Positions 1 to 64,000 of a stretch of DNA of 64,000 nt are shown here, piece by piece. The position numbers and the translations under genes were made by a program. This stretch comes from Minisyncoccota bacterium (GTDB lineage Bacteria; Patescibacteriota; Minisyncoccia; Phycocordibacterales; XYD1-FULL-46-19). Each line of letters begins with the position of its first letter. Position 1 is the first letter of the stretch. The notes under the pieces are model-generated. The model saw only the letters and a list, made by a program, of their open reading frames with translations. It was not told the DNA's origin and made no database searches. The stretch covers positions 94,240-158,239 of the forward strand of contig JBBDJY010000006.1 of assembly GCA_040879645.1 (NCBI GenBank). The letters are read 5' to 3'.

Positions 1-1427
1 GGGCGGATGTAAAGAAAGCTCACGACGAAGTCTATGAACTGTTTTTTGACTTGGGAGCGGGTGATGAGCAATTGGATTTTGCCACCGTCTATGCCAATGG
101 CCGGGAGGGCTTAAGTAAACTTGATCCGGCGGAAGATTTCCCGACTGATGGCCTTGGTCTGGCTCCACTTTTGGATTTAGTCTTGGCGAAAGTTCCACCG
201 GCGACGGTGGCCGTTCCGGCTGATGGCGATTTATGTGCCCAAGTTTTTAACTTAGCCTACGATAATTTTCTTGGTCGGATGGGTATTTGCCGGATCTATG
301 CCGGTAGTTTAAAAAGCGGCCAGACCGTAATCGCCAAGGATGCCGGTGGTCACTTACATTCGGGCAAAGTCAGTAAATTATTTACTTTTGAGGGTTTAGC
401 GAAAAAGCCGGTAACTGAGGCCGTGGCCGGCGATATTGTCATGGTCGCCGGTTTGCCGGATATCTACATCAGTCAGACTCTGGTGGCCAATCCGGCGACC
501 GAGGCTTGGCCGGCGATTGCTATTGATGAGCCGACTTTGTCTTTAAATATGTTGATAAACGATTCGCCTTTTGCCGGCCGGTCGGGTAAATTCTTAACCT
601 CGCGGCAAATTCGCGAACGCTTACTCCGTGAGTTGGAAGTCAATGTCGGCTTGCAAGTTGATTTTGACGGACCGGCCGGGATTAAAGTCTTGGGTCGGGG
701 CGAATTGCATTTGGCGGTGCTGTTGGAACAAATGCGACGGGAGGGCTTTGAATTGGCCGTCTCTCAACCGGAAACGATTATCAAAGAAGTGGCTGGTGTC
801 AAACAAGAACCGTTTGAAGAAGTCACGATTTTAGTTCCCGATCAATATGTCGGCGTGGTGATGGAAAAAATTGGCAATCGCAAGGGGCTTTTATTGGATA
901 TGAAAAAAGAACGGGGGCAGACGCGATTGTCTTTTCGGATGCCGACTCGTGGCTTAATCGGTTATCGCAATGAATTTATTGTCGACACTAAGGGCGAGGG
1001 GATTTTGACCAATATTTTTCAGGCTTTTGCGCCGCTGGCCGGTGTGATTAATAAGACTAAATACGGTTCAATGATTTCCATGGAAAGCGGTAAGGTTTTG
1101 GCCTTTGCTTTAGGTGGTCTGCAGGACAGGGGAACCCTCTATATTACCCCCGGGACGGAAGTCTATGAAGGGATGGTCATCGGTAATACCGCCAAGGGCG
1201 AGGATATGATTGTCAATCCGACTAAGGGTAAGCAATTAACCAATATGCGGGCTTCCGGTTCGGACGAGACAATCCAGTTGACCCCACCTTTTGATCTGAC
1301 ACTGGAACGGGCTTTGGGTTTGATGCGTGAAGATGAATATCTGGAGATAACCCCGACAGATATTCGTTTGCGGAAAAAATATCTAACCGAAAACGATCGG
1401 AAGAAATTTGCTCGACGAAAAGGTTAA
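1..1427 (+). CDS. typA: Translational GTPase TypA/BipA; the 5' end is cut off at the window edge. The frame is open from nt 3, upstream of the listed TTG at 51.
   Basis: Translation reads ...ADVKKAHDEVYELFFDLGAGDEQLDFATVYANG..., the typical TypA middle and C-terminal region. The ORF is long and the frame continues to the window start. Confidence 0.88.
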   Translation, partial: ADVKKAHDEVYELFFDLGAGDEQLDFATVYANGREGLSKLDPAEDFPTDGLGLAPLLDLVLAKVPPATVAVPADGDLCAQVFNLAYDNFLGRMGICRIYAGSLKSGQTVIAKDAGGHLHSGKVSKLFTFEGLAKKPVTEAVAGDIVMVAGLPDIYISQTLVANPATEAWPAIAIDEPTLSLNMLINDSPFAGRSGKFLTSRQIRERLLRELEVNVGLQVDFDGPAGIKVLGRGELHLAVLLEQMRREGFELAVSQPETIIKEVAGVKQEPFEEVTILVPDQYVGVVMEKIGNRKGLLLDMKKERGQTRLSFRMPTRGLIGYRNEFIVDTKGEGILTNIFQAFAPLAGVINKTKYGSMISMESGKVLAFALGGLQDRGTLYITPGTEVYEGMVIGNTAKGEDMIVNPTKGKQLTNMRASGSDETIQLTPPFDLTLERALGLMREDEYLEITPTDIRLRKKYLTENDRKKFARRKG

Positions 1428-1451
1428 AATTTGCAAAATGTACACTTTTGA

Positions 1452-1480
1452 TTGACAAACCTACTACTAGGTGCTACTAT
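1452..1480 (+). promoter_or_regulatory. Sigma70-like promoter (TTGACA, 17-nt spacer, TACTAT) followed by a leader of about 75 nt upstream of the DEAD-box helicase.
   Basis: The sequence ttgattGACAaacctactactaggtgcTACTATcaaaat is seen directly. Confidence 0.5.
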
Positions 1481-1556
1481 CAAAATACCTTATTGAATAT
1501 CGAGCTATCGTCTAGTATCGCTGTTCAAAAGCGAAATTAGACATAATCGATATTGC

Positions 1557-2783
1557 ATGAATAACTCATATCAAACCACCCGCCGAGGCGGGGGTCAGGC
1601 GACTTTTCGTCGTCAAGCCACTTCCAAACGAAGCCCTAATCGGTCTTTTCGAGGTGGAGGGGGTAATCGTTTTCGGGGCAAAAAAATCAGCCACGATAAA
1701 TTTATCAATAAAAATCCCAGTGCGCCGGTTGAAGAAAATTACGCACCGGTTCACACTTTTCGTGACTTTGGTTTTGATCGTCAATTGACCAATAACTTGG
1801 TTAAAAAGGGCTATCAAATTCCGACCAAAATCCAAGATGAGGCCATTCCGCAAATTCTGAATGGTCGGGATATTGTTGGTCTGGCCAATACCGGCTCGGG
1901 TAAGACGGCCGCTTTTGTCTTGCCAATTATTCAAAAATTAATCAAACAAAAGAATCGGGAGACCGTCTTGGTGATTACGCCGACGCGCGAATTGGCTCAG
2001 CAAATCCAGGGTGAATTCAAGCAATTTGCCGATCGCTTGCGTTTGTATTCAGTTTTATGTGTCGGCGGTTTGAATATTCGCCAACAAATCAGAGAGATTA
2101 AACGCGAACCGCAAATGATTATCGGCACGCCGGGGCGATTAAAAGACTTGTTACAACAAGGAGAATTAAATTTGCGACCGACAACCACTTTGGTCTTGGA
2201 TGAGGCCGATCGGATGTTGGATATGGGCTTTTTGCCCGATGTTAAATTTATCATTGGTAAATTGCCGGCCAAGCGTCAGTCGCTGTGCTTTAGTGCAACG
2301 ATGGTGCCGGAGATTAGCCGATTACTGGCCGACTTATTACACGAACCGGTAACCATTTCGGTTCGCAGTTTGCGTACCGCCGAACATATCGGCCAAGATG
2401 TTATCCGAGCCCAAAGTAAAGAAGAGAAACTGGCCAAATTGACCGCTCTTTTAGCCCAAGCGCATTTTACTCGCGTGTTGGTTTTTGCCGAAATGAAGTT
2501 TAGCGTCCAGCGATTAGCTGATGATTTAACCAAAGCCGGTTTTCCGGCGGTGGCGATTCATGGTAATAAGTCACAACCTCAGCGCAGTCGGGCCCTGAAC
2601 GCCTTTAAAACCGGCCAGGTCAAGATTTTGGTGGCGACCGATGTCGCCGCTCGGGGTTTGGATATTCCGGCCGTTAGTCAAGTAATTAACTTTGACCAGC
2701 CCAATACTTACGAAGAGTATATTCACCGGATTGGTCGGACCGGCCGAGCCGGCCTGTCGGGTCAGGCCTACACTTTTATTTAA
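1557..2783 (+). CDS. DEAD-box ATP-dependent RNA helicase with an N-terminal Arg/Gly-rich (RGG-like) extension.
   Basis: Motifs GSGKTAAF (I), PTRELA (Ia), LDEADRML (DEAD), FSAT (III), HRIGRTGRAG (VI). The N-terminus reads RRGGGQATFRR...RGGGGNRFRGKK. Confidence 0.9.
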   Translation: MNNSYQTTRRGGGQATFRRQATSKRSPNRSFRGGGGNRFRGKKISHDKFINKNPSAPVEENYAPVHTFRDFGFDRQLTNNLVKKGYQIPTKIQDEAIPQILNGRDIVGLANTGSGKTAAFVLPIIQKLIKQKNRETVLVITPTRELAQQIQGEFKQFADRLRLYSVLCVGGLNIRQQIREIKREPQMIIGTPGRLKDLLQQGELNLRPTTTLVLDEADRMLDMGFLPDVKFIIGKLPAKRQSLCFSATMVPEISRLLADLLHEPVTISVRSLRTAEHIGQDVIRAQSKEEKLAKLTALLAQAHFTRVLVFAEMKFSVQRLADDLTKAGFPAVAIHGNKSQPQRSRALNAFKTGQVKILVATDVAARGLDIPAVSQVINFDQPNTYEEYIHRIGRTGRAGLSGQAYTFI

Positions 2784-2830
2784 AGGCCGCTTCGCTTAGA
2801 CTGTTAGCAGAGGCAAACGATGGAGGATTA

Positions 2831-3052
2831 TTGATGAATATTTCATCAATCAAGACGGCAAATTTTTTTCCTTGGTCTTTACCGCAAACGGCGACGATTG
2901 CTTCTTCCCAAGTTTCGGAACCGGATCAGCCGGCTAGTCGGCAAAATCGCGATTGGGACGCGTTAAACATTGCCGAGCAATATGACCGGTGGGCGAAAAT
3001 CGTTTGCCCGGTCAATGCTTTGGTCGGCAGTCATTTTGATGCCCGTCGGTAG
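2831..3052 (+). CDS. Small hypothetical protein (73 aa).
   Basis: A GGAGGA Shine-Dalgarno sits 6 nt before the ATG, and a strong terminator follows immediately. Confidence 0.4.
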   Translation: MMNISSIKTANFFPWSLPQTATIASSQVSEPDQPASRQNRDWDALNIAEQYDRWAKIVCPVNALVGSHFDARR

Positions 3053-3055
3053 AGT

Positions 3056-3091
3056 CCGGGCCTTCGCTATGAGCGAAGGCCCGGTTTTTTG
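3056..3091 (+). terminator. Rho-independent terminator.
   Basis: The hairpin ccgggccttcgctatgagcgaaggcccgg is followed by tttttt. Confidence 0.8.
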
Positions 3092-3196
3092 TTATTGACG
3101 GATCCGGCCGACCGGCTTTACGGGCGGATTATTTTGGTTTAATCTTTAATTATAAGGTCAATTAGATAATTACTAAATGGGGAGTTTTGATTTCTG

Positions 3197-3925
3197 ATGA
3201 AAAAACATCTTAATCAAGTTTTACTTTCATTCATTACTGGCTTATTTGGCTGGCATGAAGCGGAAAAAATATTTGAAAAAATCCAAATTGCTTTGACGAT
3301 AGTGATGCAATTGGCTTTTATCGGTGCTTTTATCCTCGGTTTTTTTGAGCGTCAATGGGTGATGATGTTCGTTAGTGTGGTGGCCATGCTCACTATTTGG
3401 TTACCGGTGTTGGTGGCTAATCGTCGCCGAGTCCATATCCCGATAGAGTTTGAATTCTTGTTAACCGCTTTTTTGTACGGGACTTTATTTTTAGGCGAGA
3501 TTCGCGGTTTTTACACTCGGTTTTGGTGGTGGGATGCCATCTTGCACGCCGGCGCCGGTTTGGCCCTCGGTTTCCTCGGTTTTCTTATCCTCTATATTTT
3601 ACATTACAATCAACGGTTGAATTTAAGTCCAGGCTGGTTGGCTTTCTTTTCTTTTACTTTTGCCCTGGCTCTTGGGGCTTTGTGGGAAATCTTTGAGTTT
3701 AACCTGGATTCAAATTTTAGTTTGAATATGCAAAAGAGTTTACGCGACACGATGTGGGATATGGTTATGGATACCGGAGGCGCTTTCATTACTTCCGTCT
3801 CCGGTTATTTGTATTTAAAGTCTAATCGGCGCGGTGTCGGTGTTTTTGAGCATTATCTAATGGCTTATCTTAAAAAGAATTTACCGCCGGTCAAAGCAGG
3901 GGAAACCGGTCGTAATTTTGTATAG
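3197..3925 (+). CDS. Polytopic membrane protein of unknown function.
   Basis: The 242-aa ORF has about six hydrophobic helices. Confidence 0.6.
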   Translation: MKKHLNQVLLSFITGLFGWHEAEKIFEKIQIALTIVMQLAFIGAFILGFFERQWVMMFVSVVAMLTIWLPVLVANRRRVHIPIEFEFLLTAFLYGTLFLGEIRGFYTRFWWWDAILHAGAGLALGFLGFLILYILHYNQRLNLSPGWLAFFSFTFALALGALWEIFEFNLDSNFSLNMQKSLRDTMWDMVMDTGGAFITSVSGYLYLKSNRRGVGVFEHYLMAYLKKNLPPVKAGETGRNFV

Positions 3926-3926
3926 A

Positions 3927-3965
3927 AAAACCGCCCGGCCGGAAAAACGGCTTGGGCGGTTGGCC
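3927..3965. terminator. Hairpin terminator between convergent genes, used mainly by the minus-strand RlpA-like gene.
   Basis: The hairpin ccgcccggccggaaaaacggcttgggcgg has a T-run on the minus strand. Confidence 0.55.
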
Positions 3966-3978
3966 ATCGTCAAGCTGA

Positions 3979-4335
3979 TTAATTGACGATGATAACGGTT
4001 AGGGTTTCAATCCCTTTGTCTTTGAAACCAAGCCGGTCGGCTAAAGTTTCGGAGACGTCCAGATCACGATCACCGACAAAAGGTCCGCGATCCAAGACCG
4101 TGGCGGCGACGACTTGGTTGGTTTCGGGATTGATGATAATCAATTTAGTCCCGAAGGGTAGATCGGGATGGGCGACGACCGGATCTTCTCGGTGGAAGAT
4201 TTCGCCACTGGCCATTGGTCGGCCACAAAAACCCGGACCGTACCAACTGGCGGTCATCGTTTCGACTTTGACGGGGAGGCGGATTAATCCGGCCTCAAAA
4301 CCGCCGGTTAGCAAAACAAATAACAGACTGATCAT
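3979..4335 (-). CDS. RlpA-like double-psi beta-barrel (DPBB) domain protein, probably a lytic transglycosylase. The start was moved to an internal Met.
   Basis: TASWYGPGFCGRPMASGEIF is the canonical RlpA/DPBB signature. The N-terminal signal-like segment reads MISLLFVLLTGG, and GAAAGGAAG lies upstream of this ATG. Confidence 0.7.
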   Translation of the reverse strand: MISLLFVLLTGGFEAGLIRLPVKVETMTASWYGPGFCGRPMASGEIFHREDPVVAHPDLPFGTKLIIINPETNQVVAATVLDRGPFVGDRDLDVSETLADRLGFKDKGIETLTVIIVN

Positions 4336-4522
4336 TCGCTTCCTTTCGTTTGCAAACAAAGAACTGACTGGATAGACATTAATATAATTTATTAAACCTG
4401 TCAAATTTTTAAATTTTTCGCCAAAACAGTTGATAAGTTTTTTGGTTTTTAAATTAAAAACAGTGTATGATGTAAGTGATAAACTTTTTAATATTAAAGT
4501 TAGCATTTAAACAAATAGTCCT

Positions 4523-6940
4523 ATGACAAATGATGAGCAATTTATCTATTGGTTTGACCAACTGGATAACAATGATGTGGCGCGAGTTGGCGGGAAGAAT
4601 GCTTCTTTGGGCGAAATGTACCAAAAATTGGTGTCTCAAGGAATTAATTTGCCCAATGGTTTCGCCATTACCGCCGGCGCCTATTTTTATTTTTTAGAGC
4701 AAGCCGGTTTGAAGGATAAAATCAAAGAAATTTTGAGCGATTTAAATACGGCCGATATTGATAATTTAATGGAACGGGGCAAGGAAGTTCGCAAGTTGAT
4801 TTTACAGGCCGAATTACCAGCTGATTTGAGGGAGCAAATTTTTGAGGCTTATCGCGATCTGGAAAATGCCTACAATAAAAAAGATGTTGATGTTGCCGTC
4901 CGTTCTTCGGCGACAGCTGAAGATTTGCCGGATGCATCTTTTGCCGGCCAGCAAGACACTTATCTCAACGTTTCCGGCGAAGATGATTTACTGTCGGCGG
5001 TTAAGCATTGTATGGCCTCGCTTTTTACCAATCGGGCCATTTCCTATCGTCAGGACAAGGGCTTTGATCATCTGTCTATCGGTCTATCGGTCGGCGTGCA
5101 GAAAATGGTTCGAACCGACAAGGGCTCATCGGGCGTGATGTTTAGTATTGATACCGAAAGCGGTTTTCAAGATGCCGTTTTGGTTAACTCTTCTTGGGGG
5201 CTGGGTGAGAATGTGGTCCAAGGTAAAGTGACGCCGGATGAATTTTTAGTTTTTGAACCGACCTTAATGGCCGGCTTTGCGCCGATTGTTTATCGCCGTA
5301 AGGGTACGAAGAAGATTAAAATGATTTACGCCGCCGGTGGTGAGCGGACCAAAGATGTGGCGACGACGAAGAAAGAACAAGCAGCTTGGTCTTTAACTGA
5401 TGACGAAATTTTACAATTGGCCCGCTGGGCAATTCAGATTGAACGGCATTACCATCGGCCGATGGATATGGAGTGGGGCAAAGATGGCGAAACCGGCCAA
5501 TTATTTATTCTTCAGGCTCGACCGGAAACCATTCACGCCACCAAAGCGGTGACGGTTTTGGAAGAGTATAAATTGGAAGAAAGAGGTAAAGTTTTGGCCA
5601 CCGGCGCGGCGGTCGGGGCGAAAATCTCTTCCGGCCGGGCGCGAATTATCCAAAGTGTTAAAGAAATCAATAAATTTGAAGCCGGCGAAATTTTAATTAC
5701 CGATATGACTGATCCGGATTGGGAACCGATAATGAAAATCGCCGCCGGGATTATTACTAATAAAGGTGGGCGGACTTGCCACGCGGCCATTGTCTCACGC
5801 GAATTGGGGATTCCTTGTATTGTCGGTACCGGTGATGCTACTGATAAAATAACCGATGGCCAAGAAGTAACCTTGTCTTGCGCCGAGGGTGATGTTGGCC
5901 GAGTCTATGAAGGTAAAGTCGCTTTTACTCGGATTGATACCGATTTGACCGGCCTGGAAACACCGGAAACCAAAATTATGATGAATATCGGCCAGCCGGA
6001 TATCGCTTTCCGATCATCATTTATTCCCAATAGCGGTGTCGGTTTGGCCCGAGAAGAATTCATCATTATCAATCAAGTTAAAATCCACCCCTTGGCCTTG
6101 CTCCATTATGACAACTTAAAAGATACCAAAGCCAAAAAAGAAATTACCGCTTTGACTGACGGTTATGACGACAAGGGACAATATTTTGTTGATCGGTTGG
6201 CGGAAGGGGTTGGCCAGATTGCCGCCGCTTTTTATCCGAAAGATGTCATTTTGCGTTTGTCGGACTTTAAGTCCAATGAATATGCTAACTTAATCGGTGG
6301 GGCGGAATTTGAACCGACCGAATCCAATCCGATGATCGGCTGGCGTGGGGCTTCGCGTTATTATGCCGAGGAATATAAACAGGCCTTTTTATTGGAATGC
6401 CGAGCGATTAAAAAAGTCCGTGACGAAATGGGTTTGGTTAATACCAAGGTGATGGTACCGTTTTGCCGGACGCCGGAAGAAGGCCGGAAAGTTATCGGCG
6501 TCATGGCTGAAGGGGGATTAGTCCAAGGTGAAAATGGCTTGGAAATTTATATGATGTGCGAGATTCCATCCAATGTGATTTTAGCCGATGAATTTTGTGA
6601 TATTTTTGACGGCCTATCCATCGGTTCCAATGACCTGACTCAGTTGATTTTGGGCGTTGATCGTGATTCGTCTTTAGTCGCTCATATTTATGATGAGCGC
6701 AATGAGGCGGTCAAGCGGATGATTAGTCAAGTAATTAAATCGGCTAAAGCCAAGAATAAAAAAATCGGCATTTGTGGTCAGGCGCCGTCTGATTTTCCCG
6801 ACTTTGCCCAATTTTTGGTTCAGGCCGGGATTGATAGCATCTCCTTAAATCCCGATACGGTAGTCAAAACCACCTTGGCGATTTTGGAAGAAGAAAAAAC
6901 TTTGCGTTTGGCCGAAGATGGAAGTGACGACGAAAATTAA
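4523..6940 (+). CDS. ppsA: Phosphoenolpyruvate synthase (pyruvate, water dikinase).
   Basis: 805 aa, with the phosphohistidine region GGRTCHAAIVSRELGIPCIVG and a PEP-utilising C-terminal domain. Confidence 0.9.
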   Translation: MTNDEQFIYWFDQLDNNDVARVGGKNASLGEMYQKLVSQGINLPNGFAITAGAYFYFLEQAGLKDKIKEILSDLNTADIDNLMERGKEVRKLILQAELPADLREQIFEAYRDLENAYNKKDVDVAVRSSATAEDLPDASFAGQQDTYLNVSGEDDLLSAVKHCMASLFTNRAISYRQDKGFDHLSIGLSVGVQKMVRTDKGSSGVMFSIDTESGFQDAVLVNSSWGLGENVVQGKVTPDEFLVFEPTLMAGFAPIVYRRKGTKKIKMIYAAGGERTKDVATTKKEQAAWSLTDDEILQLARWAIQIERHYHRPMDMEWGKDGETGQLFILQARPETIHATKAVTVLEEYKLEERGKVLATGAAVGAKISSGRARIIQSVKEINKFEAGEILITDMTDPDWEPIMKIAAGIITNKGGRTCHAAIVSRELGIPCIVGTGDATDKITDGQEVTLSCAEGDVGRVYEGKVAFTRIDTDLTGLETPETKIMMNIGQPDIAFRSSFIPNSGVGLAREEFIIINQVKIHPLALLHYDNLKDTKAKKEITALTDGYDDKGQYFVDRLAEGVGQIAAAFYPKDVILRLSDFKSNEYANLIGGAEFEPTESNPMIGWRGASRYYAEEYKQAFLLECRAIKKVRDEMGLVNTKVMVPFCRTPEEGRKVIGVMAEGGLVQGENGLEIYMMCEIPSNVILADEFCDIFDGLSIGSNDLTQLILGVDRDSSLVAHIYDERNEAVKRMISQVIKSAKAKNKKIGICGQAPSDFPDFAQFLVQAGIDSISLNPDTVVKTTLAILEEEKTLRLAEDGSDDEN

Positions 6941-6944
6941 TTTT

Positions 6945-8171
6945 TTACTTACCATCAATGGTGGTAATCGCCAGTAGGCGTTTGTATTTTTGGTCGCGGA
7001 AATTGGCGTCCGGGGCACCGGCTTTTAGGCCGAAACAACCGAAAGCGTAAGCAATGTCGGCGATAAAAGTGTCGGTTGTTTCGCCACTCCGGTGACTGGC
7101 AATGGTTTTAATGCCGGCGGTATGAGCCAGGTTAATGGTATTAATGGTTTCGGTCAGGGTACCGATTTGATTGGGTTTAATGATTAAGGAGTTGATGCTG
7201 TCGGCCTCAATCGCTTGTTGTAAGCGGTCTTCTTTAGTGACGGTTAAATCATCACCAATAATTAAGGCATTAAATAAGTGTTTCTTTAAATTAGCAAAAG
7301 CAGTAAAGTCTTCTTCGGCAAACGGGTCTTCCAAACCAAAGAGGGAATATTGACGGAAAATATTTTGATACCAACGACTTAATTGTTCGGTCGTAAAAGT
7401 TTGATCGGCCAGTTGGTATTGACCGTCTCGGTAAAAGGAATTAGCGGCGGCGTCCAAACCGAATTTAACTCGGTCCCGGTCGGTGACGGCTTCAGTTAAT
7501 AATTCCAAGGGTAATTCGGGATCCGGATCATTAATGGCCAAGCCACCCTCATCGCCTTGGGTGAAGTCGCTTGGCGCGAAGCGTTTAGCCACCAATGTTT
7601 CCAAGTGAGCGAAGGTTTGCCGGCCAATGGCCAAGGCTTGGCGAATATCGTTGGTTTGGGGAATAACTTGATACTCTTGGATGGCACTGCCGTAAGGAGC
7701 ATGGGCGCCGCCATTGATTAAGTTCATAAATAAATGTGGTGGGGGAGCGGTCTGGTTTTGAGGAGATAATGGTTTGAGATATTGGAATAATTCTTGATTG
7801 TTTTCGCTGGCGGCGGCCCGGGCAATGGCAATACTGGCGCCAATCATCGCATTGCCACCGAGGCGACTTTTATTCTCCGTCCCGTCGGCATCAATCATCA
7901 ATTGGTCAAGTTTGTCTTGTTCGGATACTTCTTGGCCAACCAGTAAATCGGCAATCTCTTTCAAACCGGCTAAGGCTTCCGGTAAAGGTAAAGCCAGGGC
8001 TTCGCGGGCACCGGTTGAGGCGCCGGCCGGGACGAAACAATAACCCTCGGCCAAAGTGTCGGTTTTGACGGTGACCGCCAGTGTTGGTTTTTGTCGCGAA
8101 TCAAGGATTTCTTGGCCGGTGATGGAAGTGATTTTAGACATATTATTTTTCGTTAGCTTTGGGATATTCAA
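6945..8171 (-). CDS. eno: Enolase. An alternative start at 8141 (MSKITSI...) would abut the stop of the upstream gene.
   Basis: SHRSGETTDTFIADIAYA and ILDSRQKPTLAVTV are typical enolase motifs. Confidence 0.9.
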   Translation of the reverse strand: MNIPKLTKNNMSKITSITGQEILDSRQKPTLAVTVKTDTLAEGYCFVPAGASTGAREALALPLPEALAGLKEIADLLVGQEVSEQDKLDQLMIDADGTENKSRLGGNAMIGASIAIARAAASENNQELFQYLKPLSPQNQTAPPPHLFMNLINGGAHAPYGSAIQEYQVIPQTNDIRQALAIGRQTFAHLETLVAKRFAPSDFTQGDEGGLAINDPDPELPLELLTEAVTDRDRVKFGLDAAANSFYRDGQYQLADQTFTTEQLSRWYQNIFRQYSLFGLEDPFAEEDFTAFANLKKHLFNALIIGDDLTVTKEDRLQQAIEADSINSLIIKPNQIGTLTETINTINLAHTAGIKTIASHRSGETTDTFIADIAYAFGCFGLKAGAPDANFRDQKYKRLLAITTIDGK

Positions 8172-9435
8172 GTAAGAGCATTAAGTCGGAAACATTAGAT
8201 TCAATTCGACCGGTCATAATCAAGTCATTGGTCTGGCGGAAAAAGTTAAAAGAATCAATTTGTTTGAGATATTCACCAATATTTAAATTTAATTGTTCGG
8301 CCTTGGTTTTGGTTTTACTGTCAATCAAGGCGCCGGCCGCTTCAGTATTATCGTAACCATCCGAGGCGAAAGCGACAAACACTTGATTGGCTTTTAATTT
8401 TTCAAGCATCGTCAAAGCGAAAAAAGTATTGCGACCGCCCTGGCCGGTGTTTTTCGGGCCGACGATTAAGCTTAATTCGCCGGCGGCCACCAGTGCTTGG
8501 CCGGTTTTGGCTTGAGCGGTAAATAAATCGACCGCTTCGGTCATCGGCATAGTCAGATCGTTGCCGATAACGGTGGCGGTAAAACCAAGTTCCTCGGCTT
8601 TTTTTGCCATGGCGGCGGTGGCGGTATGACTGCTAGTCAGGGGAATATTGGTCACTCGTTCAAAGTATTTATTGTCTTTGGTCGTCTCTATCAGTTCAAA
8701 CTGGCCCAAATTATATCGATCAATAATCGCTTGGGCGTCGGCAACCGTGCTATTGTCGCGATAGGTGGCACCGGAAGCCACCAGTTCGTATTGTTCGCCC
8801 GGCACATCACAGAAAATCAGACCGACGACTTCGGCCGGATAAAGGGCTTCAGCCAGCCCCCCACCTTTTAAAATGGAAATATGTTTGCGGACGGTATTTA
8901 ATTCGTGGATGGTGCCACCGGTTGTTAGGAATTTTTGATAAAGGCGTTGGCCTTGTTCAGCTTCGGTTTCGGTTGGACACAGTAAACTCGAACCGCCACC
9001 GGAAACGACGACAATCACCAAATCATCTTCATCAACCTCTTTGCTTAATTCGAGAATTTTTTTGGAAGCGGCAACGTTGGCGGCCGAGGGCATCGGGTGG
9101 GTACCGACATAGGTGTCGATGATTTGGCATAAATTGTCGGCCATGCCGATGACCGTTCCTTTTTTAATCAAGCCCCCCAGGATTTGTTCCAAGGTGGCGG
9201 CCGCTTGGCAAGAGATTTTACCAAAACCAATGACAAAGATGTTTTTATAATCAGGTAAGTGGTAGGTTTTATCGCCAAAGTATAAAGTCTCGCCGTCCAA
9301 ACGGACTTTTTCTCGGATAATGGCGGGAGTGTCGATAGCTCGATAACCGGCTTCAACTATCGTTATCGCTTCCAGTCGGCGTTGGTCACCCTTAGTCAAA
9401 GTCTCGGTATTTTTGATGTAAGATTGATTGGACAT
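8143..9435 (-). CDS. Glycerate kinase, MOFRL/GckA-type glycerate 2-kinase family.
   Basis: 430 aa. The VVVSGGGSSLLC segment and overall layout resemble MOFRL-family glycerate kinases. This is recalled from memory and has not been searched. Confidence 0.55.
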   Translation of the reverse strand: MSNQSYIKNTETLTKGDQRRLEAITIVEAGYRAIDTPAIIREKVRLDGETLYFGDKTYHLPDYKNIFVIGFGKISCQAAATLEQILGGLIKKGTVIGMADNLCQIIDTYVGTHPMPSAANVAASKKILELSKEVDEDDLVIVVVSGGGSSLLCPTETEAEQGQRLYQKFLTTGGTIHELNTVRKHISILKGGGLAEALYPAEVVGLIFCDVPGEQYELVASGATYRDNSTVADAQAIIDRYNLGQFELIETTKDNKYFERVTNIPLTSSHTATAAMAKKAEELGFTATVIGNDLTMPMTEAVDLFTAQAKTGQALVAAGELSLIVGPKNTGQGGRNTFFALTMLEKLKANQVFVAFASDGYDNTEAAGALIDSKTKTKAEQLNLNIGEYLKQIDSFNFFRQTNDLIMTGRIESNVSDLMLLLEYPKANEK

Positions 9436-9436
9436 T

Positions 9437-10435
9437 TTAATTGACGATATTTGTTTGGTGGCCGCTTATAAACTCTTGGATATTACGGAGGGTTATCTCG
9501 CGAATTTCGGCTTTGGCTTCCGCTGTATTAAAAGCGATATGGGGTGTGACGATGACTTGGGGTAAATCCAATAATTCGTGGTCGGCCAAGAGAGCTTTAT
9601 AATCTTCAATCGGCGTGGCGTCATTTAAAAGCAAAGACAATTCGTCATTGAGATGTTCTTCGCCTTCCAAAACATCCAAACCGGCACCCCGGATCCGGCC
9701 ATCTTTAAGGCCCTTAAGTAAGGCGGTGGTTTCAATCAGTCCACCACGGGCGGTATTAATGATAATACTGCCGGGTTTACATTGGGAAATGTTGCCTTGG
9801 TTTAAAATGTGGCGGGTGCCGTCATTTAGAGGTAAATGGAGAGAAATAATATCAGCTTGAGCTAGCAGTTCGTTAAGATCCAAATAAGTCACACCGGTTT
9901 CGTTAATCAATTCTTGATTGGGGTGCAAGTCGCTGGCGATAACCTTCATCGCAAAGCCTCGGGCGATCCGGATGACATTGGCGCCGATATGGCCGGTGCC
10001 GATGACACCGATGGTTTTGCCGTTTAAGTCAAAACCCTCGTAGATTTTCCGATCGGTTTGACCTTCACGCCGAAGGACCTCATAGGCCTCGTTAACCTGA
10101 CGGTTTAAAGCAAAAATCAAAGCAAAAGCAAATTCGGCCACCGTCCGGGCGCCGTAAGTCGGGACATTGCAAACGGCGATATTGCGTTTTCGGGCTTCAA
10201 TCGTATCAATATGGTCAAAGCCGGTGGAACGGGTGGTAATGAGGGAAACTTTAGGTAATTTATCCAAAGTTTCGGCGGTGATCTCCGAATCAATAAACAC
10301 TGAGATAATATCGGCGTCGGAGACCGGGGCTTCGGCCGGTCGGGCCTCGTCAAAAAAGACAACTTCGTGCTCGGCCCTTAATTGGCCGAATAATTCTTTA
10401 TCTTTTTCACTGGCGCTGTAAATGGCAATCTTCAT
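9437..10435 (-). CDS. NAD-dependent D-isomer-specific 2-hydroxyacid dehydrogenase (glycerate dehydrogenase / hydroxypyruvate reductase / D-lactate dehydrogenase type).
   Basis: GVIGTGHIGANVIRIARGFAMKVIASD matches the GxGxxG(17)D pattern. The catalytic R...E...H is seen in TARGGL, DVLEGEE and TPHIAF. Confidence 0.8.
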   Translation of the reverse strand: MKIAIYSASEKDKELFGQLRAEHEVVFFDEARPAEAPVSDADIISVFIDSEITAETLDKLPKVSLITTRSTGFDHIDTIEARKRNIAVCNVPTYGARTVAEFAFALIFALNRQVNEAYEVLRREGQTDRKIYEGFDLNGKTIGVIGTGHIGANVIRIARGFAMKVIASDLHPNQELINETGVTYLDLNELLAQADIISLHLPLNDGTRHILNQGNISQCKPGSIIINTARGGLIETTALLKGLKDGRIRGAGLDVLEGEEHLNDELSLLLNDATPIEDYKALLADHELLDLPQVIVTPHIAFNTAEAKAEIREITLRNIQEFISGHQTNIVN

Positions 10436-10540
10436 AGAAAATTTTGGTTAATTGCTTAAAAAGGCGCGATTAAATCTTGGTCAAGACTGGTTTGATTATA
10501 ACGCAAAAAGATTGAAAATGGTAATTTGCCGGCTGATTGG

Positions 10541-10600
10541 TTACAACCATTGAGGTTAAACCTCCAGATTATTGAGGTTAAACCTCAATATCAGTTAGGA
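10541..10600. repeat. Two tandem copies of the palindromic repeat TTGAGGTTAAACCTC in a divergent intergenic region.
   Basis: The sequence ttgaggttaaacctccagattattgaggttaaacctcaatatc is seen directly. Confidence 0.8.
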
Positions 10601-10628
10601 GAGGCCAATCGGCGGGGGATATGCTAGT

Positions 10629-11603
10629 ATGGGCTTAATGGCTTTTGTTGATGAATTAACGATTATCGCTCGGGCGGGCGACGGCGGCGACGGCGTGGTC
10701 CGTTTTCGGCATGAAAAAAATCGCGAATTTGGCGGTCCGTCCGGCGGCGATGGCGGCCGAGGTGGTAATGTTTATATCAAAGCGGTCCGCGATGTCCATT
10801 TATTGGCCCGTTATCGAGCTCAAAAGGAATTCGTCGCCGACCGGGGCGAGGCTGGTAAAAAAGACGGTTTGACCGGGGCCGGTGGAGCGGATTTGGATAT
10901 TTTATTACCGGTCGGTTCAGTGGTTACCAATCGAGCAACCAATGAGCAATTTCGTTTGAGTCAAGAAGGTGAACGCCATTTACTGTTGGCCGGTGGCGAC
11001 GGTGGCCGGGGTAATGAGTCATTTAAGAGTTCGACCAATCAGGCTCCCCGGGAACGAACCACCGGCGAGCCGGGTGCGAGCGGCGAATTCTTTATTGAAG
11101 TGGAATTAATTGCCGATATTGGTTTAATCGGTTTACCAAGTGCCGGCAAATCTTCCTTACTTAATGCTTTAACCAAGGCTGAAGTCAGAGTCGGTGATTA
11201 TCCTTTTACCACTTTAGAGCCGAATTTGGGCGAATGTTATGGTTTTATTATCGCCGATATTCCGGGCCTGATTGAGGGCGCGGCCGATGGTCGGGGCTTG
11301 GGTCATAAATTCTTGCGTCATGTTCGCCGGACCAAGTTACTGGTGCATCTGGTTTCGGCTGAGGGGAATGACTTGGTCGGTGATTATCAAACTATTCGCC
11401 GAGAATTGGCGCGATTTGATGAAAATTTGCTGACGAAAAAAGAAATTATTGTTTTGACCAAGACTGATTTATTACCGGATCAAAAAACGATAGCGGCGGC
11501 CGTCGATAAGCTAAAAAAACTCAATCCGCAAGTGGAAGCCATTTCTTTATTGGCTGATGACTCGATCAAAAAACTGCGGGAAAAACTACTGACGTTGGTT
11601 TAA
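10629..11603 (+). CDS. obg: GTPase Obg/CgtA.
   Basis: Gly-rich Obg fold N-terminus (GDGGDGVVRF, GGDGGRGG) and the G-domain motif GLPSAGKSSLL. Confidence 0.85.
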   Translation: MGLMAFVDELTIIARAGDGGDGVVRFRHEKNREFGGPSGGDGGRGGNVYIKAVRDVHLLARYRAQKEFVADRGEAGKKDGLTGAGGADLDILLPVGSVVTNRATNEQFRLSQEGERHLLLAGGDGGRGNESFKSSTNQAPRERTTGEPGASGEFFIEVELIADIGLIGLPSAGKSSLLNALTKAEVRVGDYPFTTLEPNLGECYGFIIADIPGLIEGAADGRGLGHKFLRHVRRTKLLVHLVSAEGNDLVGDYQTIRRELARFDENLLTKKEIIVLTKTDLLPDQKTIAAAVDKLKKLNPQVEAISLLADDSIKKLREKLLTLV

Positions 11604-11764
11604 GATTAAGTTTTGACCTCAATCTTCTTTGTTAATTATTTGTCGGGAATGCTATAATAAAAAAGTGAAAACTTTCTACTTGGGCCATAAAAAGAAAATC
11701 ATTTATTGACCGAAGCCTAGAAATTAAACTTTTCAGTTTCCAATCGGGATTATATAATAATCTT

Positions 11765-12277
11765 ATGAGTAATACCATCAAAGCTTATCATGCGGCCGTA
11801 TTTTTTTGGGTTTCTGTTTTCTGGGCACTTTTCTGGGTAATTCGTTGGGGGTTATGGCAACTATCTTGGGCCATTCCAATAGACTACCAACATGTGTTCG
11901 ATATGTTTTTTAGGCCCTGGCCTTTCATTATTATTATCAGTATTCTGCTGGTTTTGTTAAAAATAATCTGGGTAAAACAATGGTCACCGATTCAATACCG
12001 GACCAGAGGGCTTACAATTACCTTCTCGTTTTCTTTGATCGCTTCATTATTTTTTATGATTCATATGTTTATGAGCGATGAATGGGAGGCTTTTTACTTC
12101 CTTTCCTTTCTTTTCCTTCACGTCCCAATATTAATAATATCCGGAGTCTTGCTTTTTGCCACAATCAAGGGCTGTTCGCCCACAGTGGCTTTCATTAGGT
12201 TCGTCCAAGTGGTTATTATCTTTTTTGTTCTTTTAACCTTCTTGATTTTGCTTTTGTCTTTACTTTCATCGCTTTAA
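11765..12277 (+). CDS. Hydrophobic membrane protein of unknown function.
   Basis: 170 aa with multiple transmembrane helices. TATAAT lies 6 nt before the ATG, a leaderless-like arrangement. Confidence 0.5.
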   Translation: MSNTIKAYHAAVFFWVSVFWALFWVIRWGLWQLSWAIPIDYQHVFDMFFRPWPFIIIISILLVLLKIIWVKQWSPIQYRTRGLTITFSFSLIASLFFMIHMFMSDEWEAFYFLSFLFLHVPILIISGVLLFATIKGCSPTVAFIRFVQVVIIFFVLLTFLILLLSLLSSL

Positions 12278-12395
12278 ACGGGATAAAAAATAATCCGGTT
12301 ATCGGTAATTATAATAGAATACGCGTAGCGCTTTCCTCGCGGCTCTGCCGCGATGACCACTAAGAAAAGTATGAAAACCGTTGGTTTTCATTATA

Positions 12396-12512
12396 AATCT
12401 CAATACCGAGGTTAAACCTCGGTATTGAAGAATAATCCTTGTTTTTTGAATATGGAGATATGGAGGTTTAACCTCGGTCTGGTATGGAGGTTTAACCTCG
12501 GTCTGGTAATTT
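12396..12512. repeat. Three copies of the CCGAGGTTAAACCTCGG palindromic family (one 27-bp palindrome plus a tandem pair), with additional hairpins nearby.
   Basis: ctcaataccgaggttaaacctcggtattgaag and atggaggtttaacctcggtctggt x2. Confidence 0.8.
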
Positions 12513-12551
12513 TTGCTTTTGAAATTTGACCGGTGGCGGTATAATAAATAA

Positions 12552-12908
12552 ATGGCAGTCAATAAAAAAATGATAATTTTAGGATTGGTTATTATTGGCA
12601 TCATCGGCTGGCTGGTGTTTAATCAGTCGCCAAATTTACCGCCGGCGGAAAGGGAGGCTTTGGTGGCTGATTACTTAAAAGTCAATCTTCGTCAATGGTC
12701 GGCGGTCTCGCCGGTTTGTCGCCAACCTTTTGCCATTTATAATTTGGAATTTACCGATAAAAATGACGGCACGGTTTTTTATGAGGACGGCTACAATGTT
12801 TATTCGGCCGACTTTACTTATCGTCTCGACCGAAACAATCAAGTTGTCATCACTCATTTTGCCGAACCTTTCCCGATTCATTTATCCGGTGAAGTTTGTC
12901 CCGATTAA
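12552..12908 (+). CDS. Small secreted or membrane-anchored hypothetical protein.
   Basis: 118 aa with an N-terminal transmembrane/signal segment. Confidence 0.5.
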   Translation: MAVNKKMIILGLVIIGIIGWLVFNQSPNLPPAEREALVADYLKVNLRQWSAVSPVCRQPFAIYNLEFTDKNDGTVFYEDGYNVYSADFTYRLDRNNQVVITHFAEPFPIHLSGEVCPD

Positions 12909-13022
12909 GTTTGGGCTGATTTTTGTTGTTAAAAGTTCACGGTGTGTATAACTTTAAAGCTTTACTTGGTTTCGAGGGTTATAATGTAGTTATTATTAGT
13001 TGGGGATTATAATAAAAAATAT

Positions 13023-13412
13023 ATGGATTCATCAATATTTCTTTCCCAAATGATCGGCATTTACCTGGTCTTGATCGGCTTGGTCTTTTTGTTCAAGCGC
13101 AAGACTTTAATGCCGGCGATGAAAGAAGTAATCCAAAGCAAGTCACTTCTTTATATCGTGGCCATGCTTGAGTTGGCTGCCGGTATTGCGATTGTCTTAA
13201 ATCACAATATCTGGGCCTGGAGCTCAGAGCTTTTGATTACTCTCTTTGGCTGGCTTTTGATTGTGGAAAGTGCCGCCTATCTCCTCTTGCCTTACAAGCG
13301 GATGGAAAAATTGGCCCTGAAGTTTAATACGCCGGCCTGGTATGGCAGTTGTGGTGCCGGAGCGGTTATTATCGGCGCTTATTTGATTGGCGTCGGTTTC
13401 GGTTTGATTTAA
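13023..13412 (+). CDS. Small membrane protein of unknown function.
   Basis: 129 aa with four hydrophobic helices. Confidence 0.5.
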   Translation: MDSSIFLSQMIGIYLVLIGLVFLFKRKTLMPAMKEVIQSKSLLYIVAMLELAAGIAIVLNHNIWAWSSELLITLFGWLLIVESAAYLLLPYKRMEKLALKFNTPAWYGSCGAGAVIIGAYLIGVGFGLI

Positions 13413-13426
13413 TCTGATTGACTGAA

Positions 13427-13459
13427 TAAAAAAACACCGGCTAAACCGGTGTTTTTTTG
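13427..13459. terminator. Bidirectional rho-independent terminator.
   Basis: aaaaaacaccggctaaaccggtgttttttt, with an A-run before and a T-run after. Confidence 0.8.
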
Positions 13460-13471
13460 GCGATAAGGGAA

Positions 13472-14773
13472 TTATTTCTTGGTGACGATTTTAATCATCT
13501 GTTCCAGTCGGCGAATATCCGCCAAGAGGCGAGAACGATCTTTATTGAATAAGGTGATGTTAAAAATACTTTTACCGCCATGTTTGGCAAAAATTGCTTT
13601 GTCACCGACTTTTTGATTGACGGTAATGGTGTTAAAAGATTTAAGGGTTTGGACTTTTTTAATGCCGGTTAAAGACATAATCCGGCCTTCATCTTTGGCA
13701 AAAATTTTCAGGACGGCAGTATGGCCTTTAACTCGCCGGAAAGGCTTCGGTCGGCGGGGAATACGGATAAAGATATCGTTGGCCGTATGATTGATACCAA
13801 AAGACAATTCATACATTTTTTGCCGGAAACCACCGATGCGTGGCCCGACTTCAATCACTTTCCAACCTTTTTCTGTTTTTAAAAGTTCAATGTGGGCGGT
13901 GATACTACGCAGACCGAGAGCGTGGACGGCCTTTAGACTTACTTCTTCGGCCGCTTTGATACTTTCTTTATTCAAGGTGGTTGGCGTCATTGTTTGATAG
14001 GCAAAAAAGTCATCAAAGCCGACGCTTTTACCGGTTTTAACCGATACCAAGGGGCAAAAATAGACTTTACCGCGAGAATTGACATAACCGTCAACCGAAT
14101 ACATATCGCCGTCAATAAATTGTTCAACCAAGATTTGAGGTTCGCCCCGGCCTTTGGCTTCTTTGTGAATCCGATTAATGCGACGCAGAATTCGTTTGAG
14201 TGATTTTTCCAATTCTTCCTGATGGAAACAAATACTGACCAAGAGTGACGAGGCTAAGCCGGACGGTTTAATTACCAGCGGAAAACCAATCTTTTTATCG
14301 ATTTCTTTCAAGGTAATCTTTTTAGCGTCGGAAACAACCATAAACTTGGGGGTGATTTTTCGGTCATAGACGCGAAAGCGCCGGCGCATGGCCAATTTAT
14401 TGGTTGACCAAGTTAAGGAGTCGCCGGTCGGGGTGCGCAGGTAGGGGATATGAGGAATTATTTTTTGGAAAAAAGGAATCATTGCTTCCGACCGACAAGT
14501 GACGGCCAGTAAGCGGTCGCGGTAAGGAGAGAGGATGTCGGTGATCGATTTTTCCGAATTGGCATCAACCATTAAAATGTCTTCAAAAACCTCCAAACCT
14601 TCTTTATCCCGAATTTGCTCATAGCCCTTACTGTCGGTCAGTAAGAGATATTTGTATTTAACCCCAACCTCTTTATTCATGGTGGCCAGACTGCGGGCCA
14701 CCGCCGGAATGACCGACCCTACCAATAAGATGGTGTCTTTTTTAACCTGATTATTCAAAGGCTTTTTTGTCAT
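13472..14773 (-). CDS. ATP-grasp domain protein (ligase of the D-Ala-D-Ala ligase / carbamoyl-phosphate synthetase fold).
   Basis: 433 aa. HIELLKTEKGWKVIEVGPRIGG and the surrounding pattern are typical of the ATP-grasp C-terminal half. Confidence 0.55.
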   Translation of the reverse strand: MTKKPLNNQVKKDTILLVGSVIPAVARSLATMNKEVGVKYKYLLLTDSKGYEQIRDKEGLEVFEDILMVDANSEKSITDILSPYRDRLLAVTCRSEAMIPFFQKIIPHIPYLRTPTGDSLTWSTNKLAMRRRFRVYDRKITPKFMVVSDAKKITLKEIDKKIGFPLVIKPSGLASSLLVSICFHQEELEKSLKRILRRINRIHKEAKGRGEPQILVEQFIDGDMYSVDGYVNSRGKVYFCPLVSVKTGKSVGFDDFFAYQTMTPTTLNKESIKAAEEVSLKAVHALGLRSITAHIELLKTEKGWKVIEVGPRIGGFRQKMYELSFGINHTANDIFIRIPRRPKPFRRVKGHTAVLKIFAKDEGRIMSLTGIKKVQTLKSFNTITVNQKVGDKAIFAKHGGKSIFNITLFNKDRSRLLADIRRLEQMIKIVTKK

Positions 14774-14947
14774 ATGACTTATTTAGCTTAAAATCAACCG
14801 AACGGACAAATAGTAGCAACCACCAAAAATTTTTCAAGCCGGATATCTCCAGTTGTGTATAACCGCTCTTGACAAAAATGTTTTCTAGTTTTTTGAGCCG
14901 CCGGCGCCAACGACTAGCAGGCGGTTGGAGACTTTTTATGTTAAAAT

Positions 14948-15682
14948 TTGATAATGAATAATACCAAAATTCTTTTGTTTGTTTTATTGATTATTCTTGC
15001 CGCTTCAGCCGGTTTGGCCTATTGGCAGTTATTGGACTCTTTTGGCCGGCAAAATCTGCCGGCCAATCAGTCGCCGGCTCTGGTCTCGATAACGATTGAT
15101 CGGCCAAATTTAATCATCGAAGGCGATTTTTTGGACCGAGTTGAATTATTGGCATTTTTAGCCGGGACGGAATCAGCCGGTGAGCCGGTCGTTTTGGGGG
15201 AAGCTCAATTAACGGGCGAGAATCGCTGGATTTTTCCGATACCGGATCGACCACTGGCGGCTCGACGAATTACCGCTCAAGGATATGCCGATGGGAGGTT
15301 GGTCGGCGAAATTTCTTTGGGGGTAAGCGGTCCCAATGAAATTTACCGGGCCTTATGGTCGGAGGGTGATTCCATTTTACTTACTTTAAATCCCGGCCAA
15401 ACCGGTTCATTTGAAAATCTGCAAATTAAATTTCGCGAAGTCTTGACCGATAACCGTTGTCCGGCTGATAGTCAATGTGTGCCTCCGGGCGAGTTTTCGC
15501 TTCTGGTAACCTTGTTGTCAGAGCGGGAAGAAGAGGAAGTTGTTTTATTTCATGACTCCGACCCTTATGCTTTCACTGATTATCTCGTTTCTCTGATTGA
15601 TATTAAACCGGCCTTTGAAAGCGATCGTGAAATTAGTAATTATCAAATCACTTTTGCCGTCAGTAAAATTAATCAACCATAG
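14948..15682 (+). CDS. Secreted hypothetical protein.
   Basis: 244 aa with the signal/anchor MIMNNTKILLFVLLIILAASAG. Confidence 0.5.
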   Translation: MIMNNTKILLFVLLIILAASAGLAYWQLLDSFGRQNLPANQSPALVSITIDRPNLIIEGDFLDRVELLAFLAGTESAGEPVVLGEAQLTGENRWIFPIPDRPLAARRITAQGYADGRLVGEISLGVSGPNEIYRALWSEGDSILLTLNPGQTGSFENLQIKFREVLTDNRCPADSQCVPPGEFSLLVTLLSEREEEEVVLFHDSDPYAFTDYLVSLIDIKPAFESDREISNYQITFAVSKINQP

Positions 15683-15912
15683 TTTTCCACACATTGGTTG
15701 AAAAAATAAGGAAAAAACGCGCATAAAAGGTATAATTAAAATACCCGGCGTTAAATCCGGATAACCGGGAAATTACTGTTATGACATTCTTGTTTCCGGT
15801 CACAATTCCTTTCTTTTTTTCTGTGCCGGCAAGTAGTTTTTAGTCGCCGTTTTGGTAATGGTTTTCGGTTTTAGTCGGATATTATGCCTAATTCCCGAAT
15901 ATTCAAATTTAA

Positions 15913-17130
15913 ATGAAACCGCGCATTCTTATGTTTGGCTGGGAGTTCCCTCCGCAAAATAGTGGCGGTCTGGGGACGGCTTGTTTTGGTATCTGTAAAG
16001 CGATGGCCAGACAACAAGTGGAGATGATTTTTGTCTTACCGCGCCGGCAACCGGTGGCCGGTAATAATCTGCCGTTGGTTTTTGCCGGTTTGGAGGAGAT
16101 TCGTTTTGAGACGGTCGATACTTTGCTTTACCCTTATGTCACCGATCAGTCTTATGCTGAACATTACCAAGATATTGAACCGGGACCTTACGGCCCAACC
16201 TTATTTGATGAAGTTATAGCCTATGGTAAACGTGCCCGATCGATTGCCCGGAAGCATTCTTTTGATATTATCCACGCTCATGATTGGCTCTCTTTTCCGG
16301 CTGGCCTAGCGGCCAAACGAATTAGCGGTAAACCGCTTATTATCCATGTTCATGCCACTGAATTTGACCGGAGTGGCGGAGCGGGTGTTAATGAAAAAGT
16401 TTATGCCATTGAACGCGAGGGAATGGAACAAGCTGATGGGATTATCGCCATCAGCCATTGGACTAAAAATATTATTATCAAGCATTACGGTATTCCCGAG
16501 GAAAAAATCAGGGTGGTTCATAACGGTATTGATTCTGATGATATTGTTTTAATCCCCGAGTCACTACATCAGCTTAAACGAGTCGGCAAAAAGATGATTC
16601 TTTTTCTTGGTCGAATTACTTTACAAAAAGGCCCGGATTACTTTTTGGCCGCCGCCGCTCGTGTTCTCGAGTTGCGCGACGATGTCTTTTTTGTTGTCGC
16701 CGGTTCCGGCGATATGGAAAGAGCGATGATCCGCCGGGCGGCGGAATTAGGGATTGCCGATCGGGTGCTTTTTGCCGGTTTCCTGCGGGGGGCCGAAGCT
16801 CAAGCGATGTATCAAGCAGCCGATTTATTTGTGATGCCGTCAGTCTCCGAGCCATTTGGTTTGACTCCGCTTGAATCATTGGTCGTCGGTACGCCGGTGT
16901 TAGTCTCCAAACAATCCGGGGTCTCGGAAGTCCTTCATCATGCGATTAAGGCTGATTTTTGGGATATTGATGAAATGACCAATAAGATGGTGGCCTTGTT
17001 GCGCGAACCGGCCTTAAGTAAAACCCTGACGGAAAATGGCCACCGGGAAGCTTTGAGTTTGACTTGGGATCGATCGGTGGCCGGTTATGTTGATTATTAC
17101 AAAACAATATTAAATAAATTAAGAAAATAA
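15913..17130 (+). CDS. GT-B glycosyltransferase, glycogen/starch-synthase-like (GT4/GT5 type).
   Basis: The N-terminus SGGLGTA resembles the KxGGL motif. The C-terminal EPFGLTPLESLVVGTPVLVS is seen, and the gene is followed by GH57 and GH15 genes. Confidence 0.7.
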   Translation: MKPRILMFGWEFPPQNSGGLGTACFGICKAMARQQVEMIFVLPRRQPVAGNNLPLVFAGLEEIRFETVDTLLYPYVTDQSYAEHYQDIEPGPYGPTLFDEVIAYGKRARSIARKHSFDIIHAHDWLSFPAGLAAKRISGKPLIIHVHATEFDRSGGAGVNEKVYAIEREGMEQADGIIAISHWTKNIIIKHYGIPEEKIRVVHNGIDSDDIVLIPESLHQLKRVGKKMILFLGRITLQKGPDYFLAAAARVLELRDDVFFVVAGSGDMERAMIRRAAELGIADRVLFAGFLRGAEAQAMYQAADLFVMPSVSEPFGLTPLESLVVGTPVLVSKQSGVSEVLHHAIKADFWDIDEMTNKMVALLREPALSKTLTENGHREALSLTWDRSVAGYVDYYKTILNKLRK

Positions 17131-17131
17131 T

Positions 17132-18358
17132 ATGGCTTCCGTTTGTTTTTATTTTCAAGTTCACCAGCCTTACCGATTAAAAAAATATCGTATTTTTGAT
17201 ATTGGTCGGGATAATGTTTATTTCAATGATGCTTCCGGTACCAATTTGGATAATAAATGGATTTTTCAAAAAGTGGCGACTAAATGTTATTTGCCAACCA
17301 ATGAAGTTTTACTTGATCTCTTAAACCGTCATCCGGAATTTAAAATCAGTTTTTCTTTATCGGGAGTTTTTTTGGAGCAAGCCGCCGAATATATGCCCCA
17401 AGTGCTTGATTCTTTCAAGCGCTTGATCGATACCGGTCGGGTGGAAATTCTGGGCGAAACTTATTATCATTCGTTGGCTTTTTTACATTCTCGGACGGAG
17501 TGGTTGCGTCAGATTATGCTTCATACTCGGCAGGTAAAAAAATTATTTGGCGTCGAACCGACGACTTTTCGCAATACTGAATTGATTTATAACAATGATA
17601 TCGCTCACATTATCGAGGGCTTGGGTTATCAAGCAATTTTACTGGAGGGAGCCGACCACATTCTTGATTGGCGCAGTCCCAATTTTCTCTATCGGCCGCG
17701 ACGGGGCAGTAAGTTAAAAATGTTGCTGAAAAATTACAAATTGTCGGACGATGTGGCTTTTCGCTTTTCGTCGCGCGATTGGAATGAATGGCCGTTGTCG
17801 GCCGAAAAATTCGCTCACTGGGTTAGTCAGGTCAACGGCAATGGCGAGGTAGTTAACCTGTTTATGGACTATGAGACTTTTGGCGAGCATCAATGGGCCG
17901 ATACCGGCATTTTTGATTTTCTTCGCCACTTGCCGGCCGAATTACTTAAGCATCCGGACAATGATTTTTTGACACCGACGGAAGCGGCCGGCCGTTTTCC
18001 GGCCCGGGGAGTTTTAGATGTTCCGGATTATGTGTCTTGGGCCGATGTTGAACGCGATTTATCAGCTTGGCGGTCCAATGATATGCAATATGACGCGCTT
18101 AATAAAATTTATGCTTTAGAGAAAGACATCATTTCTCTGGGCGATAAAAAATTAATTGATGATTGGCGTCGACTGCAAACTTCCGATCACTTTTATTATA
18201 TGTGCACCAAGTGGTTTAATGACGGCGATGTTCATAAATATTTTAATCCTTACGAATCGCCTTACGATGCCTTTATCACTTTCATGAATGTCTTAAATGA
18301 TTTACAATTAAGATTGAAGCAATTAAAAAATAATTCAGTCGTCACGAATGAACAGTAA
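17132..18358 (+). CDS. Glycoside hydrolase family 57 protein (alpha-amylase / branching enzyme / 4-alpha-glucanotransferase type).
   Basis: The N-terminal motif FQVHQPYRL is seen, in a 408-aa ORF. Confidence 0.7.
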   Translation: MASVCFYFQVHQPYRLKKYRIFDIGRDNVYFNDASGTNLDNKWIFQKVATKCYLPTNEVLLDLLNRHPEFKISFSLSGVFLEQAAEYMPQVLDSFKRLIDTGRVEILGETYYHSLAFLHSRTEWLRQIMLHTRQVKKLFGVEPTTFRNTELIYNNDIAHIIEGLGYQAILLEGADHILDWRSPNFLYRPRRGSKLKMLLKNYKLSDDVAFRFSSRDWNEWPLSAEKFAHWVSQVNGNGEVVNLFMDYETFGEHQWADTGIFDFLRHLPAELLKHPDNDFLTPTEAAGRFPARGVLDVPDYVSWADVERDLSAWRSNDMQYDALNKIYALEKDIISLGDKKLIDDWRRLQTSDHFYYMCTKWFNDGDVHKYFNPYESPYDAFITFMNVLNDLQLRLKQLKNNSVVTNEQ

Positions 18359-20354
18359 ACATCTCATTCTCAAAACTTTAACTCTCGGTAACGGCAACAT
18401 TCTGATTAACTTTGATAAGTTTGGCCAAGTCCGAGATTTTTATTATCCCTATATCGGTTTGGAAAACCATATCGGCAATCATTTACTGCACTCGATCGGT
18501 GTTTATGTTAACGGCGCCCAGTCTTGGCTTAATGACGGTTATTGGCAAATTAAAGTTGATTGCGATTCCGACACTTTCTCCGGCAAATTTACCGCTTTCA
18601 ATGAAGGCCTGGGGATCGAGTTGCGGTTTGTTGATGTTGTTTACAATGAAAAAAACATTTTTATCCGTCGAGCGATTGTCCACAATCATTCCGAAGACGA
18701 GCGGGAGATTAAAGTTTTTTTCTACCAGCAATTTGAGCTTTACGAATCACGGATGGCTCATACCGCTTATTATGACCCCGAACACAAAGCGATTATCCAC
18801 TATCGTAATAAACGAGCCTTTTTAATCGGTGGACAATTGGAAGGTCGGGATTGTTCCGACTTTACCACCGGCGTCTTTGAATCGGATGGCAAAGAGGGGA
18901 GTTATATTGATGTGACCGACGGTCAATTGGCCAAGAATCCGATTGAACACGGCCAAGTTGATTCGGTTATCGCTTTCGCCGCCAATTTCAAACCGGCCGA
19001 AGAAAAATTTCTTTATTACTGGGTCAATGTCGGCTTGTCGGTCGAGGAAGTACGGGAATTGGACAATTATATCAAACATAAAGGAGCCGGCTATTTAATC
19101 AAAACAACTCAAGATTTTTGGCATGCTTGGGTCACCCGTCGGGATTTTTCTTTTTACGGTTTGTCGTCGGAAGTCGTTTCCTTATTTAATAAGTCATTAT
19201 TCTATATTCGAGTCCATGCTGATGTCGATGGCGGGATTATCGCTTCCGGTGATTCCAGTATGCTTCATATGGGCAAGGATACTTATGCTTATGTTTGGCC
19301 ACGCGATGCCGCTTATGCTTGTCGAGCCCTGGACCAAGTTGGCGACTTTAATGTTACCGAGCGTTTTTACCAATTTTGTAATGAGGTGATTACGCCGGAT
19401 GGTTACTTTATGCATAAATACAGCCCGGATAAATCACTGGGCAGTTCTTGGCATGGTTGGTTGCAACCCAATGGTGAATTTCAATTGCCGATTCAAGAAG
19501 ACGAGACGGCGATTGTCTTAATCGTTTTATGGGATCATTACCGTTTGTCTAAAAATCTTGAATTTATTGAAGCTATTTATAATTCCTTGATTAAAAAGGC
19601 GGCTGATTTTATGGTTACTTTTCGTGATGAGGAGATGTTATTGCCCAAGCCTTCTTTCGGTTTATGGGAAGAAAAATTCGGCATTCATACCTACACCGCG
19701 GCGACGGTTTACGGGGCCTTGATTGCCGCCGCCAATTTTTCGCGCCTGTTGGGTAAAACCAAAAGCGAAAATCGTTATATCCGGGCGGCTAAGGAAATTA
19801 AGAGTGGTATTTTGCAGTATTTATACAATACCGATGAAGGAATTTTTTACAAAATGATCAATAAAAATGAAAACGGGGAAATCATTGCCGATCGGACACC
19901 GGATGTTTCTACTTTTTTCGGCTTATTCAATTTCGGGGTGTTAACCCCTGATGATCCGAAAATGATGGCGGTGGCCGAACAAATGAAGCGGGAGGCGGTG
20001 CCAAAGACCGACTTGGGCGGCTTTTGCCGGTATAAAGATGATCGTTATTATCGTCAGCCGGACAGTCGCCATTGTAATCCGTGGTTTGTGACCACTTTTT
20101 GGTACGCTCAATGGTTGATTGCCAAAGCCAAAAATGAAAAAGATTTGGCGGAGGTTAAAGAAATTTTGGCTTGGTCGGTCCGTTATGCCCAAACTTCCGG
20201 TATTTTATCCGAACAATTGGATGCGTCGAGTGGCCGGCAATTATCGGCCACCCCGCTGGTCTGGAGTCATGCCGAATTTGTTATGACCGTCGTTCAATAC
20301 TTGAATAAATTGGAAGAATTTGGTATTTGCCAAGCGGCCAATCCTATTGATTAG
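18348..20354 (+). CDS. Glycoside hydrolase family 15-like protein (glucoamylase/glucodextranase/trehalase type).
   Basis: WPRDAAY is the GH15 signature. The 668-aa ORF has an N-terminal beta-sandwich plus an (alpha/alpha)6 layout. Confidence 0.7.
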   Translation: MNSKHLILKTLTLGNGNILINFDKFGQVRDFYYPYIGLENHIGNHLLHSIGVYVNGAQSWLNDGYWQIKVDCDSDTFSGKFTAFNEGLGIELRFVDVVYNEKNIFIRRAIVHNHSEDEREIKVFFYQQFELYESRMAHTAYYDPEHKAIIHYRNKRAFLIGGQLEGRDCSDFTTGVFESDGKEGSYIDVTDGQLAKNPIEHGQVDSVIAFAANFKPAEEKFLYYWVNVGLSVEEVRELDNYIKHKGAGYLIKTTQDFWHAWVTRRDFSFYGLSSEVVSLFNKSLFYIRVHADVDGGIIASGDSSMLHMGKDTYAYVWPRDAAYACRALDQVGDFNVTERFYQFCNEVITPDGYFMHKYSPDKSLGSSWHGWLQPNGEFQLPIQEDETAIVLIVLWDHYRLSKNLEFIEAIYNSLIKKAADFMVTFRDEEMLLPKPSFGLWEEKFGIHTYTAATVYGALIAAANFSRLLGKTKSENRYIRAAKEIKSGILQYLYNTDEGIFYKMINKNENGEIIADRTPDVSTFFGLFNFGVLTPDDPKMMAVAEQMKREAVPKTDLGGFCRYKDDRYYRQPDSRHCNPWFVTTFWYAQWLIAKAKNEKDLAEVKEILAWSVRYAQTSGILSEQLDASSGRQLSATPLVWSHAEFVMTVVQYLNKLEEFGICQAANPID

Positions 20355-20418
20355 TCATTGGCGATTTTTGTTTTTGATTGTTATAATAACCGTTATTAAT
20401 AATTAATGTATTGGGACT

Positions 20419-20823
20419 ATGTCTAGCCAAAAACCTTATGTCGGCAACATTCCTGCCGAAACCGTGGATAATAGTAATTTCCGTCAAGTTATTTATACCG
20501 GGCCAAAAAGCCAATTGGTTTTAATGTCGCTTAAACCGGGTGAAGATATCGGAGCAGAAGTTCATCAAGTTGATCAATTTTTCCGGTTTGAAGCGGGTAC
20601 CGGACGAGCAATCGTTGACGGACAAGATTATGAAGTGGTTGATGGCAGCGCTCTTTTGGTGCCGGCCGGCGCTTCGCACAATGTCGAGAATACCGGTTCG
20701 GTCGACTTAAAATTCTATACCCTCTACGCACCGCCTAATCATATTGACGGTCGGATTCATCTGACGAAATCTGAGGCTGAAGCCGATACTGAAGACGAAG
20801 AGTTTGGCCATCGCTCCAGTTAA
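20419..20823 (+). CDS. Cupin-domain protein.
   Basis: 134 aa with a cupin_2-like motif pair (GAEVHQVDQ ... PAGASHNVENTG). Confidence 0.55.
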   Translation: MSSQKPYVGNIPAETVDNSNFRQVIYTGPKSQLVLMSLKPGEDIGAEVHQVDQFFRFEAGTGRAIVDGQDYEVVDGSALLVPAGASHNVENTGSVDLKFYTLYAPPNHIDGRIHLTKSEAEADTEDEEFGHRSS

Positions 20824-20970
20824 AACAAAAAAAGCTCCAAGTGTCAGCCGGTAAGAAGCCGACACTTGGAGCAGGAGCTACAGCATGGGGATGTCGTAGC
20901 TTTTCAACTATATCAGAATAGCAATAAAAAAGCAAGTTTTGGGCTTAATGGTCATTTTTGCTATAATCAA

Positions 20971-22047
20971 ATGATGGAATTTGCTTTAACTATTACTGTT
21001 TCGCTGATTATTGGTGCCGCTTTGGCCGCCTTGCTTGCTTATATTTTCTTGGCCGGCCGTCACTCTAACGGGTCGGCGACCCCGACTGAACCAAATCGGG
21101 ATTTTTTCTTACTGCAAGACCAAATCCGGCAATTAATTAAAACAGTAGATGACAAATTAGGCAGTTCAAATAAAGAGATGCAAGAGGCGGTTCGCCATCA
21201 ATTCGGCGAATCACAAAAATTAATTAGAGATATTACCGAAAAAGTGACTAAAGTTGAGGAATCCAGTCGTCAGGTTTTTACCGTTGCCGAAGCGTTGCAA
21301 AATTTGGAAAAAGTGCTCAAACACCAAAAACAACGGGGTAATCTCGGCGAGGCCGGTTTGGAACTCATTTTAAGTAATGTTTTACCACCAGGGCAATACA
21401 AAATGCAATACGCTTTTCGAGGTGGCGACCAGGTGGATGCGGTGATCATGACCAAGGAAGGGATGATACCGGTAGATGCCAAGTTTTCACTGGATAATTA
21501 CAACCGGATTATCAATGAAAATGATGATAATCGCCGAACGGAATTGGAAAAGATTTTCCGCGATGATTTGAAAAAGCGCATCAACGAAACGGCCAAATAC
21601 ATTCGGCCGGAAGAGGGGACCTTGCCGTTTGCTTTTATGTTTATTCCGGCCGAGGGGATTTATTACGATCTGTTGGTTAATGAAGTCGGAGCGATTAAAA
21701 GCAATACCCGTAGTCTGATTGATTATGCCTATCGGGATAAAAATGTCATTGTCGTTTCGCCGACGACCTTTGCCGCCTATCTCCAGTCGGTTATATATGG
21801 CTTTAGGGCGTTTAAAATTGAGGAAGGGGCCAAAGAAATCCGTCAACGAGTGGGGGAGTTAGGCAAGCATTTGGCCGCTTATGACCAATTTATGGCTAAA
21901 TTGGGCAATTCGCTTGGGACGACGGTTAATCATTACAATACCGCTCACAAGGAATTAAAGAAAATAGACAAAGACGTGGTGCGTATTAATGGCGAGAGCG
22001 CCGGGATTGAACCGGTGGTTTTGGATCGACCCCGAACGGACGACTAG
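20971..22047 (+). CDS. rmuC: DNA recombination protein RmuC. The start was moved to MMEFALT; the listed ORF starts at 20866.
   Basis: N-terminal transmembrane helix, long coiled-coil, and a C-terminal LPFAFMFIPAEGIYYDLL region. A TATAAT box ends 3 nt before the ATG. Confidence 0.65.
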   Translation: MMEFALTITVSLIIGAALAALLAYIFLAGRHSNGSATPTEPNRDFFLLQDQIRQLIKTVDDKLGSSNKEMQEAVRHQFGESQKLIRDITEKVTKVEESSRQVFTVAEALQNLEKVLKHQKQRGNLGEAGLELILSNVLPPGQYKMQYAFRGGDQVDAVIMTKEGMIPVDAKFSLDNYNRIINENDDNRRTELEKIFRDDLKKRINETAKYIRPEEGTLPFAFMFIPAEGIYYDLLVNEVGAIKSNTRSLIDYAYRDKNVIVVSPTTFAAYLQSVIYGFRAFKIEEGAKEIRQRVGELGKHLAAYDQFMAKLGNSLGTTVNHYNTAHKELKKIDKDVVRINGESAGIEPVVLDRPRTDD

Positions 22048-22048
22048 T

Positions 22049-22090
22049 CGTATTTTGTCAAGGTGTCACCTTGACAAAATACTATTCGGT
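22049..22090 (+). terminator. Perfect 16-bp inverted-repeat hairpin after rmuC; a terminator, or possibly a protein-binding site.
   Basis: gtattttgtcaaggtg / tcaccttgacaaaatac. Confidence 0.55.
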
Positions 22091-22147
22091 GGATGAATAA
22101 TCGGTATAATCTTGCCTAAAAGCTCATTTTATGTATAATAATCTTGT

Positions 22148-22480
22148 ATGACATTCGCCATTATTGAAACTGGAGGTAAGCAATACAAGGTCGCCGAAGG
22201 GGAGACCCTGAAGGTGGAAAAATTGCCGGCCCCGGAAAAAGGTCAGACCATCACCTTTGATAAGGTGCTTTTGATTGATGACGGTAAGGAAACCAAAATC
22301 GGTGATCCTTATTTGGCGGGCGTGACGGTTACCGCCGATTGGCTACAAACCGGCCGGAGTAAAAAAGTCACGGTGTTGAAATTCAAGAATAAAATTCGCT
22401 ATAAAAAAGTCTATGGCCACCGCCAACCCTTTACTGAAGTCAAAATTGCCGGTCTAAAAACTAAAACCGCTAAAAATTAA
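22148..22480 (+). CDS. rplU: 50S ribosomal protein L21.
   Basis: MTFAIIETGGKQYKV..., 110 aa. Confidence 0.9.
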   Translation: MTFAIIETGGKQYKVAEGETLKVEKLPAPEKGQTITFDKVLLIDDGKETKIGDPYLAGVTVTADWLQTGRSKKVTVLKFKNKIRYKKVYGHRQPFTEVKIAGLKTKTAKN

Positions 22481-22481
22481 A

Positions 22482-22506
22482 AACCCCGGAAAACCGGGGT
22501 TTTTAA
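22482..22506 (+). terminator. Rho-independent terminator after rplU.
   Basis: ccccggaaaaccgggg followed by ttttt. Confidence 0.85.
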
Positions 22507-22562
22507 TTAGTCCAATACCGAGGTTAAACCTCGGTATTGGAGGTTAAACCTCGGTATTGGAT
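22507..22562. repeat. Two tandem copies of the CCGAGGTTAAACCTCGGTATTGG palindromic repeat.
   Basis: ccaataccgaggttaaacctcggtattgg aggttaaacctcggtattgg. Confidence 0.85.
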
Positions 22563-22592
22563 TTGCAGCAATCCCGGCTTTCCCCGGCTATT

Positions 22593-23201
22593 TTAATGGC
22601 GGTTTTTAAGGGCATCATCCAAGGTGCGATAGTCGGAATATTCAAGTTCGGTACCGGTGGAGAGACCGCGACCAAGGAGGGAGATTTTGAAATTAAGGTC
22701 GCGCGCTAATTCGGCTAATTCGCTTCGCAGGTATTCGGCGGTGGCATCACCTGAATCGGAGACGGCCAGAGCGATAATCACTTCTTGCGGTTTAAGTTTT
22801 TTGAGGCCGGCTTTTAATTCGGTCAAACGAATCCTTTGTCCCGGTTTTTTTTCTAAAACCGGAATCAGGCCACCTAAGACAAAAAACAAACCGGCGTAGA
22901 CATCGGTCTTGCGAATTGTTTCCAAATCGGCATCTTTCTCGACAATCATTAAACTGTGTTTATCTCGGCTCTGATCGGAACAAAGATTACAAATTGTTTG
23001 ATTGTTGCCAGTGAAATAACGGTAGCATTGCCGGCACTGGCCGGTGTGGACACGCAACTGGCTAATAGTTTCGGCTAAACGTCGGACATTTTCCGGATTA
23101 TCTCTGAGGAGATGATAAACAAACCGGCGTGCTTGACGCGGACCGATACCCGGAAAGCGGATAAACATCGCGGTTAATTTTTCGATGAGATTATCCGTCA
23201 T
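22593..23201 (-). CDS. recR: Recombination protein RecR. The start was moved to MTDNLIEKL; the listed ORF extends to 23360.
   Basis: N-terminal HhH region (FIRFPGIGPRQARRF), a Cys4 zinc finger (CRQC...CNLC) and a Toprim domain. The gene abuts the dnaB stop. Confidence 0.85.
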   Translation of the reverse strand: MTDNLIEKLTAMFIRFPGIGPRQARRFVYHLLRDNPENVRRLAETISQLRVHTGQCRQCYRYFTGNNQTICNLCSDQSRDKHSLMIVEKDADLETIRKTDVYAGLFFVLGGLIPVLEKKPGQRIRLTELKAGLKKLKPQEVIIALAVSDSGDATAEYLRSELAELARDLNFKISLLGRGLSTGTELEYSDYRTLDDALKNRH

Positions 23202-23202
23202 A

Positions 23203-24567
23203 TCAGAAAGAACCGAAATCACCCTTTTCAATGGTATTAAAGCTGACTTTTTGTTCGTCAAAATACAGCTCAATCTTACCGACCGGTCCGTTACGGTGTT
23301 TTTCGACCAAGATCTCCACAATGTTTTTCTTTTCCGTCGAATCATCATATTTATCTTCACGATGGATAAACATCACGACGTCGGCGTCTTGCTCAATTGA
23401 TCCCGAATCACGAAGGTCGGATAAGCGCGGCCGGCCACCGCGGGCCTCAACCGCCCGGGATAATTGCGACAGGGCAATGACCGGCACTTCCAATTCGCGG
23501 GCCAAGCCCTTAAGTGAGCGAGAAATTTCGGTAACCATTTGGACCATAGAATCGGATGAGCGCTGAGGAGTCATTAATTGCAGATAGTCAACGATAATTA
23601 AACCGAGATTATGTTCGGCTTTAAGTCGACGGGCGACCGCCTTCATCTTCATAATATTATTGGACGGTTCGTCATCAATAAAGATTGGTGCTTTAGACAG
23701 TGAATCCAGGGCATCACGAATACGGGAAAATTCATCATCCGCCGAGATTTTACCGGTACGCAATTTCCAAGAATTAACCCGGGCCTCGGCGGCGATGATC
23801 CGATCCACTAATTGTTGAGTACTCATTTCCAGAGAGAAAATAGCCGTACTGATATTTTGCCGGCAAGCAACGTTCCGGACAATATCCAGGGCTAGCGAAG
23901 TCTTACCGACGGACGGCCGGGCGGCGAGAATAATCAAGTCGGATTTTTGAAAACCGGCTAAGAGATTATCCAAATCGCGAAAACCACTCGGAATGCCGCG
24001 AATCCCTTCTTTTGATTTATTCAGTTTATCAAAGCGGTCCCAAGCATCGGCTAAAGTGTCTTTAATATTGGTAAAAGTCTTTTTGGTAAAATTAGTTAGG
24101 GCAAAAATAATTTTTTCGGCTTGATCCAAAGTGGAATCCAAGTCCTCGGATTCGTTGTAGCCAAGTTCTAGGATATTATCAGCCGATTCAATCAATTTAC
24201 GCAAGGAAGCTTTTTTAGCCACTAATTCGGCGTAATATTTAATATTGGAAGCGGTTGGTACAGCGTTGGTTAATTCGGACAGATAACTGGCCCCGCCGGC
24301 TTGTTCCAATTTTTTTTGATTTTTGAGAAAAGAGTTTAAAGATACCAAGTCTATCGGTTCATGCTTTTCATTCAAGGCCAACATCGCTTGAAAAATGGTT
24401 CGATGTTTAAAACTGTAAAAAGAAGCCGGGATAACGGAGTCTCCGATTTCGTAAATGGAATCGGGTTTGAGCATAATTGCACCCAAAAGCGCCTGTTCAG
24501 CACCGAGATCTTGAGGCGGGATTTTTAGGGGACTTTTTTGAAATGGTTTTTCCGTATAGGTGGGCAT
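23203..24567 (-). CDS. dnaB: Replicative DNA helicase DnaB.
   Basis: 454 aa. Walker A ARPSVGKTSLAL, an N-terminal DnaB domain and a RecA-like C-terminal domain. Confidence 0.9.
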   Translation of the reverse strand: MPTYTEKPFQKSPLKIPPQDLGAEQALLGAIMLKPDSIYEIGDSVIPASFYSFKHRTIFQAMLALNEKHEPIDLVSLNSFLKNQKKLEQAGGASYLSELTNAVPTASNIKYYAELVAKKASLRKLIESADNILELGYNESEDLDSTLDQAEKIIFALTNFTKKTFTNIKDTLADAWDRFDKLNKSKEGIRGIPSGFRDLDNLLAGFQKSDLIILAARPSVGKTSLALDIVRNVACRQNISTAIFSLEMSTQQLVDRIIAAEARVNSWKLRTGKISADDEFSRIRDALDSLSKAPIFIDDEPSNNIMKMKAVARRLKAEHNLGLIIVDYLQLMTPQRSSDSMVQMVTEISRSLKGLARELEVPVIALSQLSRAVEARGGRPRLSDLRDSGSIEQDADVVMFIHREDKYDDSTEKKNIVEILVEKHRNGPVGKIELYFDEQKVSFNTIEKGDFGSF

Positions 24568-24707
24568 CTAAAGATTGTAACATAAAGCCCTAATCGGCCG
24601 ATGAGTAAAAACGGCTAAAAATAGTCAAACCGAATCAATTCGGGTAATAAGTGTGGACAACTCAAATGAGATTTTTTAATAGTCAGTGGCTTAGGCTTAC
24701 GGCCGGG

Positions 24708-26102
24708 CTAGGTAGGCAAAATCATTTCCAGGGATTTAGGCAAGAGAATTGGGCCGGTTGGCGTGTCTTTGACGATCAGGCCGGTTTTGGCGATTTCTGC
24801 CCGCAGGCGGTCGGCTTCGGCCCAGTCGGTGTTTTCTCGGGCCTGTTCTCTTTTTTGTATCAGTTCTTTTACTTCTTTGCTTGGTTCGGGGGTGTTGATT
24901 TCATCAAGACCCAAACCAAGATAATGGTCAAGGTTAAGGAGGGTTTCGCACTTGTCGGCAACTGATAATTGCTCGTCGGCAATTAACTGCCAGAGGATAG
25001 GCAGGGCTTGCGGGGTATTAAGGTCATCAGCCAACACGGCTTGGTATTTTTGCCGGTAAGCATCATTAACTTGCCCGCCGGCGGTATGGTTGTTTTCTAT
25101 CAAGAAATGGGCCAATTTAAGCAGGGCGACTTCAGCGCCGGCCAGCGCCGCCAGTGAAAAATTTATTTTTTGTCGGTAATGGGCGCCAAGATAAAGATAG
25201 CGTAAAGCTAGGGGATGATGACCTTTTTCTTTGATATCGTCCAAGGTTAGAAAATTACCGGCCGATTTGGCCATTTTTGCTTCACCGGTAACAACGAAAG
25301 CGTTATGGAGCCAATAGTTGGCCAGCGGTTTGCCGGTAACCGCTTCGGCTTGAGCTCGTTCATTAATGTGGTGGATGGGGATATGATCGGCCCCACCGGT
25401 GTGAATATCAAAGGTCTCGCCGAGATATTTCATACTCATGGCCGAACATTCAATATGCCAACCGGGAAAGCCGGTACCAAAAGGCGAGGGCCATTCTTGT
25501 TCCCGTTTGTCGGCCGGTTGGGAAAATTTCCATAAAGCAAAATCCCGGGGGTTTTTCTTTTCCGGATTTCTTTTAATTCGGCTTGATTTTGTTGATTTTT
25601 CGGTGACTGGATTCTCGTAATCAGGGTATTGGCCGGTGTCAAAATAAAGACCGTCACTTATTTGATAGGCGAGACCTTTGGCCAGGAGTTTTTCAATCAA
25701 GGCGATTTGTTCGGCAATATGGTCGGTGGCTTTGGGAAAGGAATATTCAGCAATCTTGATATTTAAGGCGGTCAAGTCTTTAAAAAATAACTCACTATAC
25801 TCGGCGCTCAAAGCGGCCGCGGTTTTTTTCTCCCGACGAGCGGCGACTTCCACTTTATCTTCACCATCATCACCGTCATCGGTTAAATGCCCGACGTCGG
25901 TGATATTAATGAGGTGCTTGACGGTAAAACCTTCAGTGACAAAAAGGCGATGAAGAGTATCGGCAAAAACATATGAACGCAGATTGCCGATATGGGCCGG
26001 ATAGTAAACCGTCGGTCCGCAAGTATAAATACCGACGGTTTTTGGTTTTAAGGGCGTGAATTCACGGCGAGTGCCACTTAAGGTATCAAATAATTCAATC
26101 AT
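24708..26102 (-). CDS. cysS: Cysteinyl-tRNA synthetase.
   Basis: TCGPTVYYPAHIGN (HIGH) and KMAKS (KMSKS), 464 aa. Confidence 0.85.
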   Translation of the reverse strand: MIELFDTLSGTRREFTPLKPKTVGIYTCGPTVYYPAHIGNLRSYVFADTLHRLFVTEGFTVKHLINITDVGHLTDDGDDGEDKVEVAARREKKTAAALSAEYSELFFKDLTALNIKIAEYSFPKATDHIAEQIALIEKLLAKGLAYQISDGLYFDTGQYPDYENPVTEKSTKSSRIKRNPEKKNPRDFALWKFSQPADKREQEWPSPFGTGFPGWHIECSAMSMKYLGETFDIHTGGADHIPIHHINERAQAEAVTGKPLANYWLHNAFVVTGEAKMAKSAGNFLTLDDIKEKGHHPLALRYLYLGAHYRQKINFSLAALAGAEVALLKLAHFLIENNHTAGGQVNDAYRQKYQAVLADDLNTPQALPILWQLIADEQLSVADKCETLLNLDHYLGLGLDEINTPEPSKEVKELIQKREQARENTDWAEADRLRAEIAKTGLIVKDTPTGPILLPKSLEMILPT

Positions 26103-26135
26103 TGGCTTTAGAATATCATAAGGTTGGTTCGGTTG

Positions 26136-26978
26136 CTACCGGTAAAAAATTATCAGCCAAACCATAATGATTAAAATAAATAGACCAAGACCAAAGAACC
26201 TTTGTCGGCGGCGGAAAGTCCTGTCGGTGGTAATGAGTAAAATTATCTCGTTTTGGTATTTAAGGGTTAGACTCAAGCGTTTAAGAGCCGATAGGGCTTT
26301 TTGCAGAGCCAGAAAGCGTCGTTTAATCAGCAGGCCGTTTTGTTCACGTGGGCCAAAAAAATGTAAACAAGCCGGAATCAAACGGCGAATGGTCGGTTCG
26401 TGGACATTGATGAGTTTTTGCCGGGAGTTAATGTCCTGACGATTTTTTTTCAAATGGGTCAGTCTGGCCGATACCGGTTGACGGTGGAGTAATTTTAATT
26501 TTTGATCTTCCGCCTTTATTTCTTTGAGTAGGGATAAGTAAAGGTCGTTTAAAATACCGCCCAAGATAAATCCGGCCGGGGAGTCTCGACCGATAATCGG
26601 TTGTTTCCGCCTATTTGCCGGTTGGAAAATTCGACTGAATTCGGCCAAAGCGGCGATTGGTCGGTCGTGCAGGGTAACGATTAATTTCGATCCGATAATA
26701 AAGCGGACAATTGTCACTGAATCGGTCTTTTGGTCAGCAAAAGAAGAAGCGGGCCAAGGTAAAGCCAAATAACCATAATCGTCAATGGTAAAAAATTCCG
26801 CACCGGTTTCAACCGGAGGAGTGTTCATGGCGAGTCGAGCTTTAATTTTATCAGGCAATTTATATTGGCCGGCCAGTTTTTCCACATCGGTCATTGACGG
26901 TCTTTCCAGGTCAAGCCAAATAATACCATTTTGTTTTAATTGTCGGATCACACGAGTGGAAATTAAAATTAGCAACAA
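26136..26978 (-). CDS. Hypothetical protein with a CorA-like N-terminal domain and a single C-terminal transmembrane helix. It lacks the GMN motif and a second transmembrane helix, so it may be truncated.
   Basis: 280 aa, C-terminus FFGLGLFILIIMVWLIIFYR. The resemblance to CorA is weak and by eye only. Confidence 0.3.
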   Translation of the reverse strand: MLLILISTRVIRQLKQNGIIWLDLERPSMTDVEKLAGQYKLPDKIKARLAMNTPPVETGAEFFTIDDYGYLALPWPASSFADQKTDSVTIVRFIIGSKLIVTLHDRPIAALAEFSRIFQPANRRKQPIIGRDSPAGFILGGILNDLYLSLLKEIKAEDQKLKLLHRQPVSARLTHLKKNRQDINSRQKLINVHEPTIRRLIPACLHFFGPREQNGLLIKRRFLALQKALSALKRLSLTLKYQNEIILLITTDRTFRRRQRFFGLGLFILIIMVWLIIFYR

Positions 26979-27072
26979 GCGGAACGATTTAAGTATAGAG
27001 GGAATTTAATTTTTTGTATATTGTCGGTCGCTTTAATTTGACGACCAACCGGTCGTTTGCGATAATAACAAA

Positions 27073-28308
27073 ATGAGACGCTTAATGGTTTTCCTGATTA
27101 CTTTGTCTGTTTTTATCGTCGGCTGGGGCGGCGCTTTTTTTGTCGGTACTTATTACGGTTATACCAATCGTCCGGCGATTGAAAGCGTTACCGCTTTATA
27201 TAATAAAGAAGAAGATAAACCGCCGACCGTTGATTTTTCGGTTTTTTGGGAAGCTTGGAAGGTGCTGGATGAAAAGTATGTTGACACCAATTCAGATAAT
27301 CGACCGGCGGTAACTGATGAGCAAAAGGTCTGGGGAGCGATTCAGGGCTTAACCCAATCCTTGGGTGATCCTTATACCGTCTTTTTGCCACCGGAAGAAA
27401 AAAAGCAATTTGAAGACGATATTGCCGGTAATTTTAGCGGCGTGGGGATGGAAATCGGCATTCGTGACGGCCAGTTGACGGTGGTGGCTCCGTTGCCAAA
27501 TACACCGGCCAAAAAAGCCGGGATTTTGGCCGGTGACCGGATCATCAAGATCGACGGTGAAGAAACCACTAAAATGAATGTTAATGAAGCAGTGAAAAAC
27601 ATTCGTGGCCCGAAGGGAGAGCCGGTTACTCTGACTATCAAGCGAGGGGAGTCCACTGAAGAATTAAGTATCACCATTGTTCGAGATGATATTCAGATCC
27701 CGACCATTGATACCGAGTTATTAGCCGAGGGAATCTTTGTTATCCGGTTGTATAATTTTTCCGCTCCGGCCCCTGATCTGTTTCGTAAGGGTCTGGAAGA
27801 ATTTATTGACTCGGGAGCGAATAAATTAATTTTGGATCTGCGGGGTAATCCGGGTGGTTATTTGGAGGCAGCGATTCATATTTCCAGCTGGTTCTTACCG
27901 GACGACAAAACGGTGGTAGTGGAGAAAAAAGGACAAGTGGACAAGGAAACGGTTCATAAAAGTTACGGTTTTGATGTCTTTACCGATCAACTGAAAATGG
28001 TTGTCTTGATCGACCAAGGGAGCGCCTCGGCTTCGGAAATTGTCGCCGGCGCTTTGCGGGGAAATGGAGCGGCCACTTTAATCGGTCAAAAAACTTTCGG
28101 CAAGGGCTCGGTTCAAGAATTAGTCTCCTTATCCGGCGATACCTCACTTAAGGTGACGGTTGCCCGTTGGTATACGCCGGACGGTCACTCGATTTCGGCT
28201 GACGGCTTGGAGCCGGATATCGTCGTTGATTGGACGGAAGAGGATGCTCAAGCCGGTCGTGATCCGCAATTAAGCCGAGCCATCGATTATTTAACCACCG
28301 GCCGGTAG
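27073..28308 (+). CDS. Carboxyl-terminal processing protease (S41, Ctp/Prc family) with a PDZ domain.
   Basis: N-terminal transmembrane anchor, PDZ segment GDRIIKIDGEET, and the S41 motifs GQKTFGKGSVQ and LIDQGSASASE. Confidence 0.85.
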   Translation: MRRLMVFLITLSVFIVGWGGAFFVGTYYGYTNRPAIESVTALYNKEEDKPPTVDFSVFWEAWKVLDEKYVDTNSDNRPAVTDEQKVWGAIQGLTQSLGDPYTVFLPPEEKKQFEDDIAGNFSGVGMEIGIRDGQLTVVAPLPNTPAKKAGILAGDRIIKIDGEETTKMNVNEAVKNIRGPKGEPVTLTIKRGESTEELSITIVRDDIQIPTIDTELLAEGIFVIRLYNFSAPAPDLFRKGLEEFIDSGANKLILDLRGNPGGYLEAAIHISSWFLPDDKTVVVEKKGQVDKETVHKSYGFDVFTDQLKMVVLIDQGSASASEIVAGALRGNGAATLIGQKTFGKGSVQELVSLSGDTSLKVTVARWYTPDGHSISADGLEPDIVVDWTEEDAQAGRDPQLSRAIDYLTTGR

Positions 28309-28374
28309 TTGGCCCGTTGTCTGGACAAGAGGCGTTTTTTGGTGTAAATTAGATTTAAAGTAAGATAAATAAAT

Positions 28375-28869
28375 ATGGCAACAACAAAAGTTATTTTATT
28401 AGAAAGTGTCCCTAAATTAGGCGCTCGGTTTGAAACCAAGGCCGTGGCTTCCGGTTATGCCCGTAATTTCCTATTACCGCAAAAAAAGGCGGTTTTGGCC
28501 ACCGAGGCTAATTTAGCCGGTCTGAATGACCGACAGGCAAGGGTTAAGCAAGATTTAGCGGTTCAGGCTGAATTATTTAAGAAAGAAATTGAGCGCTTTC
28601 GTGATATCGTGGTAACCATTTCGATGCCGGCCAATGAAGAAGGGGGATTGTATCAAGCCGTCCACGAAAACGATATCGTCGAGGCCTTGTCTCGAGAGCA
28701 TAAATTAGTTATTGATCCGTCTTGGCTAAAGTTACCAACGGTTGTGAAGAAAGTCGGCGATTACGACATTTTGATTGCACCGGCGGGCTCGTCCGACCGG
28801 GTCATCCGGGCGGGGGAGGAAGCTCCGGCTGAGACCGCCCAAATTAAATTGACAGTTGTCGCTAAATAA
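28375..28869 (+). CDS. rplI: 50S ribosomal protein L9.
   Basis: MATTKVILLESVPKLG...GYARNFLLP. Confidence 0.85.
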   Translation: MATTKVILLESVPKLGARFETKAVASGYARNFLLPQKKAVLATEANLAGLNDRQARVKQDLAVQAELFKKEIERFRDIVVTISMPANEEGGLYQAVHENDIVEALSREHKLVIDPSWLKLPTVVKKVGDYDILIAPAGSSDRVIRAGEEAPAETAQIKLTVVAK

Positions 28870-28877
28870 ACAAAATA

Positions 28878-28918
28878 AAAAAACCGACCAGCAACCCCGG
28901 TCGGGTTTTTTTTTTTTT
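28878..28918. terminator. Bidirectional rho-independent terminator between rplI and rpmA.
   Basis: aaaaaaaccgaccagcaaccccggtcgggtttttttttt. Confidence 0.8.
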
Positions 28919-28919
28919 T

Positions 28920-29204
28920 TTACTTATCTTTTTTGACGACATTGGCCACTTTATAGACTCGCTTATTACCGTCAAAACGCATTTTTTTCTTGGTGGTGAA
29001 TTTTACCAAGCCGGGTTCTCGAGTATAGAGAGTGTGGTCGCGACCGACACTGACATTAACTCCCGGTAAGATTTTGGTCCCACGCTGGCGAACGATAATC
29101 GCTCCGGCCTTGGCTTCCTGGCCGTCATAAAGTTTAGTGCCAAGATATTTAGGATTGGAATCTCTTAAGTTTTTAGCGGATCCACCCGCTTTACGATGTG
29201 CCAT
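28920..29204 (-). CDS. rpmA: 50S ribosomal protein L27.
   Basis: [22 protein letters not shown]...IIVRQRGTK...GRDHTLY. Confidence 0.9.
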
Positions 29205-29917
29205 AAGGAAATACTTACTGTTAAATTTATTATTGCCAGTATAGTGGAGATTGACAAAAAAATCAAGGCCTACCCCGGTAGGCGAGGGGAGAGGGCGTCC
29301 GGCTTAAAGCCCCCTACCCCCTTTCACTTAATTTTGAGGCCGATTCTAAGATTCGGTGATTTAGTCGGAATTTACCACCGGTATCTGGACCTGTTGTTAA
29401 GGATAAAAAAGTAAAATTTTTAGCTTTTATTTAAAATTTACCAAAATTACACGGTGAAAATTTTGACCGGTTAAGGGTTGGATTTATCAAGTAAATCAGC
29501 TAATCAAAATCAGCTAAATAGGACTCCTAATTAATCATTGGCAATAAAGGGTGACATTGCACCAAGAAGGGCCTCAGAGAGGAAAATAGAGGTACTAGGG
29601 TACCACTCGATTGACTAACCGAGGCCCGTTGGTCGCTACCGGTGAGCGACTTTGCGGACCGGCTTCAATTAAAAGGAGAGAGTCGGATCGTTTATATTAT
29701 AATGTCGCATAATATACATTTTGCGCGGTATTAATCTAAAACCCACTCCCCGGCCGATAATTTATTTTTTCCAACCCGATTCGCCGGTCTCTCTTTTTAT
29801 TACTTTTTCTTTTGTTTCTCCCATGCTCCCTTCTCCGCTCCGTCTTAAGATAGTTTTTTATCAATTGGCTTGTTTAAAAATAAAAAATATCCACTTCTCC
29901 ACCGGAATATTTTTTAG

Positions 29918-29947
29918 TTGACAGAATTTGATATAATTAGTAGTATT
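29918..29947 (+). promoter_or_regulatory. Strong sigma70-like promoter (TTGACA, 17-nt spacer, TAGTAT; a perfect TATAAT also lies at 29932-29937) driving the small RNA.
   Basis: agTTGACAgaatttgatataattagTAGTATtaggggg. Confidence 0.55.
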
Positions 29948-29953
29948 AGGGGG

Positions 29954-30118
29954 TGCAGAGTTCGGTCCCATCCCTCTTCTCGGACGAGGGTGCAATCCGC
30001 CACGGGATAAACTGTCCTCTATGGATGGTAAAGAAACCAGCCGATAGGTCAGAGTTCACCGGACTCTGCACGCCAATCCTCTCCCCTGCGCTTACAAGTT
30101 GCCGGGGAGTTTTTTTAT
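29954..30118 (+). ncRNA. Unclassified small structured RNA of about 120 nt plus an intrinsic terminator. Its architecture is riboswitch-like, or it is a standalone sRNA.
   Basis: A 13-bp closing helix pairs GUGCAGAGUUCGG (29954-29966) with CCGGACUCUGCAC (30060-30072). Internal hairpins are present, plus an alternative local hairpin that re-uses the 3' strand. The terminator ctcccc...ggggag + UUUUUUU lies at 30082-30117. No ORF is present. Confidence 0.5.
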
Positions 30119-30293
30119 ACAAAAAATATTTAGGGCGGTTTTTAAGCTCACCAGATTCCCTCCCCATTCTTGACGAATAAAAATAATAGTGTTAGTAATT
30201 TATTAGGAAGAACGTTAAAAACTTGGGTCTGTCTGCCGTAGGCAGGCCCGCTGGCAAAAATCGCGACTTTTTGTCGCCGAAGAGGAGACTACT

Positions 30294-30893
30294 ATGAGTG
30301 ATATTACTCTCGATGTCGGCCTCGCTTACAAGCTTAAGCAGGCACTATCTCGCAACAGTATTCCCGACGTTGCCGACCTTGATTGGTTGGCGACGGGCGA
30401 TAACATCGCCAAGATGCGTCGGGTGCGACTCGGCCACGCCGAGATCACCGACCCGGAGCACGTCATCGACTGCGATGATGCCGATCCGTTTATTCTGAAC
30501 AACTGGAAGTTCGAGGAACACCGCAAGGGCGGCGCGTTCAAGTGGAACGCCGCCGACGTGGCGCTTCACCTCGACAAGGGGCAACAGAACGGCAAGTGGA
30601 TCGAGGGCAACAAGCTCCGCAAGGAGCTGGCAGACAAAACCGTCTTGAACGCCAATGTCCTCGACTACCTGCTTGCCCATCCACACCTCATTCCCGAGGA
30701 ATGGAAGGGAAAGATGGTCTTCTTTTGGGGTACGATCTACCGCGACCGGTTCGGCGACCTCTACGTCCGTTACCTCCACTGGCTCGGCGACAGGTGGCGC
30801 TGGAACACCGGCTGGCTTGGCGACGTTTGGTACGACTACAACCCCGCCGCGATTTCCGCCGGTCTGCCGACCGATAGGCTTGATTATCGGTAG
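30294..30893 (+). CDS. Hypothetical protein with a Trp-rich C-terminus, in a high-GC, foreign-looking gene.
   Basis: 199-aa ORF at about 60% GC against a background of about 45%. Many overlapping alternate-frame ORFs on both strands are typical GC-rich artefacts. A terminator follows at 30998-31019. Confidence 0.55.
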   Translation: MSDITLDVGLAYKLKQALSRNSIPDVADLDWLATGDNIAKMRRVRLGHAEITDPEHVIDCDDADPFILNNWKFEEHRKGGAFKWNAADVALHLDKGQQNGKWIEGNKLRKELADKTVLNANVLDYLLAHPHLIPEEWKGKMVFFWGTIYRDRFGDLYVRYLHWLGDRWRWNTGWLGDVWYDYNPAAISAGLPTDRLDYR

Positions 30894-30997
30894 TCATTAT
30901 CGGCCGATTGAACTTGGCCCGACATCATTTTGGTGTTGGGCTATTTTTTTGTCGATGTTTAATATAAAAAGAGTCGGGGTGATTTGCAAACTAAAAA

Positions 30998-31019
30998 AGC
31001 CCCCAAGCGGGGCTTTTTT
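30998..31019. terminator. Bidirectional terminator.
   Basis: aaaaaagcccccaagcggggctttttta. Confidence 0.75.
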
Positions 31020-31053
31020 AGTAGGGATCTCATTCAAACGAGTTGAGACGAGA

Positions 31054-31527
31054 TCAAGCGTCTAAAGCGATTTTTTTACTCCAACACGGTCGGCTGGCGT
31101 TCCAGTGTCTGGTCCCTTCATTTTCAAGTAACCAGAGAGCGTAACCAACATTACCTTCTAGGGTGTAGATATCGAAACCTAATTCAGCGCTTTTGTCTTG
31201 ATGGAATGTTTCGTTGATTTGGAAGAGCCCGACATCTTTCGGATTTACCAGACCGCGCAAGGGCTGTCCGGTCCGCTCGTCATATTGACGGTCGGTGCTT
31301 TCACAAAAAGCGATTGAAGTGGTCAGACGGGCGTCTAAGCCGCGTCTCAAGCTCTCCAACTCAACATATTCCGAGACAGTTAGTTCGGAAACTATGGCTG
31401 TTTGGGTTTCATCTAAGTTGCTATCGGGCGTTGGTCCGATCGCGACCGTGGGGGTAAAATTCGCAAAGGTTATGAGGCTTGCAAAGCCTATTTGGACGAT
31501 ACGTAAAATAAGCTGGCAATAAAAAAA
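31054..31527 (-). CDS. Lytic transglycosylase-like (SLT/Rpf-type lysozyme-fold) protein. The open frame extends to a stop at 31528 with no ATG/GTG/TTG before a TTG at 31359.
   Basis: IAFCESTDRQ...GLFQINETFH is an SLT-type motif. The upstream in-frame translation ...ILRIVQIGFASLITFANFTPTVAIGPTPDS looks like a signal peptide plus linker. Confidence 0.5.
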   Translation of the reverse strand, partial: FFYCQLILRIVQIGFASLITFANFTPTVAIGPTPDSNLDETQTAIVSELTVSEYVELESLRRGLDARLTTSIAFCESTDRQYDERTGQPLRGLVNPKDVGLFQINETFHQDKSAELGFDIYTLEGNVGYALWLLENEGTRHWNASRPCWSKKIALDA

Positions 31528-31682
31528 CTAAGTATTAACCCTAGTTTCCTTATCTGATTTGTTTTCAACTTAATGTTACAGTCAACCACGCATTCTCTGT
31601 AACGTCAACATTGTAATATGGTGGGAAATAAAAGTCAAGGGGTAAAATAGTATGGTAAAGTATGGTTTAAAATAAGGGTATT

Positions 31683-31958
31683 TTAGCCTTTTGGCCACAA
31701 TGAAATTACTTTCTGCCACAGGCTCATTAAATAGTCACCAAGAGCGGTTAGTGGTCCATAAGCGTAAGTGAACCACCAGTTTTTGACCGTGGCCAGGGCG
31801 CTTTTAACCATTTCCCAAGCAAAAGTAAAATTAGTACGCATGGTTTCTGAATCCAGCAGGCCTCGGAGGTCAATTTTAAGGATAGATAGGATAATAATGG
31901 TAAAAATAATTAAGCTTAAAAGCTTAATCAAGCCTGATTGTTTGTGGCCGGAAGTCAT
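31683..31958 (-). CDS. Small membrane protein, hypothetical.
   Basis: 91 aa with one transmembrane helix. Confidence 0.4.
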   Translation of the reverse strand: MTSGHKQSGLIKLLSLIIFTIIILSILKIDLRGLLDSETMRTNFTFAWEMVKSALATVKNWWFTYAYGPLTALGDYLMSLWQKVISLWPKG

Positions 31959-31984
31959 ATTACCTATTATAACTCACAATTCAA

Positions 31985-33277
31985 TTAAAGATAAGATAAA
32001 GGATTTAATTTACCGTTAAAGCCGGATAAGGGTAAGCGATAGACGGCACCGGCACAGGATTTGCTTTTTAATTCGGTAATGCCATCGGTTACTCGGACGG
32101 CGGAAGTTACCAGTACTTCAAAATGTAAGTGCGGACCGGTGGTATAGCCGGAATTGCCGGTATAGGCGATTTCTTGACCGGCCTTGACGGCATCGCCTTC
32201 CTTAAGCGGTGTATGCGATAGATGAGCGTATAGGGTTGAGAGGCCGTTAGCATGCTCCAGCAACAACCATTTACCGTAAGACGCCCCCGGGCAGACGCGA
32301 TCGGTGTCGTCAATCCCGGTCACTCGCCCGTCGGCGACGGCGTAAGTCGGCGTGCCGACACTGGCCGCTAAGTCAATGCCACTATGACCTTTACCGCTAT
32401 AAACTTGAGGGTTTTGCGTCGCAAATGGCGTGTTGCCGAAATATTGGGTAATCCGGACTTCTTTTAACGGCCACCTTAAAACACCACTACCCGGACTGGG
32501 TAAAGAGCTCGGATCAATCACCACTCTGATTTGTTCTTCAATCCGTCTAATTTCCGCCTCAATTTGCTTCTTCTGCTCCAGCCGTTTGGCTAATTGTTGT
32601 TGGTAAGTACTTTCTTCATTTCGGGTTGAAGTTAATAAAGCGTTTTGTTGTGTCCGTTCGCGATCAACAATCGATTTCTGGCTGGCCAAACGGTTCTGGA
32701 GCGTACTCAATTCCTGCCGTTCCCGTTCTTCTTCAGTCATCCGGATGGCCATGGCCACTTGGTGATCTTGTAAGGCCAGAAGATTACTTTTCATTTCTTC
32801 TTGCAGGCGTTCCAGGGCGTTGGTTTCTTGCAAAAAATCGGATAGTGAATTATGAGTTAAAAAAATCTCAACGATATTATCGGTATTGATTAAATTTATT
32901 TTTTTTATTGCTTCAGCCATTACCATTCGCCGATTAGTGATTTCTTTTTCTGTGTCGGCAATTTCTAAGTTTAATTTTTCAAGCGTTAATTCAGTCGTTT
33001 GGATTTCTTTGGTCGTCAGATTAATATCGGCTGATAATTTTTGGCGGGTTAAATCGATTCGCTCTATTTCTGTTTGTAAGGTATTGGCTTTACTTTTAAC
33101 TTGCGACAATCGTTGACTGTATTCGGCAATCTCTTTTTCAATTTGTTGGATTTCACTGCTATGACTTTGAATTTCCTTTTTCAGGTTTTCCACATTACCA
33201 ACAACCGGTACCGGTTTGCCGGCTAAAGCGAGGAATAAACAAAAAAGCAAGACAATGATTTGCGGGTTCTTTTTCAT
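31985..33277 (-). CDS. M23 (LytM) family peptidase with a long N-terminal coiled-coil (EnvC-like). The start was moved to MKKNPQ, which gives an ATGA overlap with the gltX stop.
   Basis: Signal peptide MKKNPQIIVLLFCLFLALAG, a Q/E/L-rich coiled-coil, and the M23 motifs GHSGIDLAASVGTPTYAVADGRV and YAHLSH. Confidence 0.8.
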   Translation of the reverse strand: MKKNPQIIVLLFCLFLALAGKPVPVVGNVENLKKEIQSHSSEIQQIEKEIAEYSQRLSQVKSKANTLQTEIERIDLTRQKLSADINLTTKEIQTTELTLEKLNLEIADTEKEITNRRMVMAEAIKKINLINTDNIVEIFLTHNSLSDFLQETNALERLQEEMKSNLLALQDHQVAMAIRMTEEERERQELSTLQNRLASQKSIVDRERTQQNALLTSTRNEESTYQQQLAKRLEQKKQIEAEIRRIEEQIRVVIDPSSLPSPGSGVLRWPLKEVRITQYFGNTPFATQNPQVYSGKGHSGIDLAASVGTPTYAVADGRVTGIDDTDRVCPGASYGKWLLLEHANGLSTLYAHLSHTPLKEGDAVKAGQEIAYTGNSGYTTGPHLHFEVLVTSAVRVTDGITELKSKSCAGAVYRLPLSGFNGKLNPLSYL

Positions 33278-34605
33278 AGGGTTAAAGCGTAACTTATCCG
33301 AGACAAGGTCTCTTCCTTGCCGATAATGGCGGCCACGGTAAAAGGGTCGGGTGATTTTTCTCGGCCGGTTAAAGCGACTCGGAGTGGCCATAAGACTTCT
33401 CCGCGACCATTGGCGGTGGCAAAATCCCATAGCTTGTCTTTAATCACTTCCGCCGTGAAATCATCTTTATCAATCTGATCAATTATCTCCTTGGTTTGAG
33501 CCAGATATTTTGCCGGGCCGAGCATTTCTTTAGCTAAACCGGGTGGCGAAAAGTAAAAGTCATATTCGCCTTCTTCGGCTAATCTCCGGATGTCGTTAAA
33601 GACGGTAATGCGTTCGGTGATGAGCGGAATGATTTGGCGCAACCGCTCGTCGCTATAGGTTGGCCGGGTAAAAATATTTTCCGGTAATTGATTCTTGATT
33701 TGAGTGAATAGTTCGTCGGCCGGCAAGCGTTTGATTTGCTCGCGATTAAACCAATCTAATTTATCTTGATTAAAGACCGCTCCACTTTTTTGAATACCGT
33801 CCAGAGAAAAAAGTTTAGTCAATTCAGTCAAAGTAAAAATTTCTTGATTAGTCCCCTCCTTGCCTGCTTGGGCCGACCAGCCTAGGCTTGCCAAAAAATT
33901 AATCATCGCCTCCGGCAAATAACCTTGTTCGCGGTATTGGCGAAGGTCAACCGCCCCATGGCGCTTGGATAATTTTGAGCGGTCCGGAGCCAAGATAAGC
34001 GGAATATGAGCGTAAGCCACTGTCGGTTTAATCTCATCGGCGACGGCCAGGGCTTCGGTAATTAAGATTTGGCGGGGGGTGTTAGAAATATGGTCTTCGC
34101 CGCGAATAATGTGAGTAATGCCCAGTTCTCGATCATCAATGACCGAAGCCAAATGATAGAGTGGGCGGTTTTCGTCTTTAGCGATGACAAAATCACCCAA
34201 GTCACTGGTATCAAATTCAATATTACCACGGATAAGATCGGTAAACCGGATTAAGCGATTGGGATTTTTAAAGCGAATCACCGGTTCCCGTCCCCCCTCA
34301 TCGGTCGAGACATAGGCTTGGCCGCCGGCCAGTAATTGTTTTAAATATCGGCGATAAATATCGGTTCGTTCCGATTGTTTGATTTCTTGGTCAAAAGAAA
34401 GACCGAGCCAAGCTAAGCCACTTTTGATACTTTCTTCATATTCCGGTCGAGAGCGTTCGTTGTCGGTGTCGTCGATACGCAAAATGATCCGACCGTTTTG
34501 CTTGGCGGTAAAAAGATAATTAAATAAGGCCGTCCGGGCGCCGCCTAAGTGCAAATTTCCGGTCGGACTGGGGGCAAAACGGGTAATGATTGATTCAGTC
34601 TTCAT
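33274..34605 (-). CDS. gltX: Glutamyl-tRNA synthetase.
   Basis: PSPTGNLHLGGARTALFNYL (HIGH-type) and KLSKR (KMSKS), 443 aa. Confidence 0.85.
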   Translation of the reverse strand: MKTESIITRFAPSPTGNLHLGGARTALFNYLFTAKQNGRIILRIDDTDNERSRPEYEESIKSGLAWLGLSFDQEIKQSERTDIYRRYLKQLLAGGQAYVSTDEGGREPVIRFKNPNRLIRFTDLIRGNIEFDTSDLGDFVIAKDENRPLYHLASVIDDRELGITHIIRGEDHISNTPRQILITEALAVADEIKPTVAYAHIPLILAPDRSKLSKRHGAVDLRQYREQGYLPEAMINFLASLGWSAQAGKEGTNQEIFTLTELTKLFSLDGIQKSGAVFNQDKLDWFNREQIKRLPADELFTQIKNQLPENIFTRPTYSDERLRQIIPLITERITVFNDIRRLAEEGEYDFYFSPPGLAKEMLGPAKYLAQTKEIIDQIDKDDFTAEVIKDKLWDFATANGRGEVLWPLRVALTGREKSPDPFTVAAIIGKEETLSRISYALTL

Positions 34606-35722
34606 GGCTTAAGGCAATATTAACGATTTCTTCGGCAATCAATCGGCCGGCTGTCGGTCGGGCAAAAGTTTTGGCGCCCTCGACCATTTCCTTAGCCAGG
34701 GTCGGGGTAGCAAAAAATCGTTCAATTTCCGACCATAAAACCGAAGCCGATAAATTATTTTCTTCAATCACCCAAGCACCGCCGGAACGGGCATAAGTAA
34801 AGGCATTACTGCGTTGGTCGTGACTGACTGTCTCGGGAATGGGGATGATGATAGCTGGCACTTGCCAATAAGCGATTTCAAAAATCACCGAACCGGCGCG
34901 GGTAATAATCAAACCGGCGGCCCCGGCGGCCATCCTCAAAGCCAGGTCGTCTAATTGGTCGAAAGGCTTGTAATAAGCACGATTTTCATTATCAGCCAGA
35001 ATAACTTGGCTACGATTTTTGATTTCGTTGAAATGTTTGGGGCCGGTTTGGTGGATGACGCTGTAATTATTCAATAAACGGGGCAGAATCTCTAAAATCG
35101 TCTCATTGATTTTACCGGCTCCCAAGGATCCGCCCAAGACCAAAATCACCGGTCGGTCTTCGGGTAATTCTAAAAATTTATGCGCTCCCTTCTTGACCGG
35201 ATGGAGAATACCTTCCCGCAAAGGATTGCCGGTAACCGCCGTTTTTTCCTCCGGAAAGTAGCCGGCCGCTTCCGGGTAAGAAACGGCTATTCGTTTGGCA
35301 AATTTTGCCGACCAGCGATTAGTCCGTCCCGGTCGCGAATCAGATTCGTGGATAAAAACCGGAATACGGAGAAGACGAGCCGCCCATAAGGCCGGCAGGC
35401 TGGCATAACCACCTTTACTGAAAACGACGTCGGGATAAAGCCAGAACATTTTCCAAGTGGCGATAATAATCCCGGCGATCAGTTTAAAGGGGTCAATCAG
35501 ATTTTGCCAAGCAAAGTAGCGCCTTAATTTTCCCGACGGGGCCGAAACAAAAATGATGTCATTGGCTAAAAGCAAATCTCGATCATAGGGCCGGTCGGAC
35601 ATAAAATATAATTTGGCCCGAACCAATTTTTTAGCAAAAACGATATTGTTGATTTCTTGAGCGACGGCGATTAGCGGATAGAAATGTCCGCCGGTCCCTC
35701 CGCCGGTTAACAGGATCTTCAT
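34595..35722 (-). CDS. murG: UDP-GlcNAc:lipid I GlcNAc transferase MurG.
   Basis: ILLTGGGTGGHFYP N-terminal motif, GT28 layout, 375 aa. Confidence 0.85.
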   Translation of the reverse strand: MKILLTGGGTGGHFYPLIAVAQEINNIVFAKKLVRAKLYFMSDRPYDRDLLLANDIIFVSAPSGKLRRYFAWQNLIDPFKLIAGIIIATWKMFWLYPDVVFSKGGYASLPALWAARLLRIPVFIHESDSRPGRTNRWSAKFAKRIAVSYPEAAGYFPEEKTAVTGNPLREGILHPVKKGAHKFLELPEDRPVILVLGGSLGAGKINETILEILPRLLNNYSVIHQTGPKHFNEIKNRSQVILADNENRAYYKPFDQLDDLALRMAAGAAGLIITRAGSVIFEIAYWQVPAIIIPIPETVSHDQRSNAFTYARSGGAWVIEENNLSASVLWSEIERFFATPTLAKEMVEGAKTFARPTAGRLIAEEIVNIALSHED

Positions 35723-35739
35723 TGTCTTTTGAGTTATAC

Positions 35740-36840
35740 TTAAGCGCTTTTTTCGGCGATATTTCTAATAATCCCTGACTCCAATAAAGCAAACAAAAGA
35801 GCGGTACCGCCCTGGCTGAAGAAAATGAGCGGTATTCCCGTTAAAGGAAAAACAGCAATCATGGCGCCGATATTAATAAACGATTGCGATATAACTAGTA
35901 TAACAAGACCGACGGCCAATAGTCTACCGAAGACATTGGCCGCTCGACTGGCAATTTTTAAGCCCCAGAGAGCATAAAAGATAAATGACATAATGATTAA
36001 ACCGGCACCAATCAAACCAAACTCTTCGGCGGCGACCGAAAAAATGGAGTCACCAATCGGTTGGGGTAAGAAACTGAACTTTTGCACACTTTGGCCGAAG
36101 CCTCGGCCGGTAATCCCGCCTGAACCGATAGCAATCAATGATTGGTTGATTTGATAAGATGAGCCGAGTAAATCACTGTTGGGATTTAAGTAAGTGAGCA
36201 TTCGCTCCATAATATAAGGTCGACTGACGATTAGTCCTCCGATTAAAAGAAGTGAGAATAGACCGATTAGGATAAAATGCCGCCATTTACCACCGGCCAC
36301 CAGAAACATTGCCGCGCCGGTGGTGATAATGACGATGATCGTGCCGGTGTCTTTTTGCAAAGCCAAAATGCCGGTTGCCAGCCCGATTAAAACCAAAAGC
36401 GGGACTAGGCCGTATTTGATGGTTTGGACCTGATATTTAAAAGCCGTCAACCAAGCGGCGGCGTAAATAACAAAAGCAAATTTTAATAATTCAGCCGGTT
36501 GGAAAGACAATCCACCAATAATAAGCCAGCGCCGGGCGCCGCCGGCTTCCAAGCCGAGGCCCGGGATAAAGGTTAACAGACTGACAAAAATGGCCGTCAT
36601 AAATAAAATTAAAGCGTATTTACGCCAAAAATTAAACGGCACTTTACTGACCGCAAAAAAGAGTCCCAAGCCACCGATTAAAATAATAAATTGCTTGACG
36701 GCAATTAAAACAAAATGCGGGAAATCTTGGCTGGCCTGTCCCAAAACGGCAGAGAGAAAAACAATATAACCCAAAGTCGCCATTATTAAGACAACAACGG
36801 TAAAGGCCTGTCTGATTTTATTTTTTCTAACTTTGGGCAT
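35740..36840 (-). CDS. ftsW: FtsW/RodA/SpoVE (SEDS) family protein.
   Basis: 366 aa with about ten transmembrane helices, positioned between mraY and murG. Confidence 0.75.
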   Translation of the reverse strand: MPKVRKNKIRQAFTVVVLIMATLGYIVFLSAVLGQASQDFPHFVLIAVKQFIILIGGLGLFFAVSKVPFNFWRKYALILFMTAIFVSLLTFIPGLGLEAGGARRWLIIGGLSFQPAELLKFAFVIYAAAWLTAFKYQVQTIKYGLVPLLVLIGLATGILALQKDTGTIIVIITTGAAMFLVAGGKWRHFILIGLFSLLLIGGLIVSRPYIMERMLTYLNPNSDLLGSSYQINQSLIAIGSGGITGRGFGQSVQKFSFLPQPIGDSIFSVAAEEFGLIGAGLIIMSFIFYALWGLKIASRAANVFGRLLAVGLVILVISQSFINIGAMIAVFPLTGIPLIFFSQGGTALLFALLESGIIRNIAEKSA

Positions 36841-36901
36841 AATAATTAATCTTCTCCCGACTTAAGATTAAATAATGTTGTCGATTTTGCGGTCAATCGA
36901 C

Positions 36902-37960
36902 TTACTTGCTTAATAAAACCAAAATCATACCGACAATGGCGGCGATAACACTGATCACCCAATAACGCATTACCACTTTGTAAGCCGGCCAGCCAATCGA
37001 TTCAAAGTGATGATGCAGTGGGGCGACATTAAAGACTTTTTTACCGTGACGCAAGCGTTTGGAAGTTAATTGGATAATGACCGACAATGACGTGGCCAAA
37101 AGCGGTAAGGCGATAATCGGTAGGAAAATTACCGAATCGGTCAAGAAAGCGATGACGGTCAAAGTGGTCGTCAAGCCGAGGATGCCCGTTTCTGACATAT
37201 AAAAACGAGCCGGCGGGATATTAAACCACAAAAAAGCCAAAGTTCCACCGGCCAAAACGGCGGAGAGAGCGGCAATATCAATTTGATTTTGGAAAAAAGC
37301 GATACCGGCATAGGCGGTAAAAATAATCGCCATCACTCCCCCGGCCAAGCCGTCCAAGCCGTCAATGACGCTACTTGAGAATAAACTGAGCATAACCAGA
37401 ATAAATAAAGGGATTAACCAAATGCCAAGAAAAAGCTCTCCACCCCAGGGAATGGTAATGGTCGCTACGCCTAATTTACTGTAAAACCACCAACCGCCAA
37501 CAAGGCCAATACCCGACACGACTAATAAGCGATAACGAAAAGGCAGGCCGCCGGAAATGAATTTGCCATCGCCTTTAATTTGCATTATGTCGTCAATTAA
37601 GCCTAAGCCGGCGGCGGTGATCAAGGTAAATAAAGGCAACCAAGTCTGATTTCGGCTTAAAAAATTAAGTTTGGTCGTAATATCATTCGGCCAGATTTGG
37701 GCGATGAGCCAGAATAAAAAGACCGTCAACAGGGCACTGGCCCAAATAACAATACCACCCATTCGCGGTGTGCCAACCTCTTTTTCTTTATGTAAGCGAT
37801 CAAAAATCGGCGTCGCTCGCCCATCAGGGGCTTGTTTGCCGGAACGCTTTTTCCATAGTTTGTATTTATAAAGATAATGAGTCAGAAACGGCGTGGCCGC
37901 CATCCCGATAAAAAAAGCGGTCGTCGTCGGAATAAAAACTTTGAGAACGTCGATAAACAT
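36902..37960 (-). CDS. mraY: Phospho-N-acetylmuramoyl-pentapeptide transferase MraY.
   Basis: 352 aa polytopic protein with DD/IDGLDGLAGG motifs. Confidence 0.85.
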   Translation of the reverse strand: MFIDVLKVFIPTTTAFFIGMAATPFLTHYLYKYKLWKKRSGKQAPDGRATPIFDRLHKEKEVGTPRMGGIVIWASALLTVFLFWLIAQIWPNDITTKLNFLSRNQTWLPLFTLITAAGLGLIDDIMQIKGDGKFISGGLPFRYRLLVVSGIGLVGGWWFYSKLGVATITIPWGGELFLGIWLIPLFILVMLSLFSSSVIDGLDGLAGGVMAIIFTAYAGIAFFQNQIDIAALSAVLAGGTLAFLWFNIPPARFYMSETGILGLTTTLTVIAFLTDSVIFLPIIALPLLATSLSVIIQLTSKRLRHGKKVFNVAPLHHHFESIGWPAYKVVMRYWVISVIAAIVGMILVLLSK

Positions 37961-37972
37961 ATTGATTATTAA

Positions 37973-38950
37973 TTACTTAACTACCCTGCCTACCGCCTGC
38001 CTGCCGGTAGGCAGGGTAGGTAGGGCAGGCGTCAGGTAGGATTGATATTCAATCGTGGCTTGCACCAAGGCGATAATATCGGCAAAGCGATAATCTCGGG
38101 TGGAAGCTAGGGCGACCGCCACATATGGTCGGCCCAGACCGGCATCAAAAACGACGGCTAAATTACCGCCGGCATTATCGGTAAAACCGGTTTTGGAAGC
38201 CAGTAGGCCGGCAATGTTCGTCACGGATTTATTAGTATTGTGACCGGTATAATTTTCACCATCAATGGTTTGACGCTTAATCATCGGTTCGCGAGTCGGG
38301 GCGAGTAAGGCCGGATATTCCGTCAGGGTATAACGGAATAATTTTGCCACATCAACGGCGGTACTATACGATCCGCCATAAGGCCCGCCGACATCCAAGC
38401 CGGTCGGATTGATAAAATAAGAATTAGCTAAACCAATCTCCTCGGCTAGACGGTTCATCGCCAAAACAAAATCTTCTCCGGTTTTTTGTTTGTAAGTGGC
38501 CGCGATGGCATTGGCGGCGCCATTAGAAGAGGTGACCAAAGAAAAATCCAACAAATCACTTAAATACCACCGGCCCTGGCCGAGGCCGGCATTACTGCCC
38601 TGGCGGAGAGAAATATCATCAACGGTGACAATGGTCTCACTGTCCAATTTATTGACCGCCGTTATTGCCGACATTATTTTGGTGATAGAAGCCAGAGGTA
38701 ATAACTTATCCTCATTCTTAGCAAAAATTATTTCACCACTTTCTAAGTCCATGACGATCACCGCTTCGGCCGCCAAGATTAGGTCGCTAAACGGATCGTG
38801 GGGCGGTGGTTGATTGACCGCCACGATACTGGCCGCCAATTGATTATGAGCTTCGGCCCAAGGCAAAAGATAAATACCACCGCTTAAGACGGCGAGCATG
38901 GTTCCGGCGATAATCAGTCTATTGGTTAATTGGGGATTCGGTTTTTTCAT
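37973..38950 (-). CDS. D-alanyl-D-alanine carboxypeptidase (S11, PBP5/6-like).
   Basis: Signal peptide and the SxxK motif ASITKIMSA, 325 aa. Confidence 0.75.
   Translation of the reverse strand: MKKPNPQLTNRLIIAGTMLAVLSGGIYLLPWAEAHNQLAASIVAVNQPPPHDPFSDLILAAEAVIVMDLESGEIIFAKNEDKLLPLASITKIMSAITAVNKLDSETIVTVDDISLRQGSNAGLGQGRWYLSDLLDFSLVTSSNGAANAIAATYKQKTGEDFVLAMNRLAEEIGLANSYFINPTGLDVGGPYGGSYSTAVDVAKLFRYTLTEYPALLAPTREPMIKRQTIDGENYTGHNTNKSVTNIAGLLASKTGFTDNAGGNLAVVFDAGLGRPYVAVALASTRDYRFADIIALVQATIEYQSYLTPALPTLPTGRQAVGRVVK
37981..38019. repeat. 14-bp perfect inverted repeat embedded in the 3' end of the carboxypeptidase gene, immediately upstream of mraY.
   Basis: ctaccctgcctacc gcctgcctgcc ggtaggcagggtag. 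Confidence 0.6.
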
Positions 38951-39476
38951 TTTCTTTAATTAAAAAATCAGCTAATTCTTGCTTGATACTTTCAAATTCC
39001 GGCAAGGCCGATAATTCGGTAATACCCAGATGAGACAAAAGGTCAAAGGTCGGCCGATAAAGATAAGAACGGGCATCATGGGGGTTACTGACCCGCTCAA
39101 TTAATCCCCTGACTGTTAAGTGGCGCAAAATAAAAGATGAATTAACTCCCCGGATATAATCAATATCAGCTCGGGCGACCGGCGAGCGGTATAAGATAAT
39201 GGTTAGAGTTTCCAGCGCTGCTTTACCTAAATCTTCCGATAATTCATCTTTGATTATCTTTTCAATCAAGTCGGCTGCTTCCGGGGCTGTTGCCATCATC
39301 ACTTGGTCGTCTTTTTCCATTAAGGTTATTCCTCGATTTTTTAGTCGGTCTTTTAATTCATTTAAACCGGCCTGAACGGTATTTGCCGGGATATCCAAAA
39401 CCTTGGCCAACCGATCAAAAGACACCGGTTCGGAACGGTGGAATAAAATTGCTTCAATTTTTGCCGGAATATCCAT
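38919..39476 (-). CDS. scpB: Segregation and condensation protein B. The start is probably MDIPAKIEAILF; the listed ORF extends to 39569, overlapping scpA.
   Basis: The IEAILF motif and two winged-helix repeats. Confidence 0.65.
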   Translation of the reverse strand: MDIPAKIEAILFHRSEPVSFDRLAKVLDIPANTVQAGLNELKDRLKNRGITLMEKDDQVMMATAPEAADLIEKIIKDELSEDLGKAALETLTIILYRSPVARADIDYIRGVNSSFILRHLTVRGLIERVSNPHDARSYLYRPTFDLLSHLGITELSALPEFESIKQELADFLIKENEKTESPINQ

Positions 39477-39516
39477 ATTTTCTATAGTATATAGCCATTT
39501 TTCGCCTTGTCCAAGT

Positions 39517-40248
39517 TTAATCGTAACGGGGTAAACCAACCTGACTGGTTTCCATCTCAATGTCGGCAAAAGGTCGATTTTGATCGGCAGTTAAGATACC
39601 TTGTCTGACTAATTCCAATAAGCCGAGAAAGTTAACAATCACTTCGATTTTTTCTGACCGTTCGCGGTCGACCAAATCCTTGAATTTAAGCCGGAGGGAG
39701 GATTGGATTCTTTTGGTTAAGTGGTCTATCACCGCTTCCAGGCTGATTGTTTTTCTAATGACCGCTTGGGGTCGAATTTCAGTCTTTGGCAGATTGGCAA
39801 TCACTTTTTGTCCGGCTTGGACAATATTTTCCATTGAGACATCCGCTCCCGGGGCAAAGATTGTCTCCATCCTTCTTTTTTCTTGACGCGGAAAAAGTGG
39901 CCGACGACCAAAGTGGTGTTTAATCTTTTCACTTAAAGTTTTAAAGCGACGATAAATAACCAATCGCCTCTCCAGCTCTTCAATATCCCCGGTTTCTTCC
40001 TCGGTTCGTTCCAAGGTCGGTAGTAAGGATAGAGATTTAATAAACACCAGAGTCGAGCCGATAACTAAAAAATCAGCCACATCTTTTTTCGGTAAATGAT
40101 GTTGACCGGCAAGATAGTTAAGATAATCATCGGCCACCTTGGCCAAGGATATTTCATTGATATGGAGTTTTTTCCTTTCGACTAATTGCAAGAGTAAATC
40201 CAACGGACCCTCGAAATTTTCGGATTTGACAACAAAATGGGAAGACAT
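39517..40248 (-). CDS. scpA: Segregation and condensation protein A.
   Basis: 243 aa, LLQLVERKKLHINEISLAKVADDYL (ScpA N-terminus). Confidence 0.7.
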   Translation of the reverse strand: MSSHFVVKSENFEGPLDLLLQLVERKKLHINEISLAKVADDYLNYLAGQHHLPKKDVADFLVIGSTLVFIKSLSLLPTLERTEEETGDIEELERRLVIYRRFKTLSEKIKHHFGRRPLFPRQEKRRMETIFAPGADVSMENIVQAGQKVIANLPKTEIRPQAVIRKTISLEAVIDHLTKRIQSSLRLKFKDLVDRERSEKIEVIVNFLGLLELVRQGILTADQNRPFADIEMETSQVGLPRYD

Positions 40249-40315
40249 ATCACTTTATTATACCGTTTTTACTGATAAAAAAAAGCTCCGCTGATAGTAA
40301 TCAACGGAAACTTAA

Positions 40316-40403
40316 GTGGGGCCGGATGAACCGACAGAAAGGAGGTTCTCTGATTCCCGAGATAGGCCCGGAAATCAATCGTTTATGAGACTCATCCGGC
40401 CCC
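40316..40403. other. 88-nt element closed by a perfect 12-bp inverted repeat (GGGGCCGGATGA...TCATCCGGCCCC), lying between aspS and scpA.
   Basis: Seen directly. The interior contains GAAAGGAGG / CCTCCTTTC and CCCGGAAA. Confidence 0.4.
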
Positions 40404-40465
40404 GAAAAAATAGCGTGATTCAATTTTTTATCTAGATTGATTATATAACGCTAAACTTAACAGTG

Positions 40466-41899
40466 TCAATTGTTTTTATTTTGTTTTGGCGATTTGATTT
40501 GAAGGTGTAATTCGGCTAATTGCTCGGCGGTTAATTCTTTTGGTGCTTTCATCACGGCCGTGCCCCCGCCACGGGTCATCGGAAAGGCTTGAACTTCGCG
40601 CAATTCGGTCGCGCCGGTTAAATTCATCAGACTGCGATCAACGCCGACCGCGATGCCACCATGAGGCGGAACGCCGAAACTAAAGGCCTCCAGCATATGA
40701 CCGATTCGCTCGGCGGTTTCTTCCTCACTGTAACCCATCACTTTATAAGTAGCGGCCAAGATTTCCGGCCGATGGGCGCGGATACTGCCACCGGCCGATT
40801 CAAAACCGTTACAAACCAAGTCGTATTGAGTGGTTAAAATCTTTTCAATATTTTCGCCTTTAAGCAACCAGTCCAAATGTTCGGTCTTGGGCATCGAAAA
40901 GGGATTGTGGGTAAAAGTCCACTTGCCATTATCGGTTTTTTCAAAAAAAGGAAAATCAATCACCCAGGCATAGGCCAAAATACCGGCTTCTTTATCTTCT
41001 TTTGTCCGCAGATCAAATTTATCCGCTCCATATTTAGCCATTGATTCGGCATAAGTAAGGCGTGGGAAGGGTTTTTCTTTAATGATGAGACCCATCTTTT
41101 CAACGGCGGTGGTAATCATCTCTTCAACTGTTTGCAAAACATCTTCTTGGTTGACAAAAGACATTTCCAAGTCAATTTGCGTATGTTCAAAACCCCGATC
41201 GGCTCGTAAGTCTTCGTCACGAATCGCCCGGGCCAGTTGGAAATAGCGTTCAAATCCCCCGGCCATTAAAAGTTGTTTGTATTGTTGAGGTGATTGAGGC
41301 AGAGCATAAAATTTTCCCGGTTGCAGGCGGGACGGGACGACAAAATCCCGTGAACCTTCCGGTGTTGATTCGGTTAAAAGCGGAGTTTCAATCTCAACGA
41401 AGTCATTGGCGTAAAGGTAATCACGGCAATAACGGACAAAATCACTGCGCCGACGGATATTTTTTTGCATCCGGTCGGTGCGTAAATCCAAATAGCGGTA
41501 CTTTAAGCGAACGGCTTCATCAATATTTGCACTATCGGCATCAACGGCAAAAGGTGGGGTCTTGGATTGGTTTAAAACCGAAATAGCGGTAATCTCTAAT
41601 TCCAAATTACCGTTTAATTCGTCGGCTTTAACCATCTTTTCCGGTCGCTTATTAACTTGTCCGGTTATTTCCACCACCCACTCGGAACGTAATTCGCTTG
41701 CCGCTTCGTGGGCCTCGCTATGATTCGGTAAAGCGACCATCTGTACTCGGCCGCTTTCGTCGCGTAAGTCAAGAAAAATCAACTTGCCGTGATCTCGCCG
41801 GCCGTGAATAAAGCCGGCCACTTTTACTTCGTTGCCGATCTGATTTTCCAATTCACTGATTTTTATTCGTTTGGACATAGGTAATTGTTTTTTTATCAC
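40466..41899 (-). CDS. aspS: Aspartyl-tRNA synthetase, a short form without the GAD insertion (archaeal/eukaryal-like length).
   Basis: 477 aa, an OB-fold N-terminus and class II motifs (FRDE, GGSIR, GLDR). Confidence 0.85.
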   Translation of the reverse strand: MIKKQLPMSKRIKISELENQIGNEVKVAGFIHGRRDHGKLIFLDLRDESGRVQMVALPNHSEAHEAASELRSEWVVEITGQVNKRPEKMVKADELNGNLELEITAISVLNQSKTPPFAVDADSANIDEAVRLKYRYLDLRTDRMQKNIRRRSDFVRYCRDYLYANDFVEIETPLLTESTPEGSRDFVVPSRLQPGKFYALPQSPQQYKQLLMAGGFERYFQLARAIRDEDLRADRGFEHTQIDLEMSFVNQEDVLQTVEEMITTAVEKMGLIIKEKPFPRLTYAESMAKYGADKFDLRTKEDKEAGILAYAWVIDFPFFEKTDNGKWTFTHNPFSMPKTEHLDWLLKGENIEKILTTQYDLVCNGFESAGGSIRAHRPEILAATYKVMGYSEEETAERIGHMLEAFSFGVPPHGGIAVGVDRSLMNLTGATELREVQAFPMTRGGGTAVMKAPKELTAEQLAELHLQIKSPKQNKNN

Positions 41900-41966
41900 T
41901 CAATCCTACCATGTCGGCCCTGAGCCGGCAACGGCAGTAAAAAGCCACCGACAATGCCGGTGGCTC

Positions 41967-42215
41967 CTAGTGTGGCCGCAGTTCGTAAAAATCAGCAGCT
42001 GAATCGTGGTAAGTGGTTGCCGTCTCGTCTTTGGATCCCCGACCATTTGCCGATCGGTAATAACTTTGGCCGGCAAAACAAACGAGCTCCAATTCAACGT
42101 CAAAACGTCGGCAGTGTAAGCGGATATGTCCGTTGGTGGCGGAGACAACCACACACTGGTCAATAAGAATTTGGCGTTTGGTCAGATAAACATCCTGACC
42201 GACTTTGAGGATCAT
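41967..42215 (-). CDS. Small hypothetical protein (82 aa). The start was moved to the ATG that follows the GAAAGGAGGT Shine-Dalgarno; the listed ORF starts at a GTG inside that Shine-Dalgarno.
   Basis: GAGAAAGGAGGTCTG ATG. Confidence 0.4.
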   Translation of the reverse strand: MILKVGQDVYLTKRQILIDQCVVVSATNGHIRLHCRRFDVELELVCFAGQSYYRSANGRGSKDETATTYHDSAADFYELRPH

Positions 42216-42293
42216 CAGACCTCCTTTCTCCCCCACTCAATGTCTTCAGTTAATTTACTACCAACCTCTTAATTAGGCAAGGGCGGTTTTATT

Positions 42294-44078
42294 TTATTGA
42301 TGCAAACCGATTTGCAATTCGTAAAGCTGACGATATTTTCCCCCAGCTAGTTTCATTAATTCTTCATGACTTCCCCGCTCGGTAATGCGGCCCTCATCAA
42401 AAACCAAGATCAAATCGGCTTTGCGGACGGTGGAAATCCGGTGAGCGATAATAAAAGTCGTCCGATCCTTCATTAACTTATTCAATGACTTTTGAATAAT
42501 TTCTTCCGAGCGAGCGTCCAGGGCGGAAGTCGGCTCGTCAAGAATAAGGATTTTTGGTCGACGCAAAACCGCTCGGGCGATGGCCACCCTTTGTTTTTGA
42601 CCGACCGAGAGCTTAACTCCCCTTTCGCCGACCAATTGTTTCCATTTTTTCGGGAATTTTTCGATAAAAGTTAAGGCATGGGCCTCTTTAGCCGATTGTT
42701 CAATTTCAGCAAAAGAGGCATTTGGATTGCCATAAGCAATGTTACTTTTAATCGTATCGTTAAACAAAGTTACTTCTTGGGGGACAATACCCAAATGCGA
42801 TCGCAAAATTTTAAGCGGTAGTCGTTTTATATTATGACCATCAATTAAAACCTGACCTTTTTGGGCAAAGTAATAGCCGGACAAAAGATCAATCAAAGTG
42901 CTTTTGCCCACACCCGATTCCCCGACCAGCGCCACCACTTGGCCGGCTTGAACGGAAAAAGATATGCCTTCCAAAACCGGCTTGCCGGCTTCATAGCGAA
43001 AAAAGACATTCTTAAATTCTACATCTCCACGAATATCGTTAATTTTAAGAGCATTTTTTGGTTGATAAGTTTCCGAACGGGTATTTAAAATTTTTTCTAC
43101 GGCCGAGATGTCTAAAATGCCGGTCTGAATCATTCGCCACATCTGCATCAAACTGGTAAAAGGGGCAAAGAGCATCGCCAAATAACTATTGAAGGCAATC
43201 AATTCACCAATGGTCATACTGCCGGCCAAAACTAAACGAATAGACCAAGCAAAAACAATGACCTGCAAAACAATAACGACTAGACCCCGAACCAAGTCTA
43301 AGGACTGCCAAATTTTGTCCATAACAAACCAATGAGGAAAAATATTTTGCACGAAGCGTTTGTTAATCTTTTTTTGTTCGGTATCTTCCGTTACCGCTTG
43401 CTTGACAGTTTGGGCATTATTGATGACATCGTAAGTATCACCATAAGATTGCCCCCAACCCTTAATCAATTTTTTCTGCCAATCAGCACTGTCGCGAATA
43501 AAGAGCCAAGCGATAGAAACATAAAAGAGAACCATTCCGGTGGCGATTAAAGCCAAAATCGGATTAATGCTGATCAAAAAAGAGATAGCGACAAATATTG
43601 TCAAAAATTGCGGGCCCAAACTACCAAGAACGCGGTCACTGATCAATTCAAAACCACCGCCGGCATTGGAAATTTTAGAATGAACTTCGCCGATCTTGCG
43701 CTTTTTGTGAAAAGACAGAGGTAATTCAAGCAACTTGGCATAGCTCTTACTCTGATAGTCAAAACGGGCGTGGAAAGAAATAACTGAACGCAATAAGGTC
43801 AAGCGATATTCAATGGCCATAACCACCAATTGGATGATGACTAAAATAAGGATAAAGACGACATAAGTCGGAATAGCCCGACCGGTGATATTGATCGTCT
43901 CGGGGGTAATGATAGTGTCAAATAACCGACCGGTGATATAGGGTACGGCCCCGTTGCCAATCGCCGAAATAATACCAAATATCAAAACTAAAATTGCCGA
44001 ACGCCGGTGTTGCGCCAAAAAGTCTATGATGACGGCCGTTGCTGTCCGCCAATGGCTAAATTTTACTTTACTGGCCAT
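42294..44078 (-). CDS. ABC transporter, fused permease/ATPase (exporter type, MsbA-like).
   Basis: Six transmembrane helices followed by a nucleotide-binding domain with GESGVGKSTL, LSVGQKQRVAIARA and ILILDEPTSALD. Confidence 0.85.
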   Translation of the reverse strand: MASKVKFSHWRTATAVIIDFLAQHRRSAILVLIFGIISAIGNGAVPYITGRLFDTIITPETINITGRAIPTYVVFILILVIIQLVVMAIEYRLTLLRSVISFHARFDYQSKSYAKLLELPLSFHKKRKIGEVHSKISNAGGGFELISDRVLGSLGPQFLTIFVAISFLISINPILALIATGMVLFYVSIAWLFIRDSADWQKKLIKGWGQSYGDTYDVINNAQTVKQAVTEDTEQKKINKRFVQNIFPHWFVMDKIWQSLDLVRGLVVIVLQVIVFAWSIRLVLAGSMTIGELIAFNSYLAMLFAPFTSLMQMWRMIQTGILDISAVEKILNTRSETYQPKNALKINDIRGDVEFKNVFFRYEAGKPVLEGISFSVQAGQVVALVGESGVGKSTLIDLLSGYYFAQKGQVLIDGHNIKRLPLKILRSHLGIVPQEVTLFNDTIKSNIAYGNPNASFAEIEQSAKEAHALTFIEKFPKKWKQLVGERGVKLSVGQKQRVAIARAVLRRPKILILDEPTSALDARSEEIIQKSLNKLMKDRTTFIIAHRISTVRKADLILVFDEGRITERGSHEELMKLAGGKYRQLYELQIGLHQ

Positions 44079-44117
44079 AAGGCAGTAAGATAAAGAAGAA
44101 GATTACTTGTTAATTGG

Positions 44118-45128
44118 TTAAAGTGTCAGACCGACTCTTTCTTTAACCGTCATCATTTTAAGGCGAGCCCGATCGCCGGCCACCTCGGCACCGTTCTTTA
44201 GGATTTGGATAGCAGTGGTGGCATCATTTGTAATATCAGCTCGCTTTTCGCGAAGAGGTGCCAAATATTTATTCATATTCTCAATTAATATCTCTTTTGA
44301 TTCTTTGTAGCCCAGACCACCTTGTTCATAGCGTTTTCGGATATCAGCCAAATCATCGGTGGAAAACAATTTGTGCAAAGCAAAGACAGCATCGGTATTC
44401 GGGTCTTTCGGTTCAGTGGTTTCTTTGGAATCGGTGACGATTTTCATTACCGCTTGGCGAATGTCATCTTCACCGGCAAATAGCGGAATGGTATTGTTGT
44501 AACTCTTACTCATCTTTCGGCCATCGATACCGGTAATTGTTTCCACTTCGGACATTAAGTATTCTTCTGGTCGTCGGAAAGTCTCACCAAAGATGCGATT
44601 GAATTTCTCGGCCGTATCCCGGGCGTATTCCACATGTTGTTTTTGATCTTGGCCGACCGGGACGATATCGGTATCGTAAAGCAAGATATCGGCCGCCATC
44701 AGCATCGGATAGTCAAAAGTCCCGACATTAATCTCTTTATTTTTGGCCGCCGCGTCTTTATAGGCATGGGCGCGCATTAGATAAGGCATAGTGGTCAGAC
44801 AATTAAAGATCCAAGCCAATTCGGTGTGAGCCGGCACGTCCGATTGACGAAAAAGCGTCACCTTACTCGGGTCAAGACCGATAGCCAAATAGTCAAAGAC
44901 TAAATCCAAAATATCGGCCCGCAAAGCCGACGGATCGTGGACGGTGGTCAAAGCGTGCAGGTCGGCCACCATAATCAGGGTATCGTAATCTTCTTGCATA
45001 TCAACAAATTGCTTCATCGCCCCGAAATAATTGCCAATATGCGGACGCCCCGTCGGCTTAACCCCGGATAATAAGATTTTTTTACGATTGCTTGTCATAG
45101 ATTTTGATTTTACCACTGATTCAGGCAA
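44118..45128 (-). CDS. trpS: Tryptophanyl-tRNA synthetase.
   Basis: GVKPTGRPHIGNY (HIGH) and KMSKS, 336 aa. Confidence 0.85.
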   Translation of the reverse strand: MPESVVKSKSMTSNRKKILLSGVKPTGRPHIGNYFGAMKQFVDMQEDYDTLIMVADLHALTTVHDPSALRADILDLVFDYLAIGLDPSKVTLFRQSDVPAHTELAWIFNCLTTMPYLMRAHAYKDAAAKNKEINVGTFDYPMLMAADILLYDTDIVPVGQDQKQHVEYARDTAEKFNRIFGETFRRPEEYLMSEVETITGIDGRKMSKSYNNTIPLFAGEDDIRQAVMKIVTDSKETTEPKDPNTDAVFALHKLFSTDDLADIRKRYEQGGLGYKESKEILIENMNKYLAPLREKRADITNDATTAIQILKNGAEVAGDRARLKMMTVKERVGLTL

Positions 45129-45136
45129 GTTTCAAT

Positions 45137-45385
45137 TTAATCAAGCCGGCGATAAGTTTTTTCGTTTCTTATTCCAATCTCTCTAATTAGATTTAGGCCT
45201 TTTGACTTTTCAAAGACTAAGCGATATTTGCCGATTCGAACTCGGTAAAGACTTTTAGCACCAGCCAGTTTCTTTACCGCCAATAACTTTAGGTCGTTGA
45301 TTTCAATCAGAAAGACAATTGCCTTGATCTGCTCTCGATCTCTAGGGCTCTTTTTTTGGAACAGCTTTTCGATTTTATCCATCAA
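45137..45385 (-). CDS. RelE/ParE-family toxin (type II toxin-antitoxin).
   Basis: 82 aa, ...YRVRIGKYRLVFEKSKGLNLIREIGIRNE..Y, with the RelE/ParE C-terminal pattern. Confidence 0.6.
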   Translation of the reverse strand: MMDKIEKLFQKKSPRDREQIKAIVFLIEINDLKLLAVKKLAGAKSLYRVRIGKYRLVFEKSKGLNLIREIGIRNEKTYRRLD

Positions 45386-45617
45386 TCTTTTTTATAATCC
45401 TCAAGAGGTCTTTGGCTGGTAGTCCCCGACCTTGATTATCGCGCTCGGCCGAAAAGACAATCGTCTCCTCCAGTTGATCAATGTCCACCGGCCTGATTGT
45501 TAGGCTATCATCTTGCCACTTGAGGGCGAAATGAGAGGTCTTGAATTTTCCTCGCCAAGCCTTCGGCAAAGTGATTTGGCCTTTACTGGTCGTCTTTTGA
45601 ATACTTTTATTAACCAT
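45375..45617 (-). CDS. AbrB/MazE-type (SpoVT/AbrB fold) antitoxin.
   Basis: 80 aa with a KGQITLPKAWR swapped-hairpin motif. It overlaps the toxin gene by 11 nt. Confidence 0.6.
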   Translation of the reverse strand: MVNKSIQKTTSKGQITLPKAWRGKFKTSHFALKWQDDSLTIRPVDIDQLEETIVFSAERDNQGRGLPAKDLLRIIKKIDG

Positions 45618-45849
45618 GGTTTTTTATCATAAATTAAGTAATTCCTACTTTCTTACTAGTGTAGTGAAAATGTAAGAATAAGTCAAATTTCTAAACTGGT
45701 TACAGAGGTAAATTCCTTATTTCATTTTCTTCGCTTAGCTAGTCAAATAATTTTTGATTCATTGACATTTATAATATCTTTAACCATACTAAAAACAGGT
45801 AAACGGTGCTGATTGTCGGCACCTTGTCAAAAAAAGGAGGAATTGGGTC

Positions 45850-46737
45850 ATGAAGATCCACTCTGTTGGAATCGGGCTTATGCTCGTTGTTTTGCTCTTG
45901 GCCTACTCGGCCGAGGCGCAACGCAATCGCAACAAACTGCTGGGTGACGGTCGGGAGGTGGCCGCTCAGACTGGGGCCAACCCCCAGTCACAAGTGGAGC
46001 TCATCTCCATCCCCGCGGACCCGTCGAAACCGACCTTCTACGTCACCGTGGAAGAGCCGTTTGTGATGGCGGCCCAAGACATCACTTCCGGCGGTGGCAT
46101 CACGCCTGGCGCGCCGGAACAGTCTTACTTCATCTCCAACTGGTTAATCGCCACTCAGATGCACCATCCTCAAGCGATTAGCCCATCGGCCCCACTGAGC
46201 GAAAAGCTGGGTTATGGCATGGCCGCCCAGCTCACCAGTGTCTTGACCCGGATCGGCAATCTGGCCGTGATTGATTACCCCACTTATCGCGATAATCCGG
46301 GTCGTTATCCTGAGATTTTCGTCATTCGGGGTACAGTCACCGAGTTCACCGAGACCGATGGTCTGGATGAACAGAAGAAGGGTTTCGATACCAAAATCGC
46401 TGGCCGGGTACTCTCGATTATTGGCGGCGGACGCGGATTGGGCCAGGCTGGCAATCTCATCTCCAGCGCTAATGTTGGCCAGAAGAAGATCATCACCAAC
46501 CGAACCGGTGTGGTCGGCTTGGATATCCAGCTAATTCAAACGGCGACCGGCCGGGTGATGCGCTCGACCCCTTGCCAGGGAACCTTCACCACCCAAAGCG
46601 CCACGGAGATCCAACATGGTTTAGGCTTCAGCGAAAGCCAGTCCGAATACCAAGCTTCGGCTTTAAACCAAGCCAGTCGGGCGGCTTTGAACCAAGCCGC
46701 GACCGAAATTTGGCAAGCTCTGGCAACCACGCGATGA
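45850..46737 (+). CDS. Secreted protein of unknown function, possibly a CsgG-like periplasmic assembly component (weak resemblance), in a GC-rich islet.
   Basis: Signal peptide MKIHSVGIGLMLVVLLLAYSAEA, about 58% GC. AGGAGG lies upstream. Confidence 0.55.
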   Translation: MKIHSVGIGLMLVVLLLAYSAEAQRNRNKLLGDGREVAAQTGANPQSQVELISIPADPSKPTFYVTVEEPFVMAAQDITSGGGITPGAPEQSYFISNWLIATQMHHPQAISPSAPLSEKLGYGMAAQLTSVLTRIGNLAVIDYPTYRDNPGRYPEIFVIRGTVTEFTETDGLDEQKKGFDTKIAGRVLSIIGGGRGLGQAGNLISSANVGQKKIITNRTGVVGLDIQLIQTATGRVMRSTPCQGTFTTQSATEIQHGLGFSESQSEYQASALNQASRAALNQAATEIWQALATTR

Positions 46738-46823
46738 CCAATCCTCCATTTCTTGACTGTTCGTTAATTCCCGTTCAATCTCTTAGGATTTGGACGGGAA
46801 TTTTTCTGTAAATAAAAAAACAA

Positions 46824-46857
46824 ACCTGTTCCATTCGCTAAAAGGAATGGAACAGGT
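46824..46857. terminator. 12-bp stem terminator between convergent genes.
   Basis: acctgttccatt...aatggaacaggt flanked by an A-run and a T-run. Confidence 0.75.
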
Positions 46858-46874
46858 CTTTGGAGACAAGATAG

Positions 46875-47258
46875 TCAATTGACCAAAGCGGTCTCTGGCG
46901 TTGACAATTCGTCTGACAATTCGAGACTCTTCGCGTCGAAGATGGTCCACTCCCTAGTGGTCCCGGCTTCGAGATAAACGTCGAAACGGGCGCTCCAGTC
47001 GCCAGTGAAAGACACCACCCGGAGGTCATACCAACCCGGCGGCAATCCGCGGACATCGTAGTAGGAGTTTGGCGCTAGCGTCGCCGGTAACCGATTTGTG
47101 CCCCAAGTCGTGGAAGAAGAAGAGACGACGTTGACCTCTACGAGGTAATGCGAGCTGATGTTTTTGACCCGGAGGGTCGCCGTATAGGGATCTAGTGGAC
47201 AACCGGAGAGACCAACCAGACAGAGAACAATCACCACTAAAAACAAGTATCGAGACAT
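46875..47258 (-). CDS. Small lipoprotein-like secreted protein. The start is the ATG after the cassette's Shine-Dalgarno; the listed ORF starts at a GTG inside that Shine-Dalgarno.
   Basis: MSRYLFLVVIVLCLVGLSGC (lipobox-like), about 55% GC. Confidence 0.55.
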   Translation of the reverse strand: MSRYLFLVVIVLCLVGLSGCPLDPYTATLRVKNISSHYLVEVNVVSSSSTTWGTNRLPATLAPNSYYDVRGLPPGWYDLRVVSFTGDWSARFDVYLEAGTTREWTIFDAKSLELSDELSTPETALVN

Positions 47259-47322
47259 CAGATTCACCTCCTTTCGAAGACCAAGTTTTCTCCGGAATCT
47301 GCTCCGGAAGATTATCTACCCG
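47259..47322 (-). promoter_or_regulatory. Conserved 5' leader cassette, copy A: a -10-like TAGATAAT, a 7-bp hairpin, then AAAACTTGGTCTTCGAAAGGAGGTGA.
   Basis: Shared with the cassettes at 51393-51465 and 61068-61135. Confidence 0.6.
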
Positions 47323-47366
47323 AAGTGTGCTCTGGTGTCGATTTATTGTCAATGGGTAGATAAATT

Positions 47367-48149
47367 TCATTTTATTAAATCATTCCAGAAACTAAGGCGA
47401 TTCTCTTCATAACCATTTTTCCACGAAAGGGGAATAATAAAATCTTTCTCCCATTCCCGATAATCGCCGAAAAAAGTTTTTGCAAATAGGTCTTGATAGT
47501 GCTTCATCTTCTCCTCAAGATTGGAGCTTTGGATATATTTTTGAAAAATTGAGAGAAATTCCGGATCATTTTGCTCAAAATATCTTACGGCCATCTTCTC
47601 ACCCCGCCATGGGATATCGCGGAAAGCGAAGTAGGCAGTAGTAAGTTCCATCACACTGTAAAGTAGACGGAACTCCAGGGCTTTATGGTAGAGCGAATCA
47701 GGGGCCTGATAATAACGAGAATTGGCGATAAAGTTATAATTTATTTTAAGCCAAAAATTTGTTTTCTCGGTTTTCAGAATATTTTGAGAAAGAGGGTTTT
47801 GAACGATCTTGTTTCTAAACATCGTCAATAGGTTGTCGGGATCATATTCAATCTTCCCTTTCATTAACCACTCGGCAAACATTCCCTCAAAATCATTCGC
47901 GGAGACTTCTTGCTTGGTCTGTAATTTATGGATGAAATCAACGTCAAAGAAAAAAATATCAGCAAACCGACCCTCAACCGTGGTATAAACAGACTTGAGA
48001 TCTTCATCATTTTTGTCCAACAAAACAATCAGATCAATGTCGCTTGAAGGATTAAGTTGCGAGGCGGTGGTGCCGGTAGTAAATATACCTCTTACTCGCG
48101 ATGAGGATTTTAATTTCTCCACTAATTTTGTCAGTGATGGATATTTCAT
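47367..48149 (-). CDS. Pol-beta-fold nucleotidyltransferase with a C-terminal helical domain (aminoglycoside/lincosamide nucleotidyltransferase-like).
   Basis: GIFTTGTTASQLNPSSDIDLIVLL nucleotidyltransferase motif, 260 aa. Confidence 0.55.
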   Translation of the reverse strand: MKYPSLTKLVEKLKSSSRVRGIFTTGTTASQLNPSSDIDLIVLLDKNDEDLKSVYTTVEGRFADIFFFDVDFIHKLQTKQEVSANDFEGMFAEWLMKGKIEYDPDNLLTMFRNKIVQNPLSQNILKTEKTNFWLKINYNFIANSRYYQAPDSLYHKALEFRLLYSVMELTTAYFAFRDIPWRGEKMAVRYFEQNDPEFLSIFQKYIQSSNLEEKMKHYQDLFAKTFFGDYREWEKDFIIPLSWKNGYEENRLSFWNDLIK

Positions 48150-48153
48150 AAAA

Positions 48154-48684
48154 TTACAATTTTTTACTCATTCCGATGATAATTTCGCCCTCATCTCCTT
48201 CCTCGCGCATAAACTCCTTGTATCCCAGTCTTTCGTACAGTTTGACCGCATTGATATTTGTTTCTTCAACCCCTAGAGTCACCTCTTTAAATTTGCGAGC
48301 CCGCGCCTCATCAGTGATAATTTTTACCAAATAAGAACCGATCCCTATCCCCCTTGATTCTTGTCGAACTCTAGCGTGATGCAGGTGCGCTTTGGCCTTC
48401 CCATCAGCATAAAACGTCTTGTCCATTCTGAAAACTAATTGAATTGTTCCGACAATCTTTCCCTTCAATCTGGCGCCATAAATGATTCTGTTTCCGACCG
48501 CCGCGTCTCCGATGTCTTTTTTGATGTCGGTTTTTATTTTAATTTTACGATTAGAATCCGCTTCCGGATAGAGTGAAATTATATCCTCCGAGTTGGTTAT
48601 TGTGAAAATCTCCAGATCTTTCATCTTACTTATAACCATAGCAAATGTTATAACGCTAAACAAATCAGGTTTCGATGCCCGCAC
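48154..48684 (-). CDS. GNAT family N-acetyltransferase.
   Basis: QESRGIGIGSYLV (motif A) ... NINAVKLYERLGY, 176 aa. Confidence 0.7.
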   Translation of the reverse strand: MRASKPDLFSVITFAMVISKMKDLEIFTITNSEDIISLYPEADSNRKIKIKTDIKKDIGDAAVGNRIIYGARLKGKIVGTIQLVFRMDKTFYADGKAKAHLHHARVRQESRGIGIGSYLVKIITDEARARKFKEVTLGVEETNINAVKLYERLGYKEFMREEGDEGEIIIGMSKKL

Positions 48685-48716
48685 TTTTCTTGTAGAGATA
48701 GAGAATGCCAGTATTT

Positions 48717-50402
48717 TCAGGCGTTGTTTTTAGGCACGTTTTTAGGTTTGTTCGTAAAGGCGGAATAATCAGCCACGCGAGTCAGTGACCCTTCGGCCAA
48801 GATGTAAGTGGAGTCAAGTTTAGCCCGCTCGAGAAAGTAGCGGTCATGTGAGACAAGAATGACCGTTCCGGTGTAAGTTGACAGGGTCTTTTCCAAGGCA
48901 AAAAGGGCAGCCAAGTCCAGGTGATTGGTCGGTTCATCAAGAATTAATGTATTCACCGACCGAGCGGAGAAGATGGCCAGAAGCAGGCGAGCTCGCTCGC
49001 CGGGACTTAGAGTCCCAACCAATTGCTTGACGCGGCTTTTATCAAAGCCAAACTTGGCCAGTTTGGCATAGGACTCTTGGCGACCCAATTTCGCTTGCTT
49101 CATCACACACTCAAGTAATGACAAATCTCGAGGCAAAGTTTCGTGTTCTTGCATCAAATTACCAACTTTAACGCCGGAACCGAGCTTGACCTCGCCGGCC
49201 AGCGGTGGCAGTTTGCCGGTAATTGTCTTGAGTAGAGTTGACTTGCCCGAACCGTTCAAACCAATGATTCCCAGACGATTGCCGTAGGAAATGTCCAAAG
49301 ATAACGGACCAACACGAAAGCCATCAGGGTAACCGGCAACCACGTCACTCAAAGACAAATGGCGCCGACCGGGGCCGGTTTTTGCCTCAAGCGGAATGGC
49401 AAAATCATCGGACTCAAACGGCTTTTCAATTTTCTCCATCTGGCCAATCCGCTTCTCAATCACTTTGGCGGCCCGGGCCGATTGTCCGGCCCGTTCACGC
49501 TTGAAACCCTTGAGCAGCTTGTCTCCATCGCTCCCCTGCCAGTGTGACCCTTTTTCTGATGATTGGCGTTTTTTCCTAGCGGTTTCGGTTAGGCGCTTAA
49601 CCTCTTTTTGCTGGAGGGTGTATTCGGTCTCTTGCCTGGCATTTTCTTTGGCCAATCTGGCCAAATAATCGCTGTAGGTACCACCAGAGACAATCAGGGT
49701 TTGCTGGCGAGAGTCTAGCCGGAAAATCTTTTTGGTCGTCCGGTCAAGAAATTGCCGATCATGAGAGACGACAATGCAAGTCGCCGAAATTTGCCGGATG
49801 AATTCCTCAAGCCAAATGAGAGCTGGTAAATCAAGATTATTGGTTGGTTCGTCAAGTAGAAGTAAATCAACCCCCCGGAGAAGAACTCCGGCCAAGGCCA
49901 CTTTGCTCTTCTGTCCGCTACTCAAGGCCGTCAACGGCTTATCAATATCGTCCTCGGTTAAACCAAATCCGGAAATGATTGCCTTCAACCTGAAGGTAAA
50001 AGTATAACCATCTAAACGCAAGTACTCTTCGTGTAGCTGATTATACTTTTGGGCCTGATCGGGTTGGTGAAGATCTGGCGACAAGTTCTCCAGTTCCTTT
50101 TCAATCTTGTCGATGCCGAGTAAAGCTCGAAGATGCTCGCCGACCGTTTCCTCTCCGGTCAAGCTCGTGTCTTGGGGCAAATAGCCGAGGCGAAGATCTT
50201 TCGCCAGCTTAATTTCACCACCATCAAGTTCTTCCAGACCGGCAATGATTTTAAGCAAAGTGGTCTTGCCGGACCCATTGTCTCCGACTAGGGCCACCTT
50301 GTCCCCTTCTTCCACCAAGAAAGAAACATCAGCCAACAAAGTCAGTGAGCCGTAGTTCTTGTGGATGTTTTTAGCTTGAATCATGCTCATATCTCCTTCC
50401 AC
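48717..50402 (-). CDS. ABC-F family ATPase (two nucleotide-binding domains, no transmembrane domain; EttA/Uup or ARE type).
   Basis: GDNGSGKTT + LSGGQKSKVALAG, then GLNGSGKST + LSPGERARL, with a charged linker; 561 aa. Confidence 0.85.
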   Translation of the reverse strand: MEGDMSMIQAKNIHKNYGSLTLLADVSFLVEEGDKVALVGDNGSGKTTLLKIIAGLEELDGGEIKLAKDLRLGYLPQDTSLTGEETVGEHLRALLGIDKIEKELENLSPDLHQPDQAQKYNQLHEEYLRLDGYTFTFRLKAIISGFGLTEDDIDKPLTALSSGQKSKVALAGVLLRGVDLLLLDEPTNNLDLPALIWLEEFIRQISATCIVVSHDRQFLDRTTKKIFRLDSRQQTLIVSGGTYSDYLARLAKENARQETEYTLQQKEVKRLTETARKKRQSSEKGSHWQGSDGDKLLKGFKRERAGQSARAAKVIEKRIGQMEKIEKPFESDDFAIPLEAKTGPGRRHLSLSDVVAGYPDGFRVGPLSLDISYGNRLGIIGLNGSGKSTLLKTITGKLPPLAGEVKLGSGVKVGNLMQEHETLPRDLSLLECVMKQAKLGRQESYAKLAKFGFDKSRVKQLVGTLSPGERARLLLAIFSARSVNTLILDEPTNHLDLAALFALEKTLSTYTGTVILVSHDRYFLERAKLDSTYILAEGSLTRVADYSAFTNKPKNVPKNNA

Positions 50403-51031
50403 TTAACCGCAATAAGATTATTATCTTCTTTCCAAGGCTTAGACATTGCTTTGATAAAAGTTTTTCGACCAACTTTCCGATTTTTAATTGGTGGCAATCC
50501 CGGATCATGGAAAGTAATATTATTATCTTCTATTGCCGTGATTAGAACCAAATGACTGGCATATCCTTTCTTTCTTTCCAAAACGTAAGGGTTAATTGAT
50601 ATCATAACCAAAAAGCCGTCATAGAAATACCTCTCAATATCACTGATAGAAATTTTTTTATTTATTAATTTAATTAAGGGATTCTTGATCAATTTCCGGG
50701 CTTGTATCTGTTCATTATCTAAATCAGAATATTTTTCTTGAACTTCAAAAACCTCTTTGCTCCAAATTTGGGCTAAATATTTTTTTCCTTGGCGAACAAA
50801 CTTTTTATAGTCGAGATTTTCAATATTAACCACCTCAAATCCCAGATTGGCTAAATATAGTAATCCTTGACTCTGCCAAGTCCATTGTTTCGGCTTATGA
50901 CCAATCAGGGGATCTAATATGTGATAGGGATAATTTTTATTCGGCAAATAATATTTTAAAACCATCCGCCAGCAAGCTGGCAAGCAACGAGTGTCATCTT
51001 TAGTATTTTTGTAAAAAGGAATATTAAGCAT
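50387..51031 (-). CDS. Standalone peptidase C39-like (papain-fold, bacteriocin-processing type) domain protein. The start is probably MLNIPFY; the listed ORF runs to 51076 through a terminator.
   Basis: DTRCLPACWRMVLKYY (catalytic Cys motif) and SHLVLITAIEDNNITFHDPG (His motif). Confidence 0.5.
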   Translation of the reverse strand: MLNIPFYKNTKDDTRCLPACWRMVLKYYLPNKNYPYHILDPLIGHKPKQWTWQSQGLLYLANLGFEVVNIENLDYKKFVRQGKKYLAQIWSKEVFEVQEKYSDLDNEQIQARKLIKNPLIKLINKKISISDIERYFYDGFLVMISINPYVLERKKGYASHLVLITAIEDNNITFHDPGLPPIKNRKVGRKTFIKAMSKPWKEDNNLIAVKWKEI

Positions 51032-51063
51032 AATTTTTATTAGGATAACACATAAATAAAATA

Positions 51064-51095
51064 GGCGGCAGGTCATGACCTGCCGCCAAGTGTCT
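51064..51095 (-). terminator. Rho-independent terminator after the Gly-rich micro-ORF.
   Basis: ggcggcaggtcatgacctgccgcc plus a T-rich run on the minus strand. Confidence 0.75.
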
Positions 51096-51112
51096 GACAG
51101 GGATTACTTCTT

Positions 51113-51181
51113 CCTGCCACCACCACCTCCGCCGCAACCACCACCGTTGTGATTACCGCCGTTGCCGGACATACTAACACC
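51113..51181 (-). CDS. 22-aa Gly-rich, Cys-containing micro-ORF, MSGNGGNHNGGGCGGGGGGRKK, with a strong Shine-Dalgarno. An in-frame 28-aa form starts at MRGGVS.
   Basis: GAGAGGAGGTGTTAGT ATG. Terminator immediately downstream. It is co-transcribed with the 61-aa ORF from the leader cassette. Confidence 0.35.
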
Positions 51182-51206
51182 TCCTCTCATATGGATTTTT
51201 TGCCTG

Positions 51207-51392
51207 CTACTTCTCAAGTGGCAAACGAATGCCCAAGGGTGAAAAGGAAGGATAACTAGTATTATATCTCTTCCTCCTATCCTTACTCCTCCTCCGCTCA
51301 GGGATTTTTGGGTCAGGATAGTTGAACCAAGGATTTTGTTGGCTTGAGGTTGAGTCAGAGGAAAATCCTGGCACTAGTTCTTCCGGGATCAT
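51207..51392 (-). CDS. 61-aa hypothetical peptide MIPEELVPGFSSDSTSSQQNPWFNYPDPKIPERRRSKDRRKRYNTSYPSFSPLGIRLPLEK.
   Basis: The ATG lies 9 nt after the cassette's AGGAGGTGA. The listed ORF starts at a GTG in that Shine-Dalgarno. Confidence 0.4.
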   Translation of the reverse strand: MIPEELVPGFSSDSTSSQQNPWFNYPDPKIPERRRSKDRRKRYNTSYPSFSPLGIRLPLEK

Positions 51393-51465
51393 AATGATGT
51401 TCTCACCTCCTTTCAAAGATCAGTTCTTCCCGGAACCCATTTTCCGGGAAATCTAATATCAGTCT
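51393..51465 (-). promoter_or_regulatory. Conserved 5' leader cassette, copy B: TATTAGAT, a 9-bp hairpin TTCCCGGAA/TTCCGGGAA, then ...CTTTGAAAGGAGGTGA.
   Basis: Seen directly; compare copies A and C. Confidence 0.6.
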
Positions 51466-51476
51466 AACCCGATGTC

Positions 51477-51500
51477 TTTTGTTGGCAATAGCCGACAAAC
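51477..51500. promoter_or_regulatory. 20-bp imperfect palindrome TTGTTGGCAATAGCCGACAA (operator-like), copy B.
   Basis: Identical core at 59810-59829 and 61149-61168. Confidence 0.5.
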
Positions 51501-51592
51501 TGAAATAAAAATCAAGCCAAAATCCCCTTTATTTAAAATGTATTTTCTCCTCCGCAAAAAATTTCTCTGATTCTGTCGGCCGGTGACAACAC

Positions 51593-53269
51593 TTACTCTC
51601 CTGCTTGCTTTATTTCCTCTCGATTAGCCGAGGCGGCATCAGGTAATTCAAGGGTAAAAGTGGAGCCCTGGTCCTTGCCGGGCGAATTGGCGATAATTTG
51701 TCCTTGATGGGCTTCAATGATTTGTTTGGCGACAAACATTCCCAGACCGGTACCTTTGACATTTATCTTCCCCTCATCATCAGCCCGAACAAATTTTTGA
51801 AACAGTTTTTCAATTTCCTCCGCTTCCAAACCGACACCGGTGTCGGTGACATCAATCCTCACCTTTCCATCACCGGACTTAACCGCTACCTTTACCGAAC
51901 CGGCCGGCGTGTACTTAATCGCATTGTCGATAACATTGGAAATTACCTGACCGATTTTACCACTGTCGCCATAAACCAAGTACTCACCCTTGTCAGCCGT
52001 AAAGGATAATTTGATTTTCTGATTCTTGGCTGTCGCTTCGTATTCTTTAAGAACTTGTTCGGTTAAGTTCTTAAGATCAAATTCAGTCAATTCATATTTC
52101 ATCTTGCCCAATTCAATTCGCGTGATATTAAGAAAATCTTCAATCACCCGGACCAATTTCTGGCTGGATTCAAATACAATATCAACCTTTTCCTTTATTT
52201 TTTTCGGTACTTTTCCAAATGACCCTTCCAAAATCATTGATGAATACCCCTTGATGGCGGTCAACGGTGCCCGCAACTGATGCGAAGCGATAGAAACAAA
52301 TTCGGTCTTTTGTTTGTCCAATTCTTTCAATTTTTCATTAGCCCCAAACAAAGCTTTATTGACCTCTCTTAATTCTCCAGCCAATTTTTCAATGTGCTCT
52401 CTTTGTTTTATTTCCCGACGAACACTACGAATTAAATAAATGCCGAATATAAGTATTGATACAAAAATTAACGAATCCACCGCTCTTTCTATGATAGTGT
52501 TTGATCTAAATATTTGAGAAAAAATTATAATCCACAAAACTATTATAACTGCCTCAGTCACTATTATTTTAATATTAAAAAGTTCATATTTAGTAATTGC
52601 ATAGGCGGTTATCCCCATAAAAATTAGTGCATAAATAGAAATCAGGGGTAAAAATATTCCATTTCCGTAGATTATTATTGGAAGTAAGATTGTCCCAATA
52701 AGCAATAATAGCATCAGTGATATTCCGATTAAAATTAAAATGGATTGATATTGTCTGACTCCACTGTACTCTATTGTTTTTTTAAATAGAAAATATATGG
52801 CCAAGACACTAAACAAGGTAGATATAATCGCAAATGGAATTATTCCTAATCCAGCAATGGGATTTCCGCTATTATCTGTGGTATGGGTAAAGGCATAAGG
52901 AGATATATTTATAATTGCCATTACCGCAGTAAGAAGTAAAATTAAAACAAAATTACGTTGCGACATCATTATTTTATGACTTGGTATTGTATGGGCAAAT
53001 AGAAGGAACAAGGCGCTCATTAATGCCGCGAACATTATGCTAAGACGATGAAAGAAAATAGCTAATGATTCTATTTCTGGTAGTCCGGCTATATATCCTG
53101 ACCATAACCAAAACAATATAAAAATACTTAGCAATGAAAAAATTATATTGGTAGCACTTTTTTTATTACTGTAATAAATAGTAAAAATCAGTACGATTGA
53201 TCCTATCGACACTCCAGCAAGAAAAAATAACTCTAATTCACTTACTATATTAGAAAAAATTTCAATCAT
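51593..53269 (-). CDS. Sensor histidine kinase with a 7-transmembrane N-terminal domain; no response regulator is adjacent.
   Basis: HisKA region VSIASHQLRAPLTAIKGY, HATPase_c region DTGVGLEAEE...GTGLGMFVAKQII, 558 aa. Confidence 0.85.
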   Translation of the reverse strand: MIEIFSNIVSELELFFLAGVSIGSIVLIFTIYYSNKKSATNIIFSLLSIFILFWLWSGYIAGLPEIESLAIFFHRLSIMFAALMSALFLLFAHTIPSHKIMMSQRNFVLILLLTAVMAIINISPYAFTHTTDNSGNPIAGLGIIPFAIISTLFSVLAIYFLFKKTIEYSGVRQYQSILILIGISLMLLLLIGTILLPIIIYGNGIFLPLISIYALIFMGITAYAITKYELFNIKIIVTEAVIIVLWIIIFSQIFRSNTIIERAVDSLIFVSILIFGIYLIRSVRREIKQREHIEKLAGELREVNKALFGANEKLKELDKQKTEFVSIASHQLRAPLTAIKGYSSMILEGSFGKVPKKIKEKVDIVFESSQKLVRVIEDFLNITRIELGKMKYELTEFDLKNLTEQVLKEYEATAKNQKIKLSFTADKGEYLVYGDSGKIGQVISNVIDNAIKYTPAGSVKVAVKSGDGKVRIDVTDTGVGLEAEEIEKLFQKFVRADDEGKINVKGTGLGMFVAKQIIEAHQGQIIANSPGKDQGSTFTLELPDAASANREEIKQAGE

Positions 53270-54330
53270 CTGTAATTTATTTTAGGTAATAACTTTGTCG
53301 ATTTAGCTGAAGGCTCTCCGTCATATCCTATGCGCAGGATCGTTGTGATAATCCCATTTAATCTACAAATTGACTCTATCCCATGATAAGCCGTCTTAAT
53401 TTCATTATTGTCTTTTTCCGTAAATACCTGTGAAGCGGTTTTTTCTTCAACGGCTTGGTGAAAGAATAATAACCCACTGTTTAATTGTACTGACAAATTA
53501 TTTTTTGTTGCCGCTAACCAAATTGATTGGACTTGTCTCCCAACGTCAATAAAAGATTTACTATCTTTTAACTTAGCGCTAATAATACACAGCCCGGCAC
53601 AAGCGGAATGTGTCTCCTTATTTTCTGCGGCAATTTTTTTAGCGATGCCTAGTTTAAGCGCCAAAGACATAATTGGCCAATATTTAAGTAATCGCATCAA
53701 TAGTCTTTTGCCGAAGCTTAATTCCAGTGTATGGATTAATAGTCCCCCACCTCTTAACTTTTCTTCATTTTTATTCCAAACCAATTCTTTAAAAAAAAGT
53801 CTGTTTAAAAATTTATTTTCAAACATTATTCTTTCACCGACTGATAAATATTTAGCGATTTCGTCTATACTCGTTCGATTATAGATAAAATTAACATTTA
53901 CTTGATTATTAAAATTTATATATTTTTTTAAATCTGAAACAACGTTTTCCGTGATTGCCTCTTTGGCGTAAGGTTTTCGATTAGAGGCCCGCTTATGCAA
54001 ATAACTGTATAAAGGGCTTAATTTAACCGAGTCATCGTCTATTAACTCTATCGAAGCCGTTAATTTGGGCTCATTTTGATTAGGAAATATTTTTACAATA
54101 GCTTTTAAGTTGTGCTTGGTCGAAGCAATGGCAATATTTTCAATCAAGGCCCCATGAGCGATATAGGTTCCTCGATTTCGGACGTTTAGAACCGCGTGAT
54201 CTTTTTCCGGCTGAGCAAATATATTAATGGTGTTATCTTTTATTTCAAAGTACCAAGGCTGAGAATTTCCTCCCGATGGAGCATCGTAACTATCAGCCAG
54301 TATTTTTTCTATTATCACCTGATTAACCAT
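53266..54330 (-). CDS. Nitroreductase-family flavoprotein, enlarged (354 aa; tandem or SagB-like dehydrogenase type).
   Basis: PSGGNSQPWYF signature near the N-terminus. The length exceeds simple nitroreductases of about 200 aa. Confidence 0.6.
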   Translation of the reverse strand: MVNQVIIEKILADSYDAPSGGNSQPWYFEIKDNTINIFAQPEKDHAVLNVRNRGTYIAHGALIENIAIASTKHNLKAIVKIFPNQNEPKLTASIELIDDDSVKLSPLYSYLHKRASNRKPYAKEAITENVVSDLKKYINFNNQVNVNFIYNRTSIDEIAKYLSVGERIMFENKFLNRLFFKELVWNKNEEKLRGGGLLIHTLELSFGKRLLMRLLKYWPIMSLALKLGIAKKIAAENKETHSACAGLCIISAKLKDSKSFIDVGRQVQSIWLAATKNNLSVQLNSGLLFFHQAVEEKTASQVFTEKDNNEIKTAYHGIESICRLNGIITTILRIGYDGEPSAKSTKLLPKINYR

Positions 54331-54337
54331 AGTTTTA

Positions 54338-55378
54338 TTATATCAAATTTTCATTAAAACCACTCTCTTTAATCCCGGTCGCCTTTATTATTTTAGCCAC
54401 CCCTTTTTGCCAAGTGGCAATCGGGGTGATTTTAAGTCGAGGAATATCCGGCACTTGTTCATCAACCATATATCTAAATTCTCCGGCGGTCAGAAGAGAT
54501 CCAATTAGTAATCCTTCGGCGGTTAACAGGTTGGAAAATTTGGTTAAATCCTCGATGTTTTCTATCTTTTCAGTTTTCAGATAGTGTTGTAAAGTTTTTG
54601 TGGTTATTTGCCCGGAGACATACAACTTTTTTGTAAGCTCTATCAATTTGTCCATATCTAACCAGTAGGTTGGGAATTTATAGGAATAAAAAGATCGGTC
54701 AACATTTAATTTTTTATTGGGAGGCAGGCCTAAAGTTTCTTCGGCGGCAATAAAAGGCATGGCGGTTACTTTCCCATTTTTATTCAGGGCAATCACTTTA
54801 TTTTGGATATCACCCCTGACGATAGCGGTAACATATTCAAAGGTATTGATGTCTTCAGAATAATCAGCTATAAATTGCGCCTGCATCAGGGCGAAACATA
54901 TAGCGGTAAATTTATGTTTAGTTGAGTTTTTTTTGTTTATAAAACACGGATGAACCCCACACATTCTGGAGTCAGAATACACTTTAGACCATAGATTCTT
55001 ATTTGACCAATTCATTTTGTCGCACAGTAACTTAGGTACCGGCTGATTTTTATATTTATACAATTCTATTTCTCCAATCCCGGTAAATAATCCATCCCCG
55101 GGAACCATGCGCACACTCAACCATTCTTCGGTTTCTTTACCGTACCGGGCCCGGGCAAGATAGATAACAGCCTTATCGTCATATTTATCAAATAATTCCC
55201 GTGCCCCATATTTTTTGTATGAACCTCTGGCCAAGGCCAGGATTTTATACAGGCTTTTATCTAACCACTTTTTGTTATTTAAGTCTTTGGCACGGTAAAT
55301 CTCAAATTCTGCTTCAGCTGTAGAATAAACAGCTAAGGGTTTGGGTAATTTAAGCAGTGTCTCTGATATATTATTCAT
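54338..55378 (-). CDS. Hypothetical protein (346 aa) with a possible acyltransferase-like fold (very weak LuxI/FeeM/FemX-like impression).
   Basis: No clear motif was found. It is tightly packed inside the operon. Confidence 0.4.
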   Translation of the reverse strand: MNNISETLLKLPKPLAVYSTAEAEFEIYRAKDLNNKKWLDKSLYKILALARGSYKKYGARELFDKYDDKAVIYLARARYGKETEEWLSVRMVPGDGLFTGIGEIELYKYKNQPVPKLLCDKMNWSNKNLWSKVYSDSRMCGVHPCFINKKNSTKHKFTAICFALMQAQFIADYSEDINTFEYVTAIVRGDIQNKVIALNKNGKVTAMPFIAAEETLGLPPNKKLNVDRSFYSYKFPTYWLDMDKLIELTKKLYVSGQITTKTLQHYLKTEKIENIEDLTKFSNLLTAEGLLIGSLLTAGEFRYMVDEQVPDIPRLKITPIATWQKGVAKIIKATGIKESGFNENLI

Positions 55379-55383
55379 TGTAA

Positions 55384-56505
55384 TTAAATGTCCAATAGAT
55401 TGTTTAATTGCTTAAGGGTTTTTTGCCTTTGTTTTATGGCGTCTTTTTTTTGAAAATCAGAATCTAAAGTTGAAATCGGACTAAAGACATATTTGCCAGA
55501 CTTAAGATGATCAGTTGTTAAAATCATTTTGACAGTCATTGCTAATATTGATCCGGACATTACCGCCGCAATCCCTAATTGAGGTACATGGTTAATCGTT
55601 TGACCAATTGCTATGAGTGACTTTTGTAGATCTTCTTCCATAAATTCTGTTCCGATAATTTTAGAAGAAAGTTTACTCCAGGCTTTCGGGTCTTTATGGC
55701 GCAATAATGCCAGCCCGATATTTTTTGGTAAACTTACTCGGCCGTGGAAAATCGGGTATTTAGGGTCTCTATCATATCTTTCGATGTCTAAGATAATACC
55801 ATTGCCATTATCGGTCGCCATTAAAACGGGGATTTTCTTTTGTCTTGCTTTTTGCCTTATCCTCACTTTCATCATCAAATTATCCATCTCATCAATTAAG
55901 ATGTCGACGGCCGATAAAAAATTATCAATATTTTTCTCAGTTACTCCTTGGCGGAATATCTTTATGTCAGCGTAGGGGTTATTTTGATAGATATATTCGG
56001 CTGTTCTTTCTGCTTTATTCTGGCCAATATCGAGAAAATCAAAATGGAGCCGGTTTAGGTTGGTGCCAGAAATCTTGTCTCCATCCGCGATTTTCAAGTG
56101 TTTGGCAATACCGGACATCGAAAGAACCATGGCGGCATGACTACCAACGCTTAATCCGGCAATGGCAATTGTCGCATTATATAATTTATCTTGAGCAATA
56201 CTTGATACGACTTCTTTATTGCGAGCGGTTCTTAATTCCTGATGAAGGTCTTCCGGTAAATAGGAGACTAAAGTTTTGTTCCAAGGAAAATAAAACCAAG
56301 TTCCAGGCTTTGTTTGTTTTTTATTGTTTGGAAGATTTTTTATGAATTGTTTAAATTTGGGATCGTTTTTCGATTTTACTTTCTTTAGCGGATTTCTGAC
56401 TTGATAAAGCTCATAGATCAAATCGTCATATTTATCAATTTTTTTAGATATTTCATGAGAATTCTCAAATTTTTTTAGATTTAAAACTCGAATTGGTTTT
56501 TTCAT
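55384..56505 (-). CDS. ThiF/MoeB/E1-like adenylyltransferase with an N-terminal extension of about 105 aa.
   Basis: Rossmann/E1 signature IAIAGLSVGSHAAMVL...IADGDKISGTNLNRL, 373 aa. Confidence 0.7.
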   Translation of the reverse strand: MKKPIRVLNLKKFENSHEISKKIDKYDDLIYELYQVRNPLKKVKSKNDPKFKQFIKNLPNNKKQTKPGTWFYFPWNKTLVSYLPEDLHQELRTARNKEVVSSIAQDKLYNATIAIAGLSVGSHAAMVLSMSGIAKHLKIADGDKISGTNLNRLHFDFLDIGQNKAERTAEYIYQNNPYADIKIFRQGVTEKNIDNFLSAVDILIDEMDNLMMKVRIRQKARQKKIPVLMATDNGNGIILDIERYDRDPKYPIFHGRVSLPKNIGLALLRHKDPKAWSKLSSKIIGTEFMEEDLQKSLIAIGQTINHVPQLGIAAVMSGSILAMTVKMILTTDHLKSGKYVFSPISTLDSDFQKKDAIKQRQKTLKQLNNLLDI

Positions 56506-56515
56506 GGATCCTTAA

Positions 56516-57625
56516 CTACTTTCTTAAATCGGCAATATATTTGTTTTTATAAGAACTTGTTTTGGATGCATCTATGTTTTTTTGGAAAATAATTTTTTTA
56601 TTTTTTAAAAAATTGAGAGTTTCGTTTATTTCGGCTTCTTTCTTCTTTACTTTATTATCAATAAAAATTTCAACCAGATCTCTATCATTGTTGGTTTTAA
56701 TATAAACCATAAATTGGTCGGTAAATTTAAGTAACGAATCTATAATTTTTGTTTTAGATGTCAGAATACCCTGGACTTTAATTAAATCATCACTCCGGTT
56801 TATTATTTCAAATTCCTTCAACGATCCATTCCGGTTATATTTTACATTATCCAAAATATCCCCCGTTTTATATCGGATTATCGGTGTGGCCAGATTATAT
56901 AAATCAGTGACAACTAAATGTTTTAAGTTTTTAATTTCTATCGCTTCAACATATATACCATTGCTTATGACGGTTATTTTTTGAGGATCATCTTTTTTTG
57001 ATACCCCAATCGCCGGGCACTCGGTTAGGCCAAAGTGATTAATGACTTCAATCCCATACCTTTTAAATGTATCGGTATAGCTGTCTAAAAGTCTCTCGCC
57101 GGCGACAATTATCTTTTTGGGGAAATATCTTGATTTTTTTTCTTGTGCCAACAAGTTAAGTAAACTGATGGCATAACTGGGGACCGAAAGCCAAACATTT
57201 GGCCTGATCTTTTTTATTGCTTCTATCATCTTATCTTTAGGATAAGTGTTAGGGGCGCCTAGCGGTATTACCGAAATGTCCATTTTTTGGCAGGCCTTTT
57301 CGTACATACTCCCCGGCACATAATTACCATAGGCAAAAAGGTTTAAGACGATATCGTCTTTTGCTACTCCTGATTTTTTAAGCGATTTAATGGCCCGACT
57401 GATAAAGTGATGAACCGCTTGTTTTGAGTAAAAAACATATAAAGGGAGCCCGGTTGACCCGCTGGTAACCCGTAACTCTAAAAAAGATTTAGGCGTCTTA
57501 AATTTTTTAATTACGTTTTTATTACTGACTGGTACCTCGCTCCAGGTTTTTATTTTTGAGCCCCGATGAAAATTACGTAATATGTCTTGTTGTCGTATTT
57601 TTAGCGATGATTTGTTGTTTTTCAT
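56516..57625 (-). CDS. Adenylate-forming enzyme of the PaaK / coenzyme F390 synthetase / CapK-like family (ANL superfamily).
   Basis: VTSGSTGLPLYVFYS (A3-like), HFGLTECP (A5-like) and YKTGDIL (A8-like). Confidence 0.65.
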   Translation of the reverse strand: MKNNKSSLKIRQQDILRNFHRGSKIKTWSEVPVSNKNVIKKFKTPKSFLELRVTSGSTGLPLYVFYSKQAVHHFISRAIKSLKKSGVAKDDIVLNLFAYGNYVPGSMYEKACQKMDISVIPLGAPNTYPKDKMIEAIKKIRPNVWLSVPSYAISLLNLLAQEKKSRYFPKKIIVAGERLLDSYTDTFKRYGIEVINHFGLTECPAIGVSKKDDPQKITVISNGIYVEAIEIKNLKHLVVTDLYNLATPIIRYKTGDILDNVKYNRNGSLKEFEIINRSDDLIKVQGILTSKTKIIDSLLKFTDQFMVYIKTNNDRDLVEIFIDNKVKKKEAEINETLNFLKNKKIIFQKNIDASKTSSYKNKYIADLRK

Positions 57626-57636
57626 AGAGGAAGAAT

Positions 57637-58044
57637 TTAAACTACATAAAATTTTTCTTCAACCTCGGCCCTTATCTCGCCTCTTATTTTATATTTTCGA
57701 GAATAATTTGTTTTTGAGATAAGAATTCTTTTTAAATTTTTATTTTGAAAAATTTTACCAAATGGTTCATTGGGATTATGAGTGGCCCAATCATTAACAA
57801 ATTTGTTTTTTTTAAGTTTGTTAGTGGCTTGGCATAGGATTTTATCATTTTTTAAAAAGGCAATTTCTCGAAAGATAAAATCTTCGGTTATTTTTTGTTT
57901 TAATAGTTTGAACTCGACATCAGGAATATTTTTTTCAATATATAAAGTTGTTGATAAGGTAATATCATTTAATAATTCGAAAAACCACGGTGCCTCTTTT
58001 TTATTCATTCCAGCAAAAAAGCGATGCAAAAAAATAGCTTTCAT
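57637..58044 (-). CDS. Hypothetical 135-aa protein.
   Basis: ORF in the operon. It is preceded by a 19-aa micro-ORF (58063-58122, MEKYLIKKSYLDMTLLGEK) with an AAAGGTGG Shine-Dalgarno. Confidence 0.4.
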   Translation of the reverse strand: MKAIFLHRFFAGMNKKEAPWFFELLNDITLSTTLYIEKNIPDVEFKLLKQKITEDFIFREIAFLKNDKILCQATNKLKKNKFVNDWATHNPNEPFGKIFQNKNLKRILISKTNYSRKYKIRGEIRAEVEEKFYVV

Positions 58045-58247
58045 TATTTTATAGATTAAATTTTACTTTTCGCCAAGTAAAGTCATATCCAAATAGGACT
58101 TTTTAATCAAGTATTTTTCCATTCTTTCCACCTTTTAATAATATGACATTTTTTATCATACCACGGTTTAATTTATAAAGAAAGATTGATCAATTAAACT
58201 TAAATCCAAAAACTGTTTTTTATTTAACAATTAAAACCGAGATATCA

Positions 58248-59399
58248 TCAGGTCTCTTTTCCGATAGCTTGACTGATGTTGTGATATCCGTCTTGTTGTA
58301 ATAATTTAACCAAACCTTGGTTAATCTGGCTAATTGTTTGTGGTCCGTTAAAAATCATACCGGTAATCATTTGCAAAAGAGAAGCACCGGCTTTTATTTT
58401 TTTATAGGCATCAGTGGCATTAAATATCCCACCGACTCCGATGATGATAAATCTATCCCCGGCTTTTTTATAGAGATAAGAGATTTGCTGATTGGCTAAA
58501 TCTTCGACGGCTTTTCCCGATAGCCCGCCATTTTCCGCTGGCAATGTTTCCTTAATTTTTGCTTGGATGTTTTTATTGGTCTTATCTTTAACTAAATTGG
58601 AACAAATAAAACCACTGATGTTATACTCTTTCCCCAATTCAATAATTTCATCTAATTTGTTTGCCGGCAAATTATCCGGTGGCAATTTTATAAAAATCGG
58701 TTTTGACCAAGTGGCTATCGGAGAATGTTCTGTGGCCAGGGCCGTAAGTAGTTTTTTGAGAGAAGATGGATTGGCAAAAGGTTCTCCGCCAAAAGTATTC
58801 GGGCAACTGATATTGATAGTATAATAATCGCCAACCTTGGCTGCCAAAAAATAACGGTAAGCCGACAGATAATCGGCAACGCCGGCATCGGTCTCGATTG
58901 TCTTTTTGCTATTGGTTTTGGCTAAACTAACACCGACCGGAAAAGCAAATTTTTTGACCTTAAGGCGATGGCTGATAACTTTTGCCCCGTCATTTTTAAG
59001 GCCATAGTAAACCAGTAAACTTTTAGATTTTGGTAAACGCCAAAGACGAGGTTTGGGATTTCCTTCGCAAGGTTCACCGGTGACCGAACCACCTTCCATA
59101 AAACCAAAACCAACGAAGGGTAAAATATCTGCCAATTCTATATTTTTATCAAAACCGGCCGATAAGCCAACCGGGTTTTTAAATTTGATCCCCAAAATAT
59201 TTTGTTCCAGTGTCGGATGTGAATATCCGAAACATAATCTCACTATGAATCTGGTGATTTGGAATTGGCCCAGAAATTTACCAATTTCATTAAATCTATC
59301 GTGAACCTCTTCCGGATTATGTCGAAATAAAATTGGCTTTAACAAAAAACGATACTTCCAGGCAATTATAGTATTTCTAAATTTTATTAATGTTTCCAT
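58248..59399 (-). CDS. pyrD: Dihydroorotate dehydrogenase, class 2 (quinone-type) fold.
   Basis: FKNPVGLSAGFDKN, GFGFMEGGSVTGEPCEGNPKPRLWRL, INISCPNT, GGLSGKA, IIGVGGI...AGASLLQ align with the recalled E. coli PyrD. Confidence 0.85.
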   Translation of the reverse strand: METLIKFRNTIIAWKYRFLLKPILFRHNPEEVHDRFNEIGKFLGQFQITRFIVRLCFGYSHPTLEQNILGIKFKNPVGLSAGFDKNIELADILPFVGFGFMEGGSVTGEPCEGNPKPRLWRLPKSKSLLVYYGLKNDGAKVISHRLKVKKFAFPVGVSLAKTNSKKTIETDAGVADYLSAYRYFLAAKVGDYYTINISCPNTFGGEPFANPSSLKKLLTALATEHSPIATWSKPIFIKLPPDNLPANKLDEIIELGKEYNISGFICSNLVKDKTNKNIQAKIKETLPAENGGLSGKAVEDLANQQISYLYKKAGDRFIIIGVGGIFNATDAYKKIKAGASLLQMITGMIFNGPQTISQINQGLVKLLQQDGYHNISQAIGKET

Positions 59400-59520
59400 C
59401 TATTGGTGCACCTTATTAATTTGAACTGTAGCACATTTTAAAAAGAAAAGTAAAATATTAAAATTAGTCTCCCGAGGCCAAAAAACCACTCCATTTTTAT
59501 GGTTCTTAAGACAAGTCAAA

Positions 59521-59545
59521 AAAACGCCTGTTTAGGCGAGGATTT
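59521..59545 (-). terminator. Small hairpin plus T-run after the GreA-C-like gene.
   Basis: cgcctaaacaggcg followed by ttttttt on the minus strand. Confidence 0.5.
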
Positions 59546-59783
59546 TTTCAACTTTGATTACCACTTGGCGATCTCGAATCACTCCTGGTTTTTCTTCACC
59601 CGCCTGCATTTCAAGCAGAAGTGAAGCCAAGGGAGCATCGCTCGCAATTTTACCTTCGGCGATATCGGTTTGGCCAAGGCCGACAATGGTCCAAGTTTGG
59701 GACTGACCGTTAACCGTGACGGCTATTCGGTTGCCAATCTGGACTTTTGGCGCTTTTTGTTCATGGATTTCTTTGGTTTCCAT
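59532..59783 (-). CDS. GreA/GreB C-terminal (FKBP-like) domain-only protein of 84 aa. The start was moved to METKEIH; the listed TTG start lies inside the operator palindrome.
   Basis: RIAVTVNGQSQTWTIVG..ADIAEGKIASDAPLASLLLEMQAGEE resembles the GreA C-terminal domain. Confidence 0.45.
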   Translation of the reverse strand: METKEIHEQKAPKVQIGNRIAVTVNGQSQTWTIVGLGQTDIAEGKIASDAPLASLLLEMQAGEEKPGVIRDRQVVIKVEKILA

Positions 59784-59807
59784 TAAGGTGATAATAGGCC
59801 CCCGGCC

Positions 59808-59915
59808 AATTGTTGGCAATAGCCGACAAAATGACTTTGATTTTAGTCAAAAATATCCTTGGTTTGCAATCTTTGCCGGCTAAGAGAGAGAATTTCACCG
59901 GTTTTGTTGGGGCTG
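59808..59915. repeat. Repeated regulatory module of about 110 bp, copy D. It contains the palindrome TTGTTGGCAATAGCCGACAA and a TTGACT box.
   Basis: 64 nt are identical to 61147-61209, followed by a similar tail (..ccgrttttgttgggg..). Confidence 0.8.
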
Positions 59916-59936
59916 GATGACAAATCAAGACAATTT

Positions 59937-60485
59937 TTATTTTATATATAGAAAATGTAAAATATGCCAATTTTTGATCTTGTCCTGCCTGGTTAATCCC
60001 TGACCAATATCTTCTGAAGAAAAATAAGGCGGAATGGATAACAATGAGAGTGATTCATCCCGCGAATAAAATGACATTTTTCCTCTTCTTTCCGTCACCC
60101 AGCCATCATTAGGGCCAAATAAAGTAAAATAAAGAAAACCGGATTCGTCCAATGACCGGAAGGCCGTTTTAATTATTCGCGCAATCTCTTGTTTATCGGT
60201 GATAAAAGGTAAAACATTAGCCATTATGATGCCGTCATATTTCTGATTAAAAACAAAATCCTGAATGTTTTTATTTTCAATTCGCCAATAACCATCCTCT
60301 GCTATTTCTTTAAAATTTTTTTGGGCTTGAATCAGCGCTCCCTCGTCTACATCTACTAAAGTTACCTGATATCCGTATTTTAGAAAATCCATTGCTTGCC
60401 GACCATCACCGCCACCCAGGTCAATTAATTGACCGTCAGCTTTTAATAACTTCTCATTTTTTAATTTTTTAAATAAAGGAATCAT
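59937..60485 (-). CDS. Class I SAM-dependent methyltransferase (TehB-like).
   Basis: LIDLGGGDGRQA (motif I), VTLVDVDE, 182 aa. Confidence 0.7.
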   Translation of the reverse strand: MIPLFKKLKNEKLLKADGQLIDLGGGDGRQAMDFLKYGYQVTLVDVDEGALIQAQKNFKEIAEDGYWRIENKNIQDFVFNQKYDGIIMANVLPFITDKQEIARIIKTAFRSLDESGFLYFTLFGPNDGWVTERRGKMSFYSRDESLSLLSIPPYFSSEDIGQGLTRQDKIKNWHILHFLYIK

Positions 60486-60587
60486 AAAATTATTTTAATA
60501 TTTATATTAATTTTAAAACATTAACAAAAAAATCGCGCAATTACCACAGTAACTGCGCGATCCAAGTCTTGGTCACAGAATAGGTAA

Positions 60588-61067
60588 TCAGGTGCAATTG
60601 ACAGTGCCATTGCAATCGTAGTCAGGGGAGCAATCTAACCCACAGCCAACTCGCCCAGATATAGCTCCTTCCTTCGCCCATCCCCAATTGTCAGAGATGA
60701 GAACAGGATCAAGATGTTTCTTGACAGCCTTAATGGTCCGAAGGATACAATCACGGTCTGATACCGAGTCACGTTCTGTCTTAGGAACGTGGTGAATGAA
60801 AACACCAAATTCCCTCTGACAAAATTCTGCGTAGTCTCGCGTGAATAAAATGAAAGAATGCCACCCCTCATCAATAATTGAAGGCGGGGCAATGCTCTCA
60901 TTTTCTTGCTGAGTCAGCCACAGAAATGTTAAGGTATCCCTGAACAATTCCTCGGCTTCTTCCATTGGAAGGCAGAGGTTCCGTGAAAGACGGCTCACTA
61001 CTCCATGGTTATCGTAGTGAAGAACGTCTTCAAGAGAAGCCTTGTTCTCTGTTTGTTGCAAAGTCAT
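60588..61067 (-). CDS. Hypothetical protein with a DUF1399/GRDP-like motif and a Cys-rich C-terminal tail. The start is the ATG after the cassette's Shine-Dalgarno.
   Basis: IIDEGWHSFILFTRDYAEFCQREFG fits a W-H...L....Y...C...[FY]-G pattern, recalled from memory. The tail reads GCGLDCSPDYDCNGTVNCT. Codon usage is more GC-rich than the neighbours. Confidence 0.5.
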   Translation of the reverse strand: MTLQQTENKASLEDVLHYDNHGVVSRLSRNLCLPMEEAEELFRDTLTFLWLTQQENESIAPPSIIDEGWHSFILFTRDYAEFCQREFGVFIHHVPKTERDSVSDRDCILRTIKAVKKHLDPVLISDNWGWAKEGAISGRVGCGLDCSPDYDCNGTVNCT

Positions 61068-61135
61068 ATAATCACCTCCTTTCAAAGACCAAGTTTTTCT
61101 TTGGACCTATTTCCAAAGAATCTAATATCACCTTA
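61068..61135 (-). promoter_or_regulatory. Conserved 5' leader cassette, copy C: TATTAGAT, a 7-bp hairpin CTTTGGA/TCCAAAG, then AAAAACTTGGTCTTTGAAAGGAGGTGA.
   Basis: Seen directly. Confidence 0.6.
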
Positions 61136-61146
61136 CTGAAAAAAAG

Positions 61147-61255
61147 AATTGTTGGCAATAGCCGACAAAATGACTTTGATTTTAGTCAAAAATATCCTTG
61201 GTTTGCAATATCTTTCGATTTCAGGTGGAAATTTTGCCGATTTTGTTGGGGAGAT
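61147..61255. repeat. Repeated regulatory module of about 110 bp, copy C (palindrome at 61149-61168), lying between divergent genes.
   Basis: See copy D. Confidence 0.8.
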
Positions 61256-61316
61256 TAAACAATCCATTCGTCGCCAAAATATGCAATGGATATTGTTTGT
61301 GAGATAATAAATATCT

Positions 61317-62198
61317 ATGAGATTAGATATCATTGTCAATAAACAGGCAAATTTCTATTTTTTTGCCCAAAATCTTTCCGAATGGCATTTCAGTAATCGA
61401 AAAGATTACAATACTTTATGGCGTAAAGAATTAGGAAAATTTTCAGATGATGAAGAATTAGCCATTAAACATCTAAAAAAGATTCATCTGCGGTATTCGT
61501 TTGGTAAATCATATTTAGGACGTCACTTTTTTCTTGAAGAAAATCCTTGGTTTTTTTTAAAGACGAGAATGGCTCAAGAAGACTTTATTACACTTAAAAA
61601 TATTTTCTCTTTATTGGAAGATAAGTTTAATCTTTTTTGGAGTAAAGAAGCGCCATTGCTTTTAGCGTGGCAAAAAGAATTAGCCAATAAAGCAGATGAT
61701 CACCTAATGATAGAAAATATCATTGAATTACTGAAAATAATTTTCAATACTAATCCTTCAACGTCTGAAGTGGCGATAAACCTATTGCCGTCTTCCCCTG
61801 TCCATACCGGAGGCGGAGCAAATATTGACAGTAAAAATATAACTTTAGAAATTTCTCGATACCCCAAGCAAGGCACCAATCACGCTATGAGTCTTATTTG
61901 GCATGAAATTATCCATCTATGTTTCCAAGAACAGTATTTCTCCGCGCTAGTGTCAGAAAAATTGCCAAACGATAGACAAAAAGCTGATTTGATAAATGAA
62001 ATTGCTATCAGGTCTTTATTTCCTAGGGGTATTTTAGGGATAAGATTATTCAAAGAGGAGTCTAGGCGTAAATTAATAGAAGAAACTAATCCGGAACAAA
62101 CAGTTAAAATTATTGACCTGGCAAAAGAGTATGTGGACGATAAAAAGTCCTTTGATAATACATATATAGAGAAAATTTTGGAGATTTTAAAAATATAA
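61317..62198 (+). CDS. Hypothetical HExxH protein (putative zinc metallopeptidase).
   Basis: WHEIIH motif, 293 aa. Confidence 0.45.
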   Translation: MRLDIIVNKQANFYFFAQNLSEWHFSNRKDYNTLWRKELGKFSDDEELAIKHLKKIHLRYSFGKSYLGRHFFLEENPWFFLKTRMAQEDFITLKNIFSLLEDKFNLFWSKEAPLLLAWQKELANKADDHLMIENIIELLKIIFNTNPSTSEVAINLLPSSPVHTGGGANIDSKNITLEISRYPKQGTNHAMSLIWHEIIHLCFQEQYFSALVSEKLPNDRQKADLINEIAIRSLFPRGILGIRLFKEESRRKLIEETNPEQTVKIIDLAKEYVDDKKSFDNTYIEKILEILKI

Positions 62199-62272
62199 AA
62201 AGTGGCCAGCTATGAAGTGTTTGGTCACATATTTGCCTAATATTTTTTGAGGTATATTATTAGCAGTAATTT

Positions 62273-62980
62273 ATGGAGAAAAAAGAGAAAAAACATATTA
62301 AATTAAAGACGGGAAAGGGAGATAAAACTATCGATGTTTTTTTTGGCACCGGATTTGTAAACAAAAAAACTATTGGAATGATTAAAATTGGGGTACAAAA
62401 AGCTTTCAAATTCTTTAATCAAGTTGAAAAAGTTAATTTCAGGATAGACCTTGTCTCATCTAGATCGGAATTTGACAAAAAAATCGGTTTTAAGACTGAG
62501 GATTGGTTTATTGGAAATTCATTTGGGAATAAGTTTATGATATTTAGTCCCGAGACGATAGAAAAAGAGACTAGTCATAAAAAAAATGAATTTATTCCCC
62601 TCATAGCGCATGAAACCGCCCACATTTTGCATAAAAAAATTAATCCTAATTTTAGTCACTGGATGAGTGAAGGTATTGCTCAAAATATTGCCGAGCAAAA
62701 AACAAAAAAAGATATAAAACCCGAGAACATAAAACATTTTTTAGAGCATAATTTATTCCAAAATTCTGATTATAGAGAGTTCATCTCTCATCAGGGTTAT
62801 GAAATTTCGAATAAATTGACCAAGTTTTTTATTGATCATTATAGTAAAAAACAAGTCATGGACTTATTGAAAATAAAATACAGTTCCTCACCTGTTGTGA
62901 TTGAAAAAAAGTTTTGTGATAGATTAAGAATCGACAAGAATCATTTGATTCTTGCGGTTAAAAATATCTTGAAGGATTAA
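62273..62980 (+). CDS. Putative zincin-like metallopeptidase (HExxH + E).
   Basis: IAHETAHILHK...SEGIAQ, 235 aa. Confidence 0.5.
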   Translation: MEKKEKKHIKLKTGKGDKTIDVFFGTGFVNKKTIGMIKIGVQKAFKFFNQVEKVNFRIDLVSSRSEFDKKIGFKTEDWFIGNSFGNKFMIFSPETIEKETSHKKNEFIPLIAHETAHILHKKINPNFSHWMSEGIAQNIAEQKTKKDIKPENIKHFLEHNLFQNSDYREFISHQGYEISNKLTKFFIDHYSKKQVMDLLKIKYSSSPVVIEKKFCDRLRIDKNHLILAVKNILKD

Positions 62981-63045
62981 ATAAAAGGTCCGAGAGATTA
63001 CATCTCCCGGACCTGGTTCGTTCTGTCTGTCTACGGCTTGAAACA

Positions 63046-63115
63046 GCCGCCACCCAGGTCAATCAATTGACCGTCAGCTTTTAATAACTTCTCATTTTTT
63101 AAATAAAGGAATCAT
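63046..63115. repeat. Duplicated fragment of about 70 bp, copying the 5' end and start region of the methyltransferase gene at 60409-60490.
   Basis: gccgccacccaggtcaat(c/t)aattgaccgtcagcttttaataacttctcatttttt...aaataaaggaatcat. Confidence 0.8.
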
Positions 63116-63130
63116 TGATAAGATATATTT

Positions 63131-63724
63131 ATGAATAAGAGTATCGCTTACATTGGGGGGATGTTTGAAAGCAAGAAAGATAATCTTTTTTTAGATATTC
63201 AACAAAAACTTAGTGGTAAGTGTTATTTTATTGATATTTATCCGAACAACCAATTTGGTGCTTATTCTTTTTATACCGAAATAAAGAGAACAAGTAAACT
63301 CTTAGGAGAAATCCGGCCTGATTTAATTATCGCCCACAGTCTTGGTGCCTATATTGCGATGAATCTTAACATAAAGTGTCCACTCGTATTATTAGACCCA
63401 TCTTTAAGTGTTGACGATATAATTTTACCAAACATCAACGAAGGAAGGTATTTTGACGGAACGCATACCCTTAATTTGTCTCAAGAATTTTTAGAATCCT
63501 TGAAAACCTGCCCCTCGGTTGAAATATTATCAAAAAATTTGAAACATAATAATGTTTTTATCTTCGGGGCCGGCCAAGGCGGTTTTAAAATTGCCGAACG
63601 TTATCATAAACAAATTCATAATTCCAACTATTTTTTTCTCCCCAAAGCCGATCATGATTTTTCAAGGAAATCTGACCGGAAAAAAATACTAACCGTGATA
63701 CAAAAACAGCTCGGCTTTACTTAG
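63131..63724 (+). CDS. Alpha/beta hydrolase-fold protein (esterase-like).
   Basis: IIAHSLGAYIAMNL nucleophile elbow and a late HD, 197 aa. Confidence 0.55.
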   Translation: MNKSIAYIGGMFESKKDNLFLDIQQKLSGKCYFIDIYPNNQFGAYSFYTEIKRTSKLLGEIRPDLIIAHSLGAYIAMNLNIKCPLVLLDPSLSVDDIILPNINEGRYFDGTHTLNLSQEFLESLKTCPSVEILSKNLKHNNVFIFGAGQGGFKIAERYHKQIHNSNYFFLPKADHDFSRKSDRKKILTVIQKQLGFT

Positions 63725-64000
63725 CCGAGCTGTGAAGCATGTACTGACACAGAGTCTGAGTGATGGGTAAATCAGTAAGCTCTTCAATCCAAATCCAGTG
63801 CCCTTTGTTTTGTAGTCTATTGCCGAAACAAACTGCATTTTCCCTAAAATTTGAGTAGGGGTCAAAAAGTGGTAAAATTGATTAAACTTTAAGATATTTC
63901 ATGTCTATAGATATTACCGTAAAAATAGATAACAAAAGAGATCTTTCATTAATCAAAGATTTTTTCTTTAAAACGTCAACTCATCATTTCAAAGAGAGAA

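Follow-up and report, generated by a model that had tools for sequence, protein, structure and literature searches.

The gene and its surroundings

The window, that is the whole stretch of 64,000 nucleotides that was analysed, carries on its minus strand an open reading frame running from an ATG at 61067 to a stop codon at 60588-60590, whose product is identical to the NCBI protein WDZ85_02175 from a metagenome-assembled genome of Candidatus Paceibacterota; the bacterium is a tiny symbiont (Paceibacteria). A version of the frame extended to a TTG and reaching 61085 starts upstream of the ribosome-binding site AAGGAGGTG. As at this site, CTTTGAAAGGAGGTGA is also present 3' of the leader copy at 51477. 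The features of the locus, all on the minus strand, are as follows.

60588..61067, minus: coding sequence, 159 aa, UCP032817-like (PF27765) / MctA-like protein
60657..61040, minus: N-terminal all-alpha domain, residues 10-137, seven helices
60783..60872, minus: conserved core block, residues 66-95 (conservation in alignments A2, A3 and A4)
60591..60656, minus: C-terminal Cys-rich tail GRVGCGLDCSPDYDCNGTVNCT, residues 138-159, C142-x3-C146-x5-C152-x5-C158
61073..61081, minus: ribosome-binding site AAGGAGGTG, 5 nt before the ATG (direct sequence reading)
61083..61251, minus: upstream cassette, copy 3 of 3, before the gene
61208-61179, minus: sigma70-like promoter TTGCAA-18-TAAAAT in cassette copy 3 (promoter scan)
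61168-61149, minus: imperfect palindrome TTGTCGGC-TATT-GCCAACAA, invariant, in cassette copy 3
61120-61097, minus: 9-bp hairpin in cassette copy 3
60521..60563, minus: intrinsic terminator, 15-bp stem and T-run, directly after the gene (terminator scan)
59937..60485, minus: class I SAM-dependent methyltransferase, 182 aa, TehB/Methyltransf_25-like (Pfam), the conserved downstream partner
59808..59912, minus: cassette copy 2, before an 83-aa GreA/GreB C-terminal-domain protein (59532-59783)
51477..51581, minus: cassette copy 1, before two small open reading frames

The initial annotation had placed the gene on a shared leader cassette, and this cassette is real: a repeat of ~105 nt (family D1) occurs in three copies (51477-51581, 59808-59912 and 61147-61251), and its 20-nt core TTGTCGGCTATTGCCAACAA was found three times where 0.02 occurrences are expected. 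The 5' untranslated region has a folding z-score of -2.9 at the gene; the corresponding value at the 51477 copy is -2.2, and between these two copies the arms of the hairpin show compensatory changes. The two frames that follow copy 1 (51392-51207, 61 aa, and 51172-51104, MSGNGGNHNGGGCGGGGGGRKK, a Gly/Cys-rich peptide of 22 aa) are succeeded by a terminator and then by a gene for a C39-like peptidase. At the gathering threshold Rfam had no match anywhere in the window, and at E <= 10 it gave nothing but noise on the segment 59700-61400, which takes in two of the three leader copies. A widespread element can be dismissed, as the core is absent from the 91 family loci examined and the five exact matches that a metagenome scan yielded are to sequences with no relation to this one; four or more of the five are internal to coding regions, which translate the core as ...LSAIANN... 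A leader-encoded peptide was likewise rejected, because nucleotide identity alone explains the apparent conservation of open reading frames on both strands and these frames have no ribosome-binding site.

Family membership and relation to MctA

By its sequence, the protein is a full-length member of PF27765 (UCP032817-like, formerly PIRSF UCP032817), of typical size for the family (~150-170 aa) and with a typical Cys-rich tail. The precomputed PF27765.1 assignment is present on the identical database protein as well as on all 13 first-round matches, and a profile search retrieved 11,946 representatives at 50% identity with E <= 1e-3 (about 12,000 clusters). The protein is not set apart within this family; it falls in a subgroup from CPR bacteria whose tails carry the motif DC[SA]P[DE]xDCNG and whose genes neighbour one for a methyltransferase. 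Pfam-A and NCBIfam gave 0 matches even at E <= 10, in the case of Pfam because the copy scanned did not contain the PF27765 model, and PHROGs and PADLOC gave nothing for the protein or three relatives. A literature search under the names UCP032817 and PF27765 found no paper.

The initial annotation had assigned the gene to the DUF1399/GRDP family on account of a W-H...L....Y...C spacing, which we take to be the same in both groups. While its open reading frame, core motif, tail and cassette stand, this family call and the claim about codon usage do not: the PF07173 model matched none of 161 proteins (the protein itself at E <= 10, 150 members at E <= 1, and at E <= 10 a further 10 members that NCBI names 'glycine-rich domain-containing protein', a name borne by many members of PF27765); the protein is most likely not of the plant GRDP type. 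Plant GRDP1/2 are moreover multidomain proteins of ~800 aa with an RNP-1 motif, compared to the 159 aa found here. Their C-terminus is a Gly-rich stretch of low complexity with scattered Cys (consensus [CG]GGGCGG[GC]; PMC4299439), to which PF27765 tails are analogous in composition but not alignable, the tail of our protein being rich in Cys, Asp, Asn and Ser rather than dominated by Gly. What survives of the resemblance is more distant. A Foldseek search of the structural model against BFVD returned as top match a Harvfovirus 'Glycine-rich domain-containing protein-like' (E 4.2e-3, probability 1.00, TM 0.49/0.55, 23% identity over 101 columns), with an Orpheovirus GRDP at rank 6, and judged solely by these matches to giant-virus models, a remote kinship with GRDP-like proteins appears genuine.

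A closer relative was found in Escherichia coli. Using tblastn, 25 small mobilizable E. coli plasmids were matched; the match on pHUSEC41-3 is a 227-aa gene, downstream of which an ABC exporter and a JmjC cupin are encoded. This protein, MctA, is the only genetically studied member of PF27765. It aligns with our protein at 33% identity over 123 aa (BLASTP, E 4e-21) and with the family HMM at E 7.5e-28, its N-terminal domain is homologous and retains all conserved core residues, and it terminates in ...GSVCGCSGKGCGAGCSCNSR. The genes mctA (Hp1), mctB (ABC transporter) and mctC (cupin) are required for the activity of microcin Mcc1229, which is heat-stable, proteinase-K-sensitive, exported through TolC, imported through CirA/TonB and SOS-inducing, and the authors of this work remarked on the Cys-rich C-termini of mctA-like open reading frames (10.1101/646182; PMC8853679). 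A review takes the 232-aa product as the putative microcin (PMC10233263). The papers demonstrate that mctA, mctB and mctC are required, and MctA is presumed to be the precursor of Mcc1229.

Both MctA and our protein have a Cys/Gly/Ser-rich C-terminus (five Cys among the last 17 residues in MctA, four among the last 18 here), and in both cases the gene comes first and a gene for an enzyme of the tailoring type follows. They differ in a linker of ~45 additional residues, which is present in MctA (mctABC(DE), p0.1229_3 and pHUSEC41-3) and absent here, and in their partners: an ABC exporter, a JmjC cupin and DUF4440/DUF2164 immunity genes in E. coli as opposed to a SAM methyltransferase after a terminator. 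According to Pfam, the neighbours of our gene are the methyltransferase, the GreA-C domain protein and proteins of no assigned family, an exporter or cupin not being among them; with MctB and MctC as queries, phmmer found no match in the 9.4-kb segment around the gene (54588-64000), and the immunity pair MctD/E (DUF4440 and DUF2164) is absent among the 20 window proteins scanned. The secreted, SOS-inducing antibacterial phenotype is known for E. coli Mcc1229 only.

Helical domain, Cys-rich tail and gene partners

Structure prediction gives a seven-helix model for the protein with a pLDDT of 86.6. The motif DEGWHSFILFTRDYAEFCQREFG (DEGWH...FCQREFG) that had been pointed out in the initial annotation corresponds to residues 66-88 and is invariant or nearly so across 131-150 homologues. 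It forms part of a longer block with the pattern D66-x2-W69-H70 ... T76-x2-Y79-x2-F82-C83 ... G88-x-F90-x-H92-H93-x-P95, the residues of which are invariant or at least 90% conserved in alignments A2, A3 and A4 and are all present in MctA too. The invariant polar set of the domain comprises R26 in addition to D66, H70, Y79, C83, H92 and H93; in the model, D66, H70, Y79, H92/H93 and C83 lie on adjacent helix faces. Structure comparison matched the fold to no known enzyme, and the helical domain carries no cofactor-binding signature.

The Cys-rich tail at residues 138-159, which had also been noted before, is poorly ordered in the model (pLDDT block means of 53 and 48). Its Cys-rich character, whose lack among homologues would have counted against the initial annotation, proved to be a property of the family: at least 3 Cys are found within the final ~27 residues in 86% of 260 relatives (median tail length 27 aa), and Cys makes up 12.9% of the tails versus 1.9% of the domains, a 6.9-fold enrichment, while G, S and N are enriched ~2-fold (Gly to 12.2%). 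Most members have exactly 3-4 tail Cys with gaps of mostly 2-5 residues. There is, however, no dominant spacing across the family, the commonest pattern occurring in 15 of the 260 members, and tail motifs are specific to subfamilies, the closest relatives of our protein retaining DC[SA]P[DE]xDCNG...C. The tail evolves faster than the domain: at a domain identity of 0.50, tail identity is 0.32, compared to a random-pair baseline of 0.30. About 3% of the members have a tail without any Cys, and in several proteobacterial and myxobacterial subfamilies a helix stands in its place.

In order to compare neighbouring genes, family loci were gathered using a 13-sequence alignment as the query. A methyltransferase is directly adjacent to the family gene in 17 of 88 loci, with three found elsewhere within +/-5 kb (Fisher p 3.5e-9), and among loci from CPR bacteria it is the partner in 10 of 16. 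A hairpin followed by a U-run separates the two genes in 9 of the 12 methyltransferase-linked loci, and the pairing was also recovered from the methyltransferase side (locus L098). Other lineages have other partners: in 26 actinobacterial loci an APH kinase gene follows immediately on the same strand, mostly within a few tens of bases and in some cases with an overlap of a few bases; a JmjC_2 gene is the partner in locus L011 and on the E. coli plasmids; and an AlkB-like dioxygenase gene lies directly upstream on a Rhodococcus plasmid. ABC exporters occur nearby in 5-9 loci, depending on the query, and most of the 88 loci are without one; many loci have a housekeeping or regulatory context that lacks exporters. 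Fusion to a HATPase_c_2 domain was seen in two family members, and HTH regulators adjoin many actinobacterial loci. When compared against the PDB, the methyltransferase gave only generic methyltransferase/TehB matches and the APH partner none. The adjacent methyltransferase, the recurrent partner in this comparison, was not mentioned in the initial annotation.

Possible roles of the protein and its tail

The explanation that we tentatively prefer, with confidence somewhat short of even, is that the protein is a precursor or scaffold of which the tail is the modified part. The seven-helix domain (residues ~10-137) would serve as a large leader or recognition domain, and the flexible 22-residue tail, rich in Cys, Gly, Ser, Asp and Asn (C-x3-C-x5-C-x5-C), as the functional, modified part. 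The gene would be transcribed from its own promoter and 5'UTR cassette, translated from a strong ribosome-binding site and ended at the intrinsic terminator, an arrangement that would probably yield the protein in excess over the downstream class I SAM methyltransferase. The latter would then act as its tailoring enzyme and modify the tail by methylation, while in other lineages an APH-type kinase, a JmjC or AlkB-type 2-oxoglutarate oxygenase and/or an ABC exporter would fill the same slot. A product derived from the tail may be released or act as a bioactive peptide. The general criteria for RiPP precursors find their counterpart here in a co-localised candidate tailoring enzyme and in a terminator that sets off the putative precursor gene. 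The initial annotation had put forward a modifiable core peptide attached to a large N-terminal domain; of its overall interpretation the family label falls, while this suggestion gains real support from the homology to MctA of the Mcc1229 operon. Its other suggestion for the tail, a metal-binding knot, may also hold.

The same layout of a long conserved N-terminal region and a short variable core rich in Cys, Ser and Gly is seen in the NHLP/Nif11 RiPP precursors as well as in McbA of microcin B17, with tailoring enzymes likewise encoded alongside, and the MctA tail presumably resembles the Gly/Cys/Ser core of McbA in composition. The NHLP/Nif11 leaders are not related to our protein in sequence (0 NCBIfam matches at E <= 10), and unlike these systems it has neither a double-glycine site nor an adjacent C39-ABC transporter or cyclodehydratase. 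Several further observations speak against a precursor. The invariant polar set resembles a metal-binding or catalytic site more than part of a passive leader; there is no double-glycine directly before the tail and no peptidase consistently nearby; no ABC exporter, JmjC or DUF4440/DUF2164 gene lies near the gene in the window, and exporters are lacking from most of the 88 loci. The two HATPase_c_2 fusions together with the HTH-regulator neighbours point to signalling, the ~3% of members without tail Cys and the subfamilies with a helix in place of the tail do not fit a core peptide, and the role of MctA as the source of Mcc1229 is itself putative.

The main alternative, possible if on balance unlikely, is that the protein remains intact in the cytoplasm and has an accessory role based on metal or redox binding. 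It would serve the group-transfer enzyme encoded next to it, be it a methyltransferase, an APH kinase or HATPase_c_2, as an adaptor, activator or sensor. The 3-4 tail Cys, possibly together with C83 and conserved His residues, would be ligands of Zn, Fe-S, Cu or a metalloid, or else form a thiol switch. That most members space their tail Cys by only 2-5 residues is consistent with this, as are the invariant His, Asp, Tyr and Cys of the domain, which suggest a ligand site, and the low AlphaFold confidence of the tail, a typical feature of loops whose folding depends on a metal; the lack of a single Cys spacing across the family (15 of 260 for the commonest) and the decay of the tail to the random baseline by 50% domain identity argue in the opposite direction. 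The APH kinase gene directly after the family gene, overlapping it by a few bases in some loci, would fit a 1:1 complex, whereas the terminator between the family gene and the methyltransferase speaks against co-expression in a strict 1:1 ratio. An accessory role is also favoured by the many exporter-free loci of housekeeping or regulatory character and by the existence of HATPase_c_2 fusions, and the methyltransferases found as partners are similar to the chalcogen and thiol methylases TehB/TPMT. Trm112, an activator of methyltransferases, offers a parallel, and a further one is provided by plant GhGRDP1, which binds and activates UDP-rhamnose synthase (PMC13001069). On the other hand, the one homologue that has been studied is required for a toxin that is secreted and sensitive to protease. 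If an accessory role were correct, the family would be a widespread uncharacterised partner of small methyltransferases and kinases.

It is very doubtful that the helical domain is itself an enzyme, perhaps metal-dependent, with a His/Asp/Tyr/Cys site whose substrate for modification would be either the tail of the same protein or a different Cys/Gly-rich peptide, for instance the 22-aa MSGNGGNHNGGGCGGGGGGRKK expressed from the shared leader cassette. The placement of D66, H70, Y79, H92/H93 and C83 on adjacent helix faces would agree with such a site, the same cassette does stand upstream of the Gly/Cys-rich mini-ORF, and plant GRDPs join a GRDP-like domain to a Gly-rich domain with interspersed Cys (PMC4299439), but the fold corresponds to no known enzyme, a cofactor-binding signature is absent, and the link between cassette and small peptide is confined to this genome, the core being absent from the other fetched loci.

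Least probable of all is that the tail is a substrate of the E1-like / nitroreductase-like / AMP-ligase operon at 53266-57625, as in a thiazole/oxazole-modified microcin, with the shared cassette serving co-regulation and the stand-alone C39-like peptidase, encoded 9.5 kb from the gene, cleaving the product. The three cassette copies do link the gene with the GreA-C-like gene and with the small peptides, which are encoded just downstream of the operon and upstream of the peptidase gene, the E1-like protein is similar to ThiF/TcdA and to the RiPP enzymes MccB and PaaA, and in one relative (L098) a C39 peptidase is encoded two genes away. However, the ThiF-like, nitroreductase-like, 346-aa and C39-like proteins do not recur near the family gene in other fetched loci, so that the co-occurrence with the operon or with C39 peptidases envisaged in the initial annotation was seen for a C39 peptidase in L098 only; this peptidase recurs in no other fetched locus and has no detectable match in the window. 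YcaO was not detected either, and the ATPase beside the C39-like peptidase, having two ABC_tran domains and an ABC_tran_Xtn match but no membrane domain, looks like an ABC-F-type ATPase rather than an exporter.

Returning to a precursor or scaffold with a modified tail, MctA is now placed in a family of ~12,000 clusters whose Cys-rich tail is conserved and whose candidate tailoring partners vary with the lineage. This provides a concrete hypothesis, with the tail as the core, and a large number of orthologous systems for testing it; Mcc1229 is of medical relevance, being a microcin that acts as an inducer of Shiga-toxin prophages and of others. In CPR bacteria, a dedicated pair of precursor and methyltransferase in a reduced genome would, if true, point to a peptide that is secreted or regulatory and has a bearing on episymbiotic life. 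A broader proposal, which we regard as quite doubtful, is that the GRDP-like/UCP032817-like helical domain and the Cys/Gly-rich tail constitute an ancient cross-kingdom module (bacteria including CPR, giant viruses and plants), in which the domain brings to the attached tail a tailoring enzyme that differs between lineages (methyltransferase, kinase or 2OG oxygenase). In that case PF27765 would represent a vast and as yet undescribed group of ribosomal Cys-rich modified peptides with the DNA-damaging microcin Mcc1229 as its first example, and the Paceibacterial protein a methylated variant made by an episymbiont against its host or competitors. The remote link to plant GRDPs could offer a bacterial handle on that family.

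Concerning base composition, the gene was described in the initial annotation as GC-rich relative to its AT-rich surroundings and as atypical in codon usage. The former is correct as a local contrast only (GC 0.463 compared to 0.27-0.38 in the flanking genes), while the latter does not hold, as the gene is typical of the window (mean GC of genes 0.434, mean GC3 0.442; z = +0.4 and +0.1, respectively). Since it is the neighbours that are outliers, horizontal transfer of the gene on grounds of GC content was rejected; the AT-rich outlier in the window is the neighbourhood from 50 to 64 kb.

Family membership of the target protein

The target, a 159-aa CPR protein with an N-terminal helical domain and a Cys-rich tail, belongs to PF27765, a large family that has been named but not characterised. 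The one family member studied to date is presumed to be the precursor of microcin Mcc1229. The target gene occupies exactly the interval initially annotated, on the minus strand, and its main features are as follows.

Features of the target gene and its immediate downstream region
60588-61067, minus: target ORF by ORF calling, 159 aa (ATG at 61067, stop at 60588-60590)
Target residues 66-88: conserved motif DEGWHSFILFTRDYAEFCQREFG
Target residues 138-159: C-terminal tail GRVGCGLDCSPDYDCNGTVNCT, with Cys 142, 146, 152 and 158
60563-60530: strong intrinsic terminator directly 3' of the target, 15-bp stem and T-run
59937-60485, minus: methyltransferase gene adjoining the target downstream

A AAGGAGGTG ribosome-binding site lies 5 nt ahead of the ATG at 61067, which is taken as the true start since the longer TTG-initiated ORF reaching 61085 begins upstream of this site. 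With a GC content of 0.463 the target is indeed richer in GC than its flanking genes (0.27-0.38), but it is ordinary for the genome, because against the 55 genes of the window (mean GC 0.434, GC3 0.442) its z-scores are only +0.4 and +0.1; the atypical codon usage once ascribed to it disappears, and it is the 50-64 kb neighbourhood that is the AT-rich outlier. Elsewhere in the window, the genes at 30294-30893 (plus) and 45850-46737 (plus; weak CsgG match) are strong outliers, with GC of 0.58 and 0.57 and GC3 of 0.77 and 0.67 (GC3 z +3.7 and +2.5), and are candidates for recent horizontal acquisition.

In a large protein collection, the target is identical to hypothetical protein WDZ85_02175 from a 161-kb contig of a Candidatus Paceibacterota metagenome-assembled genome, and the same search returned 12 relatives; all carry a precomputed match to PF27765, a model named 'UCP032817-like'. 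Profile searching of 1.84 billion representatives retrieved 11,946 proteins at E <= 1e-3, a number that falls to 4,916 at E <= 1e-10; most are stand-alone proteins of 145-190 aa. Fusions to HATPase_c_2 domains were seen in two members. In alignments of 131-150 members, D66, W69, H70 and Y79 are invariant, and R26, P61, F72, L74, T76, F82, C83, G88, F90, H92, H93, P95 and W128 are invariant or at least 90% conserved in at least one of two alignments. Neither UCP032817 nor PF27765 is named in any paper found by our literature search. Some members are found in settings that resemble phages or plasmids, beside HerA/DnaB/HNH or SLT genes (fetched loci L008 and L009), and three phage records carry them as well, Streptomyces phage Kromp gp33, Klebsiella phage 05F01 and an unannotated human-faecal 'Bacteriophage sp.' (MH744420, LC483177, MT837770); the phage-borne members have no PHROGs model.

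The initial annotation had placed the protein in DUF1399 (glycine-rich domain proteins, GRDP) on the strength of a motif match. At the family level this label is wrong, as the target has no match at E <= 10 in NCBIfam or in a copy of Pfam-A without the PF27765 model, and PF07173 is matched by none of 150 members, nor by any of 10 members although NCBI names these 'glycine-rich domain-containing protein'. Among predicted viral structures, however, the best three matches are giant-virus proteins, the top one being a 'Glycine-rich domain-containing protein-like' entry (E 4.2e-3, probability 1.00, 23% identity over 101 columns), and an Orpheovirus 'Glycine-rich domain-containing protein' ranks sixth. 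Since proteins named as GRDP are among these structural matches while the PF07173 HMM is silent, the motif match can plausibly be read as a genuine but remote, superfamily-level resemblance. In the plant protein AtGRDP2, DUF1399 is accompanied at the C-terminus by a Gly-rich domain with interspersed Cys, consensus [CG]GGGCGG[GC] (PMC4299439).

The Cys-rich tail and the gene partners

The tail, taken as the region after the conserved Trp in 260 members with a recognisable core, has a median length of 27 aa and contains at least three Cys in 86% of members and none in 3%. Cys makes up 12.9% of the tail and 1.9% of the domain (6.9-fold), Gly, Ser and Asn are enriched about 2-fold and Asp 1.5-fold, and gaps between Cys are mostly 2-5 residues with no dominant pattern. 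The tail is thus conserved in character among homologues, and we regard it as a biologically meaningful family trait. It evolves faster than the domain, with tail identities of 0.32, 0.54 and 0.82 at domain identities of 0.50, 0.69 and 0.85 (random-pair baseline 0.30). The target shares the motif DC[SA]P[DE]xDCNG...C with its closest relatives (52-54% identity); other subfamilies carry 'CxGSTNCQ', the actinobacterial 'CSQCHNGCxDDPPP' or 'GCRASGKDGNENTDT', and in some groups from proteobacteria and myxobacteria a helix takes the place of the tail. An actinobacterial subset (L028, L036, L041, L055, L066, L074, L085, L091) ends in C-x-x-G-D-D-G-C-[RA]-A-S-G-K-D-G-N-E-N-T-[DE]-[TS], which is far better conserved than other family tails and therefore suggests a specific recognition or modification site.

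To describe gene partners, ORFs within 3 kb of the family gene were clustered in 80 loci from species-representative genomes and 11 from assemblies. Of 88 non-redundant loci, 17 have a class I SAM methyltransferase gene (product 175-245 aa, Methyltransf_25/11/23, weakly similar to TehB/TPMT) adjoining the family gene, among them the window and 10 of 16 CPR loci; it is almost always co-oriented and downstream. The same methyltransferase model matches only three times elsewhere in the ±5 kb loci (Fisher p 3.5e-9 for adjacency). As in the window, the spacer contains a GC-rich hairpin and U-run in 9 of 12 methyltransferase-linked loci, so the family gene forms its own transcription unit ahead of the methyltransferase. 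In 26 actinobacterial loci an APH-family phosphotransferase (~290-330 aa) lies directly downstream, in most cases only a few tens of bases away. The searchable literature yielded no description of either arrangement. Further neighbours are JmjC_2, in the order family gene, methyltransferase, JmjC_2 (L011), an AlkB-like dioxygenase directly upstream on a Rhodococcus plasmid, and, depending on the query, ABC exporters within 3.2 kb in 5-9 loci.

A reverse search from the window methyltransferase gave three closest homologues. The first (L098) lies behind a family member with the tail CCGEECAPDRDCN, with a C39 peptidase two genes off. On the 2-kb contig L097, the closest relative contig, the methyltransferase (77% identity) is followed by GreA-C (1433-1684; 61%), as in the window, with an alpha/beta-hydrolase-like gene directly upstream in the place of the family gene. 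The third (L099) follows a tRNA-synthetase gene, without a family member. In the window itself, a relic at 63047-63116 (minus) repeats the ~24 opening codons of the methyltransferase gene; it lies 2.6 kb upstream of the intact counterpart (60409-60485, minus), has a 56-nt core 98% identical to it and carries an 8-nt deletion. Relic and intact copy bracket the target with its leader, as well as two unannotated genes on the plus strand (61317-62198, 62273-62980), which suggests that a past duplication or insertion may have put this segment in front of the methyltransferase.

Relation to MctA and possible roles of the target

Searching plasmids by tblastn placed family relatives on 171 of them, including 25 small mobilizable E. 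coli plasmids. The match on pHUSEC41-3, annotated as a 'hypothetical protein' of 227 aa, is encoded ahead of an ABC exporter (domains ABC_membrane and ABC_tran) and a cupin of the JmjC_2 type, and genes for DUF4440 and DUF2164 lie close by; this gene set is the microcin Mcc1229 cluster. The target shares 33% identity over 123 residues with this protein, MctA (E 4e-21), which keeps all core residues, matches our family HMM at E 7.5e-28 and ends in ...WNDNGSVCGCSGKGCGAGCSCNSR. Mcc1229 activity requires MctA (first called Hp1) together with the transporter MctB, of the ABC type, and the MctC cupin; it is heat-stable, proteinase-K-sensitive and SOS-inducing, with export through TolC, import through CirA/TonB and immunity from MctD and MctE. 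The authors remarked on the Cys-rich C-termini of mctA-like ORFs, and by these accounts the molecule has so far eluded identification (10.1101/646182; PMC8853679). A review regards the 232-aa product as the putative microcin (PMC10233263), and in a preprint from 2026 the mode of action is still described as unknown.

Three elements recur in the family. The helical domain is highly conserved; the tail, rich in Cys/Gly/Ser/Asn/Asp, is poorly ordered and evolves faster; and the adjacent enzyme is a methyltransferase, a kinase or a 2OG oxygenase, accompanied in some loci by an exporter. Enzymes of these three kinds typically modify peptide side chains. Based on this pattern, on the need for MctA in making a secreted peptide toxin and on the fact that no other essential ORF of the cluster could encode it, we tentatively favour the reading that the target would be an MctA-like precursor or scaffold, its tail the part acted on and the downstream methyltransferase its tailoring enzyme. 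The analysis directly shows the family membership, the homology to MctA, the conserved tail, the gene pairing and the terminator; from these we infer that the tail is modified, that any product would be released or exported and that MctA itself acts as a precursor.

Three observations count against a precursor and point to the principal alternative: the invariant Asp/His/Tyr/Cys constellation inside the 'leader' domain, the absence of exporter, protease and immunity genes near the target, and signalling-type fusions and neighbours in actinobacteria. According to this alternative, which we consider less likely, the intact protein would use its 3-4 tail Cys to bind metal or to serve as a thiol switch and would be an accessory or activator of its partner enzyme, a role similar to that of cotton GhGRDP1 towards UDP-rhamnose synthase (PMC13001069). 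That the helical domain is itself an enzyme appears improbable. Modification of the tail by the local E1-like operon is more improbable still; none of the window's E1-like, nitroreductase-like and C39-like proteins recurs in the vicinity of the family gene elsewhere among the loci searched.

The upstream cassette and neighbouring genes

The shared leader cassette noticed at first inspection is real.

Cassette repeats and other features of the neighbourhood
51477-51581, 59808-59912, 61147-61251: ~105-nt cassette repeat (repeat search), leader copies 1, 2 and 3; copy 3 precedes the target
After copy 1, minus: 61-aa ORF (MIPEELVPGF...)
After copy 1, minus: 22-aa Gly/Cys-rich peptide MSGNGGNHNGGGCGGGGGGRKK, in a stretch of ~0.59 GC
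53266-58044, minus: AT-rich operon (135-aa unknown, AMP-binding PaaK-like ligase, ThiF/E1-like, 346-aa unknown, 354-aa protein)
51593-53269: 7TM histidine kinase, after the AT-rich operon

All three copies share, unchanged, an imperfect palindrome of 20 nt, TTGTCGGC-TATT-GCCAACAA, of which the window holds three occurrences (0.02 expected). It lies just downstream of a sigma70-like promoter (TTGCAA-18-TAAAAT; promoter scan) kept in copies 2 and 3. Copies 1 and 3 run on through a 9-10-bp hairpin, the arms of which show compensatory changes from one copy to the other (TTCCCGGAA/TTCCGGGAA versus TTCTTTGGA/TCCAAAGAA), to the same CTTTGAAAGGAGGTGA ribosome-binding region, and the putative 5'UTRs fold better than shuffled sequence (z -2.9 and -2.2). 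The cassette matches no Rfam family, and its 20-nt core was not found in the other fetched loci; five exact core matches from a metagenome scan were rejected as unrelated, and at least four of these fall within coding sequence. We read the cassette as a probable genome-specific, duplicated promoter/operator/5'UTR unit, which would co-control the small peptides ahead of the C39-like peptidase, the GreA-C-like protein and the target.

The two small ORFs after copy 1 (51207-51392 and 51104-51172, minus) each have a strong AGGAGGTG ribosome-binding site and are followed by a terminator and a stand-alone C39-like peptidase (50387-51076). The 22-aa peptide resembles in composition the plant GRDP consensus [CG]GGGCGG[GC] and the MctA tail. 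Copy 2 drives an 83-aa stand-alone GreA/GreB C-terminal-domain protein (59532-59783, minus). In the AT-rich operon the ThiF/E1-like protein shows weak similarity to TcdA, ThiF, MccB and PaaA, and the 354-aa protein has a weak N-terminal nitroreductase match. The operon may be a peptide-modification cluster, but YcaO was not detected. Beside the C39-like peptidase, a putatively ABC-F-like ATPase (48717-50402, minus) has two ABC_tran domains and an ABC_tran_Xtn match but no membrane domain, and its homologue in locus L022 (2054-3517, E 8.8e-44) lies directly upstream of a family gene and methyltransferase pair. Intergenic palindromic units CAATACCGAGGTTAAACCTCGGTATTG are repeated at 12401-12449 and 22479-22593, the latter containing a 54-nt inverted repeat, and look like REP- or terminator-like elements.
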